A stretch of DNA of 64,000 bases, from the IMG/VR virus record IMGVR_UViG_2565956719_000002; one strand, written 5' to 3'. This stretch comes from a virus. Its lineage: Duplodnaviria > Heunggongvirae > Uroviricota > Caudoviricetes. Made by a program: the position numbers and the translations under genes. How positions within the stretch are numbered: the first letter of the stretch is position 1; the number at the start of each line of letters is the position of its first letter. Below are positions 1-64,000 of the stretch, piece by piece. A model generated the notes under the pieces. It ran no database searches, was not told the origin of the DNA, and worked only from the letters and a program-made list of their open reading frames with translations.

Positions 1-2
1 CA

Positions 3-368
3 TTTTCTTCTGAAAAGTACCCAAATCTGGCAAAGGTTTACCCAACGTTAAAATTACCTGATTTACGCGGTGAGTTTATCCGTGGTTGGGATGATGGGCG
101 AGGTGTGGATGCGGGAAGGGTCATCTTAAGCATACAGGGGTGGTTAACAGGAAGTCATTATCATAATATTCGGTCATGGGACGCGTGGGATAACACGGTA
201 TTGGTGCCAAATGACAGAGGGGGGGATAGCCTGTTGTCGACAGATAACGCCGTCCAAGAAGGAGCGATTAATGGTAAATTTACCAGTCAATACAGAACGG
301 AGTTATCTGGGGGGAATGAAACCCGCCCACGTAACATTGCCTTCAATTATATTGTGAGAGCAGCATAA
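3..368 (+). CDS. Tail fibre protein, C-terminal variable part (5-prime end lies left of the window)
   Basis: Open frame from window edge; tail-collar motif KLPDLRGEFIRGWDDGRG; ends ETRPRNIAFNYIVRAA; stop overlaps next start (TAATG). Confidence 0.8.
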   Translation, partial: FSSEKYPNLAKVYPTLKLPDLRGEFIRGWDDGRGVDAGRVILSIQGWLTGSHYHNIRSWDAWDNTVLVPNDRGGDSLLSTDNAVQEGAINGKFTSQYRTELSGGNETRPRNIAFNYIVRAA

Positions 369-979
369 TGGATAATGCGATATTAAATAGCGAACTTATA
401 GCCATACAGGCAGGAAACATTATCGTTTATAACTATGATGGTGGTAATCGGGAATATATTTCTGCATCAACTGAATATCTTGCTGTTGGCGTTGGTATTC
501 CGGCACATTCTTGTTTGGATGCTCCAGGCTCACATAAAGCAGGTTATGCGATTCTCCGTTCAGAGGATTTAAGTTCATGGGAGTATGTGCCAGATCATCG
601 TGGCGAAACTGTCTATAGCATTGACACAGGGAATCCCGAAGAAATCACGGTGTTGGGTGACTATCCGGAAAATACAACCACTATCGCCCCGCTAACACCA
701 TACGACAAATGGGATGGAGAGAAATGGGTGGTTGATACTGAGGCTCAACATAGTGCAGCTGTAGAGGCAGCAGAAACAAAACGTCAGTCATTGATTGATA
801 CTGCGATGGATTCCATTAGTCTGATTCAGTTGAAATTACGGGCTGGACGGAAGTTGACGCAGGCAGAAACCACGCAGCTTAACTCCGTGCTAGATTATAT
901 AGACGAGCTGAACGCGATGGATTTAACCACGGCACCAGATCTCAACTGGCCTGAAAAACAACTTTCTACAGCCAGTTGA
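368..979 (+). CDS. Tail fibre assembly protein (Tfa/U-like)
   Basis: 203-aa ORF coupled to the fibre gene; size and position typical of Mu U / P2 G-type chaperones. Confidence 0.7.
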   Translation: MDNAILNSELIAIQAGNIIVYNYDGGNREYISASTEYLAVGVGIPAHSCLDAPGSHKAGYAILRSEDLSSWEYVPDHRGETVYSIDTGNPEEITVLGDYPENTTTIAPLTPYDKWDGEKWVVDTEAQHSAAVEAAETKRQSLIDTAMDSISLIQLKLRAGRKLTQAETTQLNSVLDYIDELNAMDLTTAPDLNWPEKQLSTAS

Positions 980-984
980 TATAA

Positions 985-1482
985 TTAATCCGCCCTCACA
1001 ATATAATTAAATGCAATATTACGAGGGCGGGTTTCTAAGCCAGCAGTACCTAAATTAGCTACGGACTGTTTATATGTTTTAAAAGTTCCATAATTAGGGG
1101 CTGGCAATCCTGCATCGCTTGTGTTCCCCCATCTGATAACTCCCGTATTACCACTAGTAGCCCATGCCTCGTCAAAGTAGAAATTAATTGAGCTGTCAGT
1201 TGCTACGGTTGATTTTGACGGTAATCCGTGAGCATGATCCTCCGTTGCATATCCTTGCTCGCTTAAAATAGAGCGACCTGGATCAATCCCGCGCCCGTCA
1301 TCCCAGCCACGAATGAACTCACCACGTAAATCAGGCAATTTATTTGTCGGGTAAGCCTTTGCCAGTTCCGGGTATTCTTCAGCAGAAAAAGCCGCACCGT
1401 TGCATTTCAGCCAGCCTGTTGGCGGAGTGGCTGAAGGCCACGGAACAGGGACACCAACAGGTAATGCAGAGCCTTCTCCCAA
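985..1482 (-). CDS. Alternative tail-fibre C-terminal segment (Sv-prime-like), silent in this orientation
   Basis: Minus-strand ORF with the same tail-collar motif and same C-terminal ETRPRNIAFNYIVRAD; track start is TTG; frame closes with a stop just beyond the crossover-like site. Confidence 0.7.
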   Translation of the reverse strand: MGEGSALPVGVPVPWPSATPPTGWLKCNGAAFSAEEYPELAKAYPTNKLPDLRGEFIRGWDDGRGIDPGRSILSEQGYATEDHAHGLPSKSTVATDSSINFYFDEAWATSGNTGVIRWGNTSDAGLPAPNYGTFKTYKQSVANLGTAGLETRPRNIAFNYIVRAD

Positions 1483-1500
1483 ACCAACGTTTTAGTCTTA
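1474..1500. other. Putative invertase crossover site (hix/gix/cix-like)
   Basis: TTCTCCCAAACCAACGTTTTAGTCTTA resembles hixL TTCTTGAAAACCAAGGTTTTTGATAA (recalled); sits at the 5-prime edge of the silent fibre segment, about 55 bp before the invertase gene. Confidence 0.45.
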
Positions 1501-1553
1501 ATCCCTACCTATACCAACGATGTATTTTTAACTAAACAAAGAGGTTGTTTTTC

Positions 1554-2126
1554 ATGCAAATTGGCTACATTCGTGTGTCAACAAATGACCAAAACACAGA
1601 TTTACAAAGAAATGCACTGAACTGCGCAGGATGTGAACTGATTTTTGAAGATAAAATAAGCGGAACAAAGTCAGCCAGACCAGGCTTGAAAAAGCTGCTC
1701 AGAACGTTATCAGAAGGAGATACGCTGGTTGTCTGGAAGCTGGATAGGCTTGGCAGAAGTATGAAACACCTTATCACGCTTATAGAGGAGTTGCGGGAAA
1801 AAGGTGTTAATTTCCGTAGTCTGACAGACAGTATTGACACATCAACACCCATGGGGCGTTTCTTTTTTCACGTCATGGGGGCTTTAGCAGAAATGGAACG
1901 TGAATTAATTGTTGAGAGAACACTGGCCGGACTGGCAGCTGCACGCGAACAGGGACGCATTGGCGGACGTCGCCCGAAGTTGACAAAAGAACAACATGAG
2001 CAAATAGCGAGGTTGATCGAAAATGGCTACAGCAGGAAACAGTTGGCAATTATTTACGATATCGGTGTATCGACGATTTATCGTTATCATCCTGTAGAGA
2101 AGCGCCAAACTCAATCTGAGCTGTAA
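1554..2126 (+). CDS. cin: Serine DNA invertase (Cin/Gin/Pin/Hin family)
   Basis: MQIGYIRVSTNDQNTDLQRNAL...VVWKLDRLGRSMKHL...GRFFFHVMGALAEMERELIVERT; close to Pin/Hin as recalled; ATG at 1554 with GAGG upstream. Confidence 0.9.
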   Translation: MQIGYIRVSTNDQNTDLQRNALNCAGCELIFEDKISGTKSARPGLKKLLRTLSEGDTLVVWKLDRLGRSMKHLITLIEELREKGVNFRSLTDSIDTSTPMGRFFFHVMGALAEMERELIVERTLAGLAAAREQGRIGGRRPKLTKEQHEQIARLIENGYSRKQLAIIYDIGVSTIYRYHPVEKRQTQSEL

Positions 2127-2561
2127 TTCTAATGCCGCGTCGGTGTAATTTATCTTGATAGAATAGGTACATTTATCGCGCGGCACATCAATTCGATGTA
2201 TCTAGCGCCTGCTGACCGCTAATGAAAACTGTCCTCGAAATGTTGTCCCTAGCCCGAGACTAGGGTATCACCTCTGGAAAGCATACGCAGAACCTTTTTT
2301 AACCCAGGGTGCCCAGCCTTTTTGCTGCTCGCCTTATTCGCAAAAATTAGCTCACATCCTGCGCTTTCAAGTGCTTTTCACTGCATAGCTGTGTTTTGTT
2401 CATTTGTCTATATGCGTACATAGCCTATTAGCATATTTTCTGCCCACTATCGTTATTTATTGCAAGCTACAGGTTTTAATTAACAAAACCAGTGTGTGTG
2501 GAAATCACAAAGTGCATACCGTTCTCAGATGTTGTTCAACTTACTGTTGTATAGGTAAAAA

Positions 2562-2825
2562 ATGACATTTTATGTACATATCGTGATGTTATCCCTTCTT
2601 GGTGGGGTGTATTCGTATTTGAGTGGGCTATGTGAAAACCGTTACGAGTCTTCATGCAAGAAATTGCTGGCCGAATGTATTTCCGCCGTACTTGCTGGCT
2701 TTATTGGCATGTATCTCGCGGAATATAAGGATATGAATGAAAGCCTTCAGAGCTGCATGGTTCTTATTTTCAGCGCCAATAGCAGGCTTATTATTGAAGG
2801 TTCCAAAAGTCGGTTGAATAGGTAA
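2562..2825 (+). CDS. Small membrane protein, holin-like
   Basis: 87 aa with two hydrophobic stretches, just upstream of the holin/antiholin pair. Confidence 0.4.
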   Translation: MTFYVHIVMLSLLGGVYSYLSGLCENRYESSCKKLLAECISAVLAGFIGMYLAEYKDMNESLQSCMVLIFSANSRLIIEGSKSRLNR

Positions 2826-2849
2826 GTCTCTTATGCAACATAACCGGTT

Positions 2850-2871
2850 GAGAAGTTACTTTGCATACCAT
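2850..2871 (+). promoter_or_regulatory. Late-promoter-like element (weak variant)
   Basis: GAGAAGTTACTTTGCATACCAT aligns with the motif shared upstream of lysozyme, portal, pacA and the baseplate block. Confidence 0.3.
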
Positions 2872-2899
2872 TACCTCCTGACAACGTAGGAGGGAACTT

Positions 2900-3229
2900 G
2901 TGCTTGACACACAGGAATTAGCTCCAGTTGCTATTGCGCTCCTGCTTTCAGTAATTGGTGGGATAGGCACGTTCCTGATGGATGTCCGAGACGGTCGCCA
3001 GTCTGGCAATTTGTTGGGATTGGTTACGGAGATCTTTGTTGCAGTGACAGCTGGCGCGGTGGCGTACCTATTGGGGCAACACGAGGGCTGGGAGTTATCA
3101 ATTACGTACTTAATGGTAACGATAGCCAGCAATAACGGTCATGAGGTGATTTCAGGGATGAAACGAGTGAATATCGATAGCATTCTGAATGTTCTTACAA
3201 GTTTGGTGAAAAAGGGAGGCGGGAAATGA
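2900..3229 (+). CDS. lydA: Holin (LydA-like)
   Basis: 109 aa, hydrophobic segments, GTG start; position relative to lydB/darA-like genes. Confidence 0.55.
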   Translation: MLDTQELAPVAIALLLSVIGGIGTFLMDVRDGRQSGNLLGLVTEIFVAVTAGAVAYLLGQHEGWELSITYLMVTIASNNGHEVISGMKRVNIDSILNVLTSLVKKGGGK

Positions 3230-3669
3230 TTGGCTGGGGTGTATGCGTTCTTGCGTTAGCCTTAGCCGATCGCTATTTGCTAAAACGCAAGGACATCACG
3301 CATTTAGAACTTGGTGATGTGGAAATTAAACCGGGTTTCATCCGGGTGCCGTTCAAATACCGGTCTAAATTCCCGTTTTTGCGCGGCGCAACGGTCAGAT
3401 ATTGGATCCGCGATGTTCAGAAGCCGACGACAGTGATTGAAGGCGAACAACGTTGTTTGACGTCGGCTGAACAGGGCGAAAACAGTGAATGGTTGTACAT
3501 ACCCACTGAATATATGGGTAAAGGAGAGCGACTGTGGCATTTCAACGTCATGGTTACGCATGGCGACTCGTTCATTAACCCGTTGTATCGGATTTTCCCT
3601 GTTACTCAGCAAATCCGCAGAAGTTACGTAATAAATCTCGCACAGGATGTGTCAGATGACGAAAAATAA
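3226..3669 (+). CDS. lydB: Antiholin-like protein (LydB-like)
   Basis: 147 aa, N-terminal hydrophobic segment, start overlaps holin stop. Confidence 0.5.
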   Translation: MIGWGVCVLALALADRYLLKRKDITHLELGDVEIKPGFIRVPFKYRSKFPFLRGATVRYWIRDVQKPTTVIEGEQRCLTSAEQGENSEWLYIPTEYMGKGERLWHFNVMVTHGDSFINPLYRIFPVTQQIRRSYVINLAQDVSDDEK

Positions 3670-4258
3670 GTATGCAACGGTCGATTTTGACCAGGTTAAT
3701 GAAAAGGGGCTGAAATCCCTTATCGCGGCGATCAATAAAACCGGTGTTACGGTAATTGAGGTTGACTCCAGCAACCGCGCAACAACGAAAGATGGCGTTA
3801 AAGTTAAAACCGCAAAGCTGGTTCTTAACGACGGACAAATTCTTGCCATACAGGTAAACGATACTGGCGATATATCGTCTGTGAGGCTGAATGGAAAAGC
3901 TATTCCTAACGCTCAATCGCCGGATATCAAGACGCTTGGTACCGTCATGGGGCAAGCGGCCCGCAAAAACTCCGCAAAATTCCAGAAATCACTGATCGCC
4001 AAAGCGAAACGTGTTGCCAATCCGGTAGACAAGAAACCGGCAGTAAAATCCAATTTTCAGCGCCTGCAAGAGGCAAAACAGCGGAATGCTCAGGTGGTTG
4101 CCGCTTATAAATCAGCGCAGAACTCGGTGTCTTTCAATCAACAGCAGATCACTGATTTGCGGGCGAAGCTGGATAAGGAGACAGGCCGACTCAATAACGA
4201 AAAGGCCCGAAATGGCGAACTCAAACGCCGTCTTAAGCAACTGAAAGCAGGAAATTAA
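3647..4258 (+). CDS. hdf: Hdf-like protein (paralog of a DarA segment)
   Basis: 203 aa; shares a KNSAKFQ-containing coiled-coil segment with the downstream 639-aa protein. Confidence 0.55.
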   Translation: MCQMTKNKYATVDFDQVNEKGLKSLIAAINKTGVTVIEVDSSNRATTKDGVKVKTAKLVLNDGQILAIQVNDTGDISSVRLNGKAIPNAQSPDIKTLGTVMGQAARKNSAKFQKSLIAKAKRVANPVDKKPAVKSNFQRLQEAKQRNAQVVAAYKSAQNSVSFNQQQITDLRAKLDKETGRLNNEKARNGELKRRLKQLKAGN

Positions 4259-4259
4259 C

Positions 4260-6179
4260 ATGGAACAGTTCAATATCAATAAAGGGGTGACGATCAAGCC
4301 TGGGCTTGACGTGCTTCCCCCGCCAGTGACTGATGATGAATATCGCGCATTAATGGCCGGTGAGGACCGCTATCTGATGACGGAATCCAACACCCTGGAG
4401 GAAATCGAGGCTACGTTCTTCTATGACACGCCGATCCACTGGTGTGCTACGGATTTACTGGAGGCGATTAGTTCTACTCGTTTGCAGTTACACCGGACCA
4501 TGCAGGCATTTGTCCGGGCATTGAACCAGAAGCTGAATGGTACCGGAATCTCTGCGGGGAGTGATAAAACGGGGGATGTGGCCCAGAGCGGCGCGCGCGC
4601 GATCGGCGGCGCTGAAATTGGCCGGGCACGTAACGTTAACGGGCTGCCGGTCTTGCCAGCCATTATTCCGCTCAGTGATGGTCAGACTATCAGCATTCTG
4701 TTTCATAGCCCGACAGCGGAAAACCGGATCACCAATAGCGATACGCTGGTTGCTTTCCAGTTCTTACTGAATAAAAAAGACGTTACTCACACCGTTGCTC
4801 CGATGAGTGGACGTGATATGACGCTGGCGCAGGTCACCATGAAACTTGCCAACCTTGCAGAGAAAAACTCGGCAAAATTCCAGCGTGCGCAGAAGAAGAA
4901 AAAAGCCCTTGTTGATGAAATAACCCAACTACAGGCTGACAGTGACCAGAAAGAGGATGCCATGAGCGACCTCGCGGATCAGGTGGCAGCGGTAGAAGGG
5001 CAGAAGGCAGATCTGGAGCAGAAAATTAACGCTGTTGCATCGGAAGCGGATTCTCTTTATGAAGAGAATGAGCGTTTGCAGACGGAGATTGATCAGCTCA
5101 ATCGCACTGGTGGGCGCGATACCATTGCTCCAGCGGGGATGACTGGTGGGCACTCTCGCGCGCTGACGGATCGCCTTGCCAGTATCAAAAATCGTATGCA
5201 TATGGACGGGGAAGTGACGCTCAGTAATGGTGCATCAATGAAGCAATTCATTGGGGGCGGCGAAGGGTATATCCAGTTAACCGATCAGGATGGCAGCGTA
5301 TACATGATCAAGGCTAAATCCATACAGGGTGTGGACATGGCAGATGCGATCGGCAAGCTGTTTAAAGCCTATAAAGCGGGTAATGTATCGGAATACCTGG
5401 TCCAACCAGAAGAACATAAACCGGAAAACGTCGAACCTGAACCAGCGGAGGATACCGGTAGCTCTTCGCCTGAACCAGAAGTCTCTGTAGGTGCATATCG
5501 ATATGCCCTGCAAATGCGTCCGGCGGCCCCTGGCGCAATACCTGAAGGTAACAAAGCAATTCTGCCGCGCCCTGATGAAGGTGACCCGTATTATGAATAT
5601 GCACGCTACGGCATTGCTACTTACGATACCCCGCTTTCTGATCAGCAAATGAGTGAGTACGACCTGAAGTTATTGCCTCGCGAGGATTCTTTCGACTTCC
5701 TGGCGAAGACACTTACTAATGGTCCGTTTGGCAAATATGCACAAAAAACTCTGGATCTGGCCACCAGCTCACCAGACGAGTTCCGCGTAATGCTGAAAAC
5801 TCAGTTTCAAAAAACTTTCCCCAATATTGCGTTTCCGGGGGGCGCTGGCACCGAGAAAATGGTGCAGAGCATGATCAATACATTGCAGGCCGAAGTCGGT
5901 GAGATTACTCAGCCAGAACCGGCCCCGGCACAGCCTGATGAAACGGTTAGCGAAGCAGATGCAGAGGCTAATAAAGCCATTGAATATCTCAATAACGTGA
6001 TGGATATGCAAAGCACTGACATGGCGGAGATCCGTAACGCTCGGGGCAATGTCCGGGAAGCGATTGCAGCCCTTCAGGCTGCCGGACGTTTTGAGGAAAA
6101 CGAAGAGCTGGTTAACGGCGCAGCTCGCCACCTGGCTGATCTGTTGGTAGCAATCCAGAAAGCGGGGGTAGCGGCATGA
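4260..6179 (+). CDS. darA: DarA-like head-internal anti-restriction protein
   Basis: 639 aa, coiled-coil middle, acidic stretches; operon context hdf-darA-ddrA-ddrB. Confidence 0.65.
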   Translation: MEQFNINKGVTIKPGLDVLPPPVTDDEYRALMAGEDRYLMTESNTLEEIEATFFYDTPIHWCATDLLEAISSTRLQLHRTMQAFVRALNQKLNGTGISAGSDKTGDVAQSGARAIGGAEIGRARNVNGLPVLPAIIPLSDGQTISILFHSPTAENRITNSDTLVAFQFLLNKKDVTHTVAPMSGRDMTLAQVTMKLANLAEKNSAKFQRAQKKKKALVDEITQLQADSDQKEDAMSDLADQVAAVEGQKADLEQKINAVASEADSLYEENERLQTEIDQLNRTGGRDTIAPAGMTGGHSRALTDRLASIKNRMHMDGEVTLSNGASMKQFIGGGEGYIQLTDQDGSVYMIKAKSIQGVDMADAIGKLFKAYKAGNVSEYLVQPEEHKPENVEPEPAEDTGSSSPEPEVSVGAYRYALQMRPAAPGAIPEGNKAILPRPDEGDPYYEYARYGIATYDTPLSDQQMSEYDLKLLPREDSFDFLAKTLTNGPFGKYAQKTLDLATSSPDEFRVMLKTQFQKTFPNIAFPGGAGTEKMVQSMINTLQAEVGEITQPEPAPAQPDETVSEADAEANKAIEYLNNVMDMQSTDMAEIRNARGNVREAIAALQAAGRFEENEELVNGAARHLADLLVAIQKAGVAA

Positions 6180-6541
6180 CACTATCAGCTATTGAGTTAA
6201 TGGATCTCAGCGATAAGTTGGATGCTCTGATGTCCAAAGCGGCTACCGCGAGTGGCATGGAGTTGCTGGATATCAGCGATGAAATTGACCAGATCATGCA
6301 ACAGATGGGGTACGGTGTGTCCGGCGGCAGTAGTGGCGAGGAAAAACAACCTTCGGTACATGATGGTGTGCCAAAACTGGTTGCTGATTTCCTGGCTGAT
6401 AAATTCGTCGATCAGAGCACCGATGCATTTATCGGTACCTTGCAGGATTTGAGTCAATATGTTGGCACATACATCGACCTGGACCAGGTTAAACAGCACA
6501 CGGCGGCATGGATAGCCGCCAACATTAAAGAGGCAGCATAA
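6176..6541 (+). CDS. DdrA-like small acidic protein
   Basis: 121 aa, start overlaps darA stop. Confidence 0.45.
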   Translation: MTLSAIELMDLSDKLDALMSKAATASGMELLDISDEIDQIMQQMGYGVSGGSSGEEKQPSVHDGVPKLVADFLADKFVDQSTDAFIGTLQDLSQYVGTYIDLDQVKQHTAAWIAANIKEAA

Positions 6542-6553
6542 GGCGTAACAGGG

Positions 6554-9541
6554 ATGAGCTTAAGCGATCAGGTGGTGATGGCCACCAGCATAGAAACGCT
6601 GATCGAGCTGCTAAAAAACCTGCCCGATTACGGGCGGGTTTCGTATGTGGTGACAGCGAAGGGAGACGAGGTAAAAACAGCGTTTGATATCGTCGATGCC
6701 TCAGCTCTTTTGGTATCCAATACTCTGGATGGGAAAATTAATCCAGACTATCCCCAGGAACTTCAGCCGCGCGACCGGACCCGCGCATCCAGCCTTCTTC
6801 AGGTCAACCAGATATCCAAGGATTTGCGTCCTGCCCAGCTTACCGACTCCGGTTTATCCAGCCATGGCGCGCCGATAATTGGTGAGGACAATGCCATTGA
6901 GTCAGGTAATGGACGGACCATGGGGATCATCAAAGCCTATCAGGACGGCAATGCGGATCGGTATCGTGAGTACCTGATTAAACATGCGACCGAATTCGGA
7001 ATACGACCTGAAAAGGTTGAATCAATGACGGCTCCGGTACTGGTGCGCCGCCGGTTAACGAAGGTTGACCGTGTTCAGTTTGCCAAGGACTCAAATATTT
7101 CTGATCTCCAGGAAATGGCAGCCAGTGAAAAGGCTTTTGTTGATGCCGACAGCATAACTCCGGCGATGATGGCGCTGTTTAACCCATCAGAAAGCGGAGA
7201 TCTGCTTAGCCGCAGTAATGACGCGTTTATTCGCGGATTCATGACGCAAGTTGGTGCCACACAGGCTGCTGGCCTTGTAACGGAAGATGGGCGACCAACA
7301 CGGCAACTTGTTGACCGTATACAAAACGCGATCTTTGCCAAGGCATATAAGGATGCGCGCCTGGTAAGGATGGTTGCAGAAGAACCTGATCCGGATATGC
7401 GTAATGTTCTGACGGCGCTTAATGCGGCAGCCAATGATTTTGTCCAGATGCAGGCTTTATCAGGAGAAGCGCACAAGCAGGCTGTGACAACTATTGTTGA
7501 TGGCATTGAGACAGCGGATAGCCTCGATAAAAAGGCGCTGGAGGCATTGAAAGATGCGGTAGACCTGGTAAGGCAATCGAAGGAGTCAGGCCAGCATATT
7601 ACCGATGTTATTGCTCAGGGGGATATGTTCAGCGAAACGGCCCCGGAAGTGAAAGCACTCGCGTTGTTCATCGTCGCGAATAACCGTAGCGCGAAGCGTA
7701 TGGCCACCGCCTTTAAGTTGATGGCTCAACGTATCAATGATGAGTTACAGCACCAGGGCCAGGCGCTGGGGGATATGTTTGGCGGCGGCGATGTGTCGTT
7801 ACAGGATATCCTTCGCCAGGTGTCTCAGGAACTGGAAAACGAAGGCATGCAAGGGATATCCGGCGGTCTTTTCGAGTCCGTTTCCGGCGGTAGTTACAAC
7901 GGTGTTGCTCCATATACCAGCTTGCTATTACATCGGGCATCCGGCATCAAAGATATTATTCATCTGATCAGGCTGCTTTCCCGTGCAGATCCCCAGGATG
8001 AACAGCTTGTTCAAGTGCTTGCGCATTTTGTTCGAATGCCTGTTGCCGACGTGAAAAAATGGTGCCGATTATTCGGTATCAGCAATTCGTTACTTCGCGG
8101 CTTGTTAAATCACGCATCCTCCCTTGGGCGCGATGGCTTTGACGAGATAGCGCAGGCGATAAAAAACGGAGATATGCCACCAGCTATTGACTGGTTTTCC
8201 ATTCGCCCAACCAGGGTGAAAGCATTCCTTAGCGCGGCGCATTCGGCATCACCATTGGCAGAAATGGTTCAGAGGTTGTCGCTCATATTCACAGACCATA
8301 CCGCGTTGGGTGATCTGACTCTGGACGAGATGAAAGACGCCTCCATTCAGTGGGCCGATCAACAAAATGAGGTTAACTCAGACTTCTTGCCAGCATTCAG
8401 GAAGGCCGTTAGTAAAGCGGATGATGCCCGTGGAATTCTGAAGGCATTTAAGGCATTGCAAAGTCGTGTTAATAAACATGTCGGTGATATCGATGGGGTA
8501 ACGGCGGAAGGCCGGGATATCCTTAAAGAGCACGGCATAACGCCAGAGTTTATTGATGAGATCAGGACTGATATGCAGCGTGAGGTCGTATCGTCCCTGC
8601 AAATCGTAGCCAGAGCGTTGGCGGATGCTAATCCGAAGAGTGCGGCCATTGTTAACCGGGTTATTGGTGATATTGAAGCATCGGAGGGCATGGGGGCGCT
8701 GAAACTCTTCCTTTCGCGAGCGTTTAATCCTAACGGCAATATTCTCCCTGGCATTATTGGTGAGGCTAAAAAGTATGTCAGTGAAGAAGAACTTGAGCAG
8801 CTTGACCAACTACTTAAGCGATTCTCATATAATCCGCAGACACGCTGGCAAATGAATCAGCGAAGTATGGGTTCGGTCCACGAGAAAGTGTTATCTGCCA
8901 TGAACAGTGCGATCGCCAACTCATCCGTATCTGAAGAAAAAGCTCTTGAGTGGGCCGACTCTTTTATCACGGAAGAAGTGGAAGAAGCCCGCGCTGGACA
9001 GAATGGTGGGATAGACCTGCGCAAGGAACTTGCTGATATTTATCGCCTGACCGGCGGTAAAATTTCGACCTTATCAAAGGTGGTTCACCACCAGGGAAGG
9101 GCATATGCAAATCTTAATGGTGTTGTTGCTGTCGATTTGCACGATGAAAATGCAAATGCACTGTGGCACGAGCTGGGTCATCATCTTGAGTACAGTAACC
9201 CGGGTTTGTTAGAGAAAGCCAGGTCATTCCTGAAGGCCAATGTTGAAGGGGATAAGCCATCTTTCGTTAATATTGGTGGGCGTGGCAAGCCTGAATGGTG
9301 CTTCAGATCTCGATTGAGTGATATTTATATGGCGAAGGTATACCCGCCAGCCTCAGTAAGTAACACCGGGAAAATTCGGCAGAAATCACCGACTATTTCC
9401 AAAACGTCAGCAACGGAAGTATTCTCTATGGCTCTTCAGTTGTATCATGACAAAGAGGCCGCTGCCGCATCACTGATGAATGGTGACGGATTGCTGGAAC
9501 TGTTATTAGGTGTGGCAAAGGAGCTAAATAATGCAGATTAA
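6554..9541 (+). CDS. DdrB-like large head-associated protein
   Basis: 995-aa ORF continuing the darA operon; position only. Confidence 0.5.
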   Translation: MSLSDQVVMATSIETLIELLKNLPDYGRVSYVVTAKGDEVKTAFDIVDASALLVSNTLDGKINPDYPQELQPRDRTRASSLLQVNQISKDLRPAQLTDSGLSSHGAPIIGEDNAIESGNGRTMGIIKAYQDGNADRYREYLIKHATEFGIRPEKVESMTAPVLVRRRLTKVDRVQFAKDSNISDLQEMAASEKAFVDADSITPAMMALFNPSESGDLLSRSNDAFIRGFMTQVGATQAAGLVTEDGRPTRQLVDRIQNAIFAKAYKDARLVRMVAEEPDPDMRNVLTALNAAANDFVQMQALSGEAHKQAVTTIVDGIETADSLDKKALEALKDAVDLVRQSKESGQHITDVIAQGDMFSETAPEVKALALFIVANNRSAKRMATAFKLMAQRINDELQHQGQALGDMFGGGDVSLQDILRQVSQELENEGMQGISGGLFESVSGGSYNGVAPYTSLLLHRASGIKDIIHLIRLLSRADPQDEQLVQVLAHFVRMPVADVKKWCRLFGISNSLLRGLLNHASSLGRDGFDEIAQAIKNGDMPPAIDWFSIRPTRVKAFLSAAHSASPLAEMVQRLSLIFTDHTALGDLTLDEMKDASIQWADQQNEVNSDFLPAFRKAVSKADDARGILKAFKALQSRVNKHVGDIDGVTAEGRDILKEHGITPEFIDEIRTDMQREVVSSLQIVARALADANPKSAAIVNRVIGDIEASEGMGALKLFLSRAFNPNGNILPGIIGEAKKYVSEEELEQLDQLLKRFSYNPQTRWQMNQRSMGSVHEKVLSAMNSAIANSSVSEEKALEWADSFITEEVEEARAGQNGGIDLRKELADIYRLTGGKISTLSKVVHHQGRAYANLNGVVAVDLHDENANALWHELGHHLEYSNPGLLEKARSFLKANVEGDKPSFVNIGGRGKPEWCFRSRLSDIYMAKVYPPASVSNTGKIRQKSPTISKTSATEVFSMALQLYHDKEAAAASLMNGDGLLELLLGVAKELNNAD

Positions 9542-9842
9542 AATCGCAGCGCCATTAGGCGGAGATGCCATTATCGAATTTGATGATAATGAAGAAGTTT
9601 CCGGGCGTTTAAGCATTATCTCCGGTGACATTACCGAGGACATGATCGCTGAAGCCATAGCTGGGGCAAATCCCAATAGCTATATGGGATTCGTTAACAC
9701 CCTTGATGCTCCCGCAAGTGATGTTCTCCGAACGCTGCATCTTTACGCTGGCTGGTTTGTTGATTGGCCAGCAGTAGATGGTGGCGATGAGGACGACGAC
9801 GACGATGATTTTGGTGATCATGTAGACCAGATCGTATATTGA
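9531..9842 (+). CDS. Small acidic protein with poly-Asp tract
   Basis: 103 aa, AAGGAG upstream, start overlaps ddrB-like stop; C-terminal GGDEDDDDDDFGDH. Confidence 0.4.
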   Translation: MQIKIAAPLGGDAIIEFDDNEEVSGRLSIISGDITEDMIAEAIAGANPNSYMGFVNTLDAPASDVLRTLHLYAGWFVDWPAVDGGDEDDDDDDFGDHVDQIVY

Positions 9843-9845
9843 AGA

Positions 9846-9870
9846 AATCCCGCCAATTGGCGGGATTTTT
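9846..9870. terminator. Rho-independent terminator between convergent operons
   Basis: AATCCCGCCAATTGGCGGGATT hairpin followed by TTTTT. Confidence 0.7.
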
Positions 9871-9873
9871 ACC

Positions 9874-10968
9874 TCACGAGAAACTCTTTTCTGATGTCAG
9901 CCAACAGTGCTCGTGCATATCTCTTGGTGGTTTTTCGACAAATGCCTCTTCAGCCACATCCTGCCAGGGGATTTGTTTAGCCCATTCAGTTATAGCGTTA
10001 TGGTTTGCCGAGAATAACGGTATTGTATAGGCCTTCAGCCAGTCTAATGTGCTGGAGTTGTGTTTTTGAGCGTGATGTTTCGCATGGTGTTTGGCGATCA
10101 CGATCGTAGGCACTACCCATTTACTACCGTCAGTCATTGTGAAGTGCATATTACGGGGAACAGATGACTTTTCCATCAACTCCCGAATCCCTGGGAATTT
10201 CCCCAAGATCAATCGGCGATATTCATCGCTATTGCGCCCACCAAACTCTTTGGCTTTGAATTCAAGATATGCTTCAGAAACGAGAGGTGAATCCTCTGTG
10301 TTTAGAGTTATCGCCGTGAAAAAACCAGCAGGATTGTTTTTACTATGGGCCAACCGGTGATGCGAATCATAAAAGTACCCTTTCTCGCGTTCCGATGGTT
10401 TCGACAGCAACAGCAGGCGCGAGTCATAATTGGTTAAATTGCCAGTTATCACTGCATGAGCGCGATCGCTGATTTCCGCCGAGTTAATAACGATGAAAAG
10501 ATCGTGCGGTCCAGTAAAACCAGCCAGAGACTCTTCGTTATTCAGACAATAGGTTATATAGACGCATCCCCATGTTTCACTGATATGCACCAACCCTTTG
10601 TCAGGGTGTATTCTGAAATAATTGCCAAGAAAAGTGTGTTTTTGGGTAACTCGCTCCCAATAACGGAACATATAGTCAATTATTGTTTTTCGACAATCGT
10701 TAATCGCAGGAGAAACAACCACTGTACGGGAACACGAATACAGTATTGTTTGCAGGATGCTAATCACTGCCACAATAGAGGTTTCCCCAATACCATGTGG
10801 TGTGGTGGCAGTGATTTTGGCTCCGGTGTTCTTTATCGCGTTAATAATTTTTGCTTGATGAGGTGTTAACTCAATATCAAGCAACTCTTTTGCTGCCAGT
10901 TCCCAATTGTCTTTATACCGTTCTATCAGTGCTAACCAGGCAGATTCATTCTGTATACGATTAATCAC
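9874..10968 (-). CDS. Terminase large subunit (PacB) ATPase-domain paralog lacking the nuclease domain
   Basis: 364 aa; GYFYDSHHRLAHSKNNPAGFFTAITLNTEDSPLV matches [34 protein letters not shown] of the 494-aa PacB in this window; Walker-like TTPHGIGETS and DLFIVINSAE; C-terminus unrelated. Confidence 0.6.
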   Translation of the reverse strand: MINRIQNESAWLALIERYKDNWELAAKELLDIELTPHQAKIINAIKNTGAKITATTPHGIGETSIVAVISILQTILYSCSRTVVVSPAINDCRKTIIDYMFRYWERVTQKHTFLGNYFRIHPDKGLVHISETWGCVYITYCLNNEESLAGFTGPHDLFIVINSAEISDRAHAVITGNLTNYDSRLLLLSKPSEREKGYFYDSHHRLAHSKNNPAGFFTAITLNTEDSPLVSEAYLEFKAKEFGGRNSDEYRRLILGKFPGIRELMEKSSVPRNMHFTMTDGSKWVVPTIVIAKHHAKHHAQKHNSSTLDWLKAYTIPLFSANHNAITEWAKQIPWQDVAEEAFVEKPPRDMHEHCWLTSEKSFS

Positions 10969-11869
10969 TTTCCACCTCTTCCGTGGTGTTTTCTTGCAGT
11001 TCTGTTAATGCAGCACGACATAGGTTCCGGGCATTGGCTATAGCCACACTTTTGACTTCATCCGTCATCGTGCAGGTAATGTACTGATCGAGTTCTTCAG
11101 CGCGGATGATGCTTTTGCCAATCAGAAACTGTATTTGCCATAGCAGATCGGCATCCATGATCAGAATTTCTGCCGGGCCTTCAGGGCCAGCCGGGAAGGA
11201 AACATAAGACTGTTTGCCCAGGCCGACAACTCGACAACTTGCTTCAAGAATTGCGCGCTTGAGGTCTGACTTTATAACGGAAACAGGTTGATTTTCACCA
11301 GTGATTACGCCGTTGACATGGAAAGGCATGTAGCTTGAAATACGCTCTACTTTCCACACGCCAGCAAGCGATCCTTCATGCAGCACAATGGGGGTAACCG
11401 CGAGTTTCATCTCACCATATAACTGCTGGCAGATAGCTGGATTGCTGAATACATCTAAAGGCTCACATTCAAACAGCGGCGCAATCTGCATGAGGTCCAT
11501 CATGGTCATCCCTGGGGTACGAGCAGTAATGAATTTGCGCATACCAGTATCCATTGCGCTCCAGATTGCTACACCATGCTTTTTGCTCACTTCTTCAGTA
11601 AAGCCAAGGTGGCACATGATGGTTTTTTCGATAGCCAGATCAGAGATAGAAACCTTTTCGCCAGGTACTCCATCATTATTGATGGTCACTTCGACACTCT
11701 GGCCATTACGTAGGCGGTATTGAATGGTTTTAGTATTTTGTGCTGTCATAGTCTTTTCTCTGCTTAAAAACTGATGTATTGCGTCTTCAGGTGGGTTAGG
11801 AATGTTTTCCCACCAGCGAAAGCAATATCTCGTGGTGTTCTGTTCGTTAAAAACGCGTGCCATTGCCAA
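10961..11869 (-). CDS. Hypothetical protein (alternative start near 11752)
   Basis: 302-aa ORF upstream of and overlapping the PacB-like paralog; internal ATG (MTAQ) would give about 261 aa. Confidence 0.45.
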   Translation of the reverse strand: MAMARVFNEQNTTRYCFRWWENIPNPPEDAIHQFLSREKTMTAQNTKTIQYRLRNGQSVEVTINNDGVPGEKVSISDLAIEKTIMCHLGFTEEVSKKHGVAIWSAMDTGMRKFITARTPGMTMMDLMQIAPLFECEPLDVFSNPAICQQLYGEMKLAVTPIVLHEGSLAGVWKVERISSYMPFHVNGVITGENQPVSVIKSDLKRAILEASCRVVGLGKQSYVSFPAGPEGPAEILIMDADLLWQIQFLIGKSIIRAEELDQYITCTMTDEVKSVAIANARNLCRAALTELQENTTEEVESD

Positions 11870-11946
11870 CTTTGGCGTTTTTTAGCGAGTTCGTGCTTTT
11901 GTTGGCGTTTGGACCACCGCTTTTCTTTCAGTCGTTTTTTACTCAT
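11764..11946 (-). CDS. Small highly basic protein (uncertain)
   Basis: 60-aa K/R-rich ORF starting 5 nt after ssb stop; overlaps the longest form of the next ORF. Confidence 0.25.
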   Translation of the reverse strand: MSKKRLKEKRWSKRQQKHELAKKRQSWQWHAFLTNRTPRDIAFAGGKTFLTHLKTQYISF

Positions 11947-11951
11947 AAACT

Positions 11952-12440
11952 CTAAAACGGAATATCGTCTTCAAAGTCCATTGGAGGTTCGTTATTGGCG
12001 CTGCTCTGAGGTTTGCCGCCACCGCTGTATTGCTGGTGGTTTTGAGGTTGGTTTGACTGCCCCCAGCCATTTGAGGACTGTGAATCGTCGCGGCGAGTGC
12101 CGATCATTTGCATGGTGCCGCCCTGGCTGACGATAATTTCCGTCGTGTAACGTTCTACACCGGCGTCATCAGTCCACTTACGGGTTTTAAGTTTCCCTTC
12201 GATGTAGACCTGAGAACCTTTTCGTAAATACTCACTCGCAATTTCAGCAAGTTTTCCGAACAAAACGACTTTATGCCATTCTGTTTGCTCTTTCTGTTGG
12301 CCCGTTTGCTTATCGCGCCATGATTCATTCGTTGCGATGCTGAGTCTTCCGACTGCGCCGCCATTTGGTATATACCTGATCTCCGGGTCTTGCCCCAGGG
12401 TACCAATCAGGATGACTTTGTTTACACCGCGTTGTGCCAC
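11952..12440 (-). CDS. ssb: Single-stranded DNA-binding protein
   Basis: OB-fold N-terminus [16 protein letters not shown], Gly/Gln-rich tail, C-terminal DFEDDIPF; GTG start with AGGTAAG upstream. Confidence 0.9.
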
Positions 12441-12459
12441 TTTTCTTACCTAATAAAAT

Positions 12460-12476
12460 AAATTAATTAGAGCAAA
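12460..12476 (-). promoter_or_regulatory. C1-operator-like 17-mer upstream of ssb
   Basis: TTTGCTCTAATTAATTT on minus strand, 15/17 to ATTGCTCTAATAAATTT. Confidence 0.45.
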
Positions 12477-12500
12477 AATGTATATCTTTGAAACGTGGCT

Positions 12501-12519
12501 AACAAGTGATTTGCATTAT
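12501..12519 (+). promoter_or_regulatory. Late-promoter-like element upstream of lysozyme
   Basis: AACAAGTGATTTGCATTATCCT; shared motif AACAAG-TGA-(7 nt)-TAnnnT. Confidence 0.35.
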
Positions 12520-12609
12520 CCTGTGCCTTCTAAAGGGATCGAGTCAGTCGGTATTGGCTGTGAATGAGTGTTTGTCCTGGAGCGTAAAAAATTCGCTTAT
12601 GAGGTCTTT

Positions 12610-13167
12610 ATGAAGGGAAAAACAGCCGCAGGAGGCGGTGCAATTTGCGCTATCGCGGTGATGATTACCATCGTGATGGGTAATGGCAATGTGCGAACCA
12701 ACCAGGCGGGGCTTGAGCTGATTGGTAACGCTGAAGGTTGCCGACGTGATCCATACATGTGCCCGGCGGGGGTATGGACTGACGGGATCGGTAATACACA
12801 CGGGGTAACGCCGGGTGTGCGAAAAACCGACCAGCAAATCGCCGCTGATTGGGAAAAGAATATCCTGATCGCTGAACGCTGTATTAATCAGCACTTCCGG
12901 GGCAAAGACATGCCCGATAATGCCTTCAGTGCAATGACAAGCGCGGCATTCAATATGGGATGCAATAGCTTACGGACCTACTACAGCAAAGCGCGAGGCA
13001 TGCGAGTAGAAACGTCCATCCACAAGTGGGCGCAGAAAGGGGAATGGGTGAATATGTGTAACCATCTCCCTGATTTCGTGAACAGTAACGGCGTGCCCCT
13101 GCGAGGTTTAAAGATTCGCCGTGAAAAAGAACGCCAGCTTTGCCTGACGGGGCTTGTCAATGAATAA
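12610..13167 (+). CDS. lyz: Endolysin (lysozyme with N-terminal signal-anchor segment)
   Basis: 186 aa from ATG 12610 (GAGG upstream); hydrophobic N-terminus then lysozyme-like GNAEGCRRDPYMCPAGVWTDGIGNTHG. Confidence 0.8.
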   Translation: MKGKTAAGGGAICAIAVMITIVMGNGNVRTNQAGLELIGNAEGCRRDPYMCPAGVWTDGIGNTHGVTPGVRKTDQQIAADWEKNILIAERCINQHFRGKDMPDNAFSAMTSAAFNMGCNSLRTYYSKARGMRVETSIHKWAQKGEWVNMCNHLPDFVNSNGVPLRGLKIRREKERQLCLTGLVNE

Positions 13168-13195
13168 ACTCCGGCAGCTCCGCCGACTTTCGACA

Positions 13196-13414
13196 ATGAA
13201 GTTATCGCTGGCGGCGATAGTTTTTGACTCGATTTTCATGGCGGTATATGTGCTCAATGAGACGTGGCCACTGGAACCGCTATTGTATGCCGGGCTTCGG
13301 CTGTGCCTGACATTTTTGAGCATGGCTGCGAGATTGATGCAGCAGAAAGAAACCGCTTCAGATTGTCCACGCCGCGCGGTGCGCAAATATATGGCACGCA
13401 GGCGAAGGCGATAA
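13196..13414 (+). CDS. Small membrane protein (start uncertain, 13154-13196)
   Basis: Hydrophobic segment, Arg-rich C-terminus, directly after lysozyme. Confidence 0.3.
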   Translation: MKLSLAAIVFDSIFMAVYVLNETWPLEPLLYAGLRLCLTFLSMAARLMQQKETASDCPRRAVRKYMARRRRR

Positions 13415-13425
13415 TAGTTAACGAG

Positions 13426-13453
13426 AACCCCGGCAGCTGCCGGGGTTATTTTT
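13426..13453. terminator. Rho-independent terminator (bidirectional position)
   Basis: AACCCCGGCAGCTGCCGGGGTT hairpin plus T-run, between lysis genes and convergent protease gene. Confidence 0.7.
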
Positions 13454-13458
13454 GGTGG

Positions 13459-16189
<2,731 letters not shown>

Positions 16190-16222
16190 TTAATTAGAAT
16201 AATTCGCATCGTGTTTGAACGG

Positions 16223-16245
16223 AAATTTAACACTAGTCACTTGTT
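16223..16245 (-). promoter_or_regulatory. Late-promoter-like element upstream of portal gene
   Basis: Minus strand AACAAGTGACTAGTGTTAAATT in the 76-bp divergent region. Confidence 0.35.
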
Positions 16246-16256
16246 AAGGATTACCA

Positions 16257-19200
16257 ATGAACAAGCTATCTATGGGGGTGTTTCGCTGTTCAAGTGTCAG
16301 CGAAATATTGAAATACATTAGGGCAATAACATCTCACCGAGCGCCGATTAAATACGGCGTGGAAAAGGTGGAAGGCAAAAGCTATGACCGACTGCGCCGT
16401 GAGGCGAATCAGAAGGCGATAGATTTGCTTAATTCGCTGGTGGACGGCGCGACACTGACAGATGAACAGCGCCAGATCCTGGCTGGGTACACCGGTGAAG
16501 GCGGCATTGGCGGGTCCGTCTCCGAATATTACACACCAAAGCCGATCGCTGAAGGTGTCTGGGAGATCATGAAGCTCTACGGCGCGGACGTAGGTAACAC
16601 TCTGGAACCATCGGCGGGAACCGGCGTTTTTAATGAGACAAAACCGGTTGGTACGGTGATGACCGCGACTGAGATCAGCAGTGTTTCCGGTCGTATAAAC
16701 CAGCTGTTGCACCCGGAAGACAGCGTACAGATTTCTCCGTTCGAACAACTGGCTGTAAGCACGCCTAACGATTCATTCGACCATGTTGTGGGTAACGTTC
16801 CGTTCGGTGGTCGTGATAACACACGCAACATCGATAAGCCTTACGCAGAAGAAACGGACATGGGGTCTTACTTCATGCTCCGCATGCTGGACAAGATAAA
16901 ACCTGGCGGATTCATGTGTGTGATTGTGCCGCCGTCCATTGTTTCAGGTTCAAACATGAAACGGTTACGCCTGCGCCTATCACGGAAAGCTGAATTTCTT
17001 GGTGCCCACCGCTTGCCTACCGGTACTTTTGACGCAAACGGGACCAGTACAGTTGTTGATGTGGTGCTGATGCGCAAACATCCGGCAGAGATGGCTGAGA
17101 AAATCCCCCTGGTGGATGAAAGCACTCTCGAATCGGCAAATGTGCTTTGGCCAACGTTTATTTCTGGCAAGTGGTTTGAAAAGGACGGCCGCCGGTTTGT
17201 TCATGGCACCCAGGAAAAGGGCTTCCAGGGGCGTATTGAGGTTCGTGCCGACGGTCAGATTGATAACCAGGCTCTTAAAGCGAAGCTGATTCATCGTTTC
17301 GAAAGCCGTATCGACTGGTCTTTGCTCGATATGGCTGAACCGTCACCGACCGCAGACGTTGTTGGTGAAGGGGAAATGCGCCTGATTAATGGCGTATGGC
17401 AAAAATATGCTGGTGGTCGCTGGATTGAAGCTGATGCAGGGAAGGAACTTAAGATCGATGCTGCCAGTTATGGCGCGGATAGCTGGGAGGCTCTTCAGCG
17501 TAACCTGACTACAACAGAAGGCCGTCTCGGCATGACATTTACCCAGATGGCAAATGTCCGCGATAAGTACACCACATCAATCAGCGACGATATGGTGCAG
17601 CTGGTGGACTGGATTAACAGCCAGCCTGAAAAATACCGTGAACGCTTGTATCGCGGGGCGATGATTGGCCGGATGTTAATTGAATATCAGGACATGAAGG
17701 CCGCCGGGCATAGTGCTGAACAAATCGAACAGCAGCGCCTTTCTCTGGTATCCCGTTTGCAGGCAGAGATTGACCGTTTTGGTAACCCCGGTCGCGGTCC
17801 GATAGCGAAATTATCGGGGAGCGGTGCGCGCGCCTGGTTTGCTTTCCGTGGTGCAATTAAGCTGGATGGCACTATTTCTGACGAGCTGACAGGAAAACTG
17901 GTTACGCATGATTCCAGCGCCAGTTATGACTCCACCAGCTATCAGGACACCCTGCGTTATCTCTACAGTGATCTCACTCGCGATCCAATCCAGCTCGATG
18001 ATTTCCGCCTTGCGTTTACCGGCGAACTGCCAGCCAGTGATGACGAGTTGCTTAATTTATTGGCCAGCACCCCTGGCATTGCGGTTTCACCGTATGGCGG
18101 GATTGTTCCGTTCGCCCGCGCCACCAGCGGCGACATTAACGAGATAGTGGCTCCAAAACAGGAATTCCTCGCCACGCTCCCCGACGGTCCAGTAAAGAAC
18201 AACGTCCTTAATCAGCTGGCAGCGATCGAAGAGAAGCGCATCAAGACGCCAGCAGAGAATATCCGCTTTAAGCTCAATAGCCGTTGGTTCGACCGTTCCG
18301 TCATTCTGGAGTTTTTGCAGGAAAACGGCTATCCGGATCTGCGCTATGTGCAGTCAGTGCAGCTGGAAGGCGACGAAATGGTTTCTGACACCTATCACGG
18401 TGGTGATGGCCTGTTCGTCGGGCACCGATACGGTGTCGTCCAGCGTAAGGATAAAGAAACAGGCGAGATCCGCTACGAGTGGGACCGTAAATCAGGTGAA
18501 AACGCGACCGGGTTCCCGGCACAGCTGGAAAAGTATCTCAATGGTGCGCGTATCGGTGGCAAAGATAGCGCGACGGCGAACGGCTACCGCGAGCAGATGG
18601 CACTGCTTGAGGACCAGTTCAATAAGTGGATCAAGACGCACGATCGCTACGATGAGCTGGTTGCTAAATACAACGATGTGTTCAATAGCAATATCCCGTA
18701 TGAACACTCTGGCGATCCGCTTGGGTTGAAGGGATTAAGCGGTAAGCGCCAGCCATTTGATTACCAGAATAGCGAGGTGCGCCGACTGTCCGAAGATGGG
18801 CGCGGCATCCTGGGCTTCGGCACCGGGCTGGGTAAAACCACGACCGCGCTGGCGCTTGAGGCGTTCAACTATGAGAACGGTCGCTCCACCCGTACTGCGT
18901 ATGTAGTGCCTAAATCAGTGCTGGAAAACTGGTATTACGAAGCAAAAGAATTCCTGAGTGAAGAGGCATTCAGTAACTACCTGTTCGTCGGTCTTGATGT
19001 GCTGATGGATGGCGATCAGATTCGCCAGGTGCAGGTGCTCGATGAGAACGGTAAACCTGTTCTTGGTACTGATGGCACTCCAGTTATGCGCGATGCTCTT
19101 AAGCTGGCAGATGAAGCCACTATCACGGCGCGGATGAACGCGATCCCGCACTCAAATTACCGTGCAGTCGTGTTTACCAAAGAACAATACGCCCGCATTC

Positions 19201-22200
19201 CGCTACGTGATGACACCGTAGATGAGCATGCACAGGATATGCTTTATGACTTCGTTGCCGCCGGACGCGTAGCCAGCGCAATGGACTCCGACTCCCACCG
19301 CAAAGAGGCCGCGCGTCGCCGGGTATTGTCGGAGTATTCAGATACCGGCACCGAAAAAGCAGAGAAGTATCCGTACTTTGAGGATATGGGCTTCGATAGT
19401 GTGATCGCTGACGAAGGTCACAACTACCGCAATAGCTATAAAAATGGTCGCGAAGCGTCACAACTGGCCTATCTGCCCACCAGCGCGGTGGCGCAATCGG
19501 CGCGAGATATGGCAATTAAAAACGCGTACCTGATGAAAAAGAATGGTGGGCGCGGGCCGGTTCTCCTGACTGCAACGCCAGTCGTTAACACCCCGATCGA
19601 TGCATACAACATGCTTTCTCATGTTCTGCCGAAGGAATACTGGCAGAACATGGGGATCTACGGTCCTGATGACTTCGTTAAATTCTTCGGCAAGACCAGG
19701 CTGGAAACGGTACAGAAAATTAGCGGTGAAGTTGAAGAAAAAATGGCGCTGGTGGGCTTTGAAAACCTTGATGCGCTGCGCGGTATATTCCATCGCTGGG
19801 TAACGCTTAAAACGGCGGAAGACGTTAAGGATACCGTGGAGATCCCGGAGCTGGACGAACACCAGCAGGATGCACCACTTACTGAAGAACAACTGGCGGC
19901 GTATGAAGAATTGCGTCAGCAGGCGGAAGCGGCGGCCAAAGCCAACAATGGCGTAACGACCTCGGTCAATGAAGACGGCGTGATTGAGCACGAGAAAGCC
20001 CGTCCGATCTTCTCAATAATCAGGGATATGGACCGCGTATGTACTGACATGGACCTGTACTATCGCCGGATCACCTATCGTTTCCTGCCGGAGTACGCCG
20101 ATGCGGTGCAGCAGCTGGCGGACAGTTTGCCTAAACAAGCCACCAGCGAAGACGACGACAGTGATGATTTAATCACGCAGCAATCGCAATACTCCCTGAT
20201 AGATAAGGGCGAGTTTATTCAGTTGCAGGTTCCGGAAGCGTTCGAGCAGGAAGTGAATAAGCGCCTGGCCAGGTTTGGCATTGACGAACAGACCGTAACT
20301 CACCCCGTTACGCCCAAATACGCGAAGCTGATTGCCACGCTGAAGGAGTTTTTCCCGGAAGGTAAGCAAATCATCTTCACCGATGAAAAAACGCAGCACC
20401 AGAAGCTCAAGCGCATTATCTGCAATGCTCTTAACCTTGAACCTTCAAAGGTGGGGATACTGAATGCTCAGACGGTTGCCGAGGCAGGTAAAACCGGTAA
20501 GAAACTGAAAGCGGTTAAACCGCCGAAAGAGTTACCGGATGAACCAACAGATGCACAGATAGCGAAATACAACGAGCAAATGGCTCTGTATGACGCCTAT
20601 ATCGCGCAGCAAAATGAAATGTCGTTGGGCGGTCTGGAAAAGATTGCAGCCGACTTCCAGGAGGGCCGGACTCCGATCATCATCTGCAACAAAAAGGCAG
20701 AGGTGGGTATCAACCTGCATCGAGGAACGACTGACATCCATCATCTGACGTTGCCATGGACTCCAGCCAGTATTGCGCAACGAAACGGTCGCGGTGCCCG
20801 AGTTGGCTCCAACCGTGCAAGCGTTCGCGTTCACTACTACTGCGGCAAGGGGTCTTTCGATGAATACCGACTGAAGACGCTGAAGCGTAAAGCAGGCTGG
20901 ATCTCCGATATCCTCCGTTCAGATAAGTCAGAAATGGAGAACGCCGACGCCAACGATATGATCGAAATGCAGATGTATACCGCGAAGGATGACGGCGAAC
21001 GTCTGGCAATGATGCAGGTTCAAATGGATAAGGCGAAAGCTGCGAAACGCGCTCGCCAGAAAGAACAGGCTACTATCGACCTTCAGAACTACATCAAGGC
21101 GCAGCACGCAGCTGGTGAGGATGTGGAGGTACTTACCGCTGAATTGGAGCGAAGCAAAGCGGAACTTGAAAAGACCACCGCCGACGTCGCCAAATTCAAA
21201 CAGGCGGTAATGGCCAAAGCAGCTGATAACGCAGACTGGAAAGCCCGCTGGGGTAGCGTCCATCACACAGACCGTATGTTGTTATCACAGTATCGCGCGT
21301 CGTTGAAAAGCGCCATTCAGCGCAAGGCTAATATCTCTCAGGCCATCTCCCGCTATGAGAAATTATTGAACCGTACTCAGAAGGCCGCGACGGATATCAA
21401 ACGCCTGCGCCCGCTGGTGGAGGATGCAATAAATAAAGGCATTCTGGATGTTGATCCTGACCTGGTTAACCATGCGAGTGAGTTCCTTGTTATCGGCGAT
21501 CGCTCATGGCGTGTAGGCCAATACTACGATTGTGCCGGTGATATCGTTCGCATTAAGTCGCTGGACTTCGACAGCCAGCGCGCAGACGTGGAGATCATCT
21601 TTACCTTCAAAGGCACCAAATCGGGTAACTGGGATGTGAAGACGCTGGATAAACAGGTGGATGTAACTCCCGATGAAGATGCTGTTATGCAGAAAATCAG
21701 TGGTGGCGTCTCCATCGCCGGGATTAACGACATCATTTCCTGTGACGATTTCTACCGTTTCCAGCAGCGCGGCATGATCAAAATAACTGACTCGTACGGC
21801 GTTCAGACTACAGAGTCAGGCTATAGCATTGATTTTGTTGGTACCTATACGGACCCACTGAAGCATGCGGTTTACCCGGATCGCCGTGACGGCGCGCTGA
21901 AGTCGTCAATTGCAAAATGGGTGCTTGGTATGATGTCGGAAGGGAATAACCGCCAGATCCGTTCGGCAGAAACATTCCTGGTTGAATTGTTTGGCTCCAA
22001 TTATGGCGATGTAATCGCGTCATACGGAGATACGCTATCCCCTGAAGCAATTCAGGAGAAAATAGCGGATGCGATCGCCAGAATGCCGGAAAAAACAAGC
22101 CAGGGGGCTACTCGTAACGGGGATTCTGAACTTGAAGTCACCAATGCCATTTTCGGTACCAATGAGTTCCGGGGGTCAGATTATGAGATCACCACAGCAC

Positions 22201-23024
22201 AGTTTGGCACCATTGGCATTTACAGCAATAAAGCCGAGATCAAGCAGGCAATGGACGCAGCAAGCGCGCGCATCGCAGCAGAACGGGAAGCCAATCTGAA
22301 TCATGCAGTCGCCGCGCTGACTCAATCGTGGGTAACAGCAATCAGGGAGGCCGCCACCACAGGGAAAATCACACCTGCAATAGCGGATGTCGTAAACGAC
22401 GGCTCTAAATTTATGGATGCCTATCAAATGGATGCGGTGAAGTTGCCATCAGCCTATGGTCAACTCAGCTATCGCATGACCTACAACCTGGTATCAATGT
22501 TTTCCGACCTTGCCATCCTTGGGCTGGTGGATCTTAACGAGGTTACGCCGGAATTGCTCAGCATGCGCAAGAATCATGTGGAGATATTGCAGAGAATTAA
22601 CACGGTTCTTGCCGGGCGCACCGATGAAGAGAAACAGGCCGACGCTGATCGGATAAACCTAGCCCTTGGCAACATCACGGAGGAAGAGATTGCCGCCAGA
22701 AACGAGAAACAAGAAGAGTTATCATCAATACAGGGTGATGCCACCAGCATAGCTCAGTCTCTTGGTCTGAATTATCGCGTATCCACCGCCGACCTGAAGA
22801 TGATGTACGCACCAAAATTCGCCGCTGGCGAGGTATTTGGGCTTCAGGAAGCCTCAGGCATGAAAGGCGTTCTTTTCCGTGCGAAAGACGCAATCAAGGC
22901 GAAATTCGGCGCTCGCTGGCTGCCAGCGAAGGCGAAGAACAGCGATTTCCCGGGTAACTGGTGGATTATCGAGACAAAACACAACGTGGCGGACGTTCTG
23001 GCCGTCATCCAACAATACGCATAA
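16257..23024 (+). CDS. darB: DarB-like giant anti-restriction protein: N-terminal N6-adenine methyltransferase-like domain plus helicase domain
   Basis: 2255-aa ORF; LEPSAGTGVF and GNVPFGG methyltransferase-like motifs; helicase Walker A GFGTGLGKTT and DEGH box; size matches P1 DarB as recalled. Confidence 0.8.
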   Translation: MNKLSMGVFRCSSVSEILKYIRAITSHRAPIKYGVEKVEGKSYDRLRREANQKAIDLLNSLVDGATLTDEQRQILAGYTGEGGIGGSVSEYYTPKPIAEGVWEIMKLYGADVGNTLEPSAGTGVFNETKPVGTVMTATEISSVSGRINQLLHPEDSVQISPFEQLAVSTPNDSFDHVVGNVPFGGRDNTRNIDKPYAEETDMGSYFMLRMLDKIKPGGFMCVIVPPSIVSGSNMKRLRLRLSRKAEFLGAHRLPTGTFDANGTSTVVDVVLMRKHPAEMAEKIPLVDESTLESANVLWPTFISGKWFEKDGRRFVHGTQEKGFQGRIEVRADGQIDNQALKAKLIHRFESRIDWSLLDMAEPSPTADVVGEGEMRLINGVWQKYAGGRWIEADAGKELKIDAASYGADSWEALQRNLTTTEGRLGMTFTQMANVRDKYTTSISDDMVQLVDWINSQPEKYRERLYRGAMIGRMLIEYQDMKAAGHSAEQIEQQRLSLVSRLQAEIDRFGNPGRGPIAKLSGSGARAWFAFRGAIKLDGTISDELTGKLVTHDSSASYDSTSYQDTLRYLYSDLTRDPIQLDDFRLAFTGELPASDDELLNLLASTPGIAVSPYGGIVPFARATSGDINEIVAPKQEFLATLPDGPVKNNVLNQLAAIEEKRIKTPAENIRFKLNSRWFDRSVILEFLQENGYPDLRYVQSVQLEGDEMVSDTYHGGDGLFVGHRYGVVQRKDKETGEIRYEWDRKSGENATGFPAQLEKYLNGARIGGKDSATANGYREQMALLEDQFNKWIKTHDRYDELVAKYNDVFNSNIPYEHSGDPLGLKGLSGKRQPFDYQNSEVRRLSEDGRGILGFGTGLGKTTTALALEAFNYENGRSTRTAYVVPKSVLENWYYEAKEFLSEEAFSNYLFVGLDVLMDGDQIRQVQVLDENGKPVLGTDGTPVMRDALKLADEATITARMNAIPHSNYRAVVFTKEQYARIPLRDDTVDEHAQDMLYDFVAAGRVASAMDSDSHRKEAARRRVLSEYSDTGTEKAEKYPYFEDMGFDSVIADEGHNYRNSYKNGREASQLAYLPTSAVAQSARDMAIKNAYLMKKNGGRGPVLLTATPVVNTPIDAYNMLSHVLPKEYWQNMGIYGPDDFVKFFGKTRLETVQKISGEVEEKMALVGFENLDALRGIFHRWVTLKTAEDVKDTVEIPELDEHQQDAPLTEEQLAAYEELRQQAEAAAKANNGVTTSVNEDGVIEHEKARPIFSIIRDMDRVCTDMDLYYRRITYRFLPEYADAVQQLADSLPKQATSEDDDSDDLITQQSQYSLIDKGEFIQLQVPEAFEQEVNKRLARFGIDEQTVTHPVTPKYAKLIATLKEFFPEGKQIIFTDEKTQHQKLKRIICNALNLEPSKVGILNAQTVAEAGKTGKKLKAVKPPKELPDEPTDAQIAKYNEQMALYDAYIAQQNEMSLGGLEKIAADFQEGRTPIIICNKKAEVGINLHRGTTDIHHLTLPWTPASIAQRNGRGARVGSNRASVRVHYYCGKGSFDEYRLKTLKRKAGWISDILRSDKSEMENADANDMIEMQMYTAKDDGERLAMMQVQMDKAKAAKRARQKEQATIDLQNYIKAQHAAGEDVEVLTAELERSKAELEKTTADVAKFKQAVMAKAADNADWKARWGSVHHTDRMLLSQYRASLKSAIQRKANISQAISRYEKLLNRTQKAATDIKRLRPLVEDAINKGILDVDPDLVNHASEFLVIGDRSWRVGQYYDCAGDIVRIKSLDFDSQRADVEIIFTFKGTKSGNWDVKTLDKQVDVTPDEDAVMQKISGGVSIAGINDIISCDDFYRFQQRGMIKITDSYGVQTTESGYSIDFVGTYTDPLKHAVYPDRRDGALKSSIAKWVLGMMSEGNNRQIRSAETFLVELFGSNYGDVIASYGDTLSPEAIQEKIADAIARMPEKTSQGATRNGDSELEVTNAIFGTNEFRGSDYEITTAQFGTIGIYSNKAEIKQAMDAASARIAAEREANLNHAVAALTQSWVTAIREAATTGKITPAIADVVNDGSKFMDAYQMDAVKLPSAYGQLSYRMTYNLVSMFSDLAILGLVDLNEVTPELLSMRKNHVEILQRINTVLAGRTDEEKQADADRINLALGNITEEEIAARNEKQEELSSIQGDATSIAQSLGLNYRVSTADLKMMYAPKFAAGEVFGLQEASGMKGVLFRAKDAIKAKFGARWLPAKAKNSDFPGNWWIIETKHNVADVLAVIQQYA

Positions 23025-23057
23025 CAGGAGCGCCCGGTTCGCCGGGCGTCGCATAAT

Positions 23058-23498
23058 ATGGCCACACTATCTGATACAATAAAACCGAATAAAACATATC
23101 TTGAGGCGGTACTCCGTACAGCGTTGTTAGGAAAGACAGAAGACGAATACGTTGATTTCTTCCTGTCAGGGCTACGCGGGCGATTACTGAAAAATCCCCG
23201 CCTGTACCGCAGCTATGGCCCATACTGGCCGGAAATTAAAAAATTATTACTGGAGCGCGGTTATGGTAATTTCGGTCGTCTCGTTGACCGTGACGTTCGC
23301 AAATTTTACCGTTATGACCGCCCGGCGCTAACACTCATAGCCGCGACGCTCTACAGCCAGGAGCGTTTTGATAATGGTCAGATATACTCAGCCTGGCATT
23401 TACTGCCAGTGCCTGAAGAAGTTGACGACCAGGACTATGAGTTTGAGTCTTACGATTTGGAAGTTGAAGCCTTGGCACAGGCTGGAGAGAAAACTTGA
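23058..23498 (+). CDS. Hypothetical protein (position of P1 ulx)
   Basis: 146-aa ORF directly after darB. Confidence 0.4.
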   Translation: MATLSDTIKPNKTYLEAVLRTALLGKTEDEYVDFFLSGLRGRLLKNPRLYRSYGPYWPEIKKLLLERGYGNFGRLVDRDVRKFYRYDRPALTLIAATLYSQERFDNGQIYSAWHLLPVPEEVDDQDYEFESYDLEVEALAQAGEKT

Positions 23499-23743
23499 AA
23501 AAGCGATACTACACAGTAAAGCATGGGACGCTACGAGCATTACAAGAGTTTGCTGACAAGCATAACGTTGAGGTGCGCAGGGAAGGGGGAAGTAAAGCTC
23601 TGCGCATGTACCGTCCGGACGGGAAATGGCGTACAGTCGTCGATTTCAAAACAAACAGTGTTCCCCAGGGCGTCCGCGACCGGGCATTCGAAGAATGGGA
23701 GCAGATCATCATAGATAACGCATTGCTCCTGAATGCTGATTAA
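23495..23743 (+). CDS. Small protein (position of P1 lxc, C1 co-repressor)
   Basis: 82-aa ORF overlapping previous stop; assignment by position only. Confidence 0.35.
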   Translation: MKKRYYTVKHGTLRALQEFADKHNVEVRREGGSKALRMYRPDGKWRTVVDFKTNSVPQGVRDRAFEEWEQIIIDNALLLNAD

Positions 23744-23756
23744 ACTTTCCGCCCTT

Positions 23757-23777
23757 TTGCCCGGTCTATCGCCGGGC
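23757..23777. terminator. Hairpin after the darB operon
   Basis: GCCCGG-TCTATCG-CCGGGC stem-loop with weak T-run. Confidence 0.35.
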
Positions 23778-23782
23778 ATCTT

Positions 23783-24424
23783 TCAGAGATAATTACCTTT
23801 ACCCGTCAATTCCCCTTGTGGTACTTGTTTTTGCGCCAGTGTTTGGGTTCCGCGAATTATGTTAATCAGAGGGCTTAGTAACGATGGTTCCTGGCGTGCC
23901 TCAACTTCTCCAGCCATTGCCCTGATGTAGTCGGCGCTGGCAACGTTGTTGTATTCCGTTGCGAAGCAGCATAACAACGTCAGAACATGCTCTGTCGTTA
24001 TTTCGCTCCAGTTGATGTTGAAAAATTCATCGCCTTTTTTATCGTGTTCGGAATCGAAGATGCTTTGGTGGAGGATGTATTTGCCGGATTCCTTGCGCGG
24101 TAACTTGATCGCTTTCTGGCGTTCCAGCTCCTTGTAAATCTGCATTGCTTCAATCAGTACCGGCCTGCCGTTCATGAAGGGATCGCGCAACCTTACACGC
24201 TGGCCAACTCGACCAGTAATAAAGCTGTTTTCCTCTTCCACCAGCACGATAAAACCCTTTTCCTCTTTTTCTCGCAATTCGCGCAGCAGCTGGAGTTCCA
24301 TATCGCGGCGGCGTTCAGGGTAGCTGGTCCGCTCAGCCATTATTAGCTCATTGTTGATCCATGCGGCAGTCATTGACGCCGGTTTGCCGACGCTCATCGA
24401 AACAACGCATATTTTCTTATCCAT
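23783..24424 (-). CDS. Hypothetical protein (accessory region)
   Basis: About 213 aa from ATG (MDKKICV) with AGGGG upstream; no recognisable motif. Confidence 0.5.
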   Translation of the reverse strand: MDKKICVVSMSVGKPASMTAAWINNELIMAERTSYPERRRDMELQLLRELREKEEKGFIVLVEEENSFITGRVGQRVRLRDPFMNGRPVLIEAMQIYKELERQKAIKLPRKESGKYILHQSIFDSEHDKKGDEFFNINWSEITTEHVLTLLCCFATEYNNVASADYIRAMAGEVEARQEPSLLSPLINIIRGTQTLAQKQVPQGELTGKGNYL

Positions 24425-24683
24425 AGCGCCCCTACAAAAAAGAAAAGCCACCAGCGGCGGCTTAGCAATACAACTGAAGGTAGCGCCCGGTACTCAGACT
24501 GTGCCGTCCATGGAATATTTGAAAAGGGATCCATCCGTACCGGGCGTGTGATGATTCTGACTCAAGTCACTTGTCAGTTGTCAATCATTTATCATTAAAA
24601 ATAATATATTTATTAGTGCATACAAATAAGACACTAAGTGTGCACATTGCAACCTCAGAGAGGAAACATTCAACCAGCCTGTA

Positions 24684-24700
24684 ATTGCTCTAATGAATTT
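24684..24700 (+). promoter_or_regulatory. C1-operator-like 17-mer upstream of antirepressor module A
   Basis: ATTGCTCTAATGAATTT, 16/17 to consensus; about 320 bp upstream of the coupled leader ORF. Confidence 0.5.
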
Positions 24701-24860
24701 GATTTTTTGGGGCGGAAATACTACCATTGTACGCCAGACTATTGATCTTCCTGTTGTTCAGGCTTATAGTTCCTACGTCGTAGCAAATTCTGCGACCGGG
24801 TTTGACAGCCTGAATGTACATGCGGACAACCGCAGATATCCGCATATTGCGGTATTTTTG
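24701..24860 (+). ncRNA. Candidate c4-like antisense RNA region of module A
   Basis: Elements 24724-24745 and 24925-24958 are roughly complementary to repeats at 24805-24838 and 24969-25009, the latter overlapping the leader-ORF ribosome-binding site; hairpin CCGCA-TAT-TGCGG plus T-run near 24839-24858. Confidence 0.3.
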
Positions 24861-25018
24861 TGTCCGTAAAACCACGTTACGCCCGAATTATGGTGGGGCG
24901 TGATGGGGAGGCTTCGGCCTGCTGGTTTCATGTACGCCAGTCTGTCAACCCCGTCACGTCCTGCCACCTGTTTGACAGCGGGTAGCAGGTTGTTAAACCT
25001 GTACATGAGGCCGTAACT

Positions 25019-25240
25019 ATGGTTAATGCCAATCCTTGCGCACGCCCTGAATTCATCTGGCGCTTTTACTCCTGCCAGAAACGTCACTATCACTTCGTTA
25101 TCGCACCAACAGAAGATGAGGCACGTTCTCAGCTTCCGGATGCTCCCTGTATTTTCTCTGCCCGCTTTTCTACCGATTTGCGCAATTCTCTCAGTTACTG
25201 GTGCCTCCCTGTTAACGCTTCTGCTCAGGAGGGGCTATGA
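25019..25240 (+). CDS. Leader protein coupled to antirepressor A (icd-like position)
   Basis: 73 codons, GAGG upstream, stop overlaps ant start (ATGA); inverted copy at 31086-31312 differs by 14 synonymous codon changes and one amino acid. Confidence 0.55.
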   Translation: MVNANPCARPEFIWRFYSCQKRHYHFVIAPTEDEARSQLPDAPCIFSARFSTDLRNSLSYWCLPVNASAQEGL

Positions 25241-26295
25241 GAACGTCATTAGTCACCCGTGAAGAGATGATCGAGGCAATTGAACAGCACACTGCCTGTA
25301 TCAGTACCAGGGATATACCTGGCGTTATTGCCAACTACTTCATGATCACCAAACAACTTTACCGGAGAAAGGACAAAAACGCGGTTCACCGCATTCTGCT
25401 GTCTGATATCCGTGAATACCTGCTCGAACAGGGGCATCTGAATTACGCAACCGTCGCAGCCGAAACACGCAAGGAGGCACACAGAATGAAAGCAAGCAAA
25501 CCAGATGTTGTCGTTACAAAGCCTTTGACAGCAACCACACCAGCAACGGCCATGGATGCTATCCCCAACACCGGAGACACAATCGACAGCCAGACGCTGT
25601 TAAAGATGGTCAATGAAGCGCGGAAATTATGTAGCGAAAAACCAGTTCGCAATAATGATTTTATTGCCAGAGTTAAGGATGAACTGGATGGTGAGTACTA
25701 CGAAATTTTCGTAGTGCAAAAATTAAACAACACAACATCTGAAACTATCTCCATGACCTACAAACAAGCCCTGCGAGTTGCCGCGCGCGAGTCAAAAGCG
25801 GTCCGCCGTTCGCTGATCGACAAACTGGAGGAATTGCAGCAGGCTAGCACTGCTTCTCCAGTGATTCCCCAAACACTCCCCGAAGCTCTGCGCCTGGCTG
25901 CCGAGCTGGCTGAACAAAAGCAACTTCTGGAACAGAAAGCCCACCAGCTAAATCAGCAGCTGGTGGCCGCCGCTCCTAAAGTCGATTTTGCCGACCGGGT
26001 ATCAGTAGCTAAAGGGATCCTGATTGGGAATTTTGCAAAGGTTGTTGGACTTAAGCAAAACGCGCTGTTTGCCTGGTTACGGGAGAACGGCATCCTGATA
26101 GCGTCCGGTGGACGTAAAAATGTGCCGTTCCAGCAATACATCAACGCTGGGTATTTTTCTGTGAAAGAAGTGGTGCTGGATGATGAAGATGGCTATCAGA
26201 TACGACTGACGCCCCAGTTAACGGGGAAAGGCCAGCAGTGGTTGACGCGTAAACTGCTCGATGCTGGCTTGTTAAAACCGGTGGCGGCTGAATGA
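25237..26295 (+). CDS. Antirepressor-like protein A (KilA-C-type C-terminus)
   Basis: 352 aa; C-terminal NFAKVVGLKQNALFAWLRENGIL...PFQQYINAGYF typical of phage antirepressor C-domains; N- and C-termini near-identical to copy B, middle unrelated. Confidence 0.7.
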   Translation: MRTSLVTREEMIEAIEQHTACISTRDIPGVIANYFMITKQLYRRKDKNAVHRILLSDIREYLLEQGHLNYATVAAETRKEAHRMKASKPDVVVTKPLTATTPATAMDAIPNTGDTIDSQTLLKMVNEARKLCSEKPVRNNDFIARVKDELDGEYYEIFVVQKLNNTTSETISMTYKQALRVAARESKAVRRSLIDKLEELQQASTASPVIPQTLPEALRLAAELAEQKQLLEQKAHQLNQQLVAAAPKVDFADRVSVAKGILIGNFAKVVGLKQNALFAWLRENGILIASGGRKNVPFQQYINAGYFSVKEVVLDDEDGYQIRLTPQLTGKGQQWLTRKLLDAGLLKPVAAE

Positions 26296-26321
26296 TTAAA
26301 AAAGGCGGCCTTGCGGCCGCC
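26296..26321. terminator. Hairpin terminator (A-run plus GGCGGCC-TTGC-GGCCGCC)
   Basis: Perfect 7-bp stem; read on minus strand it is followed by a T-run. Confidence 0.5.
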
Positions 26322-26542
26322 AATGATGTCACGGAGTCTATAATGGCAATGTGAATGTCTTCGTAGTTGACTAAAGCCACAACTCAATTATAACAATTAA
26401 TTATAGCAATGGTGGCTATTTTATTTATCGCGAATCACATTTTTTCTCTTCAGTACCTGTGTGCTATACTCCTTCTTGATTGATTGGATGCGGAATACAA
26501 ACCCGCTCTTTTGTGCAGCCTGGCTCCTTGCCAGGCTTTTTT

Positions 26543-26854
26543 TTATTTCATCATGGAAGCTGTTAACGCTTTGGACCTTGCTGAACTGATTGAAAGGGCA
26601 TTGTTTACCTTACCCAGGAGTTCGCCAAATTCCCCCATCACTCTAGTAAGCCCGCGCCGCGCTTCCTCCTCCGTTGCATTCATCACAAAATGTTCAGCAC
26701 TCCGCATGCTTTTAACGGGGAACGCAACAGATATCGAGTCGATATCAGGCATCCTATCGCTCAACTTTACGGTGACAATGACAGATGGTGACAGAATATT
26801 AGTGCTTACAGACAGCACTACATATTTTCCGTCGATGTTGAAATCCTTTCTCAT
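26543..26854 (-). CDS. Hypothetical protein downstream of cre
   Basis: 103-aa ORF preceded on minus strand by an operator-like box. Confidence 0.45.
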   Translation of the reverse strand: MRKDFNIDGKYVVLSVSTNILSPSVIVTVKLSDRMPDIDSISVAFPVKSMRSAEHFVMNATEEEARRGLTRVMGEFGELLGKVNNALSISSARSKALTASMMK

Positions 26855-26870
26855 ATGTCACCATAAATAT

Positions 26871-26887
26871 CAAAGAATTAGAGCAAT
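26871..26887 (-). promoter_or_regulatory. C1-operator-like box
   Basis: Core TTAGAGCAAT exact, 13/17 overall. Confidence 0.4.
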
Positions 26888-26904
26888 CATTTGCGCGTTA
26901 ATGG

Positions 26905-27936
26905 CTAATCGCCATCTTCCAGCAGGCGCACCATTGCCCCTGTTTCACTATCCAGGTTACGGATATAGTTCATGACAATATTTACGTTGGTCCAGCCACC
27001 AGCTTGCATGATCTCCGGTATTGAAACTCCGGCGCGGGCCATATCTCGCGCGGCTCCGACACGGGCACTGTGTCCAGACCAGGCCAGGTATCTCTGCCCA
27101 GAGTCATCCTTAGCGCCGTAAATCAATCGATGAGTTGCTTCAAAAATCCCTTCCAGAGCGCGAGTTGATAGCTGGCTGGTGGCAGATGGCGCGGCAACAC
27201 CATTTTTTCTGACACGGCAAAACAGGTAGTTATTCGGATCATCAGCCACACCAGAGACAGAAATCCATCGCTCGACCAGTTTAGTTACCCCCAGGCTAAG
27301 TGCCTTCTCTACACCTGCGGTGCTAACCAGCGTTTTCGTTCTGCCAATATGGATTAACATTCTCCCACCGTCAGTACGTGAGATATCTTTAACCCTGATC
27401 CTGGCAATTTCGGCTATACGTAACAGGGTGTTATAAGCAATCCCCAGAAATGCCAGATTACGTATATCCTGGCAGCGATCGCTATTTCCCATGAGTGAAC
27501 GAACCTGGTCGAAATCAGTGCGTTCGAACGCTAGAGCCTGTTTTGCACGTTCACCGGCATCAACGTTTTCTTTTCGGATCCGCCGCATAACCAGTGAAAC
27601 AGCATTGCTGTCACTTGGTCGTGGCAGCCCGGACCGACGATGAAGCATGTTTAGCTGGCCCAAATGTTGCTGGATAGTTTTTACTGCCAGACCGCGCGCC
27701 TGAAGATATAGAAGATAATCGCGAACATCTTCAGGTTCTGCGGGAAACCATTTCCGGTTATTCAACTTGCACCATGCCGCCCACGACCGGCAAACGGACA
27801 GAAGCATTTTCCAGGTATGCTCAGAAAACGCCTGGCGATCCCTGAACATGTCCATCAGGTTCTTGCGAACCTCATCACTCGTTGCATCGACCGGTAATGC
27901 AGGCAAATTTTGGTGTACGGTCAGTAAATTGGACAT
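26905..27936 (-). CDS. cre: Cre tyrosine recombinase
   Basis: 343 aa, MSNLLTVHQNLPALPVDATSDEVRKNLMDMFRDRQAF...RLLEDGD; matches P1 Cre as recalled except Gly at position 150. Confidence 0.97.
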   Translation of the reverse strand: MSNLLTVHQNLPALPVDATSDEVRKNLMDMFRDRQAFSEHTWKMLLSVCRSWAAWCKLNNRKWFPAEPEDVRDYLLYLQARGLAVKTIQQHLGQLNMLHRRSGLPRPSDSNAVSLVMRRIRKENVDAGERAKQALAFERTDFDQVRSLMGNSDRCQDIRNLAFLGIAYNTLLRIAEIARIRVKDISRTDGGRMLIHIGRTKTLVSTAGVEKALSLGVTKLVERWISVSGVADDPNNYLFCRVRKNGVAAPSATSQLSTRALEGIFEATHRLIYGAKDDSGQRYLAWSGHSARVGAARDMARAGVSIPEIMQAGGWTNVNIVMNYIRNLDSETGAMVRLLEDGD

Positions 27937-27943
27937 TTAACAC

Positions 27944-28165
27944 TCAGATAATAGTTTTAAGTAAAGTGTACAGGATTGGCTCTGCCTTTACCTGTTTATG
28001 GTTCTCGTCATAGAAACGCCAGCGACCGCGCGTGCGTTCTATTTTCTCTTCACCGCGCGATAATGACAGTTGGCAACTATCACGATCAAACCCTTTTGCC
28101 CGCCAGTAACCACGGTTTTTCTCAAGCTCAATATGAGTGGACACTTTAGCAGCTGAATATCCCAT
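27944..28165 (-). CDS. Small protein between loxP and cre (Cra-like position)
   Basis: 73-aa ORF ending 8 nt before cre start. Confidence 0.4.
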   Translation of the reverse strand: MGYSAAKVSTHIELEKNRGYWRAKGFDRDSCQLSLSRGEEKIERTRGRWRFYDENHKQVKAEPILYTLLKTII

Positions 28166-28354
28166 TTTTCACCTCTGATTGATTGGTGGTGCTAAGTGCG
28201 CTACGCGAAATCTGGAGCACTAACACTGCCAACATTTCGCAGATTTTACGTAGCGCAACCTTGATCAAATGATCAAGTGATCACTATTTAACCTGATAAG
28301 GTATTGAACTGTATGGATTTACAGGTAAATTGATCATGTTCAATAACCCTTAAG

Positions 28355-28388
28355 ATAACTTCGTATAATGTATGCTATACGAAGTTAT
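28355..28388. other. loxP recombination site
   Basis: Exact ATAACTTCGTATA-ATGTATGC-TATACGAAGTTAT. Confidence 0.97.
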
Positions 28389-28431
28389 TAGGTCCGAAGA
28401 GGAGTTTACGTCCAGCTGCGCATAAAAATCA

Positions 28432-28448
28432 AGAATTATTAGAGCAAT
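28432..28448 (-). promoter_or_regulatory. C1-operator-like 17-mer facing cre
   Basis: Minus strand ATTGCTCTAATAATTCT, 15/17. Confidence 0.5.
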
Positions 28449-28505
28449 AAATTTTGAGAGAAAAATCCCACTCCACCAGCCAAAAACTGGATTGTTTTTC
28501 ATAGT

Positions 28506-28535
28506 TGTTTGACAATTGCTCTAATAAATTATAGT
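28506..28535 (+). promoter_or_regulatory. Sigma70-type promoter with operator in the spacer, facing the coi-like and c1 genes
   Basis: TTGACA - 18 nt containing ATTGCTCTAATAAATTA (28514-28530) - TATAGT. Confidence 0.55.
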
Positions 28536-28769
28536 TTTGCCGCCGTTTCGTAATACGACTTTGGATTCACTATTTAATGTGTCTTCAGCGTTGTAGAGCG
28601 GCTCAGAAGGAAATGAGCAAACAGGGAAACCTTATACAACGGCATTACAGCTATGCATTGCTCATCTTACACACAGCGCAATGTTGTTAGATTACCCCAG
28701 CATGGATCATGGGTGAAACAGTAGGTCAGAGCTTCAGGCTCTGTGTTGTCAATACAGTGAGGCATAATT

Positions 28770-28979
28770 ATGGCTTTCATTCCACCAACCATCGACGACG
28801 TTAGACATTGCTCTAACGCTTTATCTGTAGACCCCGCCGAAACCGACGCTGCCCGCGCCATTGCTGAACACTACTCAAAGATATCCAATCAGGAGTACCG
28901 CATCACCCAAGACGACCTGGATGATCTCACTGACACAATCGAATATCTCATGGCCACTAACCAACCAGACTCACAATAA
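28770..28979 (+). CDS. coi: Coi-like protein (C1 inactivator position)
   Basis: 69-aa acidic ORF immediately upstream of c1; size matches P1 Coi as recalled. Confidence 0.55.
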   Translation: MAFIPPTIDDVRHCSNALSVDPAETDAARAIAEHYSKISNQEYRITQDDLDDLTDTIEYLMATNQPDSQ

Positions 28980-28995
28980 ATGCACTAATAAATCT
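28979..28995 (+). promoter_or_regulatory. Weak C1-operator-like box between coi and c1
   Basis: AATGCACTAATAAATCT, 14/17. Confidence 0.3.
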
Positions 28996-29089
28996 ATTAT
29001 TTTCGTTGGATCCTTCTATAATGGTGGCCAACAACTCCCAGTGTAATCCGCTGTGAGTTGTTGGCCATGTCAATTCTGGAGGAGGATCA

Positions 29090-29941
29090 ATGATAAATTA
29101 TGTCTACGGCGAACAACTGTACCAGGAGTTCGTCAGCTTCAGGGATCTCTTTCTAAAAAAAGCTGTTGCACGCGCCCAACACGTTGATACAGCCAGCGAC
29201 GGTCGTCCTGTACGCCCGGTTGTCGTTCTACCGTTCAAAGAAACTGACAGCATTCAGGCTGAAATTGATAAATGGACTTTAATGGCGCGGGAACTGGAAC
29301 AGTACCCAGACCTCAATATCCCAAAGACTATTTTATATCCAGTGCCTAACATCCTTCGCGGTGTGCGTAAGGTTACAACTTATCAGACAGAAGCTGTGAA
29401 CAGCGTCAACATGACCGCTGGCCGCATTATTCATCTGATTGATAAGGACATTCGCATCCAAAAAAGCGCGGGGATCAATGAGCACAGTGCGAAATACATA
29501 GAGAACCTGGAAGCAACAAAAGAGCTAATGAAGCAGTACCCGGAGGATGAAAAATTCCGTATGCGTGTACACGGCTTTAGCGAAACAATGTTGCGCGTCC
29601 ATTACATTTCCAGTAGCCCTAACTACAATGATGGTAAATCAGTTAGTTACCATGTGCCGCTGTGTGGTGTGTTTATCTGCGATGAAACTCTCCGTGATGG
29701 AATCATCATCAACGGTGAATTCGAGAAAGCAAAATTTAGCCTTTATGACTCCATAGAACCGATCATCTGCGACCGCTGGCCGCAAGCAAAAATATATCGC
29801 CTGGCAGATATTGAAAATGTAAAAAAACAAATTGCCATCACTCGCGAAGAGAAAAAGGTTAAGTCAGCCGCATCAGTTACGCGCAGCCGTAAAACCAAGA
29901 AGGGGCAGCCAGTAAACGACAACCCCGAAAGCGCGCAATAA
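29090..29941 (+). CDS. c1: C1 repressor of lysis
   Basis: 283 aa beginning MINYVYGEQLYQEF; size, start and context match P1 C1 as recalled; GGAGG upstream. Confidence 0.75.
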   Translation: MINYVYGEQLYQEFVSFRDLFLKKAVARAQHVDTASDGRPVRPVVVLPFKETDSIQAEIDKWTLMARELEQYPDLNIPKTILYPVPNILRGVRKVTTYQTEAVNSVNMTAGRIIHLIDKDIRIQKSAGINEHSAKYIENLEATKELMKQYPEDEKFRMRVHGFSETMLRVHYISSSPNYNDGKSVSYHVPLCGVFICDETLRDGIIINGEFEKAKFSLYDSIEPIICDRWPQAKIYRLADIENVKKQIAITREEKKVKSAASVTRSRKTKKGQPVNDNPESAQ

Positions 29942-29944
29942 ATT

Positions 29945-29970
29945 ATGCCCGGCATCAACCGGGCATTCTT
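29945..29970. terminator. Bidirectional terminator between convergent c1 and antirepressor B
   Basis: GCCCGG-CATCAA-CCGGGC hairpin with flanking T-rich runs on both strands. Confidence 0.6.
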
Positions 29971-29973
29971 CCA

Positions 29974-31089
29974 TTATTCAGCCGCCACCGGTTTTAACAA
30001 GCCAGCATCGAGCAGTTTACGCGTCAACCACTGCTGGCCTTTACCCGTTAATTGAGGCGTCAACCGTATCTGGTAGCCATCTTCATCATCCAGCACCACT
30101 TCTTTCACCGTGAAATACCCCGCGTTGATGTACTGCTGGAACGGCACATTTTTACGTCCACCGGACGCTATCAGGATGCCGTTCTCCCGTAACCAGGCAA
30201 ACAGCGCATTTTGTTTAAGTCCAACGACCTTTGCAAAATTCCCAATCAGGATCCCTTTAGCTACTGATACCCGGTCGGCAAAATCGACTTTAGGAGCGGC
30301 GGCCACCAGCTGCTGATTTAGCTGGTGGGCTTTCTGTTCCAGAAGCTGCTTTTGTTCAGCCAGTTCGGCAGCCAGGCGCAGAGCTTCTGGAAGCGTCTGG
30401 GGGATTGCAACCGGTTGCTGTTCTTTTTGCCGGAAGTAGCTGTCTTCCAGTTTTTCAAAGAATGCCCATGCCTGATCGGTTTCGAGCATTTTAGCGTGGC
30501 GGGCTGCGCCGCGTTCCGTCCAGAGGATGAGTGAGCGGGCTTTAGGAGAGATAGGATTTTGTGAGTTACTTAAAGTCACCCGCAAATTGTTCAAATCATC
30601 TCCAATAACTTTATAGAAATGCTTACCTTCACAAAAACGTTCAGCATTACGGGAAAAGTTCTTCTTGATGTTATCCGCATCTGTCCCATACCCCTTAGCA
30701 AGGATCTTAGTTGTCACTACACGCACTCCCTGCCACTCTAGAACGGGAATTTCATCCGGCTGACTTTGAACAACCACCAGTTCTGATTCCTGAACTAAAG
30801 GTGTATTAATTTTTTCAGATTTAACGTTAGTAGCTTTCATTCTGTGTGCCTCCTTGCGTGTTTCGGCTGCGACGGTTGCGTAATTCAGATGCCCCTGTTC
30901 GAGCAGGTATTCACGGATATCAGACAGCAGGATACGGTGAACAGCGTTCTTGTCCTTTCTCCGGTAAAGTTGTTTGGTGATCATGAAGTAGTTGGCAATA
31001 ACGCCTGGTATATCCCTGGTACTGATACAGGCAGTGTGCTGTTCAATTGCCTCGATCATCTCTTCACGGGTAACTAACGATGTTCTCAT
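29974..31089 (-). CDS. Antirepressor-like protein B (Bro-N-type central domain plus KilA-C-type C-terminus)
   Basis: 371 aa; central VLEWQGVRVVTTKILAKGYGTDADNIKKNFSRNAERFCEGKHFYKV Bro-N-like; first 86 and last about 143 residues near-identical to copy A. Confidence 0.75.
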   Translation of the reverse strand: MRTSLVTREEMIEAIEQHTACISTRDIPGVIANYFMITKQLYRRKDKNAVHRILLSDIREYLLEQGHLNYATVAAETRKEAHRMKATNVKSEKINTPLVQESELVVVQSQPDEIPVLEWQGVRVVTTKILAKGYGTDADNIKKNFSRNAERFCEGKHFYKVIGDDLNNLRVTLSNSQNPISPKARSLILWTERGAARHAKMLETDQAWAFFEKLEDSYFRQKEQQPVAIPQTLPEALRLAAELAEQKQLLEQKAHQLNQQLVAAAPKVDFADRVSVAKGILIGNFAKVVGLKQNALFAWLRENGILIASGGRKNVPFQQYINAGYFTVKEVVLDDEDGYQIRLTPQLTGKGQQWLTRKLLDAGLLKPVAAE

Positions 31090-31312
31090 AGTCCCTCCTG
31101 AGCAGAAGCGTTAACAGGGAGGCACCAGTAACTGAGAGAATTGCGTGAATCAGTGGAAAAACGGGCAGAGAAAATACATGGGGCGTCAGGAAGCTGAGAG
31201 CGGGCCTCATCTTCTGTCGGTGCAATAACGAAGTGATAGTGACGTTTTTGGCAGGAGTAAAAGCGCCAGATAAATACAGGATGAGTTGGGGTAGGGATAG
31301 TAGCCATATTGG
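31086..31312 (-). CDS. Leader protein coupled to antirepressor B (icd-like position)
   Basis: ATG with GGAGG upstream; 62 C-terminal codons conserved with copy A; stop overlaps ant start. Confidence 0.5.
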
Positions 31313-31472
31313 CAGCCTCCTTAGACGTTGGTATGTAACCACCGCAGAAGAGACCAATCTTGCTGGCGGTGGACTGTACGGAGTTGGCCTTACTGGCGTC
31401 CAAGGTAACCAGCCTACCCGAAGGTAGCCCCATACAGCCCACCATTGTAGAGGTGTGCGTGTACGCCGATAC

Positions 31473-31495
31473 AAAAAAAAGACGCGAGCGGCGTC
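31473..31495 (-). terminator. Hairpin plus T8 on minus strand (pacB terminator and/or 3-prime end of a c4-like RNA)
   Basis: GACGCCGCTCGCGTC followed by TTTTTTTT on minus strand. Confidence 0.6.
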
Positions 31496-31626
31496 TGTAT
31501 CGCCTTAGACTTAAGCGGGAGGCCAATCCCGGCACCCGTTTTAATGAGGTGCCTGATAAGCATAAACCGAAAATGCCTCAAGGCGCAAGAGGTCAGGTTC
31601 AATGTAACATCGGCAGTCAAAAAACA
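31496..31626 (-). ncRNA. Candidate c4-like antisense RNA region of module B
   Basis: Contains ATTGGCCTCCC, complementary with a 2-nt bulge to the GGAGGCTGCCAAT ribosome-binding region of the leader ORF; lies between operator-like box and hairpin. Confidence 0.3.
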
Positions 31627-31643
31627 CAATTTATTAGAGCAAG
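31627..31643 (-). promoter_or_regulatory. C1-operator-like 17-mer upstream of antirepressor module B
   Basis: Minus strand CTTGCTCTAATAAATTG, 15/17; about 315 bp upstream of leader ORF B. Confidence 0.45.
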
Positions 31644-31646
31644 ATT

Positions 31647-33131
31647 TTACTCATTAAGCCATGCCAGAGCTTCATCAACCTGCGCTTCGTCTTCGACGCT
31701 AAGCACTTCATCCTGGGGAACATAATCCGCCAGCATAGCGAAACAATATGTATCCCAATGGTCTGGTGAATGCAGGTTGAGTTTTTTCTTCATATCCTCC
31801 TTACTCATCACCTTCCATTGACCTGCGGAGTTAATCCCTACAGGGATTTTCGACGCTTCCTCAATAGTTTCATTACCCTTATCCAGTCTCATACGACCAG
31901 ATTTTACGGCCTCTGCGGCTTGAACGTTGGCATAAGCACGTTTATCAAAGTACAGGCTCTTATCTTCACGGCTATGCATCTTTTTACCCCAGCGTATACG
32001 CTGTACGGTAATACCATAATACTCGTACATCAGATCCGCCGTTGCTTTACCCAGGCCATCGCCGTCTATCGCTATGGTAATATTTGGGAATCGCTCAGGA
32101 TTACATTCTGCGAAAATTTTGGCGGCAAGCTGCGTTTCTGTAACGTCTGTGTATTCCAGCATTCGATAGTTGATTACACGGCGTTTATTTCTCTGGCCGG
32201 ACACCATCATGATATTGATAACGGACTTATCCCGTCCCGTACCACCAGCAACGTCCACACATGCAAGCCAGCCCCATCCTTTGGCAATCTTGACTTTCCG
32301 CCGCGTCGCACGTTCAACCTCATCACGTCCAAGAAGGAAGCCATCCTGTGATTTAGGGAATAGTCCGCGTACCTTAATCATGTACATAGGGTTATCACGC
32401 CCGCCGTACTCCGCCAGCTTCATTTTGATAAATGCTGGCGTTACCAGCGGTGATTCCTCACTGTTAAGCGTGATCGCCGTATAAACGCCATCAGGGTTAC
32501 CAGGACGCTTGGCCAGTTTATGGTGAGTATCGTAGAAATAGCCGCTTGGGCGTGTAGGCTGTGACAGTAATAAGATGCGGTTATCCTGTCCGGTAAGAGC
32601 ACCGGTGATGATACCGAAAGCTCTATCACTGACACCGGAGGCTTCATCGATAATATACAGAAGATGATCTGCGTGTTCACCGGCGAGAGCTTCTTCACTT
32701 CCCAGACGAAAGCCCTTCGGTACTACAGTCCATACACCTTTACCAGTAACCTCATAGAAAGCGGTTTCTGTCAGAACAAAATAATCAGCAAGCCATGGAA
32801 AACGGCTGGTGGCAGTAGCCCAGTTTATCTTGATGTACTTGAATATACCGGTCATTACCTGCTGAATTTTGTTCGCAACGATAATGGCGCGGGCACCGGG
32901 ATACATGATTATGAACAACATGATCATGATAGAAGTCATGTCTGATTTCCCGGTACCGTGACCAGACGAAACAGATGTCTTGCTACCCTGTTCCTGCACA
33001 GACTCAATAATCAGATCCTGCTGCCAGGTAGGTGTTTTGCCGAACAAAACATCAGCGGCAGCAATCCAGTCATAACGATATAGCGCCACCAGCTCGCGCC
33101 AACGTGGATCCGTTACGCAACTTCTGGCCAT
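31647..33131 (-). CDS. pacB: Terminase large subunit PacB
   Basis: 494 aa; ATPase motifs ([18 protein letters not shown]) and RNaseH-like nuclease motifs ([21 protein letters not shown]); follows pacA. Confidence 0.85.
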
Positions 33132-34324
33132 TAATCATCATCCCCGTATAGCTTGCGGGTAACTTCTTCGTCTTCCTCCTCGTCTTCGTCCAGGTCTTGT
33201 TCCAGCCATGGGTCGTTTGATACACCTTCAGTATCAACATCTCCATAACCGCCTGTATCAACGATATCGGCGATTTCTTCCCTACGCTGCTCAATCCACA
33301 ATGCGGCATCGGCGCGGCGGTTGGCGGCCCGTTCTCGCGCAACTTTGTCCAGATCTTCAAGAGAAGGGCCACCGACGGCTGTTTGCCTTTCCTCATCATC
33401 GGTATTGGTCTTAGGAGCACGCAGATCGGCTTTGATTTGCTCCAGCATCAGGGGCGGTACTTTCCCTCCATGCGCCTCGATGAATTCAGCTGCCTCCAGC
33501 ACTGACCAGTTGTTTTCACGCTTTCGTTCGTATGCCAGCTTAACAATGCCAGCTTGCCCCATAGACAAAGCGTGCTTTTCCGCCTCCCGGCTTTCTTTTC
33601 GATAGTTATTCCGGATGCTGTAAATGGTGTTGATCAGGCTGCTTATCTGCGCGGAACAGCTGTTTAGCATGCTCGCGATACGGTATTCAGGCGGAGTTCC
33701 TTCATCATCGTCTTTTTGTTGATCGCGCATTTCCTGAACCAAGCGAATACACGTATCCCTGGCGTTCTCCAGCATAAGGAGATGAGAGAGAGACTTTTCC
33801 AGAAGAGTGGTTTCCAGAACATCAGCCCCGGACCGACGCAACATAGCGCGCGCGGCCTTCCGCGCTTCAACGTTATCTATCAGGTAATCGCCAGCTTCGA
33901 ATTCAAAGCGTTCACCATCATCATCCAGGGTGTCGCGTTCCAGGCGATCACGTAAGGTCCGGTGGGCGCGGGTGATCACGTCATGATCATCAGAACGATC
34001 ATTTATGCGCTTATTCTGGCGCTTCGCGTTCTCGACTGCGGCACTGACAACAGCATTAACTCTTTGTTTTTCAGCCAGTTCAGCCACAATGTGATCACCT
34101 GCACGTTGATCATTAGCGTGATCAATGATCATGCTTTTTAGTGGTTTTCTGACAGGCTTATTTGGCTTACGGCTGTCCGCTGTTCCGGTGTCTTCTTTGA
34201 ATGCACGGAGATAACGACGTGCGGTGTTTGGGTTGAGATTAAACTCGGCGGCATATTGTGCGATGGTGTAACCACCATCTCGCGCCAGGCGAGCAAAATT
34301 CTTCTTGTGATCGTCCCAGGTCAC
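33131..34324 (-). CDS. pacA: Terminase small/pac-recognition subunit PacA
   Basis: 397 aa, GTG start with AGGAAG upstream; pac hexamer clusters lie in its 5-prime part. Confidence 0.85.
33973..34131. other. pac packaging site (two clusters of TGATCA/G hexamers with GATC Dam sites)
   Basis: Three hexamers at 33973-34001 and four at 34092-34131, inside pacA, about 90 bp apart; matches the P1 pac layout as recalled. Confidence 0.75.
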
Positions 34325-34358
34325 TTATGCTTCCTTTCGTATAAAACTCTTTTTGACG

Positions 34359-34383
34359 CGAGGGTAACGAAAGTCACATGTCA
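34359..34383 (-). promoter_or_regulatory. Late-promoter-like element upstream of pacA
   Basis: Minus strand GACATGTGACTTTCGTTACCCT. Confidence 0.35.
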
Positions 34384-34410
34384 AAAGGCCCGGAACGGGC
34401 AAGCAATCAA

Positions 34411-34863
34411 TCAGATACGTGCGGATGTGGCATTACCGTAATGACGGTGCTGACGGACCACCTTATTGAAAAGTTGACGCGCCATCACCCAAGGCTGGTG
34501 CTCCCGGCGTTCCTTTTCGTCCTGCGTCATATAGAGTTCGTTCTGGAGTTTTTCATCAAACCGGCGCGGAGCGCGGCTGCGGCGAAAGAATTCAGGATTC
34601 AGAGAGTGGATCTGAAATCTACGTGGGCGTGTACTGTCATCAATCAAAACAGACGAATACTTAGACACAGCGATAGCCTTTAAGCGCAGATAAACATCGC
34701 GCTTATCGACATCCAGATGCGGGTATTCCTTTTCAAGAATTGCTGCGAGTTCTTTCGCTGATAGAAGAGATTTAGTGCGGATCATGTAATCCGCAATCTC
34801 GTACGATGTTATTCGTGAGTGATTTATTTCCATGAAGTGGCGTCCCTGCCAGTTAAGTAACAT
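34411..34863 (-). CDS. lpa: Late promoter activator (Lpa-like)
   Basis: 150-aa ORF immediately upstream of pacA, preceded by an operator-like box; assignment by position and size. Confidence 0.55.
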   Translation of the reverse strand: MLLNWQGRHFMEINHSRITSYEIADYMIRTKSLLSAKELAAILEKEYPHLDVDKRDVYLRLKAIAVSKYSSVLIDDSTRPRRFQIHSLNPEFFRRSRAPRRFDEKLQNELYMTQDEKERREHQPWVMARQLFNKVVRQHRHYGNATSARI

Positions 34864-34933
34864 CCTGTCACCTACTGATTAGCCCATGTCAACTAATCAA
34901 CGTCGAATATAATACCCTCGATTAAAGAAATAG

Positions 34934-34950
34934 CAATACATTAGAGCAAT
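34934..34950 (-). promoter_or_regulatory. C1-operator-like box upstream of lpa
   Basis: Minus strand ATTGCTCTAATGTATTG, 14/17. Confidence 0.45.
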
Positions 34951-34951
34951 T

Positions 34952-35995
34952 TTATCTAACACTCGACGAATGACTTGTGATAGCGCCGACTCCAAGCGCG
35001 TAATCAAAGAACAATCGTTGATGCATCGCCAGCCTACCGTGCGTCTTCTCCCAATTATCGCGGTCACGCTCAATATCACGCTGGCATGACTGGCACAGAG
35101 GAATAGCATAAATGTCATGCGCGCATAATCGACTATGACGAACGATATAAGGCGTAATGTGAGCGCCAGCTCCCGCAGCTCCACAGCCACAGCATGGACG
35201 GGAAGCCACAAAGTCCATGTACTCGGGCAATTTTAGCGATTGAAGTTTTGGTATCTTGAAATGCGCCATACCTGGGTCGGAGTCAACATCCACAGGGCAT
35301 ACTTTTGCACGCATCGGCGCGGCGCGTTCTTCCATCATCTGAACATATGCTGTAGCGCGATCGTCATACGGGCGAATATCCGCCTCTTTCAGAGGTCCGC
35401 TATCCTGCGTTGCGGCTTTCATCTTATTTATTGATATACGGCAAACTTCTTCCGGCATCAGGTGCATCATGTTGCGCATGAAAGCCCACCAGCACAGTTC
35501 CTGAATACTTAAATCATGGCCATCTGAAAGCCCCATTTCCTGACGGGCGACATCCAGTATCCAGTTAACGCGATTATTATGCAGCGTTTCTTTCAGCTCA
35601 TTAAAACCACGCATCCGGTAATGGTTATCGTGATGCCAGCACAACAACACCGCGCTATTGTCTCGTTCTGCGTGGACAATATGGTTGTCACACCAGCTAC
35701 GATCTGCGGCCTGGCATTGCCCCTCTTTCCTGCGCAACCACGCCACCAGCGCGTCAATTCCACCAATACGGCGAAACAGTTCATCGCTGTTAAAAAACGG
35801 CTGCAACGCCTCATTTGTTGCCATAGTTTGCTCGGAAACAACGAGGCCGTCGTCCATGTGCTCGATTAACTCACGCGGCACCGGCTCCATAATAAATTTA
35901 CGGCCAGCCTCCACCAGCTTTCTGACTTCCTGATCCACTTTGAATGTGGCGACGCCAAGCTCTTTTTGTACAAAGGGAGTAATTACGGCTTTCAC
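34952..35995 (-). CDS. Cys-rich protein (position of P1 pdcB)
   Basis: 347 aa; C-terminal CCGCG...H...CQSCQ cluster suggesting a zinc-binding nuclease-like domain. Confidence 0.5.
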
Positions 35996-36022
35996 ATCAC
36001 ACCTTTCATCACTGATTGGGCT

Positions 36023-36223
36023 TTATCTGCTGCCCGGCATTCTCTGTTTAAGCACAACCATTTCCTGACGGCATAACACAGCAATAGCTGTCCTGGCACC
36101 AATTTGCTTACCAACCAGGTATTGCTTTACCTTGCGGCGACTCACGCCATCAAGAAGCATCTTTAACGCTTCACGGGACAACTTGTTGTATTTGCGTGCC
36201 ATTAATCTACTCCGCAGAACCAT
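36023..36223 (-). CDS. Small basic protein (position of P1 pdcA)
   Basis: 66-aa ORF downstream of doc. Confidence 0.4.
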
Positions 36224-36587
36224 ACAATCTACGTAACGTGTCGGCGACAGAAGATACAGATATCTCGCCAGTCGCAGCGCCTACGGTAAGGTCTGCCAGT
36301 TCAGGTGAATCAAATACCTGCACCCCGTTACGGCGTAGAAATAGCAGCGCACTGTTTAGCGCGGTACGCTTATTGGCATCATTGAATATATGCCCTCTCG
36401 CTGTAGCCACCAGGTAGGTGGCAGAGACTTCGAAAAGGTCGGTGATCTCTTCGTAGGCAACTCTGGCCTGAACTCTCCCGATAATGGCCTCTGCCCTACC
36501 CGGATCAGACATTCCCGGCAGGCCGCCGTAGCGGCTTATATTCGCATCATGAAGCGCAATAAGTTCTTCCGGTGATATATGCCTCAT
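36207..36587 (-). CDS. doc: Doc toxin (Fic-fold kinase)
   Basis: 126 aa [39 protein letters not shown]...; matches P1 Doc as recalled. Confidence 0.95.
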
Positions 36588-36808
36588 TATCGGTTAACCA
36601 GTTCCTTGTTGGTGGAGTCCAGGGTGTCAAACAGGGATGCAAATTCAGCATCCAGCGCCGCTTTTTTGTAGGCTTCGAAAGTAGCCTTGCTGACAATTAC
36701 TGCTGGCTCACGGCCTCTGCGGGTGATTTCAACCTCTTCCCCGGCTTCAACATTGTTGAGCACTTCAGAAAGGTTGCCACGCGCGGTACGGAAGTTAATG
36801 GATTGCAT
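36587..36808 (-). CDS. phd: Phd antitoxin
   Basis: 73 aa [40 protein letters not shown]...; overlaps doc start. Confidence 0.95.
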
Positions 36809-36880
36809 AAACACCTCGTGTACTCGTTATGTGTACACAATTATAAACTTCACAGGCATAAAGCACCAGCCCTTTGCAGC

Positions 36881-37270
36881 TTAAATAACCGGACAATCAT
36901 CAAACTCCCCACTTCTGGCATCATTGATGACATGAGTGATCACACCAAAAACAGCATTACTGCCCGTGTATCCATCGTCATCTACTGGTAACGCCTCTTT
37001 CTTCCCGGTGCTTAAGTCCTCCAGGTGCTGGCGCGGATACTTCCTGTATCTCTTTATGCGATATTCACCCTCCATAGCGCACACAAGCAGAGAACCATCA
37101 ACCGGAGTAAGCGAGGAATCAACCACCAGCAAAGCACCCTGCAATATTCCCTCACGGTGATGGCTATCAGCTGCCCGCATGAAGTAGGTCGCTGAAGGAT
37201 GTCTAATTATCTGCTGATCAAGAGAAATTCGGCTTTCAACATAATCCGCCGCAGGAGAAGGGAAGCCCAT
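36881..37270 (-). CDS. humD: UmuD-prime-like protein (HumD-like)
   Basis: 129-aa ORF with a LexA box just upstream; position between phd and hot. Confidence 0.55.
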   Translation of the reverse strand: MGFPSPAADYVESRISLDQQIIRHPSATYFMRAADSHHREGILQGALLVVDSSLTPVDGSLLVCAMEGEYRIKRYRKYPRQHLEDLSTGKKEALPVDDDGYTGSNAVFGVITHVINDARSGEFDDCPVI

Positions 37271-37278
37271 AGCGTTTT

Positions 37279-37298
37279 ACCTCAATGATACTGTTTAT
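37279..37298. promoter_or_regulatory. LexA (SOS) box
   Basis: TACTGTTTATTCATACAGTA fits CTGT-N8-ACAG. Confidence 0.6.
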
Positions 37299-37393
37299 TC
37301 ATACAGTATACATTGAAAAGGCATAGTTTGTGAAAGCGGGGTTTGTAGGCGCGCCACGCTGGGGGCTAATCACATTTCTCCCCCATCTTGCCG

Positions 37394-37645
37394 TTATTTT
37401 TTTGGTGCATCCTCGTTCTGATACACCGGATCGCTCCCTTTTGGCAACTGGAGGCTTAACTGCCGGTAGTGCCGTAGCCGTTCCATGAAATAGGCGCGCA
37501 GGTTTTCCGGTTGCTCACGGGCCACCTGCTCTGCAATCACAGGTATATTCAGCCGTTCTTTGTAAGCAACGCCGCTGGCGGCAAGGTCTACGTTCACCTT
37601 GTCTCGCTCTTCCTGGCTTTTAGCTGCTATATTTCGATCTGACAC
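37394..37645 (-). CDS. hot: DNA polymerase III theta-subunit homolog (Hot-like)
   Basis: 83 aa; [43 protein letters not shown] parallels E. coli HolE as recalled. Confidence 0.75.
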
Positions 37646-37677
37646 AAGAAACCTCCAGGAGTTAGTGGATCAGGCAC

Positions 37678-38028
37678 ATGCACAATAACGTTCTCAATGT
37701 TAGCCGTTCAATTCAGACAATCAGAGACTGCACCAGTGTGGTGGCATCAATCCCATTGCGGAACAGCATAGACGAACTGCAAATTCGTGTATTGAATCCG
37801 AATCAGGCTAATAAGCAATTGCGCTTTATTTTGACGCTGAAAAGTGAAACAGAGGGGATAAAGCACAGCGTAAAAGTGTTTTCTGAGGCCATTCTGCTTA
37901 ATGGGAAGCTCCGGCATCTGGTAAGGCCAGAACGTCAATATCCTGACGTCCTGGCGCGTGAAAAAGACCTTCTTTCTGAAGTTCAGGATAGGGTGATCGA
38001 TTTCGTCAAATGCTATCCCCTGCATTGA
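37678..38028 (+). CDS. Hypothetical protein
   Basis: 116-aa plus-strand ORF in divergent orientation. Confidence 0.4.
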   Translation: MHNNVLNVSRSIQTIRDCTSVVASIPLRNSIDELQIRVLNPNQANKQLRFILTLKSETEGIKHSVKVFSEAILLNGKLRHLVRPERQYPDVLAREKDLLSEVQDRVIDFVKCYPLH

Positions 38029-38297
38029 GGGCAGGTGTTCCCTTCCGCAAAGTAGGGAAAATTGCTATCAAGTTCATCACACCATCTGCGATGGTCGTAG
38101 CACCAAAACGCCTCCCACGGTGCACGGAAATACTTCATCCACCAGGACACTCGATCAGGTATATCTGCTGGTGGCAGTTCTTCTGGCAATAATTTGCCTG
38201 ATAATTCCCTTTCCGCCCGCGACAGCATTTTTTTGAGGCTCGCGTTCTCTTTTTCAAGCTCATCTACGCGCACCTGTAATTCAGCTTTCGTTGGCAT
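38013..38297 (-). CDS. Hypothetical coiled-coil protein with C-terminal Cys pair
   Basis: ATG (MPTKAEL) to stop; CPQC near C-terminus. Confidence 0.35.
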   Translation of the reverse strand: MPTKAELQVRVDELEKENASLKKMLSRAERELSGKLLPEELPPADIPDRVSWWMKYFRAPWEAFWCYDHRRWCDELDSNFPYFAEGNTCPQCRG

Positions 38298-38931
38298 GGT
38301 CCACCTCATGCTTTTCAGCCACCAGCGGCAATAAAGCCCTGGCCATCTTATGAACCAATAGTGCATCAATAATGCCAAGCGTATGCCCCGGCTTAATGTT
38401 TAATGCCGCCTCAAGGTGACACCTTTCCAGGTCACTTTTCTCGGCTTGTTTATGATGATCTGGTGTAATAACGTCGCCCAAAACACGGCTAATTCTTTCT
38501 CGTAATTGCTGGGTGCCAGCACACTTGATCGCTGTATCGTGGAGACGGTTAACCAGTTCGCGATAAACATGCGGCTTAATGCGGATACGTTCACCGGTGA
38601 CGCCCTTTCCTGGCGCTGGCACCGAACTATCCGGAATATCCGGATAGTTGCCAGCCTCGTAAGCTACCCACAGCCAGTGCATGAATGTTTCAGTGGACAC
38701 ACAACCACAGTCCACATCGATTTTTCCGCGTTGCTGTTCCAGCCAATGCTCAAAATTCAATCTACACGTATTACTTTCATGTTGCTCTTTTTGTCTCAAG
38801 GCCAGCATCTGCTGGGCTATTTCCAATACTTCATCTGCCGTATATCCAGCACCGTGACCATACATTTCGATACGGGAAATAATCTCTGATATGCGCTCTT
38901 CAGTGATTCTGGTCATTTCTTTTTGCGCCAT
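38281..38931 (-). CDS. Hypothetical protein
   Basis: 216-aa ORF with purine-rich ribosome-binding site. Confidence 0.5.
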   Translation of the reverse strand: MAQKEMTRITEERISEIISRIEMYGHGAGYTADEVLEIAQQMLALRQKEQHESNTCRLNFEHWLEQQRGKIDVDCGCVSTETFMHWLWVAYEAGNYPDIPDSSVPAPGKGVTGERIRIKPHVYRELVNRLHDTAIKCAGTQQLRERISRVLGDVITPDHHKQAEKSDLERCHLEAALNIKPGHTLGIIDALLVHKMARALLPLVAEKHEVDHANES

Positions 38932-39287
38932 TTCTTTTCACATTCCTTAGTCCATTTTTCAATGTTCATTTTGGCAATATCAGTCATTCCATCACCTAAG
39001 AAATACTTTTTCCGGTACGTCTTGCACTTAAACCACACTACAACAGCCACCAGCCAGAAAATAAAAGGCCATACGGCAATACCAACTCCAGCCGCGATAA
39101 AGCCCAATATCCATAAATGAAGCTCTCCAACTTCTGTTTCCGGCAATATTCTTAAAGAATTAAACAGCAGGCTGAACGAATGGTCGTATGCATTGGCAGT
39201 ATAAGACATGCAATCCATATAATTAAAGTCATAGCCTGCGGCTGCCGCCCATAATGGGCGGTCAAGAAAATGTTTTAGTGTCATCAT
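38913..39287 (-). CDS. Membrane protein
   Basis: 124 aa, hydrophobic core, Lys-rich C-terminus. Confidence 0.45.
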   Translation of the reverse strand: MMTLKHFLDRPLWAAAAGYDFNYMDCMSYTANAYDHSFSLLFNSLRILPETEVGELHLWILGFIAAGVGIAVWPFIFWLVAVVVWFKCKTYRKKYFLGDGMTDIAKMNIEKWTKECEKKWRKKK

Positions 39288-39293
39288 ATTAAT

Positions 39294-39587
39294 TTAAGGT
39301 TCAGACCAGTTATCTTCAATAGCAATGCTTAATCTTTGTAGCCATTCTGCTAATTTCAGCATTGCTTCTCTTTCGCTTAAACCACACGGAAAATCATCAA
39401 GCGATATTGTTGGCTTGAAGTTTCCCAAATTATCCATTTCAACGGTCAGATTTTGCTCCAGAACGGTATTTCTTACGCGGCTATTGTGCCGAAGCAAATA
39501 TACTGAACGTGATTTATTGGTTTTGTGGTCGAACGTATATTCGGTAAGTATCATCTGACTTCCGCCATGATTATTACCGCGCCACAT
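39294..39587 (-). CDS. Hypothetical protein
   Basis: 97-aa ORF in the tightly packed leftward array. Confidence 0.4.
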   Translation of the reverse strand: MWRGNNHGGSQMILTEYTFDHKTNKSRSVYLLRHNSRVRNTVLEQNLTVEMDNLGNFKPTISLDDFPCGLSEREAMLKLAEWLQRLSIAIEDNWSEP

Positions 39588-39610
39588 AATTACTCCGTGT
39601 TAATTGAAAT

Positions 39611-39913
39611 TTAGCTATTAATCTTCACTTTTATCGCGAACACCTTTACCGGTTTATCACCGAAGTGTGGATGTGTGATTGTTTTTATTTCATATCCGTT
39701 ATACGGGACGTCAATTCTGCGACTGAAGTCTTCGCGCTTCGGATATCCCTTTGTGATAATCAGGCGGTAATACTTACGGTTAACGAGGCGCTTATTCCAG
39801 TAGTCATTACACAGGCGATACTCTTCCGTTTTCTCCCCGCGAATCATGGCATCGAAGTATTCACCTTTAACGGCAAGTTGCAGGTTAGCCATTACCTCAC
39901 CTCCAGTCTCCAT
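39611..39913 (-). CDS. Hypothetical protein, possible ASCH/PUA-like fold
   Basis: 100 aa, MANLQLAVKGEYFDAMIRGEKTEEYR pattern. Confidence 0.4.
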   Translation of the reverse strand: METGGEVMANLQLAVKGEYFDAMIRGEKTEEYRLCNDYWNKRLVNRKYYRLIITKGYPKREDFSRRIDVPYNGYEIKTITHPHFGDKPVKVFAIKVKINS

Positions 39914-40152
39914 ACCGCCTGACCAATCCGGCTGGCATGGGTATCTTTGGATACTGTTCCGTCTTTAGCCAGCTCCATAAGAATTTTGCGCAAATCTGCC
40001 GAACGCCATTCTTCATCAGGAAATTCCTTCTCCATTGCCAACCGCAGATTCCAGGTTGCCATCCTGAATGGATATTCCCCGCCGAGAGCTTTATCTTGCA
40101 GGGCAGCCCGGGAACGCATCACCTGCAAAACCTTCTCTTTTACATCCATCAT
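39892..40152 (-). CDS. Hypothetical protein
   Basis: About 87 aa from ATG overlapping upstream stop; longer track ORF rejected (Arg-rich leader overlaps upstream gene). Confidence 0.4.
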   Translation of the reverse strand: MMDVKEKVLQVMRSRAALQDKALGGEYPFRMATWNLRLAMEKEFPDEEWRSADLRKILMELAKDGTVSKDTHASRIGQAVWRLEVR

Positions 40153-40688
40153 TTCGCCTCCTGCGGCGGTTCTGGTAGCGGCATCCAGAACAAGGCGTTC
40201 CCTAACCACGATAAAGTGCCGTCGCTCAACTCCACGTATTCCCCTTGTACCTGTCCTGCCATATACTCGCCGTGCTTTGAATAAATTAAAATCCAATCAT
40301 CTTGAGGGGGCATTCGCTCACTACAGCTTATCCAGCCATCCGGAGTTACCGGAGAGTTGCCATTTACATCGAAGTTTGGCTCTGCGTCCTGAACCAGGAG
40401 GATGTAACCATTCTTGGCTGTATCAAGTTCTAACGCCTCGGTGACGGTGCCGAAATAGCGATTACCTAAATCAGCATCACAAGTGCTTACATCAATGGAA
40501 ACTTCCATGCCTTCGATTAATTCTGGTAAGTTGTAAGTTTGGTTTACAGGCTCTGCTTCCAGCGATGCCAGAGCAATTCGTGCCAGTTCTTCCGCTTCTT
40601 CTGCTGGCAGTACAACGTTGCTACCCGGTCCGTATGTTTCGCGCCACTGCTTGATTGTCAGCAGTCGCTCTTTGGTAATAGTGATCAT
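40149..40688 (-). CDS. DUF551-like protein with conserved N-terminal module
   Basis: 179 aa; N-terminus ELARIALASLEAEPV shared with 41563-41925; C-terminal W/P-rich pattern. Confidence 0.5.
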   Translation of the reverse strand: MITITKERLLTIKQWRETYGPGSNVVLPAEEAEELARIALASLEAEPVNQTYNLPELIEGMEVSIDVSTCDADLGNRYFGTVTEALELDTAKNGYILLVQDAEPNFDVNGNSPVTPDGWISCSERMPPQDDWILIYSKHGEYMAGQVQGEYVELSDGTLSWLGNALFWMPLPEPPQEAK

Positions 40689-41200
40689 GCCGCGTTTCCT
40701 TCTTTCTTATTAACAATTACACCGTCATATATTTCATTAAGGTGCCCTCTCAACTCCATGCGCCTTAATGCAGATAACATGTAATCGCATTCAACCTGCT
40801 TATTTCCAGTAAATGGCTTATCGTCAGGATTACCCCAACAGCAATTACCCTTGGGCCACCCATGTACTTTCCGTACTCTTCCGTTAACAACGTGAAGTAA
40901 TCCCCAGCCAGGTGGTAAATCCTCAACTGAAATAATTCCCGGCTCACTAATAAAGAATCGCCAGTCGCCCATTCCAAGAGATGGATTTTTACGAAAACGC
41001 TTTTTTCTATCTGCCAACAAGTCAGCACGAGAACACTTCGCCTCTATCAGGCATGATGCTGAATTTCTGAATCCCATAGCATCTGGCTGTTCTCCGGTAC
41101 TGGTTACAGCTATAAAGCGGTCATGAAAACAAACCTTGAACCCGTTACGCTTAAGGAACTTATACGCAATCTGACAGAGTTCGCGGTGTGTTAACGCCAT
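40685..41200 (-). CDS. Putative PD-(D/E)xK-type nuclease
   Basis: About 172 aa from ATG (MALTHRE); D...IEAKCSRAD motif. Confidence 0.45.
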   Translation of the reverse strand: MALTHRELCQIAYKFLKRNGFKVCFHDRFIAVTSTGEQPDAMGFRNSASCLIEAKCSRADLLADRKKRFRKNPSLGMGDWRFFISEPGIISVEDLPPGWGLLHVVNGRVRKVHGWPKGNCCWGNPDDKPFTGNKQVECDYMLSALRRMELRGHLNEIYDGVIVNKKEGNAA

Positions 41201-41562
41201 ATCACTCTCCTTTAGTGCGCAAGTGGTTTTTCCAGCGGTTTTGCGCCGCGCTGGGCTTTTTGCAAAAACCACAATCCATCATCCCGTAATATTTCATCAA
41301 CCCCATCCGTCGGTTGCTGAGTCTCACCCACTGCCAGACGCCAGGAGCGTTTCTACGAACTAACAGAATCTTTGCTTTACGGTTTTTCATCGCTTTGCTC
41401 TCCTGCGTCTCTTTGCTGCTCGTCGTGCCGCTGCAATACCGGTATGGCGGCGCTTTGGTGCCGGGATGATGTTGTCAGCCATCAGGACATGTGGCTTTGC
41501 AATTAGCGCAGAAGCCCAAAAACGAGTCGGGTACGGTAACAAGCCGAAAAATGCCACACGCA

Positions 41563-41925
41563 TTACTCACCTCCCTTACCCTGAAGCATGGCAGCGCGGC
41601 AGGCGTTCCAGCCATCAACATAATCAAACGTATTGCTATCGTCTGGCTCGATTTCATCCGGCACTACCGGCTCTGGTTGGATAGTGACGTTGGCAAAGGC
41701 AGCACGCAAACCGGCCTTAATTTCCTCTACTTCATCAGCGCCTAGCGATGAATCTGACAATGCGTGATGGAATGCGTAAGCCATGTCGTCGTTTACTGCA
41801 ACCGGTTCGGCTTCCAGTGATGCCAGCGCAATTCGTGCCAGTTCCATTTGTTCGCCACGGGTAAGCCCGTTATCAAGCGGATTTTTAATGAATAATTCGA
41901 TACGTTCTTTGGTAATAGTGGTCAT
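41563..41925 (-). CDS. Hypothetical protein (paralog of the N-terminus of 40149-40688)
   Basis: 120 aa, MTTITKERIELFI...ELARIALASLEAEPV. Confidence 0.5.
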   Translation of the reverse strand: MTTITKERIELFIKNPLDNGLTRGEQMELARIALASLEAEPVAVNDDMAYAFHHALSDSSLGADEVEEIKAGLRAAFANVTIQPEPVVPDEIEPDDSNTFDYVDGWNACRAAMLQGKGGE

Positions 41926-42131
41926 TTGTTAATCCTCAAAACTTTATGCCCGGGCGCAAAAGCACGTGTTTTGTCTTTACTTATTCGCCACCCGTCTTTA
42001 CGGGCCTCTTTTGCACAACCAGACCATGACGTACCGATATACTCACCGAAGTCTGGCACTGGATATACACCTTCCGTACACTGGCGGCAGTCACAATAGA
42101 GATGCATGGTGTAACTTGCAGCGATAGCCAT
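41922..42131 (-). CDS. Small Cys-containing protein
   Basis: About 70 aa from internal ATG; CDCRQC motif. Confidence 0.3.
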   Translation of the reverse strand: MAIAASYTMHLYCDCRQCTEGVYPVPDFGEYIGTSWSGCAKEARKDGWRISKDKTRAFAPGHKVLRINK

Positions 42132-42132
42132 A

Positions 42133-42576
42133 TCACTCTCCTTTGATGCGAATGCCTGTTGCAATGCTGTTTATGATGCTGTCAGTGCATGGGGTAGAAA
42201 GCTGGGCATCTCCAGCAATTTTCATGACATCAACATCTGCATATCGAATACCGAGGTGTATCAGACCGGCTATACCTGACTTAAGCCGAGCATTTTCCAT
42301 AAACAGATCCTTTGCCCGCTGTTTTTCTGCCTCAAGCTCAACGCGCAACTTCCCTACCGTTAGCGCAATATCCTCGTTCTCCTGGTCGCGGGATTTGATG
42401 TATTGCTGGTTTCTTTCCCGTTCATCCAACAATACCAGCGCGATATCTGGCGAAAAGTGCTTCATAAAATCGTTAAGCGCATTAATTCGCTGATCGAAAG
42501 GCATTACAGGTGCTTCACCAGCAATTTTTGTTTTTTCAGCGATTTCACGAAGCTTTTGATAATCAATCTTGCTCAC
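42133..42576 (-). CDS. Ea22/Ead-like protein
   Basis: 147 aa beginning MSKIDYQKLREIAEK, the N-terminal signature of lambdoid Ea22-type proteins as recalled. Confidence 0.5.
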   Translation of the reverse strand: MSKIDYQKLREIAEKTKIAGEAPVMPFDQRINALNDFMKHFSPDIALVLLDERERNQQYIKSRDQENEDIALTVGKLRVELEAEKQRAKDLFMENARLKSGIAGLIHLGIRYADVDVMKIAGDAQLSTPCTDSIINSIATGIRIKGE

Positions 42577-43307
42577 TGGTTGCCTCCTTTGCGAAGCTGG
42601 GCAGCAAAGTCAACTAACCACTCAGTCATTTCAACCTTCCCTACCAAGTCTGAACCAGGGTGCATACAGCAATCACTCTGCGCCGCTTTGAAATCCTTAT
42701 ACTCATATTCTTGGGCCACCAGATTTTTTGCAGCTTCTATAGCAGCATCCACCCCCTGCGCCCGGACTTCAGCCAAGAAAGCGTCGGTGGCTGACATATT
42801 TCCTGTTGCCTTCATGGCCTTCAAAATAACCAGAACGCCATCTCGCCCAACCACCTCAGCGATAACCTCGGTGTTGTCGCCAACAACATCGCAGAATGCC
42901 TGAACTGCCTTACGAGCCAGCTCATTCTCCACTGCCAGCGCCGTGCGATTACCCTCCAGCTCTGCAATGCGCTGTTTTGCGGCATCCAGTTCAATCGACA
43001 ATTTTTCCAACTGCTCTTGATGCTTCTTGTATTCCTGATATGCGTGCCAAGACTGACCTTTGCGCACACTATCAGTGATATCAGTAATCTGTTCTGGTGT
43101 TAGCGTGGTCAGTGGCTGTGATGGGAAAATAAGCACTTTCCCGGAATCCCAATCAAAACCAGCGTGAATTGACTGAACCTCAACTGAAGGTGTTGAACCA
43201 ATGCTGCCAGGCGAATGAACAACGATTGTTACATCCATATCGCGACGATGGCTGTGGTTGTTGGACAAAATACGATTCACCAACTCAGAAAATTTGGAAA
43301 ATTTCAT
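42573..43307 (-). CDS. Ea22/Ead-like coiled-coil protein (paralog)
   Basis: 244 aa; C-terminal TDAFLAEVRAQG...LRKGGNQ shared with 43591-44328. Confidence 0.5.
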   Translation of the reverse strand: MKFSKFSELVNRILSNNHSHRRDMDVTIVVHSPGSIGSTPSVEVQSIHAGFDWDSGKVLIFPSQPLTTLTPEQITDITDSVRKGQSWHAYQEYKKHQEQLEKLSIELDAAKQRIAELEGNRTALAVENELARKAVQAFCDVVGDNTEVIAEVVGRDGVLVILKAMKATGNMSATDAFLAEVRAQGVDAAIEAAKNLVAQEYEYKDFKAAQSDCCMHPGSDLVGKVEMTEWLVDFAAQLRKGGNQ

Positions 43308-43594
43308 GCTGATTCCCCTTTCTCTGCTCTCTCCTGTCGGAACATCACTATCATCAGGTCGCCTTTTGTCGCTATCCTGGCTGTTGTACCTGGTTCAATG
43401 CGGCTAAGCTCAAATGCGTCATAGAACGCTTCTAATGCCTTCTGGCGTAGTTCCTGTTTGCGCCGTTTTTTCCACTGTTTTAGGAAAATGGAACCCAGCC
43501 ATCGCCATGTACGGGACATGATGTAAAGCCAACCGAGAAGTGCCAGACCGGTATTTAGGAGCGTATCGATCGTTATTGTCGTGTCGATATTCAC
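43304..43594 (-). CDS. Small membrane protein (start uncertain)
   Basis: Hydrophobic segment, basic C-terminus. Confidence 0.3.
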   Translation of the reverse strand: MNIDTTITIDTLLNTGLALLGWLYIMSRTWRWLGSIFLKQWKKRRKQELRQKALEAFYDAFELSRIEPGTTARIATKGDLMIVMFRQERAEKGESA

Positions 43595-44328
43595 TGGCTG
43601 CTTCCTTTGCGAATCTGTTCCGCCCATTCTTCAAGGGATTTCTCCGCATATTCACCAGACAGGCCATCAATCGGATGCGCTTCATTAGCCAACTCTTCTT
43701 TCGCTGACAAAATCATGCGTGTAACGTCGAAAACTTCACGCAAAGACTTATTGATAAATCCGTGATTGAACGCAGCAGCAAGACGGCTGGCGGTATAGTT
43801 AATCCCCTCGTTGCGTGCTTCCGCACGAATTTCAGCAAGAAAAGCATCGGTAGCTGGAGTTTCGCTGTGGTGTAGGGCATCGTTGATAATCATTGCAGCA
43901 ACACCAGCCTGCCCTGCATCCGTGACCGACACATGCTCAAGAGTTACGGCCATTGCGTGTTTCAGCCCGGCGTTCTCTGCCACCAGCGCCGCGAGCTTAG
44001 TCTCAAGCGGTGCTATTCGGCACATAGCATCAATATTTGTGTCCTCCAGGCGCTTAATTTCACCAAGTAGCGCCAGTGCAACCTTTGGGTTGAATGCGGC
44101 AACATAACGAGCGTTGTTCTCTGCGTTTTTCAGCCCATCAAAGCCGGTCCATTTGATAACATCTTCACATCGTTTATCACCGGGCGTATGCACCGCATAC
44201 GTACCAGTACCCGGCGAAATAAATGCGACCCATTCGCCCTGTGTTGCCTGTTTTGCTATCTCACGCAGTGCCCGGTAATTAATTTTGCTCACTGGCTGCC
44301 TCCTTTGCGGAGTTGCGCTTCGATGCAC
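43591..44328 (-). CDS. Ea22/Ead-like protein (paralog)
   Basis: 245 aa; INYRALREIAKQATQGEW N-terminus; C-terminal IRKGSSQ. Confidence 0.5.
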   Translation of the reverse strand: MHRSATPQRRQPVSKINYRALREIAKQATQGEWVAFISPGTGTYAVHTPGDKRCEDVIKWTGFDGLKNAENNARYVAAFNPKVALALLGEIKRLEDTNIDAMCRIAPLETKLAALVAENAGLKHAMAVTLEHVSVTDAGQAGVAAMIINDALHHSETPATDAFLAEIRAEARNEGINYTASRLAAAFNHGFINKSLREVFDVTRMILSAKEELANEAHPIDGLSGEYAEKSLEEWAEQIRKGSSQ

Positions 44329-44528
44329 GAAAAAAAAGACTCCCGAGTATGACTGTTAAGAGCTGGTGCGAACGCCGCGTTAAGAACGGCAGCATCACAG
44401 CCGTCATCAATATAGAGCGCAATTTTTTTCTCCAGGCGCGCTTTGGCTTCCTGCAACTGCATACCCCGGCACGCACGCGGGATATAATCAGCAATTTGAG
44501 CGATAGCTTTTTCGTTCTGTTTAAACAT
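44289..44528 (-). CDS. Small protein with Ea22-type C-terminal tail
   Basis: 79 aa ending QLRKGGSQ. Confidence 0.35.
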   Translation of the reverse strand: MFKQNEKAIAQIADYIPRACRGMQLQEAKARLEKKIALYIDDGCDAAVLNAAFAPALNSHTRESFFSCIEAQLRKGGSQ

Positions 44529-44724
44529 GCTTCACCTCGATAGGCTTGATGGTGTCTAACAGCAGTCGACGGCGCGTATTTTCTGCAAAGTGGCGGCGTC
44601 CGGTATCTTTGTGGTAAAACTCATTTTTGCCGACGACCCACATCCGCTCTGTTTGGTGCAGTTTTTTTACCTGCGGACCGTCTTTGGTGATCACGGTGCC
44701 GGTATGGGTTTTTACGATTGTCAT
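44521..44724 (-). CDS. Hypothetical protein
   Basis: 67-aa ORF packed between neighbours. Confidence 0.35.
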   Translation of the reverse strand: MTIVKTHTGTVITKDGPQVKKLHQTERMWVVGKNEFYHKDTGRRHFAENTRRRLLLDTIKPIEVKHV

Positions 44725-44807
44725 GCCACTACCTATTCGAACAGATGAACGAGACAGGCTGATGCTCGTCCACCTGAAAAACTGACGATTTGATGCATAC
44801 TCACGGT

Positions 44808-45536
44808 TTATTCCTGAATGCGCTTAAACTCGATTACCCACACCCAGGGATTAGCGTTCCAGCTTTCTTCACCATAGATGGATTCCCACAGGCGCTGGAA
44901 CGCAACCTTGGCCATTGCGAAATCCCCCTTGGGAGTAAGGAATGTTCCCGGGTGATCAGGAAGCAAACTTCCAGCAGGCGGAACGCCCTCAGCCCTTGCA
45001 TCGCATTCGCTGATATCGTTCAACCGTTCAACGCGCACGTTGGTAATTTCCAACAGAATGCGTGATGCCCATCGCGGCATGTGAATTGATGGACGCCACC
45101 CACCATCAAACTTTTCATTCACAGTGTGAGGTTTCCAGTCGGCATCATCGGGTATCGACCATAAGCCGTAATCACCAGGTTTTTGCTCGCAACTGGCCCG
45201 ATAAATCCTTGCTGCGTTCTTCTCATCGCCACGACAAAGGTTGTCGTTCCAGTCCACACTGCAACCATCCTCATTGCCTAATATCGCCCATGTTTCACGA
45301 ACCCAAATTCGATCGCCGACGATACCAAAGGGGCAATTGAAAACACTGCTTACACCATCAGCCCCGTACCACTGAAAACCTGCACCAATTTCCCTAACCA
45401 TCACTGGTGCTTCTGGACCAACTTCCGCAGGCTGATTTTTCATTATCCGCCGCGTCTGCGTTTTCCTTCCTTCGAGGATGGCTCGGACCATCTCATCGTT
45501 GAAAATCATGCCGCGCTCTTTCACTTCGCCTTTCAT
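44808..45536 (-). CDS. Hypothetical protein
   Basis: 242-aa ORF preceded by an operator-like box. Confidence 0.5.
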   Translation of the reverse strand: MKGEVKERGMIFNDEMVRAILEGRKTQTRRIMKNQPAEVGPEAPVMVREIGAGFQWYGADGVSSVFNCPFGIVGDRIWVRETWAILGNEDGCSVDWNDNLCRGDEKNAARIYRASCEQKPGDYGLWSIPDDADWKPHTVNEKFDGGWRPSIHMPRWASRILLEITNVRVERLNDISECDARAEGVPPAGSLLPDHPGTFLTPKGDFAMAKVAFQRLWESIYGEESWNANPWVWVIEFKRIQE

Positions 45537-45714
45537 GCATCCCCCTTACCCATGCGCGACGATGCCGCCAAAAGTGATAGAGAACAGCCAGAAATAGATC
45601 GCGGCCATAATGATTTTGAATGCCGTGTTCATATTTTCAGCTCCTGTGATTGATTGGATACATGCCGCGCCTTACGGCATGTTTTTATTTTCACTTTCTC
45701 TGTTTTAAAAATCA

Positions 45715-45731
45715 AGATTTATTAGAGCAAT
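45715..45731 (-). promoter_or_regulatory. C1-operator-like 17-mer
   Basis: Minus strand ATTGCTCTAATAAATCT, 16/17. Confidence 0.5.
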
Positions 45732-46237
45732 TATTGTTGATGTAGAAGCGCGTTTTCATACTCCCTGACCATTAACGTAAGTACGCCGTGACTCCTGAAA
45801 ACACGCGCCACTTCAATCTTATCTTCCAGCGCGAACGCAATTTTACTTAGACCAATTTTCTTCAGGAGATCAATCTTTGCTGGACCGTCATTTCTGTCAT
45901 CGGTGGCAGGACGCATAGATAGCAAAGGCTCCGCCCCATTTGTTACGTGCTTACGCAACCAGGCTCGTGTTTTATCCCTGGCTATCTCACAGCGCCCGGT
46001 TACAAACCAGAGGGTGTAAATGCCGGACAACTGGCGCACCATATCAATAACTGGAGTGATGGGAGCATCAGTGTCACAGGCAAGGTTAAACTCGTTCCAG
46101 TGCTCTGTTAATGCACCTTTGCCAGGTGGTGGAAGTAAATGCAGCCTGTCTTCCGTTGCCTCTGATATCGTCCCATCAATATCTACTATGACGATGTACG
46201 GACGTTCCTGGTGTGCGTGTTTATTGAAAATACTCAA
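45731..46237 (-). CDS. HAD-superfamily phosphatase-like protein
   Basis: 168 aa with N-terminal VIVDIDGTI (DxDGT) motif. Confidence 0.5.
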   Translation of the reverse strand: MSIFNKHAHQERPYIVIVDIDGTISEATEDRLHLLPPPGKGALTEHWNEFNLACDTDAPITPVIDMVRQLSGIYTLWFVTGRCEIARDKTRAWLRKHVTNGAEPLLSMRPATDDRNDGPAKIDLLKKIGLSKIAFALEDKIEVARVFRSHGVLTLMVREYENALLHQQ

Positions 46238-46310
46238 ATGCCCTCCTCATTGGACGAAAAAAAATGCTGGTGGGAGCACTCCACCAGCATTAAAAGTGAC
46301 ACTGTAACTA

Positions 46311-47573
46311 TCAGCGAACGTAAATAGTGCCGCCGTTCTCTTTTTCCCATGCATCGCTACGTGCATAGCAAACATCGAGAAGTCTTCTTGCCGCAGTTTC
46401 CTCTAAACCCAATTCGACAACCAACTGCTCATGACGGCGGGTAACCACATCAAACAGGGTATGCAGCCCTTTAGTTGCCAGATCATCAATGAATTCCGGT
46501 TCGAACGGCAGCTCTGCATCTGCCAACATAACCTCTTGCGCCCACTCAACTCGACGGACCAATTCCGGGCGACGGCTTTCCATCTCTTTACAGATCAATT
46601 CATGGAAGAACTCTACCCAACCTTCCGGCTGGAACTCGCGGAAAATTGCCAACGGCTGGAAGTTTGGCATCAACCATTCGTTGATTCGGATATCAATGGC
46701 ATAGCCCATGTCGCAGCAGAACTGATAAGCAAAGTCCAGCTTAGAAACGATATAAGGACGCTCGTTATTGAACTCTTTAGGCGATGAGATCCCATAAGCC
46801 AGGAGGCGCGGGAAGAAGGAGATTTGCCCTAACGTCGGATGAAGTTTGCTTGCAGGGAAACGGCGCTCAGTAATGCCATACATTTCCTTCTTGAGCGTCG
46901 CAAATTTGGCATTCTCATTAACCAGCGCGGTAACCTCTGCTTTTTTATTAGCAAATGCCACGCGCGCCTCGCTTGCATCTTTAATAGTTTTTTTGAGCTG
47001 TTGGTTAAGGTCGGCGACCTGCTTACGCAGTTCCTGTCGCTCGCTTTTAGCTTTGTTATAGCGTTTCTCAAGGTTAAAAGGATCAAGTTTCATGATCTCT
47101 TTATATTGAGATTTTAGCGTTGAAATCTGTGAGTTCCGCAGTTCAACCATCGCAGTCATTTCATTGAGTTTTGTTTCCAGCTCAATGCTTATACGTTCGG
47201 CATTATCAGCACGCTGGTTGGCGTCATGCGTCGCATCGTCGATCGCGTCCTGTTGCTGGCGTTTCAAATGTTCAATTTGCAGCTGAAGCTCTTCAATTTC
47301 TTTACCCTTCAGACCGAGATCCAACTGCATATTTTCAGCTGCATCTACCAGGGAGTTATGGCTATCAGCTTCTGCGTTATAAACATCAATAAGCTGTGCG
47401 TGAAGCATCTCCGCTGACTGAACCGCATTATCAAAAAAACGCGCTGTGAGGTCATCACAACTAACGCGGCGTTGCGCGGCCCGGATGTTCTGGATAATGG
47501 CCGGGATACCGGCATTCAGGACGTCAGGGATAGATACATTTTCGATTGATTGTTTTTGTGCTGAAGTGCTCAT
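46311..47573 (-). CDS. Coiled-coil protein
   Basis: 420 aa, long heptad-rich N-terminal half, globular C-terminus. Confidence 0.5.
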   Translation of the reverse strand: MSTSAQKQSIENVSIPDVLNAGIPAIIQNIRAAQRRVSCDDLTARFFDNAVQSAEMLHAQLIDVYNAEADSHNSLVDAAENMQLDLGLKGKEIEELQLQIEHLKRQQQDAIDDATHDANQRADNAERISIELETKLNEMTAMVELRNSQISTLKSQYKEIMKLDPFNLEKRYNKAKSERQELRKQVADLNQQLKKTIKDASEARVAFANKKAEVTALVNENAKFATLKKEMYGITERRFPASKLHPTLGQISFFPRLLAYGISSPKEFNNERPYIVSKLDFAYQFCCDMGYAIDIRINEWLMPNFQPLAIFREFQPEGWVEFFHELICKEMESRRPELVRRVEWAQEVMLADAELPFEPEFIDDLATKGLHTLFDVVTRRHEQLVVELGLEETAARRLLDVCYARSDAWEKENGGTIYVR

Positions 47574-47574
47574 T

Positions 47575-47793
47575 TCAAAGTTCCGTATTAGCTTGTGCTT
47601 CGGTCATTTTTCCTAAGTATGAAGGAGGAAGGACTACGCAATTTGTATCCAGTCCCTCACCTATGGCAGCCTGTAAAATTCTGGCTAAGGTGAGTCTCTT
47701 GTTGCGATACCTGGTGATGACATGCCTGATACCGCCGGTCGGCGTAACAAAGGCGATCAGCCAGTAGTGATATTTCCGTCGGAATGGCCACAT
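47575..47793 (-). CDS. Hypothetical small protein
   Basis: 72-aa ORF. Confidence 0.3.
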   Translation of the reverse strand: MWPFRRKYHYWLIAFVTPTGGIRHVITRYRNKRLTLARILQAAIGEGLDTNCVVLPPSYLGKMTEAQANTEL

Positions 47794-47807
47794 AGTGCAC
47801 CTTGTAG

Positions 47808-47824
47808 ATTGCTCTAATAAAAAA
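47808..47824 (+). promoter_or_regulatory. C1-operator-like box
   Basis: ATTGCTCTAATAAAAAA, 14/17. Confidence 0.4.
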
Positions 47825-47845
47825 CGTGATGAGTGTACATCACGT
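47824..47845. terminator. Perfect palindrome flanked by A- and T-runs (bidirectional terminator candidate)
   Basis: ACGTGATGAGTGTACATCACGT. Confidence 0.5.
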
Positions 47846-47856
47846 TTTAAAAATAT

Positions 47857-47873
47857 GGAATTATTAGAGCAAT
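47857..47873 (-). promoter_or_regulatory. C1-operator-like box
   Basis: Minus strand ATTGCTCTAATAATTCC, 14/17. Confidence 0.4.
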
Positions 47874-47874
47874 A

Positions 47875-48576
47875 TTATTCTGATTCTCGCTCAAAAAATG
47901 AGCTGATAAGGGGAAGCCAATCCTCTGACACTTCGCGAGGTCGCGGTTTGCCGTGGAAAAAGATTATTCGGCAGTCTTTTGGTAATGCCCCATTCCCCCT
48001 GGAGTAACGCGCGCTCGCATATTTTGAACCAGGTTCCACAACATCGGCCTTGTAACTTACAAACCATCCTGGATACAGATCCTGAAATGCTGGTGTATCA
48101 TCGCCCATAACCTTTCGTAAGAACCCCTGGTCACCCCAGCACTCAGTAGTGACACAACGAGAAATCCAACCTTCCGGATCTTGCCAGAATGAACTCCAGA
48201 TATGCGCTTTAACACTATTTGGTATCCACAGGGCACCGCTGCCACGATATTGTGGATGGTAAAAATCCCTAAGCATGGTGAAGCTGGTTGGTGGATGCTC
48301 TAGGATTGGGCGTATATCACCGGCAATAACCGTGTCCAAATCCAGATAGAACAGATCATCGGTTATATCCGGTCGGAACAACTCGATTTTCGCCCACCAG
48401 CCACGGCACTTTTGCCACTGGTTGATCAATGGGACAACTTTGACGCCAGGTACATGTAAACGCTTCAGGTCTGTCAGGCAAATAATTTCATAGCCTTTTG
48501 GCAGTTGATTAACCAGCCACTGCACATCGGAAGCGTTATAGTCACCACCAGAGCGAAAAACTAAAGCAATCTTCAT
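47875..48576 (-). CDS. Putative glycosyltransferase (GT-A-like, DxD motif)
   Basis: 233 aa; [13 protein letters not shown]-terminus and [11 protein letters not shown] acidic motif. Confidence 0.4.
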
Positions 48577-49265
48577 GCTGCACCATCACCTTTCACTTTC
48601 ATCAATGTCAGGTTTCCGCAAAATACGGCACCAGTGTCGATATACTGCTGATTCCAGAATGTCTTCGGGCTTTTCACCGGAGTGTGGCCAAAGATAAAAC
48701 GATCTGCGCCCGAAATTTCGCCACCAATATCATCCATCGAATCACTGATACGCTCGCGCGCCCAGACAACGTTGAAAAGCGGTACCTCCTTACCGAATTG
48801 GTATTCATTATCCGGATAGTCGGCATGGGCTATAACGATAGTTTCTTGCCCGGTGTTCAACTCAATGATATAGGGCAGACGCTTTACCAGCTCCACCAGC
48901 GCCCAGGCTAATATTTCCTGATCAGTGTCCAGCATGAAGAACCATTGTCCGCCATTCATTAGCCAGTTATTCACGTTGCCATCTGGACTTAACGCATCAA
49001 TCATCAGCCGCTCATGGTTCCCCATCACTGCCCTGAACCAGGGCATCTGCAATAGTTCCAGACATTCGACATTTTCAGTACCGCGATCGATAAGGTCGCC
49101 GACCGATATCAGTAAATCCTGCGCCGGGTCAAAATCCACACGATGGAGTTCGGACATCAGTCTGGTGTAGCAACCATGCAGATCACCAACAACCCAGACA
49201 TTCCTGTATTTGGTACCGTCGATACGGTGATAAATTGAGGGTGCCATCATGTATTCTTCAGCCAT
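48573..49265 (-). CDS. Ser/Thr protein phosphatase (lambda PPase family)
   Basis: 230 aa; VVGDLHG, GDLIDRG, GNHE metallophosphatase motifs. Confidence 0.8.
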
Positions 49266-49873
49266 TCTTTAAGAGTCATCTGCGGAATACCTCCCATTTT
49301 CCCGCATGAAACAACGTCAATCCGTTCACGCGCAGACTGGAATAACAAAGGCAGGTGACTTAGATTTTTTGGCGTGCCGCCGGAGTGAACGCGTGGTTCT
49401 TGTGTAGCGTCAACGCCCACCAGGGCGACATGTTTGAATCCGATATGGAAAGCCAGGTTCAGAGCACCATATGCACTATTGCCGCTGGCAATTTCATTCT
49501 CATCTTCGCAAAGTCCGAAATGTGCGGACCAGCGCCACGCCCACCACTCGGGAGAATTCGTATTTTTTGGCTCCATGCCACGTTCAGCCACACGACGGAA
49601 GCACAGAACGCCGTCTCTGACTTCACGTTCTTTAACATCGGGTAGTGCCATGCAATAACAAACACCACGGCGACGGCGGCCACGACCAACGCGCCGCATA
49701 TTGTCTGGCGATGGATCAAGTGTGAAAAAATAAGAAGCGCGGTTCAGCCAGTCGATGGCCCCATTGACCGCTATAATCGGCACTCCGCGCGGCGCAACAA
49801 AGTTTGCGGCGCTTGGGCCACTGCCGACGATAATAACGCGATCACTGCCTCTAAATTTATTCTTGGGAAACAT
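49247..49873 (-). CDS. Hypothetical protein, paralog of 49771-50433
   Basis: 208 aa; shared VGSGPS...IAVN...NSG..A..LA...G...V.LVG.D motifs; start overlaps upstream gene by about 100 nt. Confidence 0.45.
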
Positions 49874-50433
49874 TGAATTGCACTGCTCCTACTTGCATTC
49901 AAAATATGTAAATCTGCGTGTTTTTTGCGGGTATCCAGGAACTGCTGTTGCCATTTTGAAATAGACACCTGCGTTGGATTCCGTAGGGCTTGAGGGTGCG
50001 CGCCATGCCAATGAAGGCCGTTTTGCAGAGAACAGTCATAGCCGACTAATACCACTACTTCAGCCCCTGATTCAGCAGCCAGACTGATAGCCTGCGCGCC
50101 GCTATTTACCCCTTCCGCCGGTCCACAATATCGCCTGTACTCCAACGAAAATGATTTCGCCGCCGCCAGGTTGGCTGTCACTTTGCGGAATCTCCCTCCC
50201 GGTATGGTGGATCCGTATTGCTTCCACCATGACAAATCACCGGCGTATAAGGCATAAATGTCATCGAACATCTGCCAGGAATTGTTAACCGCGATGATTG
50301 AACAGCCAGTTTTTTCTATAGCAGCACAGTCCTCACGAGTGAGTGACGGACCGCTACCGACACAAAAAACAGTCCTAGTCGCCCTGGGTGGTATGTTCAT
50401 TCTCAGCTGCAAATTCAGCCTCCAGGCGAGCAT
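49771..50433 (-). CDS. Hypothetical protein, paralog of 49247-49873
   Basis: 220-aa ORF (shorter start near 50400 possible). Confidence 0.45.
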   Translation of the reverse strand: MLAWRLNLQLRMNIPPRATRTVFCVGSGPSLTREDCAAIEKTGCSIIAVNNSWQMFDDIYALYAGDLSWWKQYGSTIPGGRFRKVTANLAAAKSFSLEYRRYCGPAEGVNSGAQAISLAAESGAEVVVLVGYDCSLQNGLHWHGAHPQALRNPTQVSISKWQQQFLDTRKKHADLHILNASRSSAIQCFPRINLEAVIALLSSAVAQAPQTLLRRAECRL

Positions 50434-50596
50434 TCATTTCAGCGATTACAGGGTCCACTACAGCATCTGTTTCCTGTTCATTACGCGGCATGACCGATGC
50501 CAGCGACTCATAATTAACCTTGGATGACACGATTATTCTCCCGATGTTAAAGTGCACTACCACAAAGAGCGTACATGCACTAATTAATTTATTATT

Positions 50597-63741: not shown

Positions 63742-63956
63742 TGCTTAGCCTCTCCACCAAGGGCATTTACCAGAGCATCAACCAGGCACGAAATTTCACT
63801 GGTCAACAGGAAGAAATCTGCGTCCAGTCGCTGCGCAACATCTTCACTATCAATATCAGAGTTCTGCTCAAGCAATTCATCCGCAAATTTGACGCTGGTA
63901 AGGCTGAAGTTATGGTCCAGTGTAAATTTAATGCGGTTCTGCCAGTCGAGTGCCAA
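63738..63956 (-). CDS. Hypothetical protein (possibly 3-prime part of a gene running past the window edge)
   Basis: 72-aa ORF whose stop overlaps dmt start. Confidence 0.3.
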
Positions 63957-64000
63957 CTTAGTGACGAGCTTGCCAGCTTCCAGGTGTGTGGAAATTTCAT

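Follow-up and report, generated by a model that had tools for sequence, protein, structure and literature searches.

The 2,126-nt region at the start of the window (the whole 64,000-nt stretch of DNA that was analysed) is very probably the invertase-proximal end of a multiple inversion array of the p15B Min type, belonging to a P1-like (Punavirus) phage-plasmid. Arrays of this type have been known since 1990, and as a system the one described here is ordinary. The single tail-fibre assembly gene (tfa), to which the first-pass annotation drew attention, is a standing and conserved feature of that known system and no local oddity. Interest centres on the chaperone logic, namely how fibre tips that lack a co-transcribed tfa would be folded.

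The features of the region are summarized in Table 1. As had been read from the open reading frames, it opens inside a fibre gene on the plus strand, which ends in a Collar-domain tip (cassette D) with its stop codon at 366-368. The full form of cassette D has 153 codons (152 aa) and contains the Pfam Collar domain (E=5e-15), and it gives a weak, sub-threshold match to the receptor-binding domain of the T4 short tail fibre; all 10 D cassettes examined start at a 26-bp crossover site. The ATG of tfa overlaps the stop codon of cassette D (ATAATG), and the PF02413 (Caudo_TAP) domain covers residues 78-197 of its product. The spacer between the stop codons of tfa and of the alternative fibre end on the minus strand (cassette E) is indeed only 5 bp (980-984). 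Cassette E encodes 165 aa, is silent in the present orientation and reads from the crossover site toward tfa. This site, previously proposed as a hix/gix-like sequence at 1474-1500, proved to be a 26-bp crossover site ending one position earlier. It consists of a fixed outer half (AAGACTAAAACG), TT/AA as central dinucleotide and an inner half (GGTTTGGGAGAA) that provides the codons for the G-L-G-E of the cassette.

Table 1. Features in and next to the 2,126-nt region, in window positions.
Feature	Position	Strand	Basis
Fibre-tip cassette D, 3' part (122 codons + stop)	1..368	+	ORF, translation
tfa, tail-fibre assembly (chaperone) gene, 203 aa	368..979	+	PF02413, E=3e-30
Fibre-tip cassette E, 165 codons + stop	985..1482	-	ORF; Collar domain, E=1e-15
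Crossover site (mix/cix/gix-type), 26 bp, adjoining the invertase gene	1474..1499		TTCTCCCAAACC AA CGTTTTAGTCTT
Left arm of inverted homology, shared 5' collar-coding part of cassette D	3..131	+	Repeat search, protein alignment
Right arm of inverted homology, shared 5' collar-coding part of cassette E	1261..1389	-	Repeat search, protein alignment
Perfect hairpin, 15 bp, at the tail-to-tail junction	987..1033		Repeat search, folding
Serine DNA invertase (Min/Cin/Gin/Pin/Hin family), 190 aa	1554..2126	+	Resolvase, E=2e-51; HTH_7, E=4e-15
Truncated invertase pseudogene, convergent with the invertase gene	2256..2434	-	About 75% nt identity with the invertase gene (5' end)

The assignment of the following gene to the Cin family was likewise borne out. 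Besides the Resolvase and HTH_7 domains, its product matches the Mu Gin structures (PDB 4m6f and 3uj3) over the full length (residues 1-185, E=4e-92) and contains the catalytic-serine motif GYIRVSTNDQ. The exact sequence occurs on at least 1000 contigs and bears the UniRef name 'DNA-invertase' (representative Q05517_ECOLX). The translation of the truncated copy beyond it, MLIGYVRI*TNEQNTAMQ*KALESAGCELIF..., has two in-frame stops. The inverted homology between the two fibre ends, estimated earlier at about 120 bp and 75%, measures 129 nt with 76% complementarity, and it is simply the common 5' collar-coding part of cassettes D and E, which continues to the crossover sites. The hairpin begins 8 nt past the tfa stop, within the last codons of cassette E. 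In folding calculations it is strong in the E cassettes of the window and of a P2-like prophage (locus L023), and those cassettes that precede a tfa have it in degraded form; it looks like a putative bidirectional terminator.

The first 2300 nt of the window are 100% identical to the 99.6-kb E. coli plasmid NZ_CP102949.1 (locus L001), and a phage assigned to Punavirus matches the window at 96.8% identity. The flanking genes (R, S, lydC/lydA/lydB and darA) are of the P1 type. Since the tail of the window has no match to the start of NZ_CP102949.1, the window may come from a sibling record in which the cassettes are ordered differently. In this plasmid, the partner site that had been predicted about 100 bp to the left lies at window positions -107 to -82. 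The block itself has, as described, a single tfa between two convergent alternative fibre ends (D-tfa-E'). What did not hold was its reading as a simple two-ended segment of the G/C type, as it is instead one of five segments in an array with six sites and six alternative ends. The array spans 3518 bp from first to last site, with one of the sites inside the window, and the segments measure 435, 508, 514, 478 and 1581 bp. Five sites point the same way, and the sixth (window 1474-1499) is inverted. The reading frames were checked at each site, and all six cassettes are in frame after the constant part of S; intact genes in which S is fused to a cassette are annotated in loci L003 and L005. In the 16.7-kb locus, 17 copies of the core motif AAACCNNNGTTT were counted where 4.3 would be expected, and 0 of 200 shuffles reach this number; a chance origin of the site motif is excluded.

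Across 14 mapped loci, 13 cassette types were distinguished. Arrays of 3 to 10 cassettes are present in NZ_CP102949.1 and in the nine further records of P1-like plasmids or phages for which the map extends from S to the invertase gene. The cassettes have approximately 145-170 codons and share one layout, in which a conserved collar domain (PF07484, E-values of 1e-15 to 9e-15 in cassettes A, B, C, D and E) is followed by a variable centre of about 75 residues and a conserved tail (...RPRNIAFNYIVRAA). According to the protein alignment, the collar domain and the last 12-16 residues are common to all cassettes. The variable part of cassette E was located in 113 of 5426 complete E. coli genomes, without exception on plasmids; the window block is confined to P1-like plasmids and occurs in about 2% of these genomes. 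A search of 50,697 phage records for homologues of the variable parts of E and D yielded only the sibling P1-like phage and Klebsiella prophages with 35% identity.

That the region is invertible, as the first-pass annotation had held, is seen from public records, among which the block occurs in both orientations. Throughout the 14 loci, the same cassettes, including identical protein accessions, are met at differing positions and orientations. A synthetic query for the inverted D/invertase junction returned single-piece matches at 97.7-98.6% identity, with the recombinant junction exactly as predicted; inversion is here deduced from differences between public records and not from reads of one culture. 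In every locus the outer half-sites remain attached to the Sc and min flanks, and it is the cassettes that change. Among close relatives, the 5' collar DNA moves with its cassette at any position. As the 12-nt outer half-sites stay behind, the exchange is placed inside the 26-bp site.

In the mechanism that we propose, the constant 5' part of the tail-fibre gene S ends in a 26-bp crossover site, and each alternative 3' cassette begins with the same half-site. The Gin-like invertase would recombine any two inverted sites at the central dinucleotide, by which one cassette at a time would be fused in frame to S. D-tfa-E', as the sole segment with two convergent cassettes, would act as the pivot of the array, with the cassettes to its left pointing rightwards and those to its right pointing leftwards, and each inversion would flip it. 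The corresponding rule, plus orientation on the left side of the pivot and minus orientation on the right, holds in all mapped loci except L020, which is a misassembled record. Four single cassettes and the pivot would give 240 isomers; the simulation yielded this number as well, with tfa in sense in 120 of them. Judging from the anatomy, tfa would always be co-transcribed when D is the expressed tip, would lie in sense in half of the isomers that express a single cassette, and would never lie in sense when E is the expressed tip.

The Min system of p15B from E. coli 15T- was reportedly described by Sandmeier, Iida, Arber and co-workers in 1990-92 (GenBank X62121). We take it to comprise 3.5 kb, six crossover sites, 240 isomers and an element named psi-win, to which the truncated invertase pseudogene of the window presumably corresponds. 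Both systems reside on a P1-related plasmid, with a serine invertase adjoining a 3.5-kb six-site cluster and a truncated invertase pseudogene beside the invertase gene. In both, alternative 3' parts are joined to a constant, repeat-built 5' part of the tail fibre, and both have one tfa-like gene. In architecture, nothing essential was detected that differs. Systems of this type would also have a Fis-dependent recombinational enhancer within the 5' part of the invertase gene. The sibling plasmids differ in the set and number (3-10) of their cassettes, which belong to at least 13 types. For a published sibling plasmid, pMCR_SCKP-LL83, 99% identity at 92% coverage to the min region of p15B is reported; it carries the window block inverted, with 96.7% identity to the inverted-junction query. 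The identification with p15B is based on this secondary report, the architecture and the numbers given above.

With the C segment of P1 (Cin) and the G segment of Mu (Gin), the array shares the invertase family, the type of 26-bp site and the swapping of the 3' end of gene S, and with P1 C also the genome position between the R-S operon and the lyd/dar genes. However, P1 C and Mu G are mirror-image arrangements of two sites and two ends with their own tfa (U and U') each, whereas here six sites delimit five segments with six ends of the tail-collar type and a single tfa. The R64 shufflon (Rci) is also a multi-site inversion cluster, which joins alternative C-terminal ends to one constant gene, pilV. 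It uses a tyrosine recombinase at unrelated sites, forms a conjugative-pilus adhesin and has no chaperone gene, in contrast to the serine invertase, phage fibre and chaperone gene found here. The switches of P2-like prophages (EC958 Phi2, 500465-2 and Kp4845-2) resemble the array in their Phage_fibre_2 repeats followed by a Collar-domain tip and in a related invertase, and the crossover sites, GAGAGATAAACGTT GGTTTGGGGGAA in EC958 Phi2 and in L023, are near-identical. Published two-site switches of this group such as EC958 Phi2 are described as mirror images with an own downstream gene for each end (PMC4134206). Unlike these, the chromosomal P2-like prophage at L023 has the asymmetric D-tfa-E' block of the window as a plain two-site switch.

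This prophage and the window on its own, with two convergent ends, one site and one invertase, would both fit a classical two-state segment of the Mu G or P1 C type in which one of two tfa genes was lost. We nevertheless regard this explanation as very unlikely, as the block is embedded in arrays of 3-10 cassettes in the identical plasmid and in nine other P1-like records. Moreover, tblastn with four diverse Tfa queries detected neither a second tfa nor a remnant in the 64-kb window or in about 36 kb of sibling-plasmid flank (7.5 kb of left flank and 29 kb). The first-pass annotation had named a second tfa-like ORF opposite 368-979 as a finding that would count against it; the ORF list holds only antisense entries of 52 and 36 aa there, and nothing supports such a gene. 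The spacing between tfa and E is 5-6 bp also in the P2-like prophage, at a synonymous divergence of 0.4-0.6. With no remnant present and the spacing kept in a diverged relative, the single-tfa state is old and maintained and does not stem from a recent deletion.

Equally improbable is that homologous recombination between the inverted collar repeats of about 200 bp, and not the invertase, drives the rearrangements. These repeats do reach 129-230 nt at 76-97% identity, and when distant plasmids are compared, one and the same cassette has a mosaic 5' collar part, from which it follows that homologous exchange or gene conversion occurs over time. Close relatives, however, keep the whole collar with the cassette, be it S-fused, internal or invertase-adjacent, only the 12-nt outer half-sites remain with the flanks, and an intact Gin-like invertase adjoins the array in every locus. 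Hardly credible at all is a frozen relic in which the non-expressed cassettes are decaying pseudogene fragments. Truncated cassettes do occur in several records, and in NZ_CP102949.1 the S-fused cassette Z has two 1-nt deletions and the constant part of S is split. Yet these indels lie in CC runs and the same record has a 4.9-kb duplication, which makes an error of sequencing or assembly likely. In this plasmid the remaining five cassettes are intact, as are the copies of cassette E in 9 of 9 loci and of cassette D in 10 of 10. The pN/pS values of 0.09-0.18 over whole cassettes speak against decay as well, and so does the comparison of the E variable part with the distant copy in the P2-like prophage (22 synonymous versus 10 nonsynonymous differences, dN/dS 0.10). 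Cassette E is under purifying selection.

Our tentative reading, to which we give somewhat less than even weight, is that D-tfa-E' is a conserved and selected module of P1-like plasmids and a P2-like prophage, in which E would fold either Tfa-free or through an undescribed, orientation-independent expression of Tfa. There may be an about even chance that E, and probably the single cassettes too, assemble without co-transcribed Tfa. Evidence from relatives points in the other direction. In a Mu/SfV-like prophage (L021), an E-like tip (79% identical) is directly followed by a Tfa 75% identical to that of the window, and in mEp043, phage 500465-2 and a Klebsiella prophage, tfa follows each of the Z-like and t7-like tips. 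By analogy, this suggests that E-, Z- and t7-like tips would normally be Tfa clients, which counts against a Tfa-independent E. That isomers without tfa in sense lead to defective particles is unlikely.

A further possibility, less probable than assembly without co-transcribed Tfa, is that a single Tfa serves D, E and the single cassettes, with its promoter moving along with the block so that Tfa is produced whichever way the block lies. Whole-length identities of 75-78% to the window Tfa, including the N-terminal domain, in the Tfa proteins that follow a t7-like tip (L012) and an E-like tip (L021) would agree with such sharing, and so would the collar domain and terminal residues common to all cassettes. 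In addition, the D variable part begins with about 70 nt that are 93-100% identical between the window and the P2-like prophage, with flanks of 60-80% identity. Expression from an unrecognised promoter carried with the block is conceivable, though we would not count on it. No promoter was found: shuffled sequences gave more sigma-70-like matches than the array did, and both matches on the tfa strand fall within the shared collar part. A late-promoter-like motif, taken from sites upstream of R and lydA, had no match in the array, which is a weak negative because the motif was derived from only two sites. The strong hairpin between E and tfa also argues against sharing.

Tfa proteins combine a variable, fibre-binding N-terminal domain with a conserved C-terminal Caudo_TAP domain (PMC9608196). 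Their genes lie immediately behind a fibre gene, as tfa does behind cassette D. The Tfa paired with Z/t9-like tips in mEp043 and 500465-2 has an N-terminal domain that differs from that of the window Tfa, which indicates specificity for tip classes, and one Tfa may therefore not fit non-HxH cassettes. Two extreme assignments were considered and set aside. A strictly D-specific Tfa is weakened by L012 and L021, since a similar Tfa after t7-like and E-like tips means that the window type is not D-specific; a universal Tfa is weakened by the different N-terminal domain that accompanies Z/t9-like tips. No solved structure is related to the window Tfa by sequence.

If the module reading is true, it would explain how many tips go with a single tfa in Min-type arrays, and either outcome for E would define receptor-binding cassettes that are chaperone-free or chaperone-sharing. 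With their 13 or more interchangeable receptor-binding cassettes, each of about 75 variable residues between constant adaptors, the arrays constitute a natural library. Should several tips function with one Tfa or none, the host-range engineering of delivery vectors of the P1/P2 type would be simplified. In public data, such arrays often upset assembly and annotation, giving rise to small spurious 'plasmids', mirror duplications and fibre fragments listed as separate genes. For strain AR_0372, a 97-kb record with a mirror-duplicated S region is accompanied by a separate 5.2-kb array contig, and for strain B19429, a 2-kb 'plasmid' consists only of the block. As assembly by-products, these records are suggestive but no clean proof of isomers within one strain; the small array-only contigs hint at mixed populations.

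All details of the arrangement described in the first-pass annotation (a fibre end, one tail-fibre assembly chaperone gene (tfa), a second fibre end on the minus strand, a crossover site and an invertase gene) were borne out by the ORF list, the sequence and Pfam. A tail-collar domain was found in both fibre pieces (E about 1e-15), Caudo_TAP in the 203-aa protein (E=3e-30), and Resolvase and HTH_7 in the product of 1554-2126, which matched the Mu Gin structures over its full length (E=4e-92). The internal inverted homology of the fibre ends is likewise real (arms 3-131 and 1261-1389; 129 nt, 76% complementary) and represents the collar-coding 5′ part common to both tip cassettes, D and E.

Coordinates of the single-tfa block and its neighbours in the window and in a P2-like prophage
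Feature	Position	Strand	Source
Fibre-tip reading frame (cassette D)	enters from left edge, stop at 366-368	+	ORF list
tfa, 203 codons; ATG overlaps the D-frame stop	368-979	+	ORF list, sequence
Gap of 5 bp between tfa and the minus-strand frame	after 979		
Fibre-tip frame (cassette E), 165 codons	985-1482	-	ORF list
26-bp hix/gix/cix-type site, TTCTCCCAAACC AA CGTTTTAGTCTT	1474-1499		sequence
Invertase gene, 190 codons	1554-2126	+	ORF list
Prophage block and invertase (L023)	4160-7200		GCA_037967675.1, contig JBBPGC010000001.1

The window's left flank was deduced from a sibling, the E. coli plasmid NZ_CP102949.1 (locus L001, 99.6 kb), whose sequence is 100% identical over window nt 1-2300; Escherichia phage vB_EcoM-673R5, classified in Punavirus (P1 group), matches the same stretch at 96.8%. 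The neighbours are of P1 type, with gene R and the tail-fibre gene S on the left, and lydC/lydA/lydB-like holin/lysis genes and darA on the right. As the window tail is unlike the start of NZ_CP102949.1, the window source may be a different isomer. In the sibling, D starts at a 26-bp site spanning window positions -107 to -82, where the partner crossover site had been predicted. Four further sites lie upstream, the first of which joins the constant part of S, repeat-rich with Phage_fibre_2 repeats (Pfam), to the array. The six sites span 3518 bp from first to last (segments of 435, 508, 514, 478 and 1581 bp); five of them point in the same direction, and only the invertase-proximal one, which the window contains, is inverted. 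Every site leads into a cassette that is in frame with S; Z, A, B, C and D lie on the plus strand and E lies on the minus strand. The cassettes have in common about 70 residues at the N-terminus (the collar) and the final 12-16 residues (...RPRNIAFNYIVRAA), while the central ~75 residues are entirely different between types. The site core motif gave 17 matches against 4.3 expected, and none of 200 shuffles reached 17. The original reading as a simple two-ended segment was too narrow, since the window begins within the pivot segment of a multi-site array of the known Min type.

The Min system of the P1-related plasmid p15B, ascribed to Sandmeier et al. (1990-92), reportedly comprises a 3.5-kb region with six crossover sites and 240 isomers, and its variable gene is said to be built on a constant repeat-rich 5′ part, with a truncated invertase gene, 'psi-win', beside the invertase gene min. 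The array here has the same architecture, and the 240 isomers of our simulation match the number given for p15B. A truncated invertase pseudogene with two in-frame stops is also present in the window (about 2256-2434, minus strand), convergent with the invertase gene and ~75% identical to its 5′ end; we take it to be the counterpart of psi-win. The Mu G and P1 C segments, in contrast, have two sites and pair each end with its own tfa, and the array showed neither feature. In plasmid pMCR_SCKP-LL83, a region is reported to be 99% identical (92% coverage) to p15B min (PMC5786510), and we found the same D-tfa-E block there, inverted; the invertase of another P1-like plasmid is reported to be 98.5% identical to p15B Min (PMC6906374). 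Together with the pseudogene, these matches indirectly support a p15B Min type. Such a system is already known and common, and of 5426 complete E. coli genomes, 113 carry the variable core of E, in every case on plasmids.

When the same region from further plasmids was typed by variable cores, 13 cassette types were found in total, with three to ten per record. From S to min, the order is Z+ A+ B+ C+ D+ tfa+ E- in L001, Z+ B+ t6+ t7+ t8+ D+ tfa+ E- A- in L003, D+ tfa+ E- Z- A- t8- in L004 and t9+ t7+ C+ Z+ B+ t8+ E+ tfa- D- t6- in pMCR_SCKP-LL83 (L011). The same protein accessions occur at varying positions and strands (e.g., WP_071961622.1, cassette A). A synthetic sequence of the junction that block inversion should create, with inverted D beside the invertase gene, was used as a query and matched two plasmids in a single piece (97.7-98.6% identity) and others with one cassette in between. 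These differences between records suggest that the array shuffles. The 12-nt outer half-sites, TTCTTAATTACC next to S and AAGACTAAAACG next to the invertase gene, are fixed and, in close relatives, the entire collar sequence moves with its cassette whatever the position; these two findings put the exchange within the 26-bp site and not in the 200-bp homology. Mosaic collar parts in distant plasmids show that gene conversion takes place as well. In the loci L001 and L003-L011, the first ~210 nt of every cassette show high synonymous diversity (pS 0.15-0.3) and are mosaic between distant plasmids, whereas the variable cores hardly differ (for E, pS about 0.006), which points to gene conversion among cassettes beside crossover sites.

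Several records carry marks of assembly. Tiny 'plasmid' records made only of array segments (L018, NZ_CP142924.1, 2021 bp; L019, NZ_CP027129.1, 5193 bp) and a 97-kb record with a mirror-duplicated S region (L020, NZ_CP027133.1) are typical by-products of assembling an isomer mixture. In NZ_CP102949.1, a 4.9-kb direct duplication (record 24077-34155, L024/L001; 99.9% identical) spans the baseplate 3′ end, tube, R and the S constant part, and the S-fused cassette Z has two 1-nt deletions; both are probably artefacts of assembly or sequencing near the shuffling DNA.

The D-tfa-E′ block (E′ being E on the minus strand) is the sole segment with two convergent cassettes and therefore holds the array's only tail-to-tail junction. 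In the mapped loci, plus cassettes lie left of the block and minus cassettes right, with one misassembled record as the sole exception. A breadth-first simulation over all inversions between oppositely oriented sites kept this rule in every reachable state; each inversion spans and flips the block by construction, and the two block orientations are exactly equally frequent among the states. An array of four single cassettes and the block gave 240 isomers, 120 of which have tfa co-oriented with S. Any given single cassette was the expressed tip in 48 isomers, and D and E in 24 each.

The single tfa is genuine, as tblastn with four diverse Tfa proteins over the 64-kb window, the left flank and the other 29 kb of the sibling plasmid matched only at 368-976 and gave no second tfa. 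In a chromosomal P2-like prophage (L023), this block forms a simple switch with two sites, in the order fibre::D, tfa, 6-bp gap, E on the other strand, site and invertase, and is a second, independent case of two alternative tips with one tfa. With this prophage block at hand, a recent loss of a second tfa was rejected. Between prophage and window, the variable part of E differs by 22 synonymous and 10 nonsynonymous changes (pS 0.41, pN 0.055, dN/dS 0.10), so E is a selected protein and not a relic. In six near-identical 90-92 kb plasmids (NZ_CP093921.1 and five others; L009, 5596-7483), the pivot has a different left-hand tip (t12) and two tfa genes (138 and 200 aa) that converge and overlap, and there is one tfa-less cassette in addition; this layout stands midway between the classical mirror arrangement and the block with one tfa.

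In other prophages, tips of the array classes lie directly upstream of a tfa. The Tfa next to an E-like tip (79% identical) in the Mu/SfV-like L021 is 75% identical to the window's over its whole length, and that next to a t7-like tip in the Klebsiella P2-like L012 is 78% identical. Beside the Z/t9-like tips of mEp043 and 500465-2, the N-terminal domain of Tfa differs from the window's and the C-terminal domain is nearly the same, which fits a variable fibre-binding N-terminal and a conserved trimerising C-terminal domain (PMC9608196). The fibre of L021 (4707-6097, GCA_050309245.1) is short and non-invertible, with the E-like tip at its end and the Tfa at once after.

As far as expression and chaperone need can be inferred for this array, E would never be co-transcribed with tfa; D alone of all cassettes has tfa behind it. 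Folding of E and of the single cassettes independently of phage Tfa seems to us about as likely as not. Expression of tfa from an unrecognised promoter inside the block is possible but somewhat doubtful, since sigma-70-like matches in the array are below chance expectation, with no sign of an autonomous promoter, and the late-promoter-like motif AAGTTACTTnnCnTACnAT, found ahead of both R and the lydA-like gene, has no copy inside the inversion array. It is quite unlikely that half of the isomers are defective, as purifying selection on E speaks against this reading. The assembly of tips lacking a co-oriented tfa poses a modest question that can be tested.

A perfect 15-bp hairpin (987-1033) lies between tfa and E, in the last codons of E and 8 nt past the tfa stop codon. 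The structure is strong in both tail-to-tail E copies (window and P2-like prophage) and degraded in cassettes with a tfa behind, and may act as a bidirectional terminator of the tail-fibre operon. The start of the D variable part (122-190), in which no canonical promoter was seen, is 93-100% identical in nucleotides to the P2-like prophage copy, with flanks at 60-80%, reflecting a recent exchange or else a nucleic-acid element under constraint. Finally, the motif AAGTTACTT-nn-C-n-TAC-n-AT, probably the P1 late-promoter element and absent from the inversion array, occurs at window 2853-2871 (+) and L001 2533-2551 (+), upstream of the lydA-like holin gene and R, respectively.

Follow-up and report, generated by a model that had tools for sequence, protein, structure and literature searches.

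Large terminases rank among the most conserved phage proteins, and an isolated terminase ATPase domain is enough to activate the immune receptors EcAvs2 and Upx. EcAvs2 and SeAvs3 read the terminase active site together with its bound ATP. Phages also encode stand-alone proteins which resemble this domain and engage Avs2. One is T4 vs.8, a homologue of the gp17 ATPase domain, which reportedly has conserved Walker A and B motifs and activates EcAvs2 (bioRxiv 10.64898/2026.04.30.721860); another is the small protein Ksap2 of Bas60 (Bas60_220), which activates KpAvs2 (PMC11564622). In P1-like phage-plasmids the region isaA-IS1-isaB is listed as variable (PMC9603915, PMC6906374). In the literature searched we found no description of a paralog of PacB, the large terminase, in P1-like elements. 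Here we describe such a paralog, which retains the terminase ATPase fold, has lost the residues of catalysis, and occupies the isaA-IS1-isaB slot.

The window, that is, the whole stretch of 64,000 nucleotides analysed here, belongs to a P1-like phage-plasmid, in which ddrB, hxr, isaA, ssb, lyz, pro and prt form the same neighbourhood as on the annotated P1 map. The functional large terminase, and the parent of the paralog, is encoded by pacB (31647-33131, minus strand), recognised by its intact Walker A and B motifs and nuclease half and by its match to phrog_2 (E 3e-40). Some 21 kb away from pacA and pacB, between isaA and hxr and with neither small terminase nor head genes adjacent, lies a second coding sequence of 364 aa (9874-10968, minus strand, stop codon included), which the ORF list, BLASTP and phrog_5902 together identify as a catalytically dead paralog of the PacB (TerL) ATPase domain. 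It starts with GTG, its stop codon is at 9874-9876, and positions 9843-10968 are 100% identical to the plasmid NZ_CP009168.1 of E. coli 1303. The slot is bounded by the convergent, Xre-like hxr (9531-9842, plus strand; ORF list and P1 annotation) and adjoins the dar anti-restriction operon. Reference P1, which has no paralog, follows the window sequence as far as 9840 and rejoins it at 10945, and holds between these points the unrelated low-GC gene isaB together with IS1. The possibility that the paralog is the intact form of P1 isaB was rejected, since the 201-aa IsaB of P1 is unrelated in both DNA and protein. In SJ46 and Ro157c2YLVW, where the paralog is likewise absent, a 684-bp Tad2-like gene (PF11195, Thoeris anti-defence) lies between ssb and isaA.

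The relationship to PacB extends over the whole ATPase domain. By BLASTP the two proteins are 35% identical over 266 residues (E 1e-53), and both match the PacB-like family phrog_5902, the paralog with an E-value of 1.2e-186 (protein 1-364, profile 1-359) and PacB with one of 2e-151; the two clearly share ancestry and have the same ATPase-domain fold. An AlphaFold2 model of the paralog, built on an alignment of 41 sequences, has a mean pLDDT of 87, exceeding 90 over most of residues 10-260, and a Foldseek comparison of this model with viral models returned named matches that are mostly large terminases. As modelled, the N-terminal 265 residues (10174-10968, minus strand) retain the complete PacB/TerL packaging-ATPase fold, with its TerL-type ASCE P-loop ATPase domain. 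The similarity spans the entire domain and so goes well beyond a generic P-loop, and the initial annotation of this gene as a separate PacB ATPase-domain paralog without a nuclease domain, co-oriented with a second protein, is borne out. Conservation between PacB and the full set of dead paralogs is highest in the N-terminal helices (W11, Y18, W22) and in a C-terminal block of the ATPase domain, of the form FYDSHH...SPLV...GGR (aa 197-259), elements that are specific to the P1 family and shared by P1 PacB and the paralog. Pfam, NCBIfam and PADLOC gave no match for either the paralog or IsaA, and a sequence search of the PDB with the paralog profile was likewise without a match.

Whatever the conservation of the fold, the catalytic apparatus is gone. 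An alignment was made of the paralog, PacB and some 150 representatives taken from an exhaustive HMMER search, in which nearly all the full-length relatives (~450-580 aa) keep GHGxGK[ST] and hhDEASG. In these alignments the Walker A equivalent of the paralog, TTPHGIGETS (aa 55-64; 10777-10806, minus strand), is degenerate and lacks the lysine, Glu62 of PHGIGETS standing at the P-loop Lys position. The Walker B equivalent, DLFIVINSAEI (aa 156-166; 10471-10503, minus strand), reads IVINSAE against IIDEASG in PacB and its relatives, with Asn162-Ser163 at the Asp-Glu pair, and the arginine that is invariant in PacB-type terminases (SQPTR; the Arg194 equivalent) is substituted. The degenerate motifs are common to all 21 close relatives, the Walker B equivalent being unchanged or N-A-A in each, and the degeneration of catalytic residues is seen in the orthologues as well. 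With all of these residues replaced, ATP-driven work is very unlikely. The initial annotation had entertained a repurposed motor, and an active packaging or translocation motor might indeed be expected to show the complete TerL ATPase fold, but these same substitutions, with orthologues equally degenerate, leave next to no room for it. We predict instead, with high confidence, that the paralog is a functional, non-catalytic TerL-ATPase pseudoenzyme.

The nuclease half has disappeared together with the catalytic residues. The protein ends at aa 364 without an RNase H-like nuclease domain, and the window, the stretch downstream of the paralog included, contains no PacB-nuclease-like sequence besides pacB itself. 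Since the paralog stop is followed by a hairpin and then by the convergent hxr stop at 9842, there is no frameshift that would restore a full terminase frame. What follows the ATPase domain is a tail of about 100 residues (aa 266-364; 9877-10173, minus strand), delimited from the AlphaFold2 model and from orthologue alignments and predicted, at pLDDT 62-80, to form a beta-hairpin and three helices, the HHAKHHAQKH helix among them. That this tail is unrelated to PacB, as initially proposed, agrees with a profile-profile comparison against the PacB alignment by hhalign (probability 0.4%). On the same value we rejected the notion, raised by a MAFFT alignment of the end of the tail with the PacB C-terminus, that the tail is a nuclease remnant left by internal deletion of the nuclease core. 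The tail profile had no match in the PDB, and Pfam gave only a weak match to DUF5076 (E 0.008) in two of five tail sequences. The same domain also stands alone, as the 123-aa protein P0140 with an N-terminal Cys cluster, and the tail is thus an independent domain. Having lost the residues of ATP hydrolysis and the nuclease half and gained a small tail, the paralog probably acts, to judge from its sequence, by binding and not as a motor.

The loss of catalysis raises the question of whether the gene is simply decaying. The paralog family was drawn from the exhaustive HMMER representative search and from IMG/VR scans, a word-indexed homologue search having proved insensitive (3, then 10 matches). 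The frame is intact in 21 of 21 related IMG/VR viral contigs, and among relatives down to 89% identity dN/dS is about 0.28, lying between 0.23 and 0.31 in five of six comparisons and reaching 0.73 in the sixth, a pair of low divergence. Constraint on the tail is at least as strong as on the ATPase part. In PLSDB the paralog occurs, at 93-100% nucleotide identity, in 120 plasmids of Escherichia, Salmonella, Klebsiella and Shigella, against 617 records with pacB and 336 with isaA, that is, in about one fifth of the P1-like (pacB-bearing) plasmids. More distant P1-like phages, with a PacB 56% identical to that of the window, carry an IsaA homologue (43-48%) followed directly by a 358-366-aa paralog (48-53%), which is only 34% identical to the PacB of its own lineage, and the existence of such pairs implies an old duplication that has persisted. 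The paralog is, in short, a conserved gene under purifying selection. A functionless relic of a pacB duplication would account for the missing catalytic residues and nuclease half, for the dispensability of the gene, which P1 lacks, and for a frameshift near its 3' end in one phage record, vB_EcoM-813R1. Yet the intact frames, the low dN/dS and the constraint on the tail, the confident fold prediction, and full-length orthologues in distant lineages, in which the tail (58-61% identical) exceeds the overall identity, render such decay highly improbable.

The window paralog is not the sole dead copy of PacB. At least ten further representative clusters, of 230-444 aa (P0024, P0026, P0027, P0029, P0030, P0033, P0034, P0061, P0062 and P0079), resemble it in having neither Walker motif and no nuclease half. 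A neighbour-joining tree places 11 of 12 dead sequences in one cluster beside the PacB clade with a bootstrap of 55%, and gives 91% to the tail-bearing group together with P0026. Unlike the window paralog, most of the others end directly after the ATPase domain (~252-268 aa), and P0030 (L078) carries a different C-terminal domain, the tail described here being confined, among dead paralogs, to the P1, P0002 and P0024 groups. The partner genes differ too: the window paralog is paired with IsaA, whereas in the L089 lineage the coupled partner of the dead paralog, here 263 aa long, is a homologue of Ref, the RecA-dependent nuclease. A related-locus search with P0027 gave no match.

The initial annotation placed the partner at the window locus in no recognisable family. 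It is in fact isaA of P1, the product being 95% identical to P1 IsaA with full-length homology and matching the IsaA family phrog_2326 (E 8e-149). The longest frame (10961-11869, minus strand, 302 aa) reaches back to a TTG at 11869, but the product is likely to be 262 aa (10961-11749, minus strand), because the homologues and PHROG 2326 start at the internal ATG at 11749. The end of isaA and the start of the paralog share 8 nt, GTGATTAA (10961-10968, minus strand), read from the sequence as the isaA stop and the paralog start and preceded by the Shine-Dalgarno-like GAGGTGGA. This arrangement suggests that the two genes are translationally coupled, and the distant orthologous pairs show a similar overlap or tight spacing.

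This close pairing bears on a further explanation, in which the ATPase-like scaffold and IsaA, its place taken in another lineage by a Ref-type nuclease, would act within the ssb operon by binding DNA or by bringing in a partner that serves recombination, replication or the processing of ends at an early stage. However, the AlphaFold2 model of IsaA has a pLDDT of 74.6 and only weak fold matches. The family alignment reveals no nuclease signature, its only invariant acidic residues being E135 and D221, with no invariant lysine. Moreover, IsaA homologues are found in most of the P1-like lineages examined, usually without the paralog, and P1 can do without isaA and isaB (PMC10695390). We accordingly regard a role in DNA metabolism as quite unlikely.

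Upstream of isaA the co-oriented unit begins with ssb (11952-12440, minus strand; ORF list and P1 annotation), and ahead of ssb lies a site for the C1 repressor (12460-12476, minus strand), identified by its match to ATTGCTCTAATAAATTT, with 2 mismatches, and by the P1 annotation of Ossb, as the equivalent of P1 Ossb/Op21. The window contains 15 sites of C1 operator type against 0.31 expected. At the other end, where the paralog (stop at 9874) and hxr (stop at 9842) converge, a strong hairpin (9845-9868, strand not assigned) lies between their stops; by sequence and RNA folding it has a GC-rich stem of 10 bp, a free energy of -20.7 kcal/mol and a z-score of -5.4, and is likely to be a bidirectional terminator closing the ssb-isaA-paralog transcription unit, although a simple terminator scan did not call it. 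By a simple promoter scan neither isaA nor the paralog has an internal promoter, which is consistent with co-transcription with ssb without proving it. From the P1 annotation and the sequence we infer that the paralog would be the last gene of a C1-controlled ssb operon and would be expressed early, upon derepression of C1.

Such control also affects the plausibility of a weapon directed at other phages. A catalytically dead version of a normally oligomeric subunit could, in principle, act as a dominant negative, entering or blocking the terminase motor, the small terminase or the portal of competing P1-like phages or satellites, and the paralog is sporadic accessory cargo of a prophage-plasmid. 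However, a gene behind a C1 operator should be silent in the lysogen, precisely when exclusion is needed, and the phage would risk poisoning its own PacB, so that we consider this explanation very unlikely.

A more domestic target would be the packaging machinery of the phage itself. The dead ATPase domain may keep the partner-binding surfaces of PacB and compete for the small terminase PacA, the portal or pac DNA, delaying or tuning pac cleavage and headful packaging, or altering transduction. The conservation of the N-terminal helices and the aa 197-259 block throughout the dead paralogs would be expected on such a reading, as would the retention of the paralog beside PacB in at least three P1-like lineages. 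A functional analogue is offered by satellite packaging-interference proteins such as SaPI Ppi, which are non-enzymatic and bind a terminase subunit; proteins of this type nevertheless share neither sequence nor fold with the paralog, come from satellites that direct them against a helper phage, and are not derived from a terminase. Against packaging control, the conserved residues are largely aromatic or glycine and may reflect the fold core alone. The gene, unlike pacB, lies in a variable slot and in the early ssb unit, not in the pac operon beside pacA, and it is accessory and not universal: about 80% of P1-like plasmids are without it, as is reference P1, whose packaging is normal. A modulator of packaging thus seems to us unlikely, although, if this were the role, a standard transduction phage would turn out to have a terminase regulator of a new kind.

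The accessory distribution, the position in a hotspot beside dar and Tad2-like genes, and the probable early expression together indicate a conflict-related or regulatory role, even though the Tad2-like gene and the dar operon, as neighbours, argue for conflict by guilt by association only. The reading that we tentatively favour, while allowing that the mechanism as a whole may well prove wrong, is that the paralog is a non-catalytic mimic of PacB, an accessory factor in conflict or regulation that is expressed early. Following derepression of C1 the protein would be produced early, probably in a complex with IsaA, and by imitating the structure of the PacB ATPase domain it would offer a terminase-like surface that lacks an ATP-loaded active site. 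Before PacB itself accumulates, this surface might then engage or draw away some factor by which that domain is recognised, be it a partner of PacB or an immune receptor of the host that senses terminase, of the Avs1-3/Upx kind.

That a terminase ATPase domain activates EcAvs2 and Upx, and that vs.8 and Ksap2 engage Avs2, makes a PacB mimic plausible. Judged by published description, the paralog is similar to T4 vs.8 in being a terminase-ATPase-like domain encoded by a gene of its own besides the real terminase; it differs in lacking both of the Walker motifs that vs.8 keeps and in bearing an extra tail of ~100 aa. Ksap2 is comparable in being accessory and taxonomically narrow, in its resemblance to the TerL ATPase domain and in its relevance to terminase-sensing immunity. 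Binding by a mimic would, however, normally activate sensors of the Avs/Upx type rather than block them, and, since the sensors read an ATP-loaded active site which the paralog does not have, the protein may be invisible to them and not inhibitory. A search of the PADLOC-DB defence models at E <= 0.1 found no match for the paralog, IsaA, Hxr, P0030 or P0140.

In its most specific form the mimic proposal has the paralog evolve to counter immunity that senses terminase. A PacB ATPase domain devoid of ATP, synthesised early and perhaps acting with IsaA, would bind sensors such as Avs1-3 or Upx, or shield nascent PacB, without triggering the activating oligomerisation, and the clade of dead PacB paralogs would constitute a family of decoys. 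We think this version doubtful. If true, it would provide the first instance in which a phage neutralises the pattern recognition of a conserved core protein with an inactivated copy of the same protein. Whichever function applies, a dead but selected ATPase-domain copy, in an accessory hotspot next to known or likely anti-defence genes and in a widespread phage-plasmid family, provides a test case for inactivated copies of core proteins as decoys, shields or regulators, and, because P1 is genetically tractable and naturally without the paralog, gain- and loss-of-function tests would be simple.

The order Tad2-like gene, IsaA, paralog recurs in the distant lineages elsewhere in the genome, between cre/dut and humD/doc. 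The isaA-IS1-isaB arrangement of reference P1 is one state of a modular slot composed of Tad2-like, IsaA, dead TerL and IsaB elements.

The tail of the dead PacB paralog, which follows a TerL-type ATPase domain devoid of both catalytic residues and the nuclease half, also occurs without that ATPase: an exhaustive search of representatives recovered a stand-alone homologue, P0140 (123 aa, 38% identity), in which a CxxCxxCxC cluster precedes the tail-homologous part. This protein shows that the tail is an independent and mobile domain. A different C-terminal domain of about 180 residues, for which no Pfam match was found, is carried by the dead paralog of L078 (7872-9287) and P0030 (444-471 aa), and the L078 contig also contains a normal pacB, on the opposite strand and about 13 kb away. 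In another P1-like lineage (IMGVR_UViG_3300045988_166783; L089 6330-7789) the dead paralog is a 263-aa ATPase-only protein, and its reading frame has a 4-nt overlap with the stop of an upstream homologue of the RecA-dependent nuclease Ref; the upstream partners to which dead paralogs are coupled therefore differ among lineages. Among the close relatives examined, the only disrupted copy is that of Escherichia phage vB_EcoM-813R1 (L003 2875-3965), whose tail appears to carry a frameshift at about residue 334.

The cargo of the slot that harbours the paralog is variable. In reference P1, isaB (L001 2952-3557), located in a segment of 36.8% GC, is another cargo gene of this slot and encodes an unrelated protein of 201 aa with no Pfam match. 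In the sister phages SJ46 and Ro157c2YLVW, a 684-bp Tad2-like gene (PF11195, Thoeris anti-defence 2-like) lies at exactly the position of the isaA-ssb spacer (window 11740-11951; L088 2662-3507 and L087 3379-4056 in the comparison loci). This gene is absent from the spacer both in the window and in reference P1, and both retain the conserved leader, which explains why the 302-aa isaA reading frame seems to be extended by 40 aa at its N-terminus. The same spacer contains, in a frame differing from that of the extension, a candidate 60-aa, very basic ORF (MSKKRLKEKRWSKRQQKHELAKKRQ...; 11764-11946, minus strand). In the distant P1-like contigs L005 and L028 (about 5200-7213), two small ORFs of 114 and 158-162 aa, a dUTPase and the Tad2-like gene come before the IsaA-paralog module, all downstream of cre, and this region looks like an accessory island.

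Allowing up to 3 mismatches, the window contains 15 matches to the 17-bp operator consensus of the C1 repressor vs 0.31 expected, for example at 12460, 24684, 28515, 31627, 45715 and 61716. The match at 31627-31643 lies just below the stop codon of pacB (31647), within 20 nt of it.

Follow-up and report, generated by a model that had tools for sequence, protein, structure and literature searches.

In phage P1, the type I enzymes EcoB and EcoK are countered via DarB, Ulx and DdrB, and EcoA via DarA and DdrA. Packaging of the Dar proteins in phage P1 begins with Hdf and DarA, which enter the procapsid before DdrA, DdrB, DarB and Ulx; the first 30 residues of DarB are sufficient for its packaging and ~40 copies are present per head (PMC9024508), with Ulx aiding the incorporation of DarB (PMC9024508, Table 1). 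Dar action in P1 is cis-only, and roles have been defined for the partner proteins (PMC12810830, PMC12707154). DarB is also the archetype of a methyltransferase-SF2 helicase dyad found in polyvalent proteins, and a methyltransferase-SNF2 dyad model has been proposed for it (PMC5512222).

The locus described here lies within a window of 64,000 nucleotides (the whole stretch of DNA that was analysed), which is a Punavirus (P1-family) genome. The explanation that we favor with strong confidence is a predicted darB gene of a P1-family phage-plasmid, accompanied by an apparently complete and intact Dar system (see the table). The position and length of the 2255-residue reading frame were given in a preliminary description of this DNA and are confirmed exactly; the frame is on the plus strand and starts with ATG. 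While that description called the protein DarB-like, it is, judged by its sequence, an orthologue of P1 DarB, because 2231 of 2255 residues are identical (98.9%; 24 substitutions, 0 gaps) in a collinear alignment and because the synteny of divergent prt followed by darB, ulx and lxc is shared; nothing counts against the identification. Nucleotide identity to P1, P7 and SJ46 is 98.3-98.9% across the darB locus, the PHROG 1685 profile is matched over aa 1-2255, and a pN/pS of 0.09 against P1 and P7 indicates that the protein is under selection. As in P1 and P7 (AAQ13985.1, AF234172; AAQ07489.1), DarB has 2255 aa without indels, the N-terminal 30-aa capsid-targeting signal and the catalytic motifs are identical (none of the 24 substitutions relative to P1 touches either), and the 11 Chi sites, LPpro, the predicted PdarB, the operator-like site inside the gene and the neighbors on both sides (divergent prt before it, ulx and lxc after it) are the same. 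The prt/darB gap is 76 bp rather than the 75 bp of P1 and P7, owing to one extra A, and this element lacks IS1 and the EcoP1 res/mod genes that P1 carries past lxc.

Features of the darB locus, its Dar partners and their predicted regulatory sites (positions in the window; aa, residues of DarB)
Feature	Position	Strand	Description
LPdar	2853..2871	+	Late promoter of lydA-lydB-hdf-darA-ddrA-ddrB; late-promoter pattern match, same position in AF234172
lydA	2900-3229	+	Late operon behind LPdar
lydB	3226-3669	+	Late operon behind LPdar
hdf	3647..4258	+	203 aa; Dar component, head-size determinant; 98.5% identical to P1 Hdf, no gaps
darA	4260..6179	+	639 aa; 98.1% identical to P1 DarA
ddrA	6176..6541	+	121 aa; 95.9% identical to P1 DdrA
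ddrB	6554..9541	+	995 aa; 98.4% identical to P1 DdrB
prt	14471..16180	-	Portal protein, 569 aa; 99.1% identical to P1 Prt
PdarB	16171..16201	+	Predicted sigma-70 promoter; AF234172 annotation (predicted), identical sequence in window
prt/darB intergenic gap	16181-16256		76 bp
LPpro	16224..16242	-	Late promoter driving prt-pro; P1 and P7 annotation, conserved in window
darB	16257..23024	+	ATG start, 2255 aa plus stop
Capsid-targeting signal (predicted)	aa 1-30, 16257-16346	+	Residues unchanged relative to P1
C1-operator-like 17-mer ATTGCCCTAATGTATTT	16311..16327	-	Inside darB codons 19-24; 3 mismatches to consensus
LPD36-like helical region with GEGG motif	aa 31-90	+	
Gamma-class N6-adenine methyltransferase domain	aa 91-300, 16527-17156	+	
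Helical/beta region without assignment	aa 301-830	+	
SNF2-type helicase domain	aa 831-1560, 18747-20936	+	
Coiled-coil bundle	aa ~1579-1726	+	
C-terminal domains without assignment	after coiled-coil bundle, to aa 2255	+	
ulx	23058..23498	+	146 aa; sixth Dar component; 99.3% identical to P1 Ulx
lpa (gp10)	34414..34863	-	Late-promoter activator; tblastn, 99.3% identity to phage 813R1 Lpa

All six Dar genes (hdf, darA, ddrA, ddrB, ulx and darB) are present and appear intact, and each gene from lydA to ddrB has the exact P1 length with no frameshift or stop. The Hdf/DarA/DdrA/DdrB operon recognized in the preliminary description is borne out by both the identity to P1 and independent profiles, with matches to PHROG 'Hdf-like antirestriction' (E 4e-80), Pfam DarA_N and DarA_C (E 4e-42 and 6e-17), PHROG 'DdrA-like anti-restriction' (E 1e-57) and the Pfam ddrB-ParB domain (E 4e-39). 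The DarA protein is an internal head protein required for the incorporation of the other Dar proteins. The interpretation as a capsid-packaged anti-restriction system agrees with published work, which names Hdf, DarA, DdrA and DdrB plus Ulx (PMC9024508, PMC12810830). Ulx went unmentioned in the preliminary description; its gene matches PHROG 'Ulx-like anti-restriction' (E 2e-65), starts 33 nt past the darB stop and overlaps lxc by 4 nt. The operon had also been placed in cis to darB, which holds in so far as both are on the same replicon and the same strand, but the two are separate transcription units, with the operon 6.7 kb upstream and hxr, two ORFs without known function, ssb, lyz, lydD/E, pro and prt in between. 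Compared with the P1 Dar system (Iida 1987, Piya 2017, Gonzales 2022 and a 2026 DarA/Hdf structure paper), the six genes are 96-99% identical and the operon layout, LPdar and lpa are shared; from the genes alone there is no substantive difference.

The spacing of 76 bp between darB and the divergent portal gene had been described correctly, and the portal (PHROG portal profile, E 2e-261) is P1 Prt, read from a TTG start with an AAGGTG Shine-Dalgarno sequence 5 nt upstream. It had further been argued that the darB promoter must overlap the portal leader; the curated P1 annotation of PdarB agrees on the location, but PdarB is itself a prediction and the necessity was inferred. The predicted -35 element (TTGTCT) lies inside prt codons 2-4 and the -10 element (TAGAAT) inside the prt leader, separated by a 19-nt spacer, and a generic promoter scan returned an overlapping candidate at 16174-16203. 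A late-promoter pattern built from four annotated P1 late promoters found none facing darB in the window, a point absent from the preliminary description, and the sole promoter candidate for darB would be the predicted sigma-70 PdarB, interleaved with the divergent LPpro. The latter consists of a -22 box, AAGTGACTA, followed by TAAATT, and at 15-33 nt ahead of the darB ATG falls within the 5' untranslated region of that gene. LPdar has the -22 box AAGTTACTT followed by TACCAT, and the lpa match to the annotated Lpa of phage 813R1 spans all 150 aa; together, LPdar and lpa point to Lpa-dependent late expression of the darA operon. The lpa product is required for LPdar and LPpro. It should be noted that darB codes for an abundant virion protein, yet lacks a recognizable late promoter. 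The operator-like 17-mer within darB is identical in P1 and P7, and is listed in the P7 record as 'hypothetical Op(pro)'.

The methyltransferase-like motifs and the helicase core that had been read from the DarB sequence are both present and supported by Pfam domains above curated cut-offs: N6_Mtase (aa 145-291) and Eco57I (aa 166-244), followed by ResIII (aa 833-904), SNF2-rel_dom (aa 849-912; 42.6 bits, cut-off 24.9) and Helicase_C (aa 1455-1517; 27.8 bits, cut-off 23.5). Neither signature is degenerate, as each motif has its aligned counterpart in EcoKI HsdM or in SNF2 ATPases, and the motif residues are invariant in 24 homologues, down to 38% identity. In the methyltransferase, the TP cap (T93-P94), motif I (E117-P-S-A-G-T-G-V-F125) and motif IV (N180-V-P-F183) align as YYTPKP, EPSAGTGVF and NVPFG with YFTPRP, DPAAGTAGF and NPPFG of EcoKI HsdM. 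The helicase contains motifs I (G857-L-G-K-T861), II (D1052-E-G-H1055), III (T1105-A-T-P1108) and VI (Q1508...R1512...R1515); of these, I, III and VI align with their SNF2 counterparts as GLGKT, LLTATP and QRNGRGARVG, respectively. DarB thus has the motifs of a predicted gamma-class N6-adenine methyltransferase (EcoKI/TaqI-like) and of a predicted SWI2/SNF2-clade SF2 ATPase with two RecA-like lobes. Among solved structures, EcoKI HsdM (PDB 2y7c, 2ar0) matches aa 88-267 best (E 6e-6), with the TP cap and motifs I and IV in common, although identity is low. DarB is not a member of a type I R-M system; HsdS/HsdR partners are absent and its domain is fused to a SNF2 ATPase. The agreement with the polyvalent-protein dyad (Iyer et al. 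2017, PMC5512222) extends to the order of an LPD36-like region, methyltransferase and SNF2 ATPase, the GxGU motif of the N-terminal helical region (G80-E-G-G83, of which G80, G82 and G83 are invariant in homologues), the TP cap with N-x-P-F of EcoKI/TaqI-like gamma-class methyltransferases, and long inserts in both ATPase lobes (~140 aa separating motifs Ia and II, ~350 aa separating III and V). Unlike many polyvalent proteins, DarB has no further effector domains recognized by Pfam and includes two large regions without a recognizable fold.

Transferred from P1 at 96-99% identity, Hdf and DarA would enter the procapsid during lytic growth, followed by DdrA, DdrB, DarB and Ulx, with DarB recruited to the head through its N-terminal 30 residues, identical to those of P1. 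The Dar proteins would then exit the head with the DNA and shield only co-packaged DNA. Because the EcoKI-HsdM-like methyltransferase site and the SNF2 site are both invariant across the family, we adopt as our model that DarB would travel with the incoming DNA, translocating along the duplex at the expense of ATP, and would either methylate adenines before the type I enzymes arrive or block or dislodge these enzymes. Translocation coupled to methylation is the likelier version, held at a little below an even chance. Several observations count against this specific biochemical model: recent papers describe the mechanism of DarB as one that 'has not been defined' (PMC11109961) or say that it 'remains unclear' (PMC12707154), the literature consulted reports no methyl transfer by DarB (PMC11109961, PMC12707154), and no demonstrated ATPase activity is known for it either. 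To these can be added that motif IV is the non-canonical NVPF instead of NPPF, though its V at position 2 is fixed across the DarB family.

A reading in which DarB protects without methylating is a real but lesser possibility. The protein would coat DNA or translocate as a SNF2 motor, occluding, stalling or stripping type I complexes, while the HsdM-like domain would only bind DNA or SAM or act as a decoy for subunits of the restriction enzyme. The cis-only action of Dar is the source of the occlusion hypothesis (PMC12707154), ~40 copies per head fit a stoichiometric role (PMC9024508), and among solved structures the methyltransferase domain is most closely related to the M subunit of EcoKI, an enzyme that DarB itself counters. 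In addition, EcoKI and EcoBI have different recognition sequences, and a single methyltransferase specificity would hardly span the sites of both, which also weighs directly against methylation. Conversely, the invariance of E117, P118, G123, F125, N180-V181-P182-F183 and T93-P94 down to 38% identity is unexpected for a purely structural or decoy domain, and 40 molecules are too few to coat ~100 kb of DNA.

It is very improbable that anti-restriction stems from darB DNA, with Chi-rich sequence provoking RecBCD/RecA-dependent, ClpXP-mediated alleviation of EcoKI. Plasmid-borne darB still relieves EcoKI restriction with mutated catalytic residues or a premature stop codon, and darB fragments with stop codons do so provided that Chi and EcoKI sites are present, a DNA-mediated effect (PMC11109961) that renders plasmid assays uninformative on the DarB protein. 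The 11 Chi sites in darB (6 on the plus and 5 on the minus strand) exceed the ~0.2 expected, but enrichment is window-wide (50 sites against ~1.6 expected) and not specific to darB. Further, the plasmid-based effect acts in trans, while Dar protects the phage in cis via virion-packaged proteins, and ulx, ddrB, darA and hdf mutants are unprotected though they keep darB DNA (PMC9024508, PMC12810830, PMC12707154); the low pN/pS likewise reflects selection on protein.

There is next to no likelihood that the ORF is a plasmid-borne defense or R-M component (type I/III-like, DISARM DrmD, Zorya ZorD, Dpd or BREX PglX-like), a reading prompted by weak, local hits to the profiles of DrmD, ZorD, DpdE, MTase_I and PglX. 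These span just 50-190 residues and reach 17-44 bits, where the curated cut-offs are 500-1100 bits, and PADLOC matches are local and at most 40 bits, whereas P1 DarB and PHROG 1685 are matched over the full length and darB occupies a head-morphogenesis region of conserved synteny. No partner genes of DISARM, Zorya, Dpd, BREX or type I systems were found adjacent to darB, and the assignment as a defense-system helicase or methylase was rejected on the cut-offs and partner genes. Decay of darB to a remnant, which might be surmised from the two CDSs (48880-53361 and 53542-55632) annotated at this locus in SJ46, the closest phage record, and from truncated versions of 1623-2065 aa in databases, is equally implausible and for this window ruled out by the intact frame of 2255 open codons, with no gaps relative to P1, intact motifs and the pN/pS given above.

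What is new here is minor, and concerns the regions of DarB with unmatched folds and the fast-evolving C-terminal third. A confident model was obtained for ~55% of DarB (aa ~405-815 and ~1575-2255), and these two regions returned no match to any known fold. The C-terminal ~700 residues are modeled as a coiled-coil bundle of three helices and, after it, globular domains (pLDDT 85), with no match among solved or predicted viral folds. Across the family, the methyltransferase and SNF2 domains are 57-58% identical and the C-terminal ~700 residues only 21-26%, making this third the fastest-evolving part of the protein; it also holds 13 of the 24 substitutions relative to P1 (P = 0.015), and four of the 24 cluster at aa 1901-1909. 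DarB may combine a conserved engine (HsdM-like methyltransferase and SNF2 translocase) with a fast-evolving C-terminal adaptor, an arms-race surface that would determine the range of host restriction or BREX systems that DarB counters, or else its docking to the Dar scaffold, a proposal that we consider speculative and rather unlikely as it stands.

The darB gene and its Dar system are already known and very common, with darB matches in 810 plasmid records and 16,340 members in one 90% cluster of DarB, and the order of pro and prt divergent from darB and an ulx-like gene is kept in Enterobacter, Xenorhabdus and Aeromonas elements. The window adds a further example of a textbook anti-restriction system, which P1-like plasmids of E. 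coli and Salmonella carry in hundreds of sequenced cases. Mutants that would be informative on mechanism can be chosen from the invariant catalytic residues and domain boundaries of DarB. An intact Dar system predicts that the phage-plasmid, and the DNA it transduces, could cross type I restriction barriers, and the crossing of such barriers bears on the spread of resistance-carrying P1-like plasmids.

In this window, darB is an already known gene, and its annotation is the correct annotation of a textbook anti-restriction system. The preliminary description placed the open reading frame correctly and was also right that the darA operon is present, as same-strand ORFs of exactly the P1 lengths (LydA, LydB, Hdf, DarA, DdrA and DdrB). 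In a megablast search of phage records, the segment 16000-23200 was 98.1-98.9% identical over its full length to SJ46, several P1 isolates, P7, RCS47 and other Punavirus, and the matched records carry darB, prt (portal) and ulx annotation at that spot. The flanks of the darB region match Punavirus too, in mosaic fashion, and together these matches identify the window as part of a P1-type phage-plasmid. None of the 11 genes compared with P1 contains an internal stop or frameshift. Profile searches, independent of the comparison with P1, concur: the PHROG profiles matched were 'Hdf-like antirestriction', 'DdrA-like anti-restriction', 'Ulx-like anti-restriction' and portal, those from Pfam were DarA_N, DarA_C and ddrB-ParB, and PHROG 1685 covers DarB end to end. 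Matches to darB occur in 810 PLSDB plasmids (697 at >=95% identity), and the 90%-identity protein cluster holding DarB has 16,340 member sequences.

Features of the window, protein identity to P1 and regional conservation of DarB
Feature	Position	Strand	Identity	Remark
DarB	16257-23024	+	2231/2255 (98.9%) to P1	ATG, 2255 codons plus stop; 24 substitutions, 0 gaps
Hdf			98.5% to P1	
DarA			98.1% to P1	
DdrA			95.9% to P1	
DdrB			98.4% to P1	
Ulx			99.3% to P1	
Prt	14471-16180	-	99.1% to P1	divergent from darB
Pro			99.7% to P1	
LydA			100% to P1	
LydB			98.6% to P1	
Lxc			100% to P1	
darA operon	2900-9541	same as darB		
DarB residues	aa 1-30		mean 0.24	
DarB residues	aa 31-90		mean 0.57	
DarB residues	aa 91-300		mean 0.58	methyltransferase
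DarB residues	aa 301-830		mean 0.37	
DarB residues	aa 831-1560		mean 0.57	helicase
DarB residues	aa 1561-1730		mean 0.26	
DarB residues	aa 1731-2255		mean 0.21	
LPpro	-22 box 16234-16242; -10 16224-16229	-		AAGTGACTA; TAAATT; curated P1 record, conserved in window
PdarB, predicted sigma-70	-35 16171-16176; -10 16196-16201			TTGTCT; TAGAAT; curated P1 record, conserved in window
LPdar	2853			late-promoter pattern
LPlyz	12504			late-promoter pattern
LPpro	16242	-		late-promoter pattern
LPmat	24572	-		late-promoter pattern
Further pattern match	53227	+		AAGTGACTGGTGATAACCT
Hairpin	13426-13447	+		9-bp stem, 7 G-C pairs, then T-run
C1-operator-like 17-mer	16311-16327	-		ATTGCCCTAATGTATTT; 3 mismatches to consensus
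Segment unrelated to P1	9840-10945			~1.1 kb
364-aa ORF	9874-10968	-		no Pfam match
mat	23783-24534	-		P1 Mat aligns in two frames: aa 1-44 at 24534-24403, aa 31-250 at 24445-23786
KilAC ORF	25237-26295	+		
cre	26905-27936	-	99.7% to P1	
KilAC ORF	29974-31089	-		

The methyltransferase and helicase signatures from which DarB had been recognized were checked for degeneracy with Pfam, alignments and family conservation, and both are intact. Pfam domains above curated cut-offs were N6_Mtase (aa 145-291), Eco57I, SNF2-rel_dom (aa 849-912), ResIII and Helicase_C (aa 1455-1517). The best solved-structure alignment of the methyltransferase region is to the M subunit of EcoKI (2y7c/2ar0, E 6e-6); YYTPKP of DarB corresponds to YFTPRP of HsdM, EPSAGTGVF to DPAAGTAGF (motif I) and NVPFG to NPPFG (motif IV). 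In the helicase, motifs I (GLGKT), III (LLTATP, where SNF2 ATPases have LLTGTP) and VI (QRNGRGARVG) align with SMARCAD1, the SsoRad54-like 1z63 and INO80. Across 24 full-length family members, with identity down to 38% and sources that include Salmonella, Enterobacter, Pantoea, Xenorhabdus, Edwardsiella, Plesiomonas, Aeromonas and others, the invariant residues are T93, P94, E117, P118, G123, F125, N180, V181, P182 and F183 in the methyltransferase and G857, G859, K860, T861, D1052, E1053, H1055, A1106, T1107, P1108, Q1508, R1509, R1512 and R1515 in the helicase. As all motif residues are invariant in the family, NVPF does not point to decay but is a form of NPPF that the family has fixed. The 24 substitutions that separate DarB from its P1 counterpart all lie outside the motifs and the first 30 residues, and comparison of darB with P1 and with P7 gives a pN/pS of 0.09 in each case; the intact frame and purifying selection rule out a pseudogene or a decaying gene. 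In the record annotation of SJ46 (NC_031129, 48880-55632), the phage record closest to the window, darB is entered as two CDSs (48880-53361 and 53542-55632), so that the gene is either interrupted in that phage or affected by a sequencing error in the record.

An assignment of DarB to DISARM, Zorya, Dpd, BREX or a type I enzyme was ruled out, the matches being sub-threshold and at the level of domains: the DrmD, ZorD, DpdE, MTase_I and PglX profiles aligned locally at <=44 bits against cut-offs of 500-1100 bits. No partner genes of these defence systems were found near darB.

Conservation against 21 homologues with <=50% identity differs from region to region of DarB, and of the 24 positions at which DarB departs from P1, 13 lie in the C-terminal third (P = 0.015). 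AlphaFold2 models of DarB fragments, built with the 24-sequence family alignment, were confident for aa ~405-815 of the fragment 286-835 (pLDDT 78.5) and for aa ~1575-2255 of the fragment 1545-2255 (mean pLDDT 84.9). The C-terminal fragment is predicted to begin with a three-helix coiled-coil bundle (~aa 1579-1726), to continue with a beta-rich domain followed by helical ones, and to end in a small alpha/beta domain. Foldseek searches of both models against the PDB, and of the C-terminal model against BFVD, returned nothing at E < 0.02, though whole-fragment queries may mask domain-level matches; the matches seen were generic coiled-coil or tape-measure-like only (TM <= 0.13). Without a significant match, ~55% of DarB is left without a known fold. 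The fast-evolving C-terminal third is a small residual question for P1 in general and is not specific to this window.

The gap between darB and the portal gene is 76 bp, as originally described, one A longer than the 75-bp gap of P1 and P7. The gap holds the late promoter LPpro, 15-33 nt upstream of the darB ATG. It had been claimed that the darB promoter must overlap the portal leader. The overlap agrees with the P1 annotation, in which the -35 of PdarB lies within prt codons 2-4 and the -10 within the prt leader (19-nt spacer), and a generic promoter scan returned an overlapping candidate (16174-16203); PdarB is itself a prediction, and 'must' an inference. A pattern derived from four annotated P1 late promoters recovers LPdar, LPlyz, LPpro and LPmat in the window, and no late promoter facing darB was found with it; one further + strand match occurs at 53227. 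The strong hairpin at the convergent junction of the lysis genes lyz-lydD-lydE (+) and pro (-) is likely a terminator for LPlyz transcripts, and this terminator-like structure argues against transcription of darB by read-through from LPlyz, which was rejected on that ground. With no late promoter facing darB and the hairpin set against read-through, the sequence does not make evident how late expression is achieved for a protein of about 40 copies per virion. The C1-operator-like 17-mer in darB codons 19-24 is identical in P1 and P7, is annotated solely in P7, as a hypothetical Op(pro), and could link expression of darB and/or prt to the C1 repressor. Relatives whose DarB is 40-48% identical keep the short divergent order pro<-prt<-|->darB->ulx-like, the gap measuring 74, 79 or 163 bp. 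As with the C-terminal third, late expression of darB is a small residual question that belongs to P1 generally.

Several differences from P1 lie outside the Dar genes. The window wholly lacks the EcoP1 type III res/mod genes, a stretch of ~6 kb that separates lxc from mat in P1: in the 23743-24451 region mat follows lxc by 39 bp, and tblastn found no match to P1 Res in the window. SJ46 carries a RelA/SpoT gene at this position and 813R1 four unnamed genes; the interval has the look of a site for variable cargo, unoccupied in the window. The mat gene retains a 222-aa ORF with a GTG start. Mat is also annotated short (213 aa) in SJ46 and 813R1, compared with 250 aa in P1, which may be the odd one out. 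The P1 isaB and IS1 segment is replaced by unrelated sequence that contains no IS1. A KilAC (ANT) phage antirepressor domain occurs in two ORFs that flank cre, the first standing in place of the P1 ref/c8 region. In a relative from Aeromonas salmonicida (CP110646), a 1212-aa ddrB-ParB-domain gene (14788-18426) lies ~2 kb downstream of darB-ulx on the opposite strand, a spacing that brings the two Dar loci much closer than in P1.

Near-identity to P1 allows the Dar properties shown in that phage to be transferred to the window. A P1 virion contains about 40 copies of DarB. Dar comprises six virion proteins, of which DarB enters late, aided by Ulx and DdrB; its N-terminal 30 residues suffice to direct a reporter into the capsid, and it counters EcoK and EcoB (PMC9024508). 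Packaging of the other Dar proteins requires Hdf and DarA, which enter the head early (PMC12810830).

The window contains 50 Chi sites (GCTGGTGG; 17 +, 33 -), compared with ~1.6 expected from base composition; such enrichment is a known feature of P1. Restriction sites number 8 for EcoKI (none in darB), 11 for EcoBI and 1 for EcoAI. On plasmids, the DNA of darB is enough by itself to relieve EcoKI restriction, via Chi and EcoKI sites (PMC11109961), and darB of the window has 11 Chi sites, as in P1. An anti-restriction effect of the DNA alone was nevertheless rejected, since it cannot account for cis-acting protection that depends on virion proteins. Dar protection is confined to the DNA packaged with it, in cis, and its mechanism 'remains unclear' (PMC12707154, PMC11109961). 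Because neither active site varies within the family, we favour a model in which DarB would act as an ATP-driven dsDNA translocase riding on the entering DNA. While translocating, DarB may methylate adenines, as in the model of PMC5512222, or may block or displace type I complexes; methylation would rank slightly higher.

What the first reader, a model, noticed from the sequence alone, without database searches (positions are those of the whole stretch)
23783..26904. Accessory segment between the darB operon and cre
Between the 82-aa gene after darB and cre the window carries a 213-aa protein with no recognisable motif, antirepressor module A, and a 103-aa operator-preceded gene. As I recall the P1 map, this position holds ref, mat and the type III res/mod genes, none of which is present. 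The slot therefore looks like a cargo-exchange hotspot.
Basis: partly seen in the sequence, partly recalled or inferred. Interest (0 to 1): 0.5.

Follow-up and report, generated by a model that had tools for sequence, protein, structure and literature searches.

The report
P1 backbone with swapped antirepressor cassette
This stretch of a P1-like phage-plasmid is mostly ordinary backbone (the genes mat and c8): a known defence-gene slot is empty here, and the ref gene is replaced by an extra copy of the phage's RNA-controlled antirepressor switch, which carries its own recognition code.

Summary
The window is a P1-like phage-plasmid. The "213-aa protein" is Mat (about 95% identical to P1 Mat) and the 103-aa gene is c8 (93%). 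Both are backbone, present in every relative that reaches them. What differs from P1 is two things.

1. The 6.3-kb res/mod interval is replaced by a 39-bp spacer with one hairpin, between the convergent stop codons of mat and lxc. Relatives fill this slot with at least 12 alternative cargos, mostly defence candidates. It is empty in 10 of 74 loci. It is the published hot-spot RD-1.

2. The ref coding sequence is replaced, almost to the base, by a 1,676-bp immI-type cassette. It has a C1 operator, a promoter, the a1/b1 target, C4 antisense RNA, the a2/b2 target, icd and ant. This state occurs in 9 of 73 IMG/VR loci and about 49 PLSDB plasmids, including pO111_2.

Its C4 loop (CAUGUAC) differs from P1 and P7, with matching changes in both targets. 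I predict a third immunity specificity.

Verdict: a real, largely known architecture. The hotspot idea is half right. Interest is modest.

The parts
23495..23743 (+). lxc (82 aa), the C1 co-repressor. It forms the conserved outer flank of slot 1.
   Evidence: 98% nucleotide identity to P1 darB-ulx-lxc. P1 annotation. phrog_2160.
23744..23782 (.). Empty slot 1: a 39-bp spacer between the convergent stop codons of lxc and mat. It holds one hairpin (GCCCGG-N7-CCGGGC, 23759-23777). P1 carries res, mod and IS5 (6.3 kb) at this position.
   Evidence: The blastn breakpoints against P1 bracket this spacer. I read the sequence directly. The same empty junction occurs in 31 of 701 PLSDB records and 10 of 74 IMG/VR loci.
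23783..24424 (-). mat, maturation control protein (213 aa from the ATG; the ORF extends to a GTG at 24451). Backbone gene.
   Evidence: Aligns to P1 Mat residues 38-250 with few substitutions. phrog_1837, E = 4e-113. RefSeq names the equivalent ORF 'maturation control protein'. No Pfam or PDB match.
24554..24621 (-). mat control region carried over from P1: the late promoter LPmat/Pmat (about 24554-24585, by projection) and the weak C1 operator Omat (24604-24621). The left breakpoint of the cassette falls exactly at the end of Omat.
   Evidence: Projection of the P1 annotation through the blastn alignment. Sequence comparison...TATTTATTAGTGCAT| is identical to P1 up to the break.
24622..26297 (+). 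immI-type antirepressor cassette ('module A'), 1,676 bp, occupying the place of the P1 ref coding sequence.
   Evidence: The gap in the P1 alignment corresponds to L001 9796-10354, that is ref 9787-10347. About 79% nucleotide identity to P1/P7 immI.
24684..24700 (+). C1 operator of the cassette (ATTGCTCTAATGAATTT, 1 mismatch to the consensus). It aligns with Op(c4) of P7.
   Evidence: The consensus is quoted from PMC8546580.
24742..24770 (+). Sigma-70-like promoter (TTGATC, 17-nt spacer, TATAGT). It aligns with the same promoter-like element of P1 and P7 immI.
   Evidence: This is a consensus match only.
24764..24816 (+). Upstream a1/b1 target of C4 (...TTTGACAGCCTGAATGTACATG...).
   Evidence: Rfam RF03163, 54.5 bits against a threshold of 46.7. 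The alleles are complementary to the C4 loop.
24886..24971 (+). C4 antisense RNA gene. Loop b' is UCAUGUAC and a' is CUGUCAA.
   Evidence: Rfam RF01695, 70.7 bits against a threshold of 45, full length. Alignment with P1 and P7.
24972..25010 (+). Downstream a2/b2 target: a2 is TTGACAG (24972-24978) and b2 is GTACATGA (25001-25008). b2 overlaps the icd Shine-Dalgarno sequence GAGG (25007-25010).
   Evidence: I read the sequence directly; it is the exact complement of a'/b'.
25019..25240 (+). icd (73 aa). Its stop codon overlaps the ant start codon (ATGA).
   Evidence: phrog_1426, E = 5e-46. RefSeq names it 'host cell division inhibitor Icd-like'.
25237..26295 (+). ant (352 aa), a full-length Ant1 homologue. 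It has an internal Ant2-type start at M84 (25486) preceded by AAGGAGG.
   Evidence: 73-77% amino-acid identity to P1 and P7 Ant1. Pfam ANT/KilAC. phrog_63. Internal start context.
26298..26542 (-). Orphaned ref leader. It holds the attenuator hairpin GGCGGCC-N4-GGCCGCC plus a T-run (26304-26321), the Oref-like operator (26394-26410) with P2ref by projection, and a plus-strand terminator-like hairpin (26517-26537) just before the c8 stop codon.
   Evidence: The attenuator interpretation rests only on the title of Windle et al. 1988, as listed in the references of PMC10695390.
26543..26854 (-). c8 (103 aa), putative lysogeny-establishment gene. Backbone gene.
   Evidence: 93% amino-acid identity to P1 C8. 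phrog_1968. Present in all 73 loci that reach it.

Best explanation
The interval is P1 backbone (lxc, mat, c8, cre) interrupted at two recombination points.

Slot 1 is the gap between the convergent stop codons of mat and lxc. Relatives keep single-gene or two-gene defence cargos there, each with its own terminator hairpin. Here it is empty.

In slot 2 the ref ORF has been exchanged for a self-contained paralogue of the P1 immI operon. By analogy with P1 and P7 immI, I infer that the cassette works as follows:
1. In the lysogen, C1 bound at the cassette's operator lowers transcription.
2. Residual transcripts yield C4 RNA.
3. The a' and b' loops of C4 pair with a2/b2 on the same mRNA and cover the icd ribosome-binding site.
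4. icd is therefore not translated, and the translationally coupled ant is not made.
5. When C4 is limiting, or does not match, Icd and Ant1/Ant2 are made, and Ant inactivates C1.

The b' loop (CAUGUAC) and both of its targets differ from P1 and P7. The cassette should therefore answer only to its own C4. In that case it adds one more immunity specificity. In trans, it would silence incoming phages that carry the same allele. On infection, it would provide an antirepressor that a resident lacking this allele cannot silence.

Exchange at both slots most likely happens by homologous recombination in the near-identical flanking genes.

Shown: the anatomy, the homology, the distribution among relatives, and the three-way complementarity. 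Inferred: expression, antirepression, orthogonality, and the recombination route.
For: Anatomy:
- Breakpoints against P1.
- Rfam C4 and c4-a1b1 above threshold.
- A 1-mismatch operator, against 0.31 operator matches expected by chance in the whole window.
- A promoter aligned with P1 and P7.
- Ant 73-77% identical to Ant1, with a conserved internal start.

Integrity: all 10 ref-slot cassettes (the window plus 9 IMG/VR loci) have an intact icd and an intact ant. In all 10, a1b1, C4 and a2b2 match perfectly, across three allele combinations.

Specificity:
- P1 and P7 C4 differ, apart from one stem base, only in these two loop elements, and module A carries a third b allele.
- Among 119 further IMG/VR C4 loci there are 7 loop alleles, each seen with a' allele CT, TC or both. 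Every target that was recovered is the exact reverse complement of its loop.
- In 5 of 5 contigs with two P1/P7-type C4 genes, the loop alleles differ.

Additional rather than relocated: pO111_2 has the same layout and also keeps the canonical kilA-adjacent immI.

Slots:
- 12 cargo classes plus an empty state in slot 1.
- Slot 1 boundaries fall at the stop codons, with no repeats.
- The ref-slot state assorts with 6 different slot-1 states in 9 loci.

The mechanism of c4/icd/ant comes from PMC8198154, PMC8546580 and PMC12197685. I also draw from memory on Citron & Schuster 1990/1992 and Heinrich et al. 1994, which I could not read here.
Against: - There is no expression or functional data.
- The a' element is identical to P1's, and the b' mismatch to the P1 target is 2 mismatches plus 1 G-U wobble in 8 bp. 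Partial cross-talk with P1-type C4 cannot be excluded.
- Whole-RNA duplex energies did not discriminate between alleles.
- The canonical immI position of this genome lies outside the window, so 'additional' is inferred from relatives.
- The CAUGUAC allele is not confined to accessory slots: 2 of 15 copies sit next to kilA.
Confidence: 0.7

Rival explanations
1. The whole lxc-to-cre interval is one accessory cargo island that replaced ref, mat, res and mod.
For: ref, res and mod are absent from the window. Pfam finds nothing in the 213-aa and 103-aa proteins.
Against: The 213-aa protein is Mat and the 103-aa protein is C8, at 93-96% identity to P1. c8 is upstream of mat in all 73 Mat-bearing loci that reach that far. 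Variation is confined to two discrete points on either side of mat.
Confidence: 0.03
2. Module A is the element's only immI operon, moved from its usual place beside kilA/repL. It is not an added specificity.
For: The canonical immI position lies outside the 64-kb window, so its presence cannot be checked. Cassettes with the same C4 allele do occur next to kilA in 2 of 15 cases, so they do move between sites.
Against: The window already holds a second cassette, module B, between c1 and pacB. pO111_2 has the same slot layout and keeps a P7-type immI beside kilA in addition. Most PLSDB and RefSeq hits with this layout show 3 to 4 matching places per record.
Confidence: 0.1
3. Module A is a decaying, functionless duplicate left by a past recombination event.
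For: ant, icd and c4 are individually non-essential for P1 lytic growth in a CRISPRi screen (PMC10695390). There is no expression evidence here.
Against: icd and ant ORFs are intact in 10 of 10 ref-slot cassettes. Compensatory changes are kept in three separate elements (a1b1, the C4 loop, a2b2) across different alleles. The operator, promoter, internal Ant2 start and its ribosome-binding site are all conserved.
Confidence: 0.08
4. The cassettes and the slot-1 cargos are inserted by a dedicated site-specific or transpositional mechanism, not by homologous recombination in the flanks.
For: The boundaries are strikingly precise. They fall at stop codons (slot 1 and c1|pacB), at the edge of Omat, and at the ref attenuator hairpin. 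Module B begins exactly at a C1 operator, 3 nt from the pacB stop codon.
Against: No direct or inverted terminal repeats, target duplications or associated recombinase genes were seen at any boundary. The break inside the 3' end of mat varies from 0 to 124 nt between cargo classes, as expected for crossovers within homologous flanks. The flanks are 95-100% identical among relatives.
Confidence: 0.09

Closest known systems
immI operon of phages P1 and P7 (c4 antisense RNA, icd, ant1/ant2)
   Same: The parts and their order match: C1 operator, promoter, a1/b1, C4 RNA, a2/b2 overlapping the icd ribosome-binding site, icd coupled to ant, and a nested Ant2 start. Nucleotide identity is about 79%, and Ant is 73-77% identical.
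   Different: It sits in the ref position between mat and c8, not beside kilA/repL. Its b' loop and both targets carry a third allele: CAUGUAC, against CACUAAC in P1 and CACAAUC in P7. Its a' allele is the P1 one. It is probably one of two or three such cassettes in the same genome.
pO111_2 of E. coli O111:H- 11128 (NC_013370) and about 48 other PLSDB P1-like plasmids
   Same: pO111_2 has an identical architecture: an empty lxc|mat junction, an immI-type cassette with the ATGTAC/TC allele in place of ref, and a second cassette between c1 and pacB.
   Different: Identity to the window is about 96% and no record matches it exactly. In pO111_2 the c1|pacB cassette is interrupted by IS1203. Most of the other plasmids carry a cargo (SIR2, PIN, MBL/DUF2971 or GNAT) in slot 1.
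Hot-spot RD-1 (the res-mod region) of P1-like plasmids, Venturini et al. 2019 (PMC6906374)
   Same: It is the same position, P1 3,469-9,749 between mat and lxc. The paper describes it as a variable hot-spot. It also notes icd-ant homologues in RD-1 of pSvP1, an insertion between c8 and mat in pJIE250-3, and an ant gene between pacB and c1.
   Different: The paper compared three plasmids. It did not describe the empty state, the defence-type cargo spectrum, the precise ref-for-immI replacement, or the C4 alleles.
Gifsy-1 isrK-orf45-anrP locus (Hershko-Shalev et al. 2016, as summarised in PMC12197685)
   Same: This comparison concerns only the neighbouring module B. That module has an Rfam isrK match (60.8 bits) upstream of a small ORF coupled to an antirepressor gene.
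   Different: Module B also carries a C4-family RNA (75.9 bits) and a C1 operator. It lies outside the finding's coordinates.

Membership tests
P1/P7 immI operon | C1-controlled operator upstream of the operon | tested here: met
   24684-24700, 1 mismatch to ATTGCTCTAATAAATTT. It aligns with the annotated P7 Op(c4).
P1/P7 immI operon | C4 antisense RNA with the family's secondary structure | tested here: met
   Rfam RF01695, 70.7 bits against a gathering score of 45, model positions 1-87.
P1/P7 immI operon | Two target sets (a1/b1 upstream, a2/b2 downstream) complementary to the a'/b' loops, with b2 at the icd ribosome-binding site | tested here: met
   RF03163, 54.5 bits against 46.7. Exact complementarity at both target sets. 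b2 (25001-25008) overlaps GAGG (25007-25010), 8 nt before the icd ATG.
P1/P7 immI operon | icd ORF translationally coupled to ant1, with ant2 nested in frame | tested here: met
   The icd stop and ant start overlap at 25237-25240. Ant is 73-77% identical to Ant1. M84 is preceded by AAGGAGG.
P1/P7 immI operon | Canonical genomic position next to kilA-repL | tested here: not met
   The cassette lies between mat and c8, in place of ref. It is a paralogue in a non-canonical slot.
P1/P7 immI operon | Ant inactivates C1, and C4 represses ant in trans with allele specificity | not testable with these tools
   This needs genetics or biochemistry. Only sequence complementarity could be assessed.
Variable cargo hot-spot RD-1 (mat|lxc) | Conserved flanks with alternative, unrelated contents among relatives | tested here: met
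   12 cargo classes plus an empty state in 74 loci. The flanks are 95-100% identical.
Variable cargo hot-spot RD-1 (mat|lxc) | Cargo present at this position in this window | tested here: not met
   Only a 39-bp spacer (23744-23782) separates the two stop codons.
Variable cargo hot-spot RD-1 (mat|lxc) | Contents are anti-phage defence genes | tested here: inconclusive
   PADLOC and Pfam matches are to SIR2/ThsA-like, PDC-S33 (RelA_SpoT, CapRel-like), PDC-S31 (DUF2971), PDC-S34 (PIN), JukA, and EcoP1I res/mod. GNAT, YaaC and the lipoprotein find no PADLOC match. Only CapRel of SJ46 and EcoP1I are experimentally established, and that statement rests on the literature.
P1 Mat (maturation control) | Sequence identity and synteny with P1 mat, including its control region | tested here: met
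   96% nucleotide identity over 23814-24621, including LPmat and Omat. The protein alignment covers P1 Mat 38-250.
P1 C8 | Sequence identity and position directly downstream of cre | tested here: met
   93% amino-acid identity, and the same position.
P1 Ref (RecA-dependent nuclease) | A ref ORF present | tested here: not met
   No tblastn match at E <= 1 in the whole window. Only the ref leader remains.
EcoP1I type III restriction-modification | res and mod present | tested here: not met
   No tblastn match for Res and no blastn match for the P1 res-mod interval in the window.

The most novel reading that the evidence does not exclude
P1-like phage-plasmids stack several mutually orthogonal C4/Ant 'locks'. 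They sit at the canonical immI site, the ref slot, the c1|pacB slot and occasionally slot 1. Their specificities come from a combinatorial code of at least 7 b'-loop alleles and 2 a' alleles. Each added cassette would act as a shield, because its C4 silences the matching ant of incoming relatives. It would also act as a weapon, because its Ant is one that a resident lacking that C4 cannot silence. The ref-slot cassette of this window would then be one move in an immunity arms race among co-circulating P1-like elements.
Probability: 0.4. Interest if true: 0.55.

Novelty: new member of a known kind. Interest (0 to 1): 0.3.

Why it matters
For annotation, the segment should be read as lxc, an empty defence slot, mat, an immI-type cassette in place of ref, c8 and cre. 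It should not be read as unknown cargo.

For biology, two points may be useful.

- The gap between mat and lxc is a compact exchange point bounded by the two stop codons. It carries many single-gene defence candidates, including a CapRel-like gene on a contig of SJ46 length. That makes it a convenient place to look for new defence genes in P1-like plasmids.
- C4 and its targets form a small, readable specificity code, with compensatory changes at three sites. Genomes can hold more than one allele. If the alleles are truly orthogonal, superinfection immunity between P1-like plasmids could be predicted from sequence. The cassettes could also serve as a set of orthogonal antisense switches.

None of this changes what is known about how immI works.

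Tried and rejected
- **Mat structure prediction.** The AlphaFold2 single-sequence model of Mat had mean pLDDT 41.7 and pTM 0.31. It is unusable, so I ran no fold search.
- **C8 structure.** No prediction was run for C8.
- **PDB sequence search with Mat.** No match at E <= 1.
- **Pfam on Mat, Icd, C8, Ulx, Lxc and Cra.** Nothing found.
- **Whole-RNA duplex energies between C4 and targets of different alleles.** These did not discriminate, because stem sequences dominate the score. My loop-restricted version failed on a regular-expression error. I relied on explicit base-by-base complementarity instead.
- **First regular expressions for the C4 alleles.** They missed everything or missed the downstream targets. 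Both were fixed.
- **Primary literature.** Lobocka 2004, Citron & Schuster 1992, Heinrich 1994 and Gilcrease & Casjens 2018 are not held in the library. Statements about a'/b' function therefore rest on secondary sources and on memory.
- **Inversion between modules A and B.** I looked for an inverted c8-cre-lox-c1 segment. None was seen in 73 loci.
- **Base composition.** There is no anomaly: 0.41-0.52 GC across all parts, against 0.489 for the window.
I had recorded that the pO111_2 ref-slot ant is degraded. The ORF is intact, and the PLSDB gene table is simply incomplete.


Full report
**What the window is.** The region matches phage P1 and many P1-like phage-plasmids. A blastn comparison with P1 (NC_005856 1-12423, reverse complement, locus L001) gives three collinear blocks.
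- Window 21070-23750 matches P1 from the end of darB through ulx to lxc, at 98.4%.
- Window 23814-24621 matches P1 mat and its control region, at 96%.
- Window 26298-28371 matches P1 from 8 bp upstream of the ref start codon through c8, cre and cra to lox, at 95.9%.

**Checking the observation.** The ORFs exist as described. Their identities are as follows.
- The 213-aa ORF (23783-24424, minus strand) is Mat. It aligns with P1 Mat residues 38-250 with a handful of substitutions. It matches phrog_1837 at E = 4e-113. RefSeq calls the same ORF 'maturation control protein' in relatives.
- The 103-aa ORF (26543-26854, minus strand) is C8, at 93% identity to P1 C8.
- Neither protein has a Pfam domain, which explains 'no recognisable motif'.
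- Ref, Res and the whole P1 res-mod interval find no match anywhere in the 64 kb.
It lies downstream of c8 and belonged to the missing ref gene.
- C1-operator-like sites are far above chance in the window: 15 found against 0.31 expected.

**Difference 1: an empty slot.** P1 has 6.3 kb of res, mod and IS5 here. The window has 39 bp (23744-23782) between the convergent stop codons of lxc and mat, holding one GC-rich hairpin.

I fetched 80 IMG/VR loci that encode Mat and located the flanking genes in each. Among 74 loci that have both mat and lxc:
- 10 have the same empty junction;
- 64 carry one of at least 12 unrelated inserts of 0.7-5.1 kb.

Representatives of these inserts match the following families:
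- SIR2_2 / ThsA-like / PDC-S25;
- RelA_SpoT / PDC-S33, which is CapRel-like (one such locus is a 103,445-bp contig, the length of phage SJ46);
- EcoP1I res/mod;
- DUF2971 / PDC-S31;
- PIN_12 / PDC-S34;
- GNAT;
- JukA plus an HTH protein plus another immI-type cassette;
- a YaaC-like protein with a deoxyribosyltransferase-like protein;
- a lipoprotein.

Each cargo ends with its own hairpin directly at the lxc stop codon. On the other side the break falls 0-124 nt inside the 3' end of mat. I saw no terminal repeats. In PLSDB the empty junction occurs in 31 of 701 records that match either flank.

This slot is the published hot-spot RD-1 (Venturini et al. 2019, PMC6906374). CapRel of SJ46 is an experimentally characterised defence protein (PMC9712102).

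**Difference 2: ref replaced by an immI-type cassette.** Window 24622-26297 (1,676 bp) has no counterpart at this place in P1, and it occupies exactly the ref ORF.
- The left break is at the last base of the weak operator Omat.
- The right break is at the hairpin-plus-T-run 8 bp upstream of the ref ATG.

The cassette contains, in order:
- a C1 operator with 1 mismatch (24684-24700);
- a promoter-like TTGATC, 17-nt spacer, TATAGT that aligns with P1 and P7;
- the a1/b1 target (Rfam RF03163, 54.5 bits);
- C4 RNA (RF01695, 70.7 bits);
- the a2/b2 target overlapping the icd Shine-Dalgarno sequence;
- icd (73 aa);
- an overlapping ant (352 aa), 73-77% identical to P1 and P7 Ant1, with the Ant2-type internal start M84 behind AAGGAGG.

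The orphaned ref promoter, operator and attenuator remain at 26298-26542 and now point at the 3' end of ant.

Among 73 loci with both c8 and mat, 64 have ref and 9 have a cassette, never both. In PLSDB, ref is essentially complete in 515 records, and the Omat-cassette junction occurs in 49. In RefSeq, 65 of 5,426 complete E. coli genomes hold at least 80% of the 9-kb region. No record matches the window exactly.

pO111_2 (NC_013370) has the same layout, including the empty slot 1. The ref-slot state occurs with six different slot-1 states in nine loci. The two slots therefore reassort across the 0.64-kb mat gene.

**What the cassette most likely does.** In P1 and P7, C1 and the trans-acting C4 RNA together keep the antirepressor Ant1/Ant2 off. 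C4 pairs with the mRNA around a ribosome-binding site. P1/P7 heteroimmunity depends on this system (PMC8198154, PMC8546580, PMC12197685).

In the alignment of the control regions, P1 and P7 C4 differ in two loop elements plus a single stem base (C versus U in the 3' half, CCCTG versus CCCCG).
- b': P1 CACUAAC, P7 CACAAUC.
- a': P1 CUGUC, P7 CUGCU.
- Both target sets carry matching changes.

Module A has the P1 a' allele and a third b' allele, CAUGUAC. The complement, GTACATG, is present in both a1b1 and a2b2.

All ten ref-slot cassettes examined have intact icd and ant and perfectly matched triplets, across three allele combinations.

I then scanned IMG/VR with the conserved C4 flanks. The loop 6-mer alleles were:

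| Loop allele | Count | Note |
|---|---|---|
| ACAATC | 40 | P7 type |
| ACTAAC | 24 | P1 type |
| GTAAGT | 22 | |
| ATTCGT | 15 | |
| ATGTAC | 15 | module A type |
| ACAAGT | 2 | |
| TTGAAC | 1 | |

The five commoner alleles occur with both a' alleles; ACAAGT was seen only with TC and TTGAAC only with CT. Every target that could be recovered is the exact reverse complement of its loop.

The ATGTAC allele sits mostly in the ref slot:
- 9 copies in the ref slot;
- 2 at the canonical kilA-adjacent site;
- 1 at c1|pacB;
- 1 elsewhere;
- 2 in truncated loci.

In five of five contigs with two P1/P7-type C4 genes, the loop alleles differ. I therefore predict that module A is a functional extra immunity specificity. 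This is inference from sequence. The shared a element leaves room for cross-talk with P1-type C4.

**Context outside the finding.** A second cassette, module B (29942-31646, minus strand), lies between the convergent stop codons of c1 and pacB.
- It has a C1 operator, an isrK-like leader, a divergent C4, an icd-like ORF, and a 371-aa Ant with an ORF6N middle domain.
- It shares 448 bp and 433 bp, at 94-95% identity, with module A in inverted orientation.
- That site is empty in 34 of 58 loci and filled in 24.
- pO111_2 shows that such genomes can hold three cassettes, the third being the canonical immI beside kilA/repL. In this window that position is out of range.

**Comparison with what is known, and verdict.** Everything here belongs to known kinds:
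- P1 backbone genes;
- the published RD-1 hot-spot, in its empty state;
- a paralogue of the immI operon.

The ref-for-immI layout already exists in deposited sequences, pO111_2 among them. Related insertions were noted by Venturini et al..

In the papers I could search I did not find three things described:
- the precise ref replacement;
- the defence-type spectrum of slot 1;
- the multi-allele C4 code, with different alleles in the same genome.

These are modest comparative observations that fit expectations for immunity regions. Its inventory is partly wrong: mat and c8 are present and are backbone.

Interest is 0.3. I class the finding as a new member of a known kind.

Noticed in passing
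window 29942-31646 (minus strand): A second immI-type cassette ('module B') lies between the convergent stop codons of c1 and pacB. It has a C1 operator (31627-31643), an Rfam isrK-like leader (31475-31552), a divergent C4 (31362-31449), an icd-like ORF, and a 371-aa Ant with an ORF6N middle domain. Among 58 IMG/VR loci this site is empty in 34 and filled in 24.
   Followed up: partly
window 25046-25493 / 30833-31280 and 25864-26296 / 29973-30405: Modules A and B form inverted repeats (448 bp at 94% and 433 bp at 95%) that bracket c8-cre-cra-lox-coi-c1. Recombination between them would invert the immC/cre segment and swap the Ant middle domains. No inverted arrangement was seen in 73 related loci.
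   Followed up: partly
window 26298-26542: The ref promoter, operator (Oref-like, 26394-26410) and attenuator hairpin (26304-26321) survive without ref. They now face the 3' end of ant. Whether they drive antisense transcription into ant after C1 inactivation is unknown.
   Followed up: no
L087-L205 (IMG/VR loci found with the C4 pattern): At least 7 C4 loop alleles occur; the five commoner ones are seen with both a' alleles. Both mRNA targets always carry compensatory changes. In 5 of 5 contigs with two such C4 genes the loop alleles differ.
   Followed up: partly
L040, L042, L043 (slot 1, between mat and lxc): In three loci the mat|lxc slot itself holds an immI-type cassette (loop allele GTAAGT) together with an HTH protein and a JukA-like protein. 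L040 therefore has cassettes on both sides of mat.
   Followed up: partly
L029-L039 (slot 1), for example L030: One slot-1 cargo class is a 376-aa RelA_SpoT / PDC-S33 protein. L030 is a 103,445-bp contig, the length of Salmonella phage SJ46, so this is probably the native position of CapRel-SJ46. I did not check sequence identity to the published protein.
   Followed up: no
L007-L086, c8 gene: c8 occurs as two nucleotide allele groups, about 87-91% and 94-100% identical to the window's copy. The groups assort independently of the ref/cassette state.
   Followed up: no
window 23783-24451: The annotated P1 Mat (250 aa) has a 37-residue N-terminal extension that is not conserved here. The window's ORF, and RefSeq annotations of relatives, start at the MDKKICVV methionine (213 aa). 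This suggests that the P1 start codon is annotated too far upstream.
   Followed up: no
window 59020-59092, 60899-60971, 60977-61049 (minus strand): There are three tRNA genes, as expected for a P1-like genome.
   Followed up: no

Follow-up and report, generated by a model that had tools for sequence, protein, structure and literature searches.

Two additional c4-icd-ant immunity modules with distinct antisense codes flank the immC-lox-cre core of a P1-like phage-plasmid

The analysed stretch of a P1-like phage-plasmid (64,000 nt, in the following called the window) carries two complete P1-type ImmI operons, module A (24684-26295, plus strand) and module B (31643-29974, minus strand), which are additional intact copies of the P1/P7 immunity I unit; the region in which a canonical immI would be expected lies outside the window. 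Both modules have the same order of parts, i.e., a C1 operator, a1/b1 decoys with a hairpin and a T-run, C4, a2/b2, icd and ant1, and the features that a preliminary description had reported for them were confirmed at their positions, far above chance. The description had proposed two ImmI-type (c4-icd-ant) modules with different antisense specificities, which is borne out by pairing energies and by covariation across 151 modules. It is likely that such stacked orthogonal antisense immunity modules widen immunity and anti-immunity among phages that have one C1 repressor. Direct evidence covers the anatomy, RNA family membership, complementarity and covariation of sites, intactness, purifying selection and the spread in relatives.

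The modules indeed bracket c1-coi-loxP-cre, as c1, coi, cra, cre and c8 and an exact loxP lie between A and B:

26304-26321, no strand: hairpin GGCGGCC-TTGC-GGCCGCC directly 3' of antA (alignment with P1 1940-2100)
26543-29941, no strand: core between the modules (ORF list; 96-98% identity to annotated P1)
26543-26854, minus: c8 (ORF list; P1 identity)
26905-27936, minus: cre (ORF list; P1 identity)
27944-28165, minus: cra (ORF list; P1 identity)
28355-28388: loxP (exact match)
28770-28979, plus: coi (ORF list; P1 identity)
29090-29941, plus: c1 (ORF list; P1 identity)
29947-29964, no strand: hairpin between the convergent stops of c1 and antB (seen in the sequence)

There are two insertion points beside immC-lox-cre: module A takes the exact place of the ref ORF, with c8 on one side and mat on the other, and module B fills the pacB/c1 spacer. 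The hairpin at 26304-26321, followed by T6 on the minus strand, is inherited from the upstream region of P1 ref and, together with this T6, is a terminator candidate for c8/Pref read-through. The layout had been thought to be absent from P1, which is correct for P1 itself, where the module A site holds ref and only 24 bp lie between pacB and c1, but it is common in P1-like plasmids and was found in 46-56 PLSDB plasmids.

The leaders and their sites are as follows:

24684-24700, plus: module A C1 operator ATTGCTCTAATGAATTT, equivalent of Oc4/Op51 (one mismatch to consensus; aligns with P1 Oc4)
24742-24770, plus: module A sigma-70-like promoter TTGATC-17-TATAGT (promoter scan; aligned to annotated P1 promoter)
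24764-24822, plus: module A upstream sense element with a1 TTGACAG (24802-24808) and b1 GTACATG (24816-24822)
24840-24862, plus: module A hairpin CCGCATATTGCGG and T-rich tail, between b1 and c4 (terminator scan)
24886-24971, plus: module A C4 antisense RNA (Rfam RF01695, 70.7 bits; MFE -45.4 kcal/mol, z -4.7) with b' loop CAUGUAC (24929-24935) and a' joint CUGUCAA (24942-24948), both unpaired in the fold
24972-25010, plus: module A targets a2 (24972-24978) and b2 (25001-25007)
31627-31643, minus: module B C1 operator CTTGCTCTAATAAATTG (two mismatches to consensus)
31472-31552, minus: module B IsrK-like leader RNA (Rfam isrK RF01394, 60.8 bits), ending at the intrinsic terminator and containing a1 (31526-31520) and b1 (31510-31503)
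31496-31480 plus T8, minus: module B intrinsic terminator (terminator scan)
31362-31449, minus: module B C4 antisense RNA (Rfam RF01695, 75.9 bits; MFE -41.6 kcal/mol, z -3.5) with b' loop CCUUGGAC (31405-31398) and a' joint AGGCCAA (31390-31384), both unpaired in the fold
31316-31357, minus: module B targets a2 UUGGUCU (31357-31351, one G.U pair) and b2 GUCUAAGG (31326-31319)

Both 17-mers described as operator-like match the C1-operator consensus ATTGCTCTAATAAATTT, of which the window holds 15 matches compared to 0.31 expected. The leaders, estimated at about 315 bp, measure 318 bp and 319 bp and each contains a hairpin and a T-run. The promoter of module A is homologous to P1 P1c4 (P51b), and the -10 element of module B (TATCAG) is weak and falls under the promoter-scan threshold. 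In module A the hairpin proper spans 24840-24852 and is followed by the T-rich tail TATTTTTGTG; it is kept in P1 and P7, and hairpin and tail together form a candidate leaky terminator. C4 scores above the Rfam cut-off (45 bits) in both modules, and the fold predicted for each reproduces that of P1 C4, leaving a' and b' free. The antisense RNA had been expected further upstream, at 24701-24860 and on the minus strand of 31496-31626, where Rfam instead shows the sense a1/b1 copies (c4-a1b1, RF03163, 54.5 bits for 24764-24816 in module A; isrK in module B). The b2 site extends into the icd Shine-Dalgarno sequence GAGG (25007-25010) in module A and overlaps the Shine-Dalgarno sequence AAGGAGG (31322-31316) in module B, and within the leaders each 7-mer target is present only at the a1/a2 and b1/b2 positions.

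The recognition codes (a/b) are GACAG/GUACAUG for module A and UUGGCCU/GUCUAAGG for module B; they are mutually orthogonal and at the b site orthogonal also to P1 and P7. The duplexes of b-loop and target have energies of -11.9 and -13.9 kcal/mol for the cognate pairs of modules A and B compared to -3.7 and -5.6 kcal/mol for the A-B cross pairs, and all loop-restricted b-site duplexes range from -11.7 to -13.9 kcal/mol if cognate and from -2.6 to -6.9 kcal/mol if non-cognate. When whole segments are paired, the duplexes have no significant energy advantage over shuffled sequences (z -1.2 for A, -2.4 for B), so that the case for pairing rests on loop accessibility and covariation and not on raw energy. 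The three-way covariation is perfect in 110/110 P1-class modules (5/5 and 7/7 positions complementary; two a and six b alleles in 11 combinations) as well as in 41/41 isrK-class modules (7/7 and 8/8 complementary; 3 x 3 alleles in five combinations), and it also holds for Stx phages and D6. The a-site of module A is of the P1 type, making a partial cross-reaction with P1-type C4 possible, and its b-site GUACAUG occurs in neither P1 (GUUAGUG) nor P7 (GAUUGUG). Moreover, a' of C4-B has a potential pairing partner, GAGGCCG, at the ribosome-binding site of icd-A (-8.8 kcal/mol).

Downstream of the leaders, the 73-codon ORFs coupled to the ant start by an ATGA overlap are present in both modules, and in relatives they carry an Icd-like annotation:

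25019-25240, plus: module A icd, 73 codons, ATGA overlap with ant1 (ORF list; phrog_1426, E 4.8e-46)
25237-26295, plus: module A ant1, 352 aa, P1/P7-type middle and KilAC C-terminus (Pfam ANT PF03374, E 2.2e-31)
25471-25477 and 25486-25488, plus: module A nested ant2 start, Shine-Dalgarno sequence AAGGAGG and ATG (Met84)
31086-31307, minus: module B icd, 73 codons, ATGA overlap with ant1 (ORF list)
29974-31089, minus: module B ant1, 371 aa, ORF6N middle and KilAC C-terminus (Pfam ORF6N, E 8.7e-19; ANT, E 1.4e-31)
30840-30838, minus: module B nested ant2 start, ATG (Met84)

The ends of the two antirepressors are nearly identical as had been noticed, residues 1-86 being identical and the last 143 residues differing once, and Met84, the Ant2 start, is invariant in the Ant1 alignment. 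The earlier assignment of the middles needs revision: the middle of B is not Bro-N-like but ORF6N (Pfam PF10543), and the supposedly AntA-like middle of A is without a Pfam match and corresponds to the P1/P7 Ant middle, the full protein being 75-78% identical to P1/P7 Ant1. Furthermore, phrog_1726 and phrog_63 match both middles at overlapping profile positions, and a relation between these parts, which had been called unrelated, is thus not clearly absent.

The C4 mechanism and the heteroimmunity of P1 and P7 are established (Citron and Schuster, 1990, as summarised in PMC12197685). Module A agrees feature by feature with P1/P7 ImmI (Oc4/Op51, P51a/b, a1-b1, c4, a2-b2, icd, ant1/ant2), its leader being 84-86% identical and the C4 fold, the site geometry and the Met84 Ant2 start being alike. 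Module B resembles P1 ImmI in how its parts are ordered, in the coupling of icd, in the N-terminus of Ant1 and in its KilAC C-terminus but differs in its isrK-type leader, its a/b sites and the ORF6N middle of Ant. Both modules depart from the canonical unit, which lies between sim and kilA-repL, in their position beside immC/lox-cre and in their icd/ant arms, which form a separate lineage with an icd identity of 79-82% to the canonical gene, and there are three to four modules per complete relative. With the Salmonella Gifsy-1 locus isrK-(C4/STnc1160)-orf45-anrP and its Stx/lambdoid homologs, module B has in common isrK, a terminator, a C4-family RNA downstream and a short ORF that shares ATGA with the start of the antirepressor gene. 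Unlike that locus it belongs to a P1-like plasmid and is preceded by a C1 operator, its short ORF is the 73-codon icd and not orf45, and its antirepressor has the P1 Ant1/Ant2 ends.

The three complete relatives contain 3, 3 and 4 modules with b alleles that all differ within each plasmid, a difference that is not statistically significant alone (8 pairs, not independent) and could be caused by cassette descent rather than selection. The allele GUACAUG was found in 10 of 12 modules at the A position compared to 2 of 56 canonical, kilA-linked modules. Earlier reports place ant and two short ORFs between pacB and c1 in pTZ20_1P and RCS47, icd-ant1/2 homologs in RD-1 of pSvP1, i.e., the res-mod region adjoining mat (PMC6906374), and another c4-icd region in a plasmid of the D6 type (pYU39_89/D6; PMC6799933). 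The searchable text of both papers lists the genes as insertions and describes neither C4 RNAs, distinct a/b codes nor the co-occurrence of the two extra modules with the canonical module.

By homology to P1, RNA processing, translational repression and binding of Ant to C1 would also apply to modules A and B. The outer promoter of each module would be controlled by C1 through the operator, and the leader would be transcribed from another promoter with homology to P1 P51b, yielding in this order the sense decoys a1 and b1, a leaky terminator and a C4 RNA of roughly 77-88 nt. In C4 a joint would expose a' and a hairpin loop would expose b', and these segments are predicted to pair with a2 and b2; with b2 placed over the icd Shine-Dalgarno sequence, icd translation would be blocked and, through the ATGA coupling of ant1 to icd, also the synthesis of Ant1 and Ant2, which if made may inactivate C1. 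The short a1/b1 leader RNA might counteract repression, e.g., by titrating C4 or by remodelling the mRNA, in analogy to Gifsy-1 IsrK, for which read-through and activation were described (PMC4825925). The own RNA code of each module probably alters which related phages are blocked or overcome. C1 is 99-100% identical across 80 loci, and because C1 of P1-like phages is essentially identical, a lysogen with several C4 species would keep ant expression silent in more kinds of incoming relatives. An incoming phage with several ant operons that respond to different C4 codes, in turn, might escape any resident short of even one matching C4, so that the stacking of orthogonal modules would resemble a lock-and-key arms race.

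Alternatively, the extra antirepressors might not target C1: module B, and perhaps A, could inactivate the repressors of other resident prophages or obey their C4-like RNAs, i.e., act in cross-talk between P1-like and lambdoid phages and not in P1-P1 immunity. Trans-acting antirepressors coordinating the induction of multiple prophages are documented for Salmonella (PMC3121763), and the ORF6N middle and the isrK-type leader of module B would have been taken from lambdoid phages, the leader being 78-80% identical to isrK-C4 regions of Stx2a/Oslovirus phages. The middle of module A is about 92% identical to Stx2-phage antirepressor genes, and the second module of D6 has a/b alleles equal to those of some P1-like B modules. 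However, both modules start with a C1 operator and retain the N-terminus specific to P1 Ant1 as well as the start of Ant2 and a KilAC C-terminus of the P1 type. The two examined Stx-phage C4s differ from module B in their a/b alleles, so that no cross-regulation at the RNA level is expected with those phages. Overall, we regard this explanation as unlikely.

The inverted homologies pointed out before are real and could, as had been proposed, make the core invertible; RecA-dependent flipping of this 3.6-5.3 kb segment (c8-cre-lox-coi-c1) would then switch the gene context or swap ant middles between leaders:

25046-25493, partner 30833-31280, no strand: arm 1 (448 nt, 94% identity), icd 3' part and Ant1-specific N-terminus
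25864-26319, partner 29950-30405, no strand: arm 2 (456 nt, 93% identity), Ant C-terminal KilAC part

Leader A is combined with middle B in two loci (L029, L034) and the c1-adjacent module carries middle A in several plasmids, showing that the arms have recombined over evolutionary time. However, with a synthetic mat-moduleA-c1 query (coverage of at least 80%) able to reveal inversion via either arm, the flipped junction was found in 0 of 827 matching plasmid records compared to 56 records with the native junction, and all 80 IMG/VR loci have the order mat(-) c8(-) cre(-) c1(+) pacB(-). The arms do not evolve in concert: A/B identity is 93-96.7% within a genome compared to a mean of 94.3-94.7% between genomes, which speaks against frequent exchange. 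The repeats are simply conserved coding termini shared by paralogous genes, and an invertible core is highly improbable.

Finally, canonical immI is found elsewhere in the complete relatives and the extra modules are thus not obviously required, but that one or both are inert remnants of a duplication or insertion is very hard to reconcile with the perfect covariation of the RNA sites, with full-length intact ORFs in 72/74 copies, with ant dN/dS values of 0.03 (A) and 0.12-0.15 (B), which indicate purifying selection and also speak against one module being a decayed copy, and with the conservation of the modules across plasmids of E. coli, E. albertii, E. fergusonii and Shigella.

The heteroimmunity of P1 and P7 via the C4 RNA is textbook antisense control and is familiar as a single module that comes in two alleles. 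Here, the ImmI device emerges as a cassette family with many recognition alleles and with several members per genome. Two c4-icd-ant modules, module A (24684-26295, plus strand) and module B (31643-29974, minus strand), are located in the immC-lox-cre region of a P1-like phage-plasmid (Punavirus); they are a real, well-formed feature that extends the classical system and does not constitute a new kind of system. In sequence comparison c1 (29090-29941), coi, cra, cre and c8 show 96-98% identity to P1, and the region is bordered by pacB and pacA on its right side and by mat and a darB-like gene on its left side.

The architecture described beforehand from the sequence, i.e., inverted homologies, operator, leader, 73-codon ORF, ATGA overlap and antirepressor gene, was recovered in both modules. 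The inverted homologies between the modules span 448 nt (94%) and 456 nt (93%), and the leaders of 318 bp (A) and 319 bp (B) each carry a hairpin with a T-run. The window contains 15 matches to the C1-operator 17-mer compared to 0.31 expected. In both modules the 73-codon icd shares an ATGA with the start of ant1, suggesting translational coupling. The annotated P1 record served as reference map (Oc4, P51a/b, a1, b1, c4, a2, b2, icd, ant1 and ant2). All annotated parts of P1 ImmI align to module A in unchanged order, whereas module B has the P1 order of parts but another leader sequence, which shares 78-80% identity with isrK-C4 regions from Stx/lambdoid phages. In the following list a' and b' are the unpaired C4 segments, a2 and b2 their targets at icd, and a1 and b1 the upstream sense copies.

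Features of the two modules and loxP in the window
24684-24700, plus strand: C1 operator of module A, 1 mismatch, aligning with P1 Oc4
24802-24808, plus strand: a1 of module A
24816-24822, plus strand: b1 of module A
24886-24971, plus strand: C4-A RNA
24929-24935, plus strand: b' of module A
24942-24948, plus strand: a' of module A
24972-24978, plus strand: a2 of module A
25001-25007, plus strand: b2 of module A, running into the Shine-Dalgarno sequence GAGG
28355-28388: loxP, exact sequence match
31643-31627, minus strand: C1 operator of module B, 2 mismatches, aligning with P1 Oc4
31526-31520, minus strand: a1 of module B
31510-31503, minus strand: b1 of module B
31449-31362, minus strand: C4-B RNA
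31405-31398, minus strand: b' of module B
31390-31384, minus strand: a' of module B
31357-31351, minus strand: a2 of module B
31326-31319, minus strand: b2 of module B, overlapping the Shine-Dalgarno sequence AAGGAGG

Both C4 RNAs (RF01695) score well over the Rfam gathering score of 45, with 70.7 bits for C4-A and 75.9 bits for C4-B. Each folds with a long stem that closes the structure, one hairpin of the UUCG type and another that exposes b' in its loop, followed by the single-stranded a' joint (z = -4.7 for A and -3.5 for B). The a' and b' segments are unpaired and complementary to the downstream a2 and b2, b2 lying over the icd ribosome-binding site in both modules. The preliminary description had placed the antisense RNA at 24701-24860 and on the minus strand of 31496-31626, and Rfam relocates it: these stretches are a c4-a1b1 motif (RF03163, 54.5 bits) containing the a1/b1 copies in module A and an IsrK-family RNA in module B. 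They hold sense copies of the targets, and as binders of the icd ribosome-binding site they gave pairing energies not better than shuffles. The IsrK RNA (RF01394; 31552-31475, 60.8 bits versus a cut-off of 50) includes a1/b1 of module B and ends in an intrinsic terminator (31496-31480, followed by T8) upstream of the short ORF-antirepressor pair. This is the leader type of Gifsy-1/lambdoid antirepressor units and is seen in module B only, whereas module A matches c4-a1b1.

Regarding specificity, the loop-restricted duplexes at the b-sites reach -11.7 to -13.9 kcal/mol for cognate and -2.6 to -6.9 kcal/mol for non-cognate pairs. The duplex energy of the whole C4 RNA with the ribosome-binding site was also tried and was weakly discriminating (z of -1.2 and -2.4), and therefore loop-restricted pairing and covariation were relied on. 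Comparative covariation supports the specificity more strongly than the duplex energies do. Modules were gathered from IMG/VR loci centred on c1 or on the conserved core of C4, to which P1, P7 and three complete plasmids were added. The regular expressions did not parse 14 of 124 sites in the P1 class and 3 of 44 candidate sites in the isrK class. Those P1-class failures that were printed were due to flank variation, with the sites still matching; in the isrK class two failures were spurious matches of the anchor and one was a variant flank. Within the 110 P1-class modules two a-alleles (GACAG, AGCAG) and six b-alleles (GAUUGUG, ACUUACG, GUACAUG, GUUAGUG, ACGAAUG, ACUUGUG) occur in 11 of the 12 possible combinations, and a1/a'/a2 match at 5/5 and b1/b'/b2 at 7/7 positions in every module (110/110), the counts referring to modules in database contigs and not to independent events. 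The isrK class shows five combinations, drawn from three a-alleles and three b-alleles, with full complementarity in 41/41 modules; with further alleles, the rule also applies to Stx phage F039, to Ss-VASD and to the second module of D6. Compensation at three places in so large a set of alleles is difficult to account for if the sites have no function. In module A the a-allele of P1 is joined to the b-allele GUACAUG, which is absent from P1 and P7, and module B carries the code UUGGCCU / GUCUAAGG. The central idea of the preliminary description, two ImmI-type modules of different specificity, is thus upheld by the energies and by the 110/110 and 41/41 covariation.

The a' joint of C4-B (AAGGCCAA, 31384-31390) can moreover pair with GAGGCCG at the icd-A ribosome-binding site (25006-25012) with -8.8 kcal/mol, and pairing of this type is possible for P1-class leaders generally. 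This could reflect cross-talk between the leader classes or be incidental.

The ant genes comprise 352 (A) and 371 (B) codons, and their products are identical in the first 86 residues and differ once in the last 143. The antirepressors had been described as sharing their ends, which is correct, and as having unrelated middles, which is too strong since both middles match phrog_1726 and phrog_63 in the same profile region. A Pfam search yielded neither the Bro-N domain proposed for B nor the AntA-like domain proposed for A; the middle of AntB is an ORF6N domain and the middle of AntA, without Pfam match, is that of P1/P7 Ant. AntA is 75-78% identical to P1/P7 Ant1 along its length, and the match of AntB to P1 Ant1 is limited to the N-terminal 86 and the C-terminal 143 residues. 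The shared 5' arm of ant stops exactly at a strong Shine-Dalgarno sequence (AAGGAGG) and Met84, the Ant2 start in P1, which is invariant in P1, P7, A and B. Conservation thus covers the extension specific to Ant1, and the sequence becomes variable where Ant2 starts. A reading of one module as a decayed copy fails on zero frameshifts in the modules, on 72 of 74 full-length ant copies of the A/B lineage and on low dN/dS values (0.03 for the A type, 0.12-0.15 for the B types).

Stx2a phages show likenesses to both modules: the AntA middle (window 25579-25842) matches the antirepressor genes in many of them at about 92% identity, and the module B leader (window 31277-31551) is 78-80% identical to their isrK-C4 regions. 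These likenesses suggest that lambdoid prophages and P1-like plasmids have exchanged parts of their modules.

As had been supposed, this layout is not that of P1, which in the alignment has neither module. Module A replaces the ref ORF (P1 positions 2070-2628), with the Oref/Pref region and a hairpin with T-run kept on one side and Omat on the other, and module B fills the 24-bp pacB/c1 gap of P1. The ImmI of P1/P7 sits between sim and kilA-repL, whereas A (at ref) and B (c1-pacB) do not, and relatives have their canonical immI copy elsewhere than at the A and B sites. The two modules are the count within the window, which ends before the canonical immI position. In the accessible parts of the respective sources, an ant between pacB and c1 in RCS47 and pTZ20_1P is mentioned as an insertion, icd-ant homologs of pSvP1 are described as an insertion in RD-1, the res-mod region adjoining mat (both PMC6906374), and one D6-like plasmid is noted to have a second c4-icd region (PMC6799933). 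The searchable literature, with subscription papers lying outside, yielded no description of an isrK-type leader in P1-like elements, of three to four orthogonal modules per genome or of the C4 allele grid, for which the D6 genome paper (Gilcrease and Casjens, 2018) also lies outside.

The 80 IMG/VR loci, whose c1 is essentially identical, divide as follows: about 32 lack both modules as in P1, about 38 have a module at the c1-pacB site only, five have A and B (two broken off by the contig end), two have A only and three have an A-leader module only beyond mat. Four loci (L032, L049, L080 and L027) carry beyond mat an A-leader module with a B-type middle in opposite orientation; L032 has such a module together with B, and the b-allele in L049 and L080 is ACUUACG. 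In PLSDB, 24400-31700 is present contiguously to at least 80% in 46 records, and the mat-A-c8-cre junction in 56. Three complete relatives additionally possess the canonical kilA-repL-linked immI, giving three modules in Escherichia fergusonii pRHB32-C05_4, three in the E. coli ETEC1701 plasmid and four in E. albertii pEA18_2, where the extra module lies between head-processing and lysozyme genes (locus L210, 9227-10536; record 59127-60436; C4 code GACAG/ACGAAUG). The fourth module implies at least four cassette insertion sites in P1-like plasmids. The b-alleles are all different inside each of the three plasmids and also differ in three further same-contig module pairs; GUACAUG is the b-allele of 10 of 12 modules at the A position versus 2 of 56 at the canonical position.

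The suggested inversion of the core through the homologous arms was not borne out. The junction mat-module A-c1, expected after inversion through either arm, was built and covered to at least 80% by 0 PLSDB records, compared to 56 for a native junction of equal length, and all 80 IMG/VR loci, inspected as loci and not as reads, have a single core orientation. The A/B arms are 93-96.7% identical within a genome and on average 94.3-94.7% between genomes; this similarity, i.e., the lack of concerted evolution, gives no sign of ongoing arm exchange. The ant middles are seen in other leader/position combinations, and therefore the arms have recombined over evolutionary time.

In P1/P7, C4 RNA pairs with a2/b2, blocking icd translation and so Ant synthesis (Citron and Schuster, 1990, as summarised in PMC12197685; P1 annotation), and P1 and P7 are heteroimmune because the a/b sites differ while the C1 repressors are interchangeable. 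By homology, modules A and B would act like P1/P7 ImmI with a key of their own each, C4 being processed from a precursor by RNase P and repressing ant, and Ant inactivating C1. Stacked orthogonal modules would broaden immunity, since a resident would make more C4 species, and also anti-immunity, since a superinfecting phage would bring more independently keyed ant operons. In Gifsy-1, the terminator of IsrK is read through, and IsrK acts in trans to activate the coupled pair of ORF and antirepressor (PMC4825925); the a1/b1 leader, in module B an IsrK homolog with terminator, may similarly act as decoy or activator. The main rival explanation is that the extra Ants, above all AntB with its lambdoid-type middle, target the repressors of other prophages. 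We give an even chance to the proposal that P1-like phage-plasmids, in which C1 is near-invariant, compete by a combinatorial antisense code built from two sites: c4-icd-ant cassettes that are portable and fall into two leader classes, with at least 11 + 5 a x b combinations and two to four stacked per genome with mutually orthogonal keys, in which the C4/ant set and not the repressor decides which relative establishes in, or induces, which lysogen, the a1/b1 (IsrK-like) RNA perhaps being a built-in anti-antisense decoy. This arms-race model is directly testable. The host elements are phage-plasmids widespread in E. coli and its relatives, often with resistance genes; if the modules work in this way, they would set the compatibility and induction rules among P1-like elements and provide naturally occurring antisense RNA/target pairs that are orthogonal to one another.

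Several further observations concern the surroundings of the modules. At 26298-26430 the P1 Oref operator, the Pref promoters and the pre-ref hairpin with T-run persist and the ref ORF is absent; transcription from this side would enter antA antisense unless the hairpin at 26304-26321 (T6, minus strand) stops it. The antB and c1 genes are convergent, their stops being separated by 32 bp (29942-29973) and one hairpin (29947-29964), and antB read-through would be antisense to c1. In the place of P1 res-mod, directly adjoining mat, lie a gene for a 2255-aa DarB-like methylase/helicase and two small ORFs (16257-24451). In relatives the spot is taken by genes of SIR2, MBL-fold or type III R-M type, and because of this differing gene content it is regarded as a variable defence/anti-defence locus. 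Finally, three tRNA genes are encoded on the minus strand at 59020-61049 (Rfam, 64.7-74.5 bits), as expected for a P1-like genome.

What the first reader, a model, noticed from the sequence alone, without database searches (positions are those of the whole stretch)
25019..25240. Leader ORF upstream of both antirepressor genes is under purifying selection
The 62 shared codons of the two leader ORF copies (25052-25240 and 31279-31086) differ at about 16 nucleotides, yet 14 changes are synonymous third-position changes and only one alters an amino acid (Leu/Ser). The first 11 codons are unrelated but equal in length, each with its own Shine-Dalgarno. This pattern is expected only for a translated protein, so the small ORF is a real gene coupled to the antirepressor. 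The synonymous divergence also shows the duplication is old, or that the modules came from different relatives.
Basis: seen in the sequence. Interest (0 to 1): 0.6.

Follow-up and report, generated by a model that had tools for sequence, protein, structure and literature searches.

The report
Phage P1 icd gene, two copies

Summary
Both ORFs (25019-25240 +, 31307-31086 -) are 73 codons. Over codons 12-73 they differ at 16 nt, 15 of them at third positions: 14 synonymous codons and one Leu/Ser. That gives dS 0.49, dN 0.007 and omega 0.014, and 0 of 100,000 random placements did as well.

The ORF is icd of the P1 immI operon. It matches NCBIfam phage_ICD_like at 49.8 bits, and P1 icd is annotated under the blastn match. 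Each copy sits in a complete module: C1 operator-like site, a1/b1 sites, C4 antisense RNA gene, a2/b2 sites with b2 on the icd Shine-Dalgarno, icd, then ant overlapping it by ATGA.

The two C4 RNAs and their targets are mutually non-complementary. Selection is partitioned: pN/pS is 0.95 for codons 2-11, 0.036 for 12-51 and 0.22 for 52-73. Residues 12-51 are the published FtsZ-binding core.

The divergent first 11 codons belong to the C4/leader block. Copy A switches from P1-like to copy-B-like at codon 11/12.

The same paired arrangement occurs in at least 43 plasmid records, both copies are annotated as Icd-like in the relatives inspected, and the nearest plasmid has a third copy. Verdict: already known, low interest.

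The parts
24684..24700 (+). C1 repressor operator-like site upstream of module 1, in the position of P1 Op51
   Evidence: ATTGCTCTAATGAATTT, 1 mismatch to the consensus I used from memory (ATTGCTCTAATAAATTT). The window has 15 such sites against 0.31 expected. P1 Op51 sits at the same relative position.
24742..24770 (+). Sigma-70 promoter-like site, positional homologue of P1 P1c4/P51b
   Evidence: TTGATC-17-TATAGT. It aligns with the annotated P1 promoter.
24764..24816 (+). c4-a1b1 element. It holds the a1 target (TTGACAG, 24802-24808); the b1 target (GTACATG, 24816-24822) begins at the element's 3' edge and lies mostly just beyond it.
   Evidence: Rfam RF03163, 54.5 bits (gathering 46.7); exact complements of the C4-A a' and b' loops.
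24886..24971 (+). C4 antisense RNA gene, module 1, on the P1-type scaffold. a' CTGTCAA at 24942-24948; b' TCATGTAC at 24928-24935.
   Evidence: RF01695, 70.7 bits (gathering 45). for the loop sequences.
24972..25010 (+). icd leader holding C4 targets a2 (TTGACAG, 24972-24978) and b2 (GTACATGA, 25001-25008); b2 overlaps the icd SD GAGG (25007-25010)
   Evidence: The homologous sites are annotated in P1. b'/b2 and a'/a2 covary perfectly across 14 specificity classes.
25019..25240 (+). icd copy A, 73 codons plus stop. Codons 1-11 travel with the C4/leader block, 12-51 are the FtsZ-binding core, and 52-73 are a tail containing the ant SD.
   Evidence: (NF033153, 49.8 bits). The core definition is from PMC11897509.
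25048..25054 (+). Recombination breakpoint at icd codon 11/12. Module 1 is P1-like upstream of it and module-2-like downstream.
   Evidence: informative sites switch from P-type to 2-type here. Sliding identity of mod1 to P1 is 0.9-1.0 before and 0.57-0.87 after; mod1 to mod2 is 0.3-0.6 before and 0.8-1.0 after.
25237..26295 (+). ant copy A (352 aa, KilAC/ANT domain). Its start overlaps the icd stop (ATGA). An internal Ant2-type start with SD lies at codon 84 (25486).
   Evidence: PF03374, 108.8 bits. P1 ant1/ant2 have the same layout.
31627..31643 (-). C1 operator-like site upstream of module 2
   Evidence: CTTGCTCTAATAAATTG, 2 mismatches.
31475..31552 (-). isrK-like RNA element with a terminator hairpin. 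It carries a1 (TTGGCCT, 31526-31520) and b1 (GTCTAAGG, 31510-31503), the targets of C4-B.
   Evidence: RF01394, 60.8 bits (gathering 50); terminator-like site at 31496-31480. for complementarity.
31362..31449 (-). C4 antisense RNA gene, module 2, on a different scaffold. b' CCTTGGACG at 31405-31397; a' AGGCCAA at 31390-31384.
   Evidence: RF01695, 75.9 bits..
31316..31357 (-). icd-B leader with a2 (TTGGTCT, 31357-31351, one G-U) and b2 (CGTCTAAGG, 31327-31319, one G-U); b2 overlaps the SD AAGGAGG (31322-31316)
31086..31307 (-). icd copy B, 73 codons plus stop, with the type-2 N-terminus MATIPTPTHPV
   Evidence: (NF033153, 49.8 bits).
29974..31089 (-). ant copy B (371 aa, ORF6N plus KilAC/ANT). 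Its start overlaps the icd-B stop (ATGA).
   Evidence: PF03374, 109.5 bits; PF10543, 68 bits.

Best explanation
Both ORFs are icd, the second gene of a phage-P1-type immI operon (C1 operator, promoter, a1/b1, c4, a2/b2, icd, ant). The window is a P1-like IncY-type phage-plasmid carrying two such modules, inverted relative to each other and flanking cre-coi-c1. Its nearest relative carries a third at the canonical site. The mechanism, from P1 work: the operon transcript yields C4 RNA. Two loops of C4 (a', b') pair with a2 and b2 in the leader, and b2 covers the icd Shine-Dalgarno. This blocks icd translation. Because ant translation is coupled to icd (ATGA overlap) and untranslated icd RNA is prone to Rho-dependent termination, antirepressor is not made in the lysogen. 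When C4 control is escaped, icd is translated, Icd residues 12-51 bind FtsZ and stop division, and Ant inactivates C1. Shown here: family membership, operon anatomy, the cognate and mutually orthogonal C4/target pairs, and purifying selection confined to the Icd core. Inferred from P1 and Gifsy-1 experiments: translational coupling, Rho polarity and FtsZ binding for these particular copies. The divergent first 11 codons are not protein-constrained (pN/pS about 0.95). They are inherited with the C4/target block, whose recombination boundary lies at codon 11/12, exactly where the functional core begins.
For: Identity: NF033153 phage_ICD_like at 49.8 bits (cutoff 25) over residues 12-51 in both copies. 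Blastn matches at 86-96% to records where the ORF is annotated icd/Icd, including P1 and P7. Both copies are annotated as Icd-like in RefSeq relatives. Anatomy: Rfam C4 hits at 70.7 and 75.9 bits upstream of each copy, plus c4-a1b1 or isrK. C1 operator-like sites. ATGA overlap with KilAC-domain ant genes. Same layout as annotated P1. C4/target pairing: cognate complementarity with b2 on the SD and no cross-complementarity. Perfect compensatory covariation of b'/b2 and a'/a2 across 14 classes in 87 loci. Selection: omega 0.014 for the pair. Pooled pN/pS of 0.95, 0.036 and 0.22 for codons 2-11, 12-51 and 52-73. 88 of 91 copies are exactly 73 codons. Function: P1 Icd binds FtsZ and its minimal core is aa 12-51 (PMC11897509). 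icd is described as apparently required for ant expression (PMC8201110). Coupling through an AUGA-overlapping upstream ORF was shown experimentally in the related isrK-orf45-anrP locus (PMC4825925). Mosaicism: breakpoint at 25048-25054, and N-terminal type co-segregates with C4 scaffold in 32/32 and 55/55 loci.
Against: Nothing contradicts it. Limits: no expression, coupling or FtsZ data exist for these two copies. No sigma-70 consensus site passed the scan threshold for module 2, where only a weak positional homologue of P51b is visible. Both C4-B target pairings include a G-U pair. The window copies share the P1 Icd core at only 34 of 40 residues (6 replacements, dN 0.066), so equal potency against FtsZ is assumed, not shown. 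The primary papers on coupling and Rho polarity (Riedel 1993; Biere 1992) were not in the held library and are cited from memory.
Confidence: 0.93

Rival explanations
1. The ORF is only a sequence-independent coupling uORF. Ribosome transit opens or delivers ribosomes to the ant start, and the peptide itself has no function, as proposed for orf45 upstream of anrP in Gifsy-1.
For: ATGA overlap with ant in both copies. In Gifsy-1, orf45 is coupled to anrP and its amino-acid sequence is not conserved (PMC4825925). Codons 2-11 here evolve neutrally, with pN/pS 0.95.
Against: Codons 12-51 have pN/pS 0.036, and 12 synonymous against 0 nonsynonymous changes between the two copies. A sequence-independent uORF would not be constrained that way. 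The core matches a curated protein family. The P1 protein has a demonstrated target, FtsZ (PMC11897509).
Confidence: 0.03
2. The conservation is at the RNA level (leader structure, Rho-utilisation site or antisense target) and the open frame is incidental.
For: The region is embedded in an RNA-regulated leader. A 53-nt stretch at the icd 3' end (25181-25233), which includes the ant SD, shows no differences at all between the copies.
Against: 15 of 16 differences fall on third codon positions of one frame (P=7.7e-7). The other five frames have stops or mostly nonsynonymous changes. RNA-level constraint does not produce 3-nt periodicity. The C4 targets lie upstream of the ATG, not in the core.
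Confidence: 0.02
3. The similarity reflects a recent duplication or gene conversion within this plasmid, so too little time has passed for selection to be read from the pattern.
For: The two copies share a core that is much closer between them (dS 0.49-0.72) than to P1 icd (dS above 1.6). The ant ends are even closer, at dS 0.18-0.20.
Against: A dS of 0.49 with dN of 0.007 is substantial divergence filtered by selection, not recency. The same two module types occur at the same two sites in many plasmids. The flanks (C4 scaffold, ant middle domain) are different sequences.
Confidence: 0.02

Closest known systems
[quoted passage not shown]
   Same: 73 codons. P1-type N-terminus in copy A. NCBIfam Icd-like domain over residues 12-51. 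C4 RNA gene and a2/b2 targets upstream, with b2 on the SD. Stop overlaps the ant start (ATGA). Ant2-type internal start at ant codon 84. C1 operator-like site upstream.
   Different: The modules sit next to cre (the res-mod region, RD-1) and between pacB and c1, not between sim and kilA/repL. The core differs from P1 Icd at 6 of 40 residues and the tail at about half its residues. The b'/b2 specificity of module 1 differs from P1 (TCATGTAC against TCACTAAC). Module 2 uses a different C4 scaffold, an isrK-like a1/b1 element and an ORF6N-containing Ant.
Extra icd-ant modules described in P1-like plasmids (pSvP1 RD-1; the pacB-c1 insertion in pTZ20_1P and RCS47)
   Same: Same two insertion sites and the same gene content (PMC6906374). 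RCS47, JL22 and 673R5 have a module-2-like block beside pacB.
   Different: Those reports list the genes without analysing C4 specificity, selection on icd or the codon 11/12 breakpoint.
isrK-orf45-anrP locus of Salmonella prophage Gifsy-1
   Same: An isrK-family RNA upstream, a short ORF whose stop overlaps the antirepressor start (AUGA), and experimentally shown translational coupling (PMC4825925). Module 2 has an isrK hit at 60.8 bits.
   Different: The orf45 peptide is not conserved, whereas the Icd core is strongly conserved. I did not test whether Gifsy-1 orf45 overlaps a C4-like RNA.

Membership tests
Icd-like host cell division inhibitor (NCBIfam NF033153; P1 icd) | Profile match above the curated cutoff | tested here: met
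   both copies score 49.8 bits against a cutoff of 25, residues 12-51 matching profile positions 1-47 of 48.
Icd-like host cell division inhibitor (NCBIfam NF033153; P1 icd) | Small ORF (73 codons in P1) immediately upstream of an antirepressor gene and overlapping it | tested here: met
   both copies are 73 codons with an ATGA overlap onto KilAC-domain ant genes, as in P1 (icd 48470-48691, ant1 from 48688).
Icd-like host cell division inhibitor (NCBIfam NF033153; P1 icd) | Protein-level purifying selection on the functional core (aa 12-51) | tested here: met
   12 synonymous and 0 nonsynonymous changes between the copies; pooled pN/pS 0.036 over 51 alleles.
Icd-like host cell division inhibitor (NCBIfam NF033153; P1 icd) | Binds FtsZ and blocks Z-ring formation and cell division | not testable with these tools
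   Shown for P1 Icd only (PMC11897509). The window copies differ from the P1 core at 6 of 40 residues.
P1-type immI operon (c4-icd-ant under C4 antisense control) | C4 antisense RNA gene upstream in the same orientation | tested here: met
   RF01695 at 70.7 and 75.9 bits (gathering 45).
P1-type immI operon (c4-icd-ant under C4 antisense control) | C4 loops a'/b' complementary to a2/b2 in the leader, with b2 covering the icd ribosome-binding site | tested here: met
   Covariation across 14 specificity classes.
P1-type immI operon (c4-icd-ant under C4 antisense control) | C1-controlled operator and promoter upstream | tested here: inconclusive
   Operator-like sites with 1 and 2 mismatches. A promoter-like site was found for module 1. 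None passed the threshold for module 2. C1 binding was not tested.
P1-type immI operon (c4-icd-ant under C4 antisense control) | ant expression depends on icd translation (coupling and Rho-dependent polarity) | not testable with these tools
   Only the ATGA overlap is visible. The dependence itself is from P1 literature and the P1 annotation (PMC8201110).
Sequence-independent coupling uORF (Gifsy-1 orf45 type) | Nucleotide sequence conserved but peptide sequence free to vary | tested here: not met
   the core pN/pS is 0.036. Only codons 2-11 behave this way (0.95).

The most novel reading that the evidence does not exclude
The block from c4 through a2/b2, the SD and icd codons 1-11 is an exchangeable immunity-specificity cassette. 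Its recombination boundary sits exactly at the first residue of the FtsZ-binding core. P1-like phage-plasmids stack two or three mutually orthogonal C4/icd/ant modules, and co-resident modules differed in a' or b' in every co-resident set where both could be typed. Stacking would let one prophage silence the antirepressors of several heteroimmune relatives at once, while each module keeps its own Icd and a differently built Ant. The evidence supports the cassette structure and sequence-level orthogonality. The immunity-stacking function is untested.
Probability: 0.4. Interest if true: 0.45.

Novelty: already known. Interest (0 to 1): 0.15.

Why it matters
For the finding itself, little. icd was cloned and characterised in 1993, its FtsZ target was published in 2025, and annotation pipelines already label both copies as Icd-like in the relatives inspected. 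The check does show that a sequence-only reader can correctly call a small gene from codon-position statistics. It also adds modest detail. Selection on Icd maps exactly onto the experimentally defined 12-51 core. The first 11 codons are neutral passengers of the C4 specificity block. Some P1-like plasmids carry up to three sequence-orthogonal immI modules. That last point could matter for understanding superinfection immunity and compatibility among the P1-like phage-plasmids that spread resistance genes in Enterobacteriaceae.

Tried and rejected
1. RNA.duplexfold of whole C4 against whole leaders gave large, uninformative energies for cognate and non-cognate pairs alike, because intramolecular structure is ignored. 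I used exact loop/target complementarity and natural covariation instead.
2. 7-nt complements to C4 stems lie inside the first 11 codons (CACGCCC in A, CCTACCC in B). I considered them as a possible third target site and rejected this: about 0.5 such matches are expected by chance, and they pair with stem rather than loop sequence.
3. An antisense overlapping gene as the cause of the periodicity was rejected, because all three antisense frames have stops.
4. The mechanical 149-aa ORF 31086-31535 (GTG start) and the 78-aa +1-frame ORF 25026-25262 were rejected. The first runs through the C4 RNA gene. In the second, all 16 differences are nonsynonymous.
5. Pfam has no family for Icd, so NCBIfam was used.
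6. The primary papers (Riedel 1993, PMC204598; Lobocka 2004, PMC523184) were not in the held library.
7. Three literature calls failed on terms shorter than 3 characters.
8. I did not run structure prediction or the large protein-database searches, because family membership was already settled.

Full report
**1. Observation**

The two ORFs are at 25019-25240 (+) and 31307-31086 (-). Each is 222 nt: 73 codons plus a stop.
- Codons 12-73 differ at 16 nt: 15 at the third position and 1 at the second.
- Fourteen codons change synonymously. One, codon 54, changes Leu (TTG) to Ser (TCA).
- Codons 2-11 differ at 16 of 30 nt.

Nei-Gojobori estimates for codons 12-73 are dS 0.49, dN 0.007 and omega 0.014.
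- The binomial probability of at least 15 of 16 changes at third positions is 7.7e-7.
- In 100,000 random placements of 16 substitutions (13 transitions, 3 transversions), the fewest amino-acid changes was 3.
- In the other two sense frames the same changes are all or nearly all nonsynonymous, or the frame has stops. All three antisense frames carry stops.

Two small corrections apply. The shared part of copy B begins at 31274, not 31279. The first 11 codons retain 14 of 30 matching bases (P=0.008), so they are extremely diverged rather than demonstrably unrelated.

**2. What it is**

The window is a P1-like phage-plasmid. It carries a 2255-aa DarB-like ORF, a Cre-like integrase at 27936-26905, coi, c1 at 29090-29941, and pacB and pacA. 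These gene names are my reading of the translations and of relatives' annotation.

Both small ORFs match NCBIfam NF033153, "host cell division inhibitor Icd-like protein". Each scores 49.8 bits against a cutoff of 25, over residues 12-51. Megablast of copy A and its upstream region hits P1, P7, D6, RCS47, SJ46 and others at 86-96% identity, and the ORF there is annotated icd.

Rfam finds a C4 antisense RNA gene upstream of each copy:
- Module 1: 24886-24971, 70.7 bits, preceded by a c4-a1b1 element at 24764-24816.
- Module 2: 31449-31362, 75.9 bits, preceded by an isrK-family element at 31552-31475.

Downstream of each copy, and overlapping its stop by ATGA, is an antirepressor gene with a KilAC/ANT domain. 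The module 2 protein also has an ORF6N domain. C1 operator-like sites lie upstream of both modules.

This is the annotated P1 immI layout: Op51, P51a/b, a1, b1, c4, a2, b2, icd, ant1/ant2. It includes the internal Ant2 start at ant codon 84, which is 25486 here.

**3. The divergent 5' block**

In P1 the annotated C4 targets a2 and b2 lie between c4 and icd, and b2 abuts the icd SD.
- **Module 1.** C4 keeps the P1 a' (CTGTCAA, target TTGACAG) but has a different b' (TCATGTAC). The matching b2 (GTACATGA, 25001-25008) overlaps GAGG.
- **Module 2.** C4 is on another scaffold. Its b' (CCTTGGACG) pairs with CGUCUAAGG (31327-31319), which overlaps AAGGAGG. Its a' (AGGCCAA) pairs with UUGGUCU (31357-31351). 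Its a1 and b1 copies lie inside the isrK hit.

The cross-combinations are not complementary.

Across 87 icd copies from IMG/VR contigs, genomes and phages, I found 14 distinct (scaffold, a', b') classes. Every a'/a2 and b'/b2 pair was perfectly compensated.

The N-terminal type of Icd (MVNANPC... or MATIPTP...) co-segregates with the C4 scaffold type in 32 of 32 and 55 of 55 loci.

A three-way alignment with P1 shows that module 1 is 90-100% identical to P1 up to about 25047. From 25048-25054, which is codon 11/12, it switches to being module-2-like. P1-type N-termini occur with two different cores. The first 11 codons therefore belong to a recombining C4/leader block.

**4. Where selection acts**

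Pooled pairwise pN/pS over 51 distinct icd alleles:

| Region | pN/pS |
|---|---|
| Codons 2-11 | 0.95 |
| Codons 12-51 | 0.036 |
| Codons 52-73 | 0.22 |

Eighty-eight of 91 copies are exactly 73 codons.

The constrained segment coincides with the minimal active region of P1 Icd. Zhao et al. 2025 showed that Icd binds FtsZ, that residues 12-51 suffice, and that removing 11 N-terminal or 21 C-terminal residues is tolerated (PMC11897509). The tail contains the ant SD (AGGAGG within the codons for Q-E-G). This may explain its intermediate constraint.

**5. Mechanism**

The mechanism comes from P1 work. I recall it from Citron and Schuster 1990, Biere et al. 1992 and Riedel et al. 1993, which the library did not hold. 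It is reflected in the P1 annotation and in PMC8201110.
- C4 RNA, processed from the operon transcript, pairs with a2 and b2 and blocks icd translation.
- ant is translationally coupled to icd, and untranslated icd RNA is subject to Rho-dependent termination. Antirepressor is therefore off in the lysogen.
- Coupling through an AUGA-overlapping upstream ORF was shown experimentally in the related isrK-orf45-anrP locus (PMC4825925).

For the two window copies, the anatomy and selection are shown here. Coupling, polarity and FtsZ binding are inferred.

**6. Origin of the two copies**

Divergence between the two modules by segment:

| Segment | Changes | dS |
|---|---|---|
| icd core (codons 12-73) | 15 syn, 1 nonsyn | 0.49 |
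| icd codons 12-51 only | 12 syn, 0 nonsyn | 0.72 |
| Shared ant N-terminus (86 identical residues) | 9 syn, 0 nonsyn | 0.18 |
| Shared ant C-terminus (140 codons) | 18 syn, 1 nonsyn | 0.20 |

The ant middle domains are unrelated between the two copies; in module 1 that domain is P1-like. Against P1 icd, both cores are saturated at synonymous sites, with dS above 1.6.

**7. How common it is, and novelty**
- The full paired arrangement (icd-ant, cre, c1, ant-icd) covers at least 80% of the query in 43 PLSDB plasmids and 32 complete E. coli genomes.
- The listed plasmid records and the RefSeq record I inspected annotate both copies as Icd-like.
- 688 plasmids hold 1129 icd-like places.
- The nearest plasmid is E. 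fergusonii pRHB32-C05_4, at 98.3% identity. It has a third icd-ant module at the canonical site beside kilA/repL. That site lies outside the span I estimate this window covers.
- Venturini et al. 2019 already noted icd-ant homologues in the res-mod region, and an ant insertion between pacB and c1, in P1-like plasmids (PMC6906374).

The finding is therefore a correct rediscovery of a known gene. The extra details (neutral N-terminus, breakpoint at the core boundary, sequence-orthogonal stacked modules) are modest refinements.

Noticed in passing
window 31475-31552 (-): The Rfam isrK hit (60.8 bits) upstream of C4-B contains exact a1 (TTGGCCT, 31526-31520) and b1 (GTCTAAGG, 31510-31503) complements of the C4-B loops. 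In this module the isrK-family element therefore plays the part that the c4-a1b1 element plays in module 1. It also ends in a terminator-like hairpin plus T-run between a1/b1 and c4.
   Followed up: partly
L090:7808-8038 (NZ_CP122494.1), equivalent to about window 31330-31560: RefSeq annotates a partial 'ash family protein' pseudogene over the stretch that Rfam assigns to the C4 and isrK RNA genes of module 2. This is probably a spurious protein call on RNA genes.
   Followed up: partly
L089:11914-15014 (NZ_CP057246.1, closest plasmid): There is a third icd-ant module at the canonical immI site next to kilA/repL. It has P1-like Icd (dS 0.025 against P1) and a third C4 specificity (a' CTGCTAA, b' TCACTAAC). 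This site lies outside the span I estimate the window covers, so the source element may carry three modules.
   Followed up: partly
window 25048-26295 and 29974-31278: The two modules form long inverted repeats: about 440 nt of icd core plus ant 5' end at roughly 95% identity, and about 420 nt of ant 3' end at roughly 95-96%. They flank the cre-lox-coi-c1 segment. Homologous recombination between them could invert the immC/cre segment. I did not check whether both orientations occur in relatives.
   Followed up: no
L003-L088, window: In all 17 co-resident sets examined (same contig or same genome), the modules that could be typed differ in at least one C4 recognition loop; in two sets one copy could not be typed. 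By my rough estimate, about 15% of random pairs would share a specificity. This is suggestive of selection for orthogonality but is confounded by site-specific module types.
   Followed up: partly
window 25181-25233: This 53-nt stretch at the icd 3' end has no differences at all between the copies, although synonymous sites upstream differ at about 36%. By my estimate this is not significant against the lower ant-flank rate. It includes the ant SD and could reflect a conversion tract or RNA-level constraint at the coupling junction.
   Followed up: partly
window 25486 and 30840 region: Similarity between the two ant genes ends just after the conserved internal Ant2-type start (SD AAGGAGG plus ATG at ant codon 84). 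The shared 86 residues therefore correspond to the Ant1-specific extension, and the Ant2 parts start with unrelated domains (ORF6N only in copy B).
   Followed up: partly
window, 15 sites (e.g. 28432-28448, 28515-28531, 45715-45731, 61716-61732): There are 15 matches (3 or fewer mismatches) to the P1 C1 operator consensus, against 0.31 expected. This is the C1 regulon of the element.
   Followed up: no
window 59020-59092, 60899-60971, 60977-61049 (-): Three tRNA genes detected by Rfam, as expected for a P1-like genome.
   Followed up: no
L009 and L017 (IMGVR_UViG_651053023_000001, about 2 kb apart, inverted): One viral contig has two P1-scaffold icd modules back to back in inverted orientation, differing only in the b' loop (CATGTAC against CGTAAGT). 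This is a different arrangement from the window.
   Followed up: no
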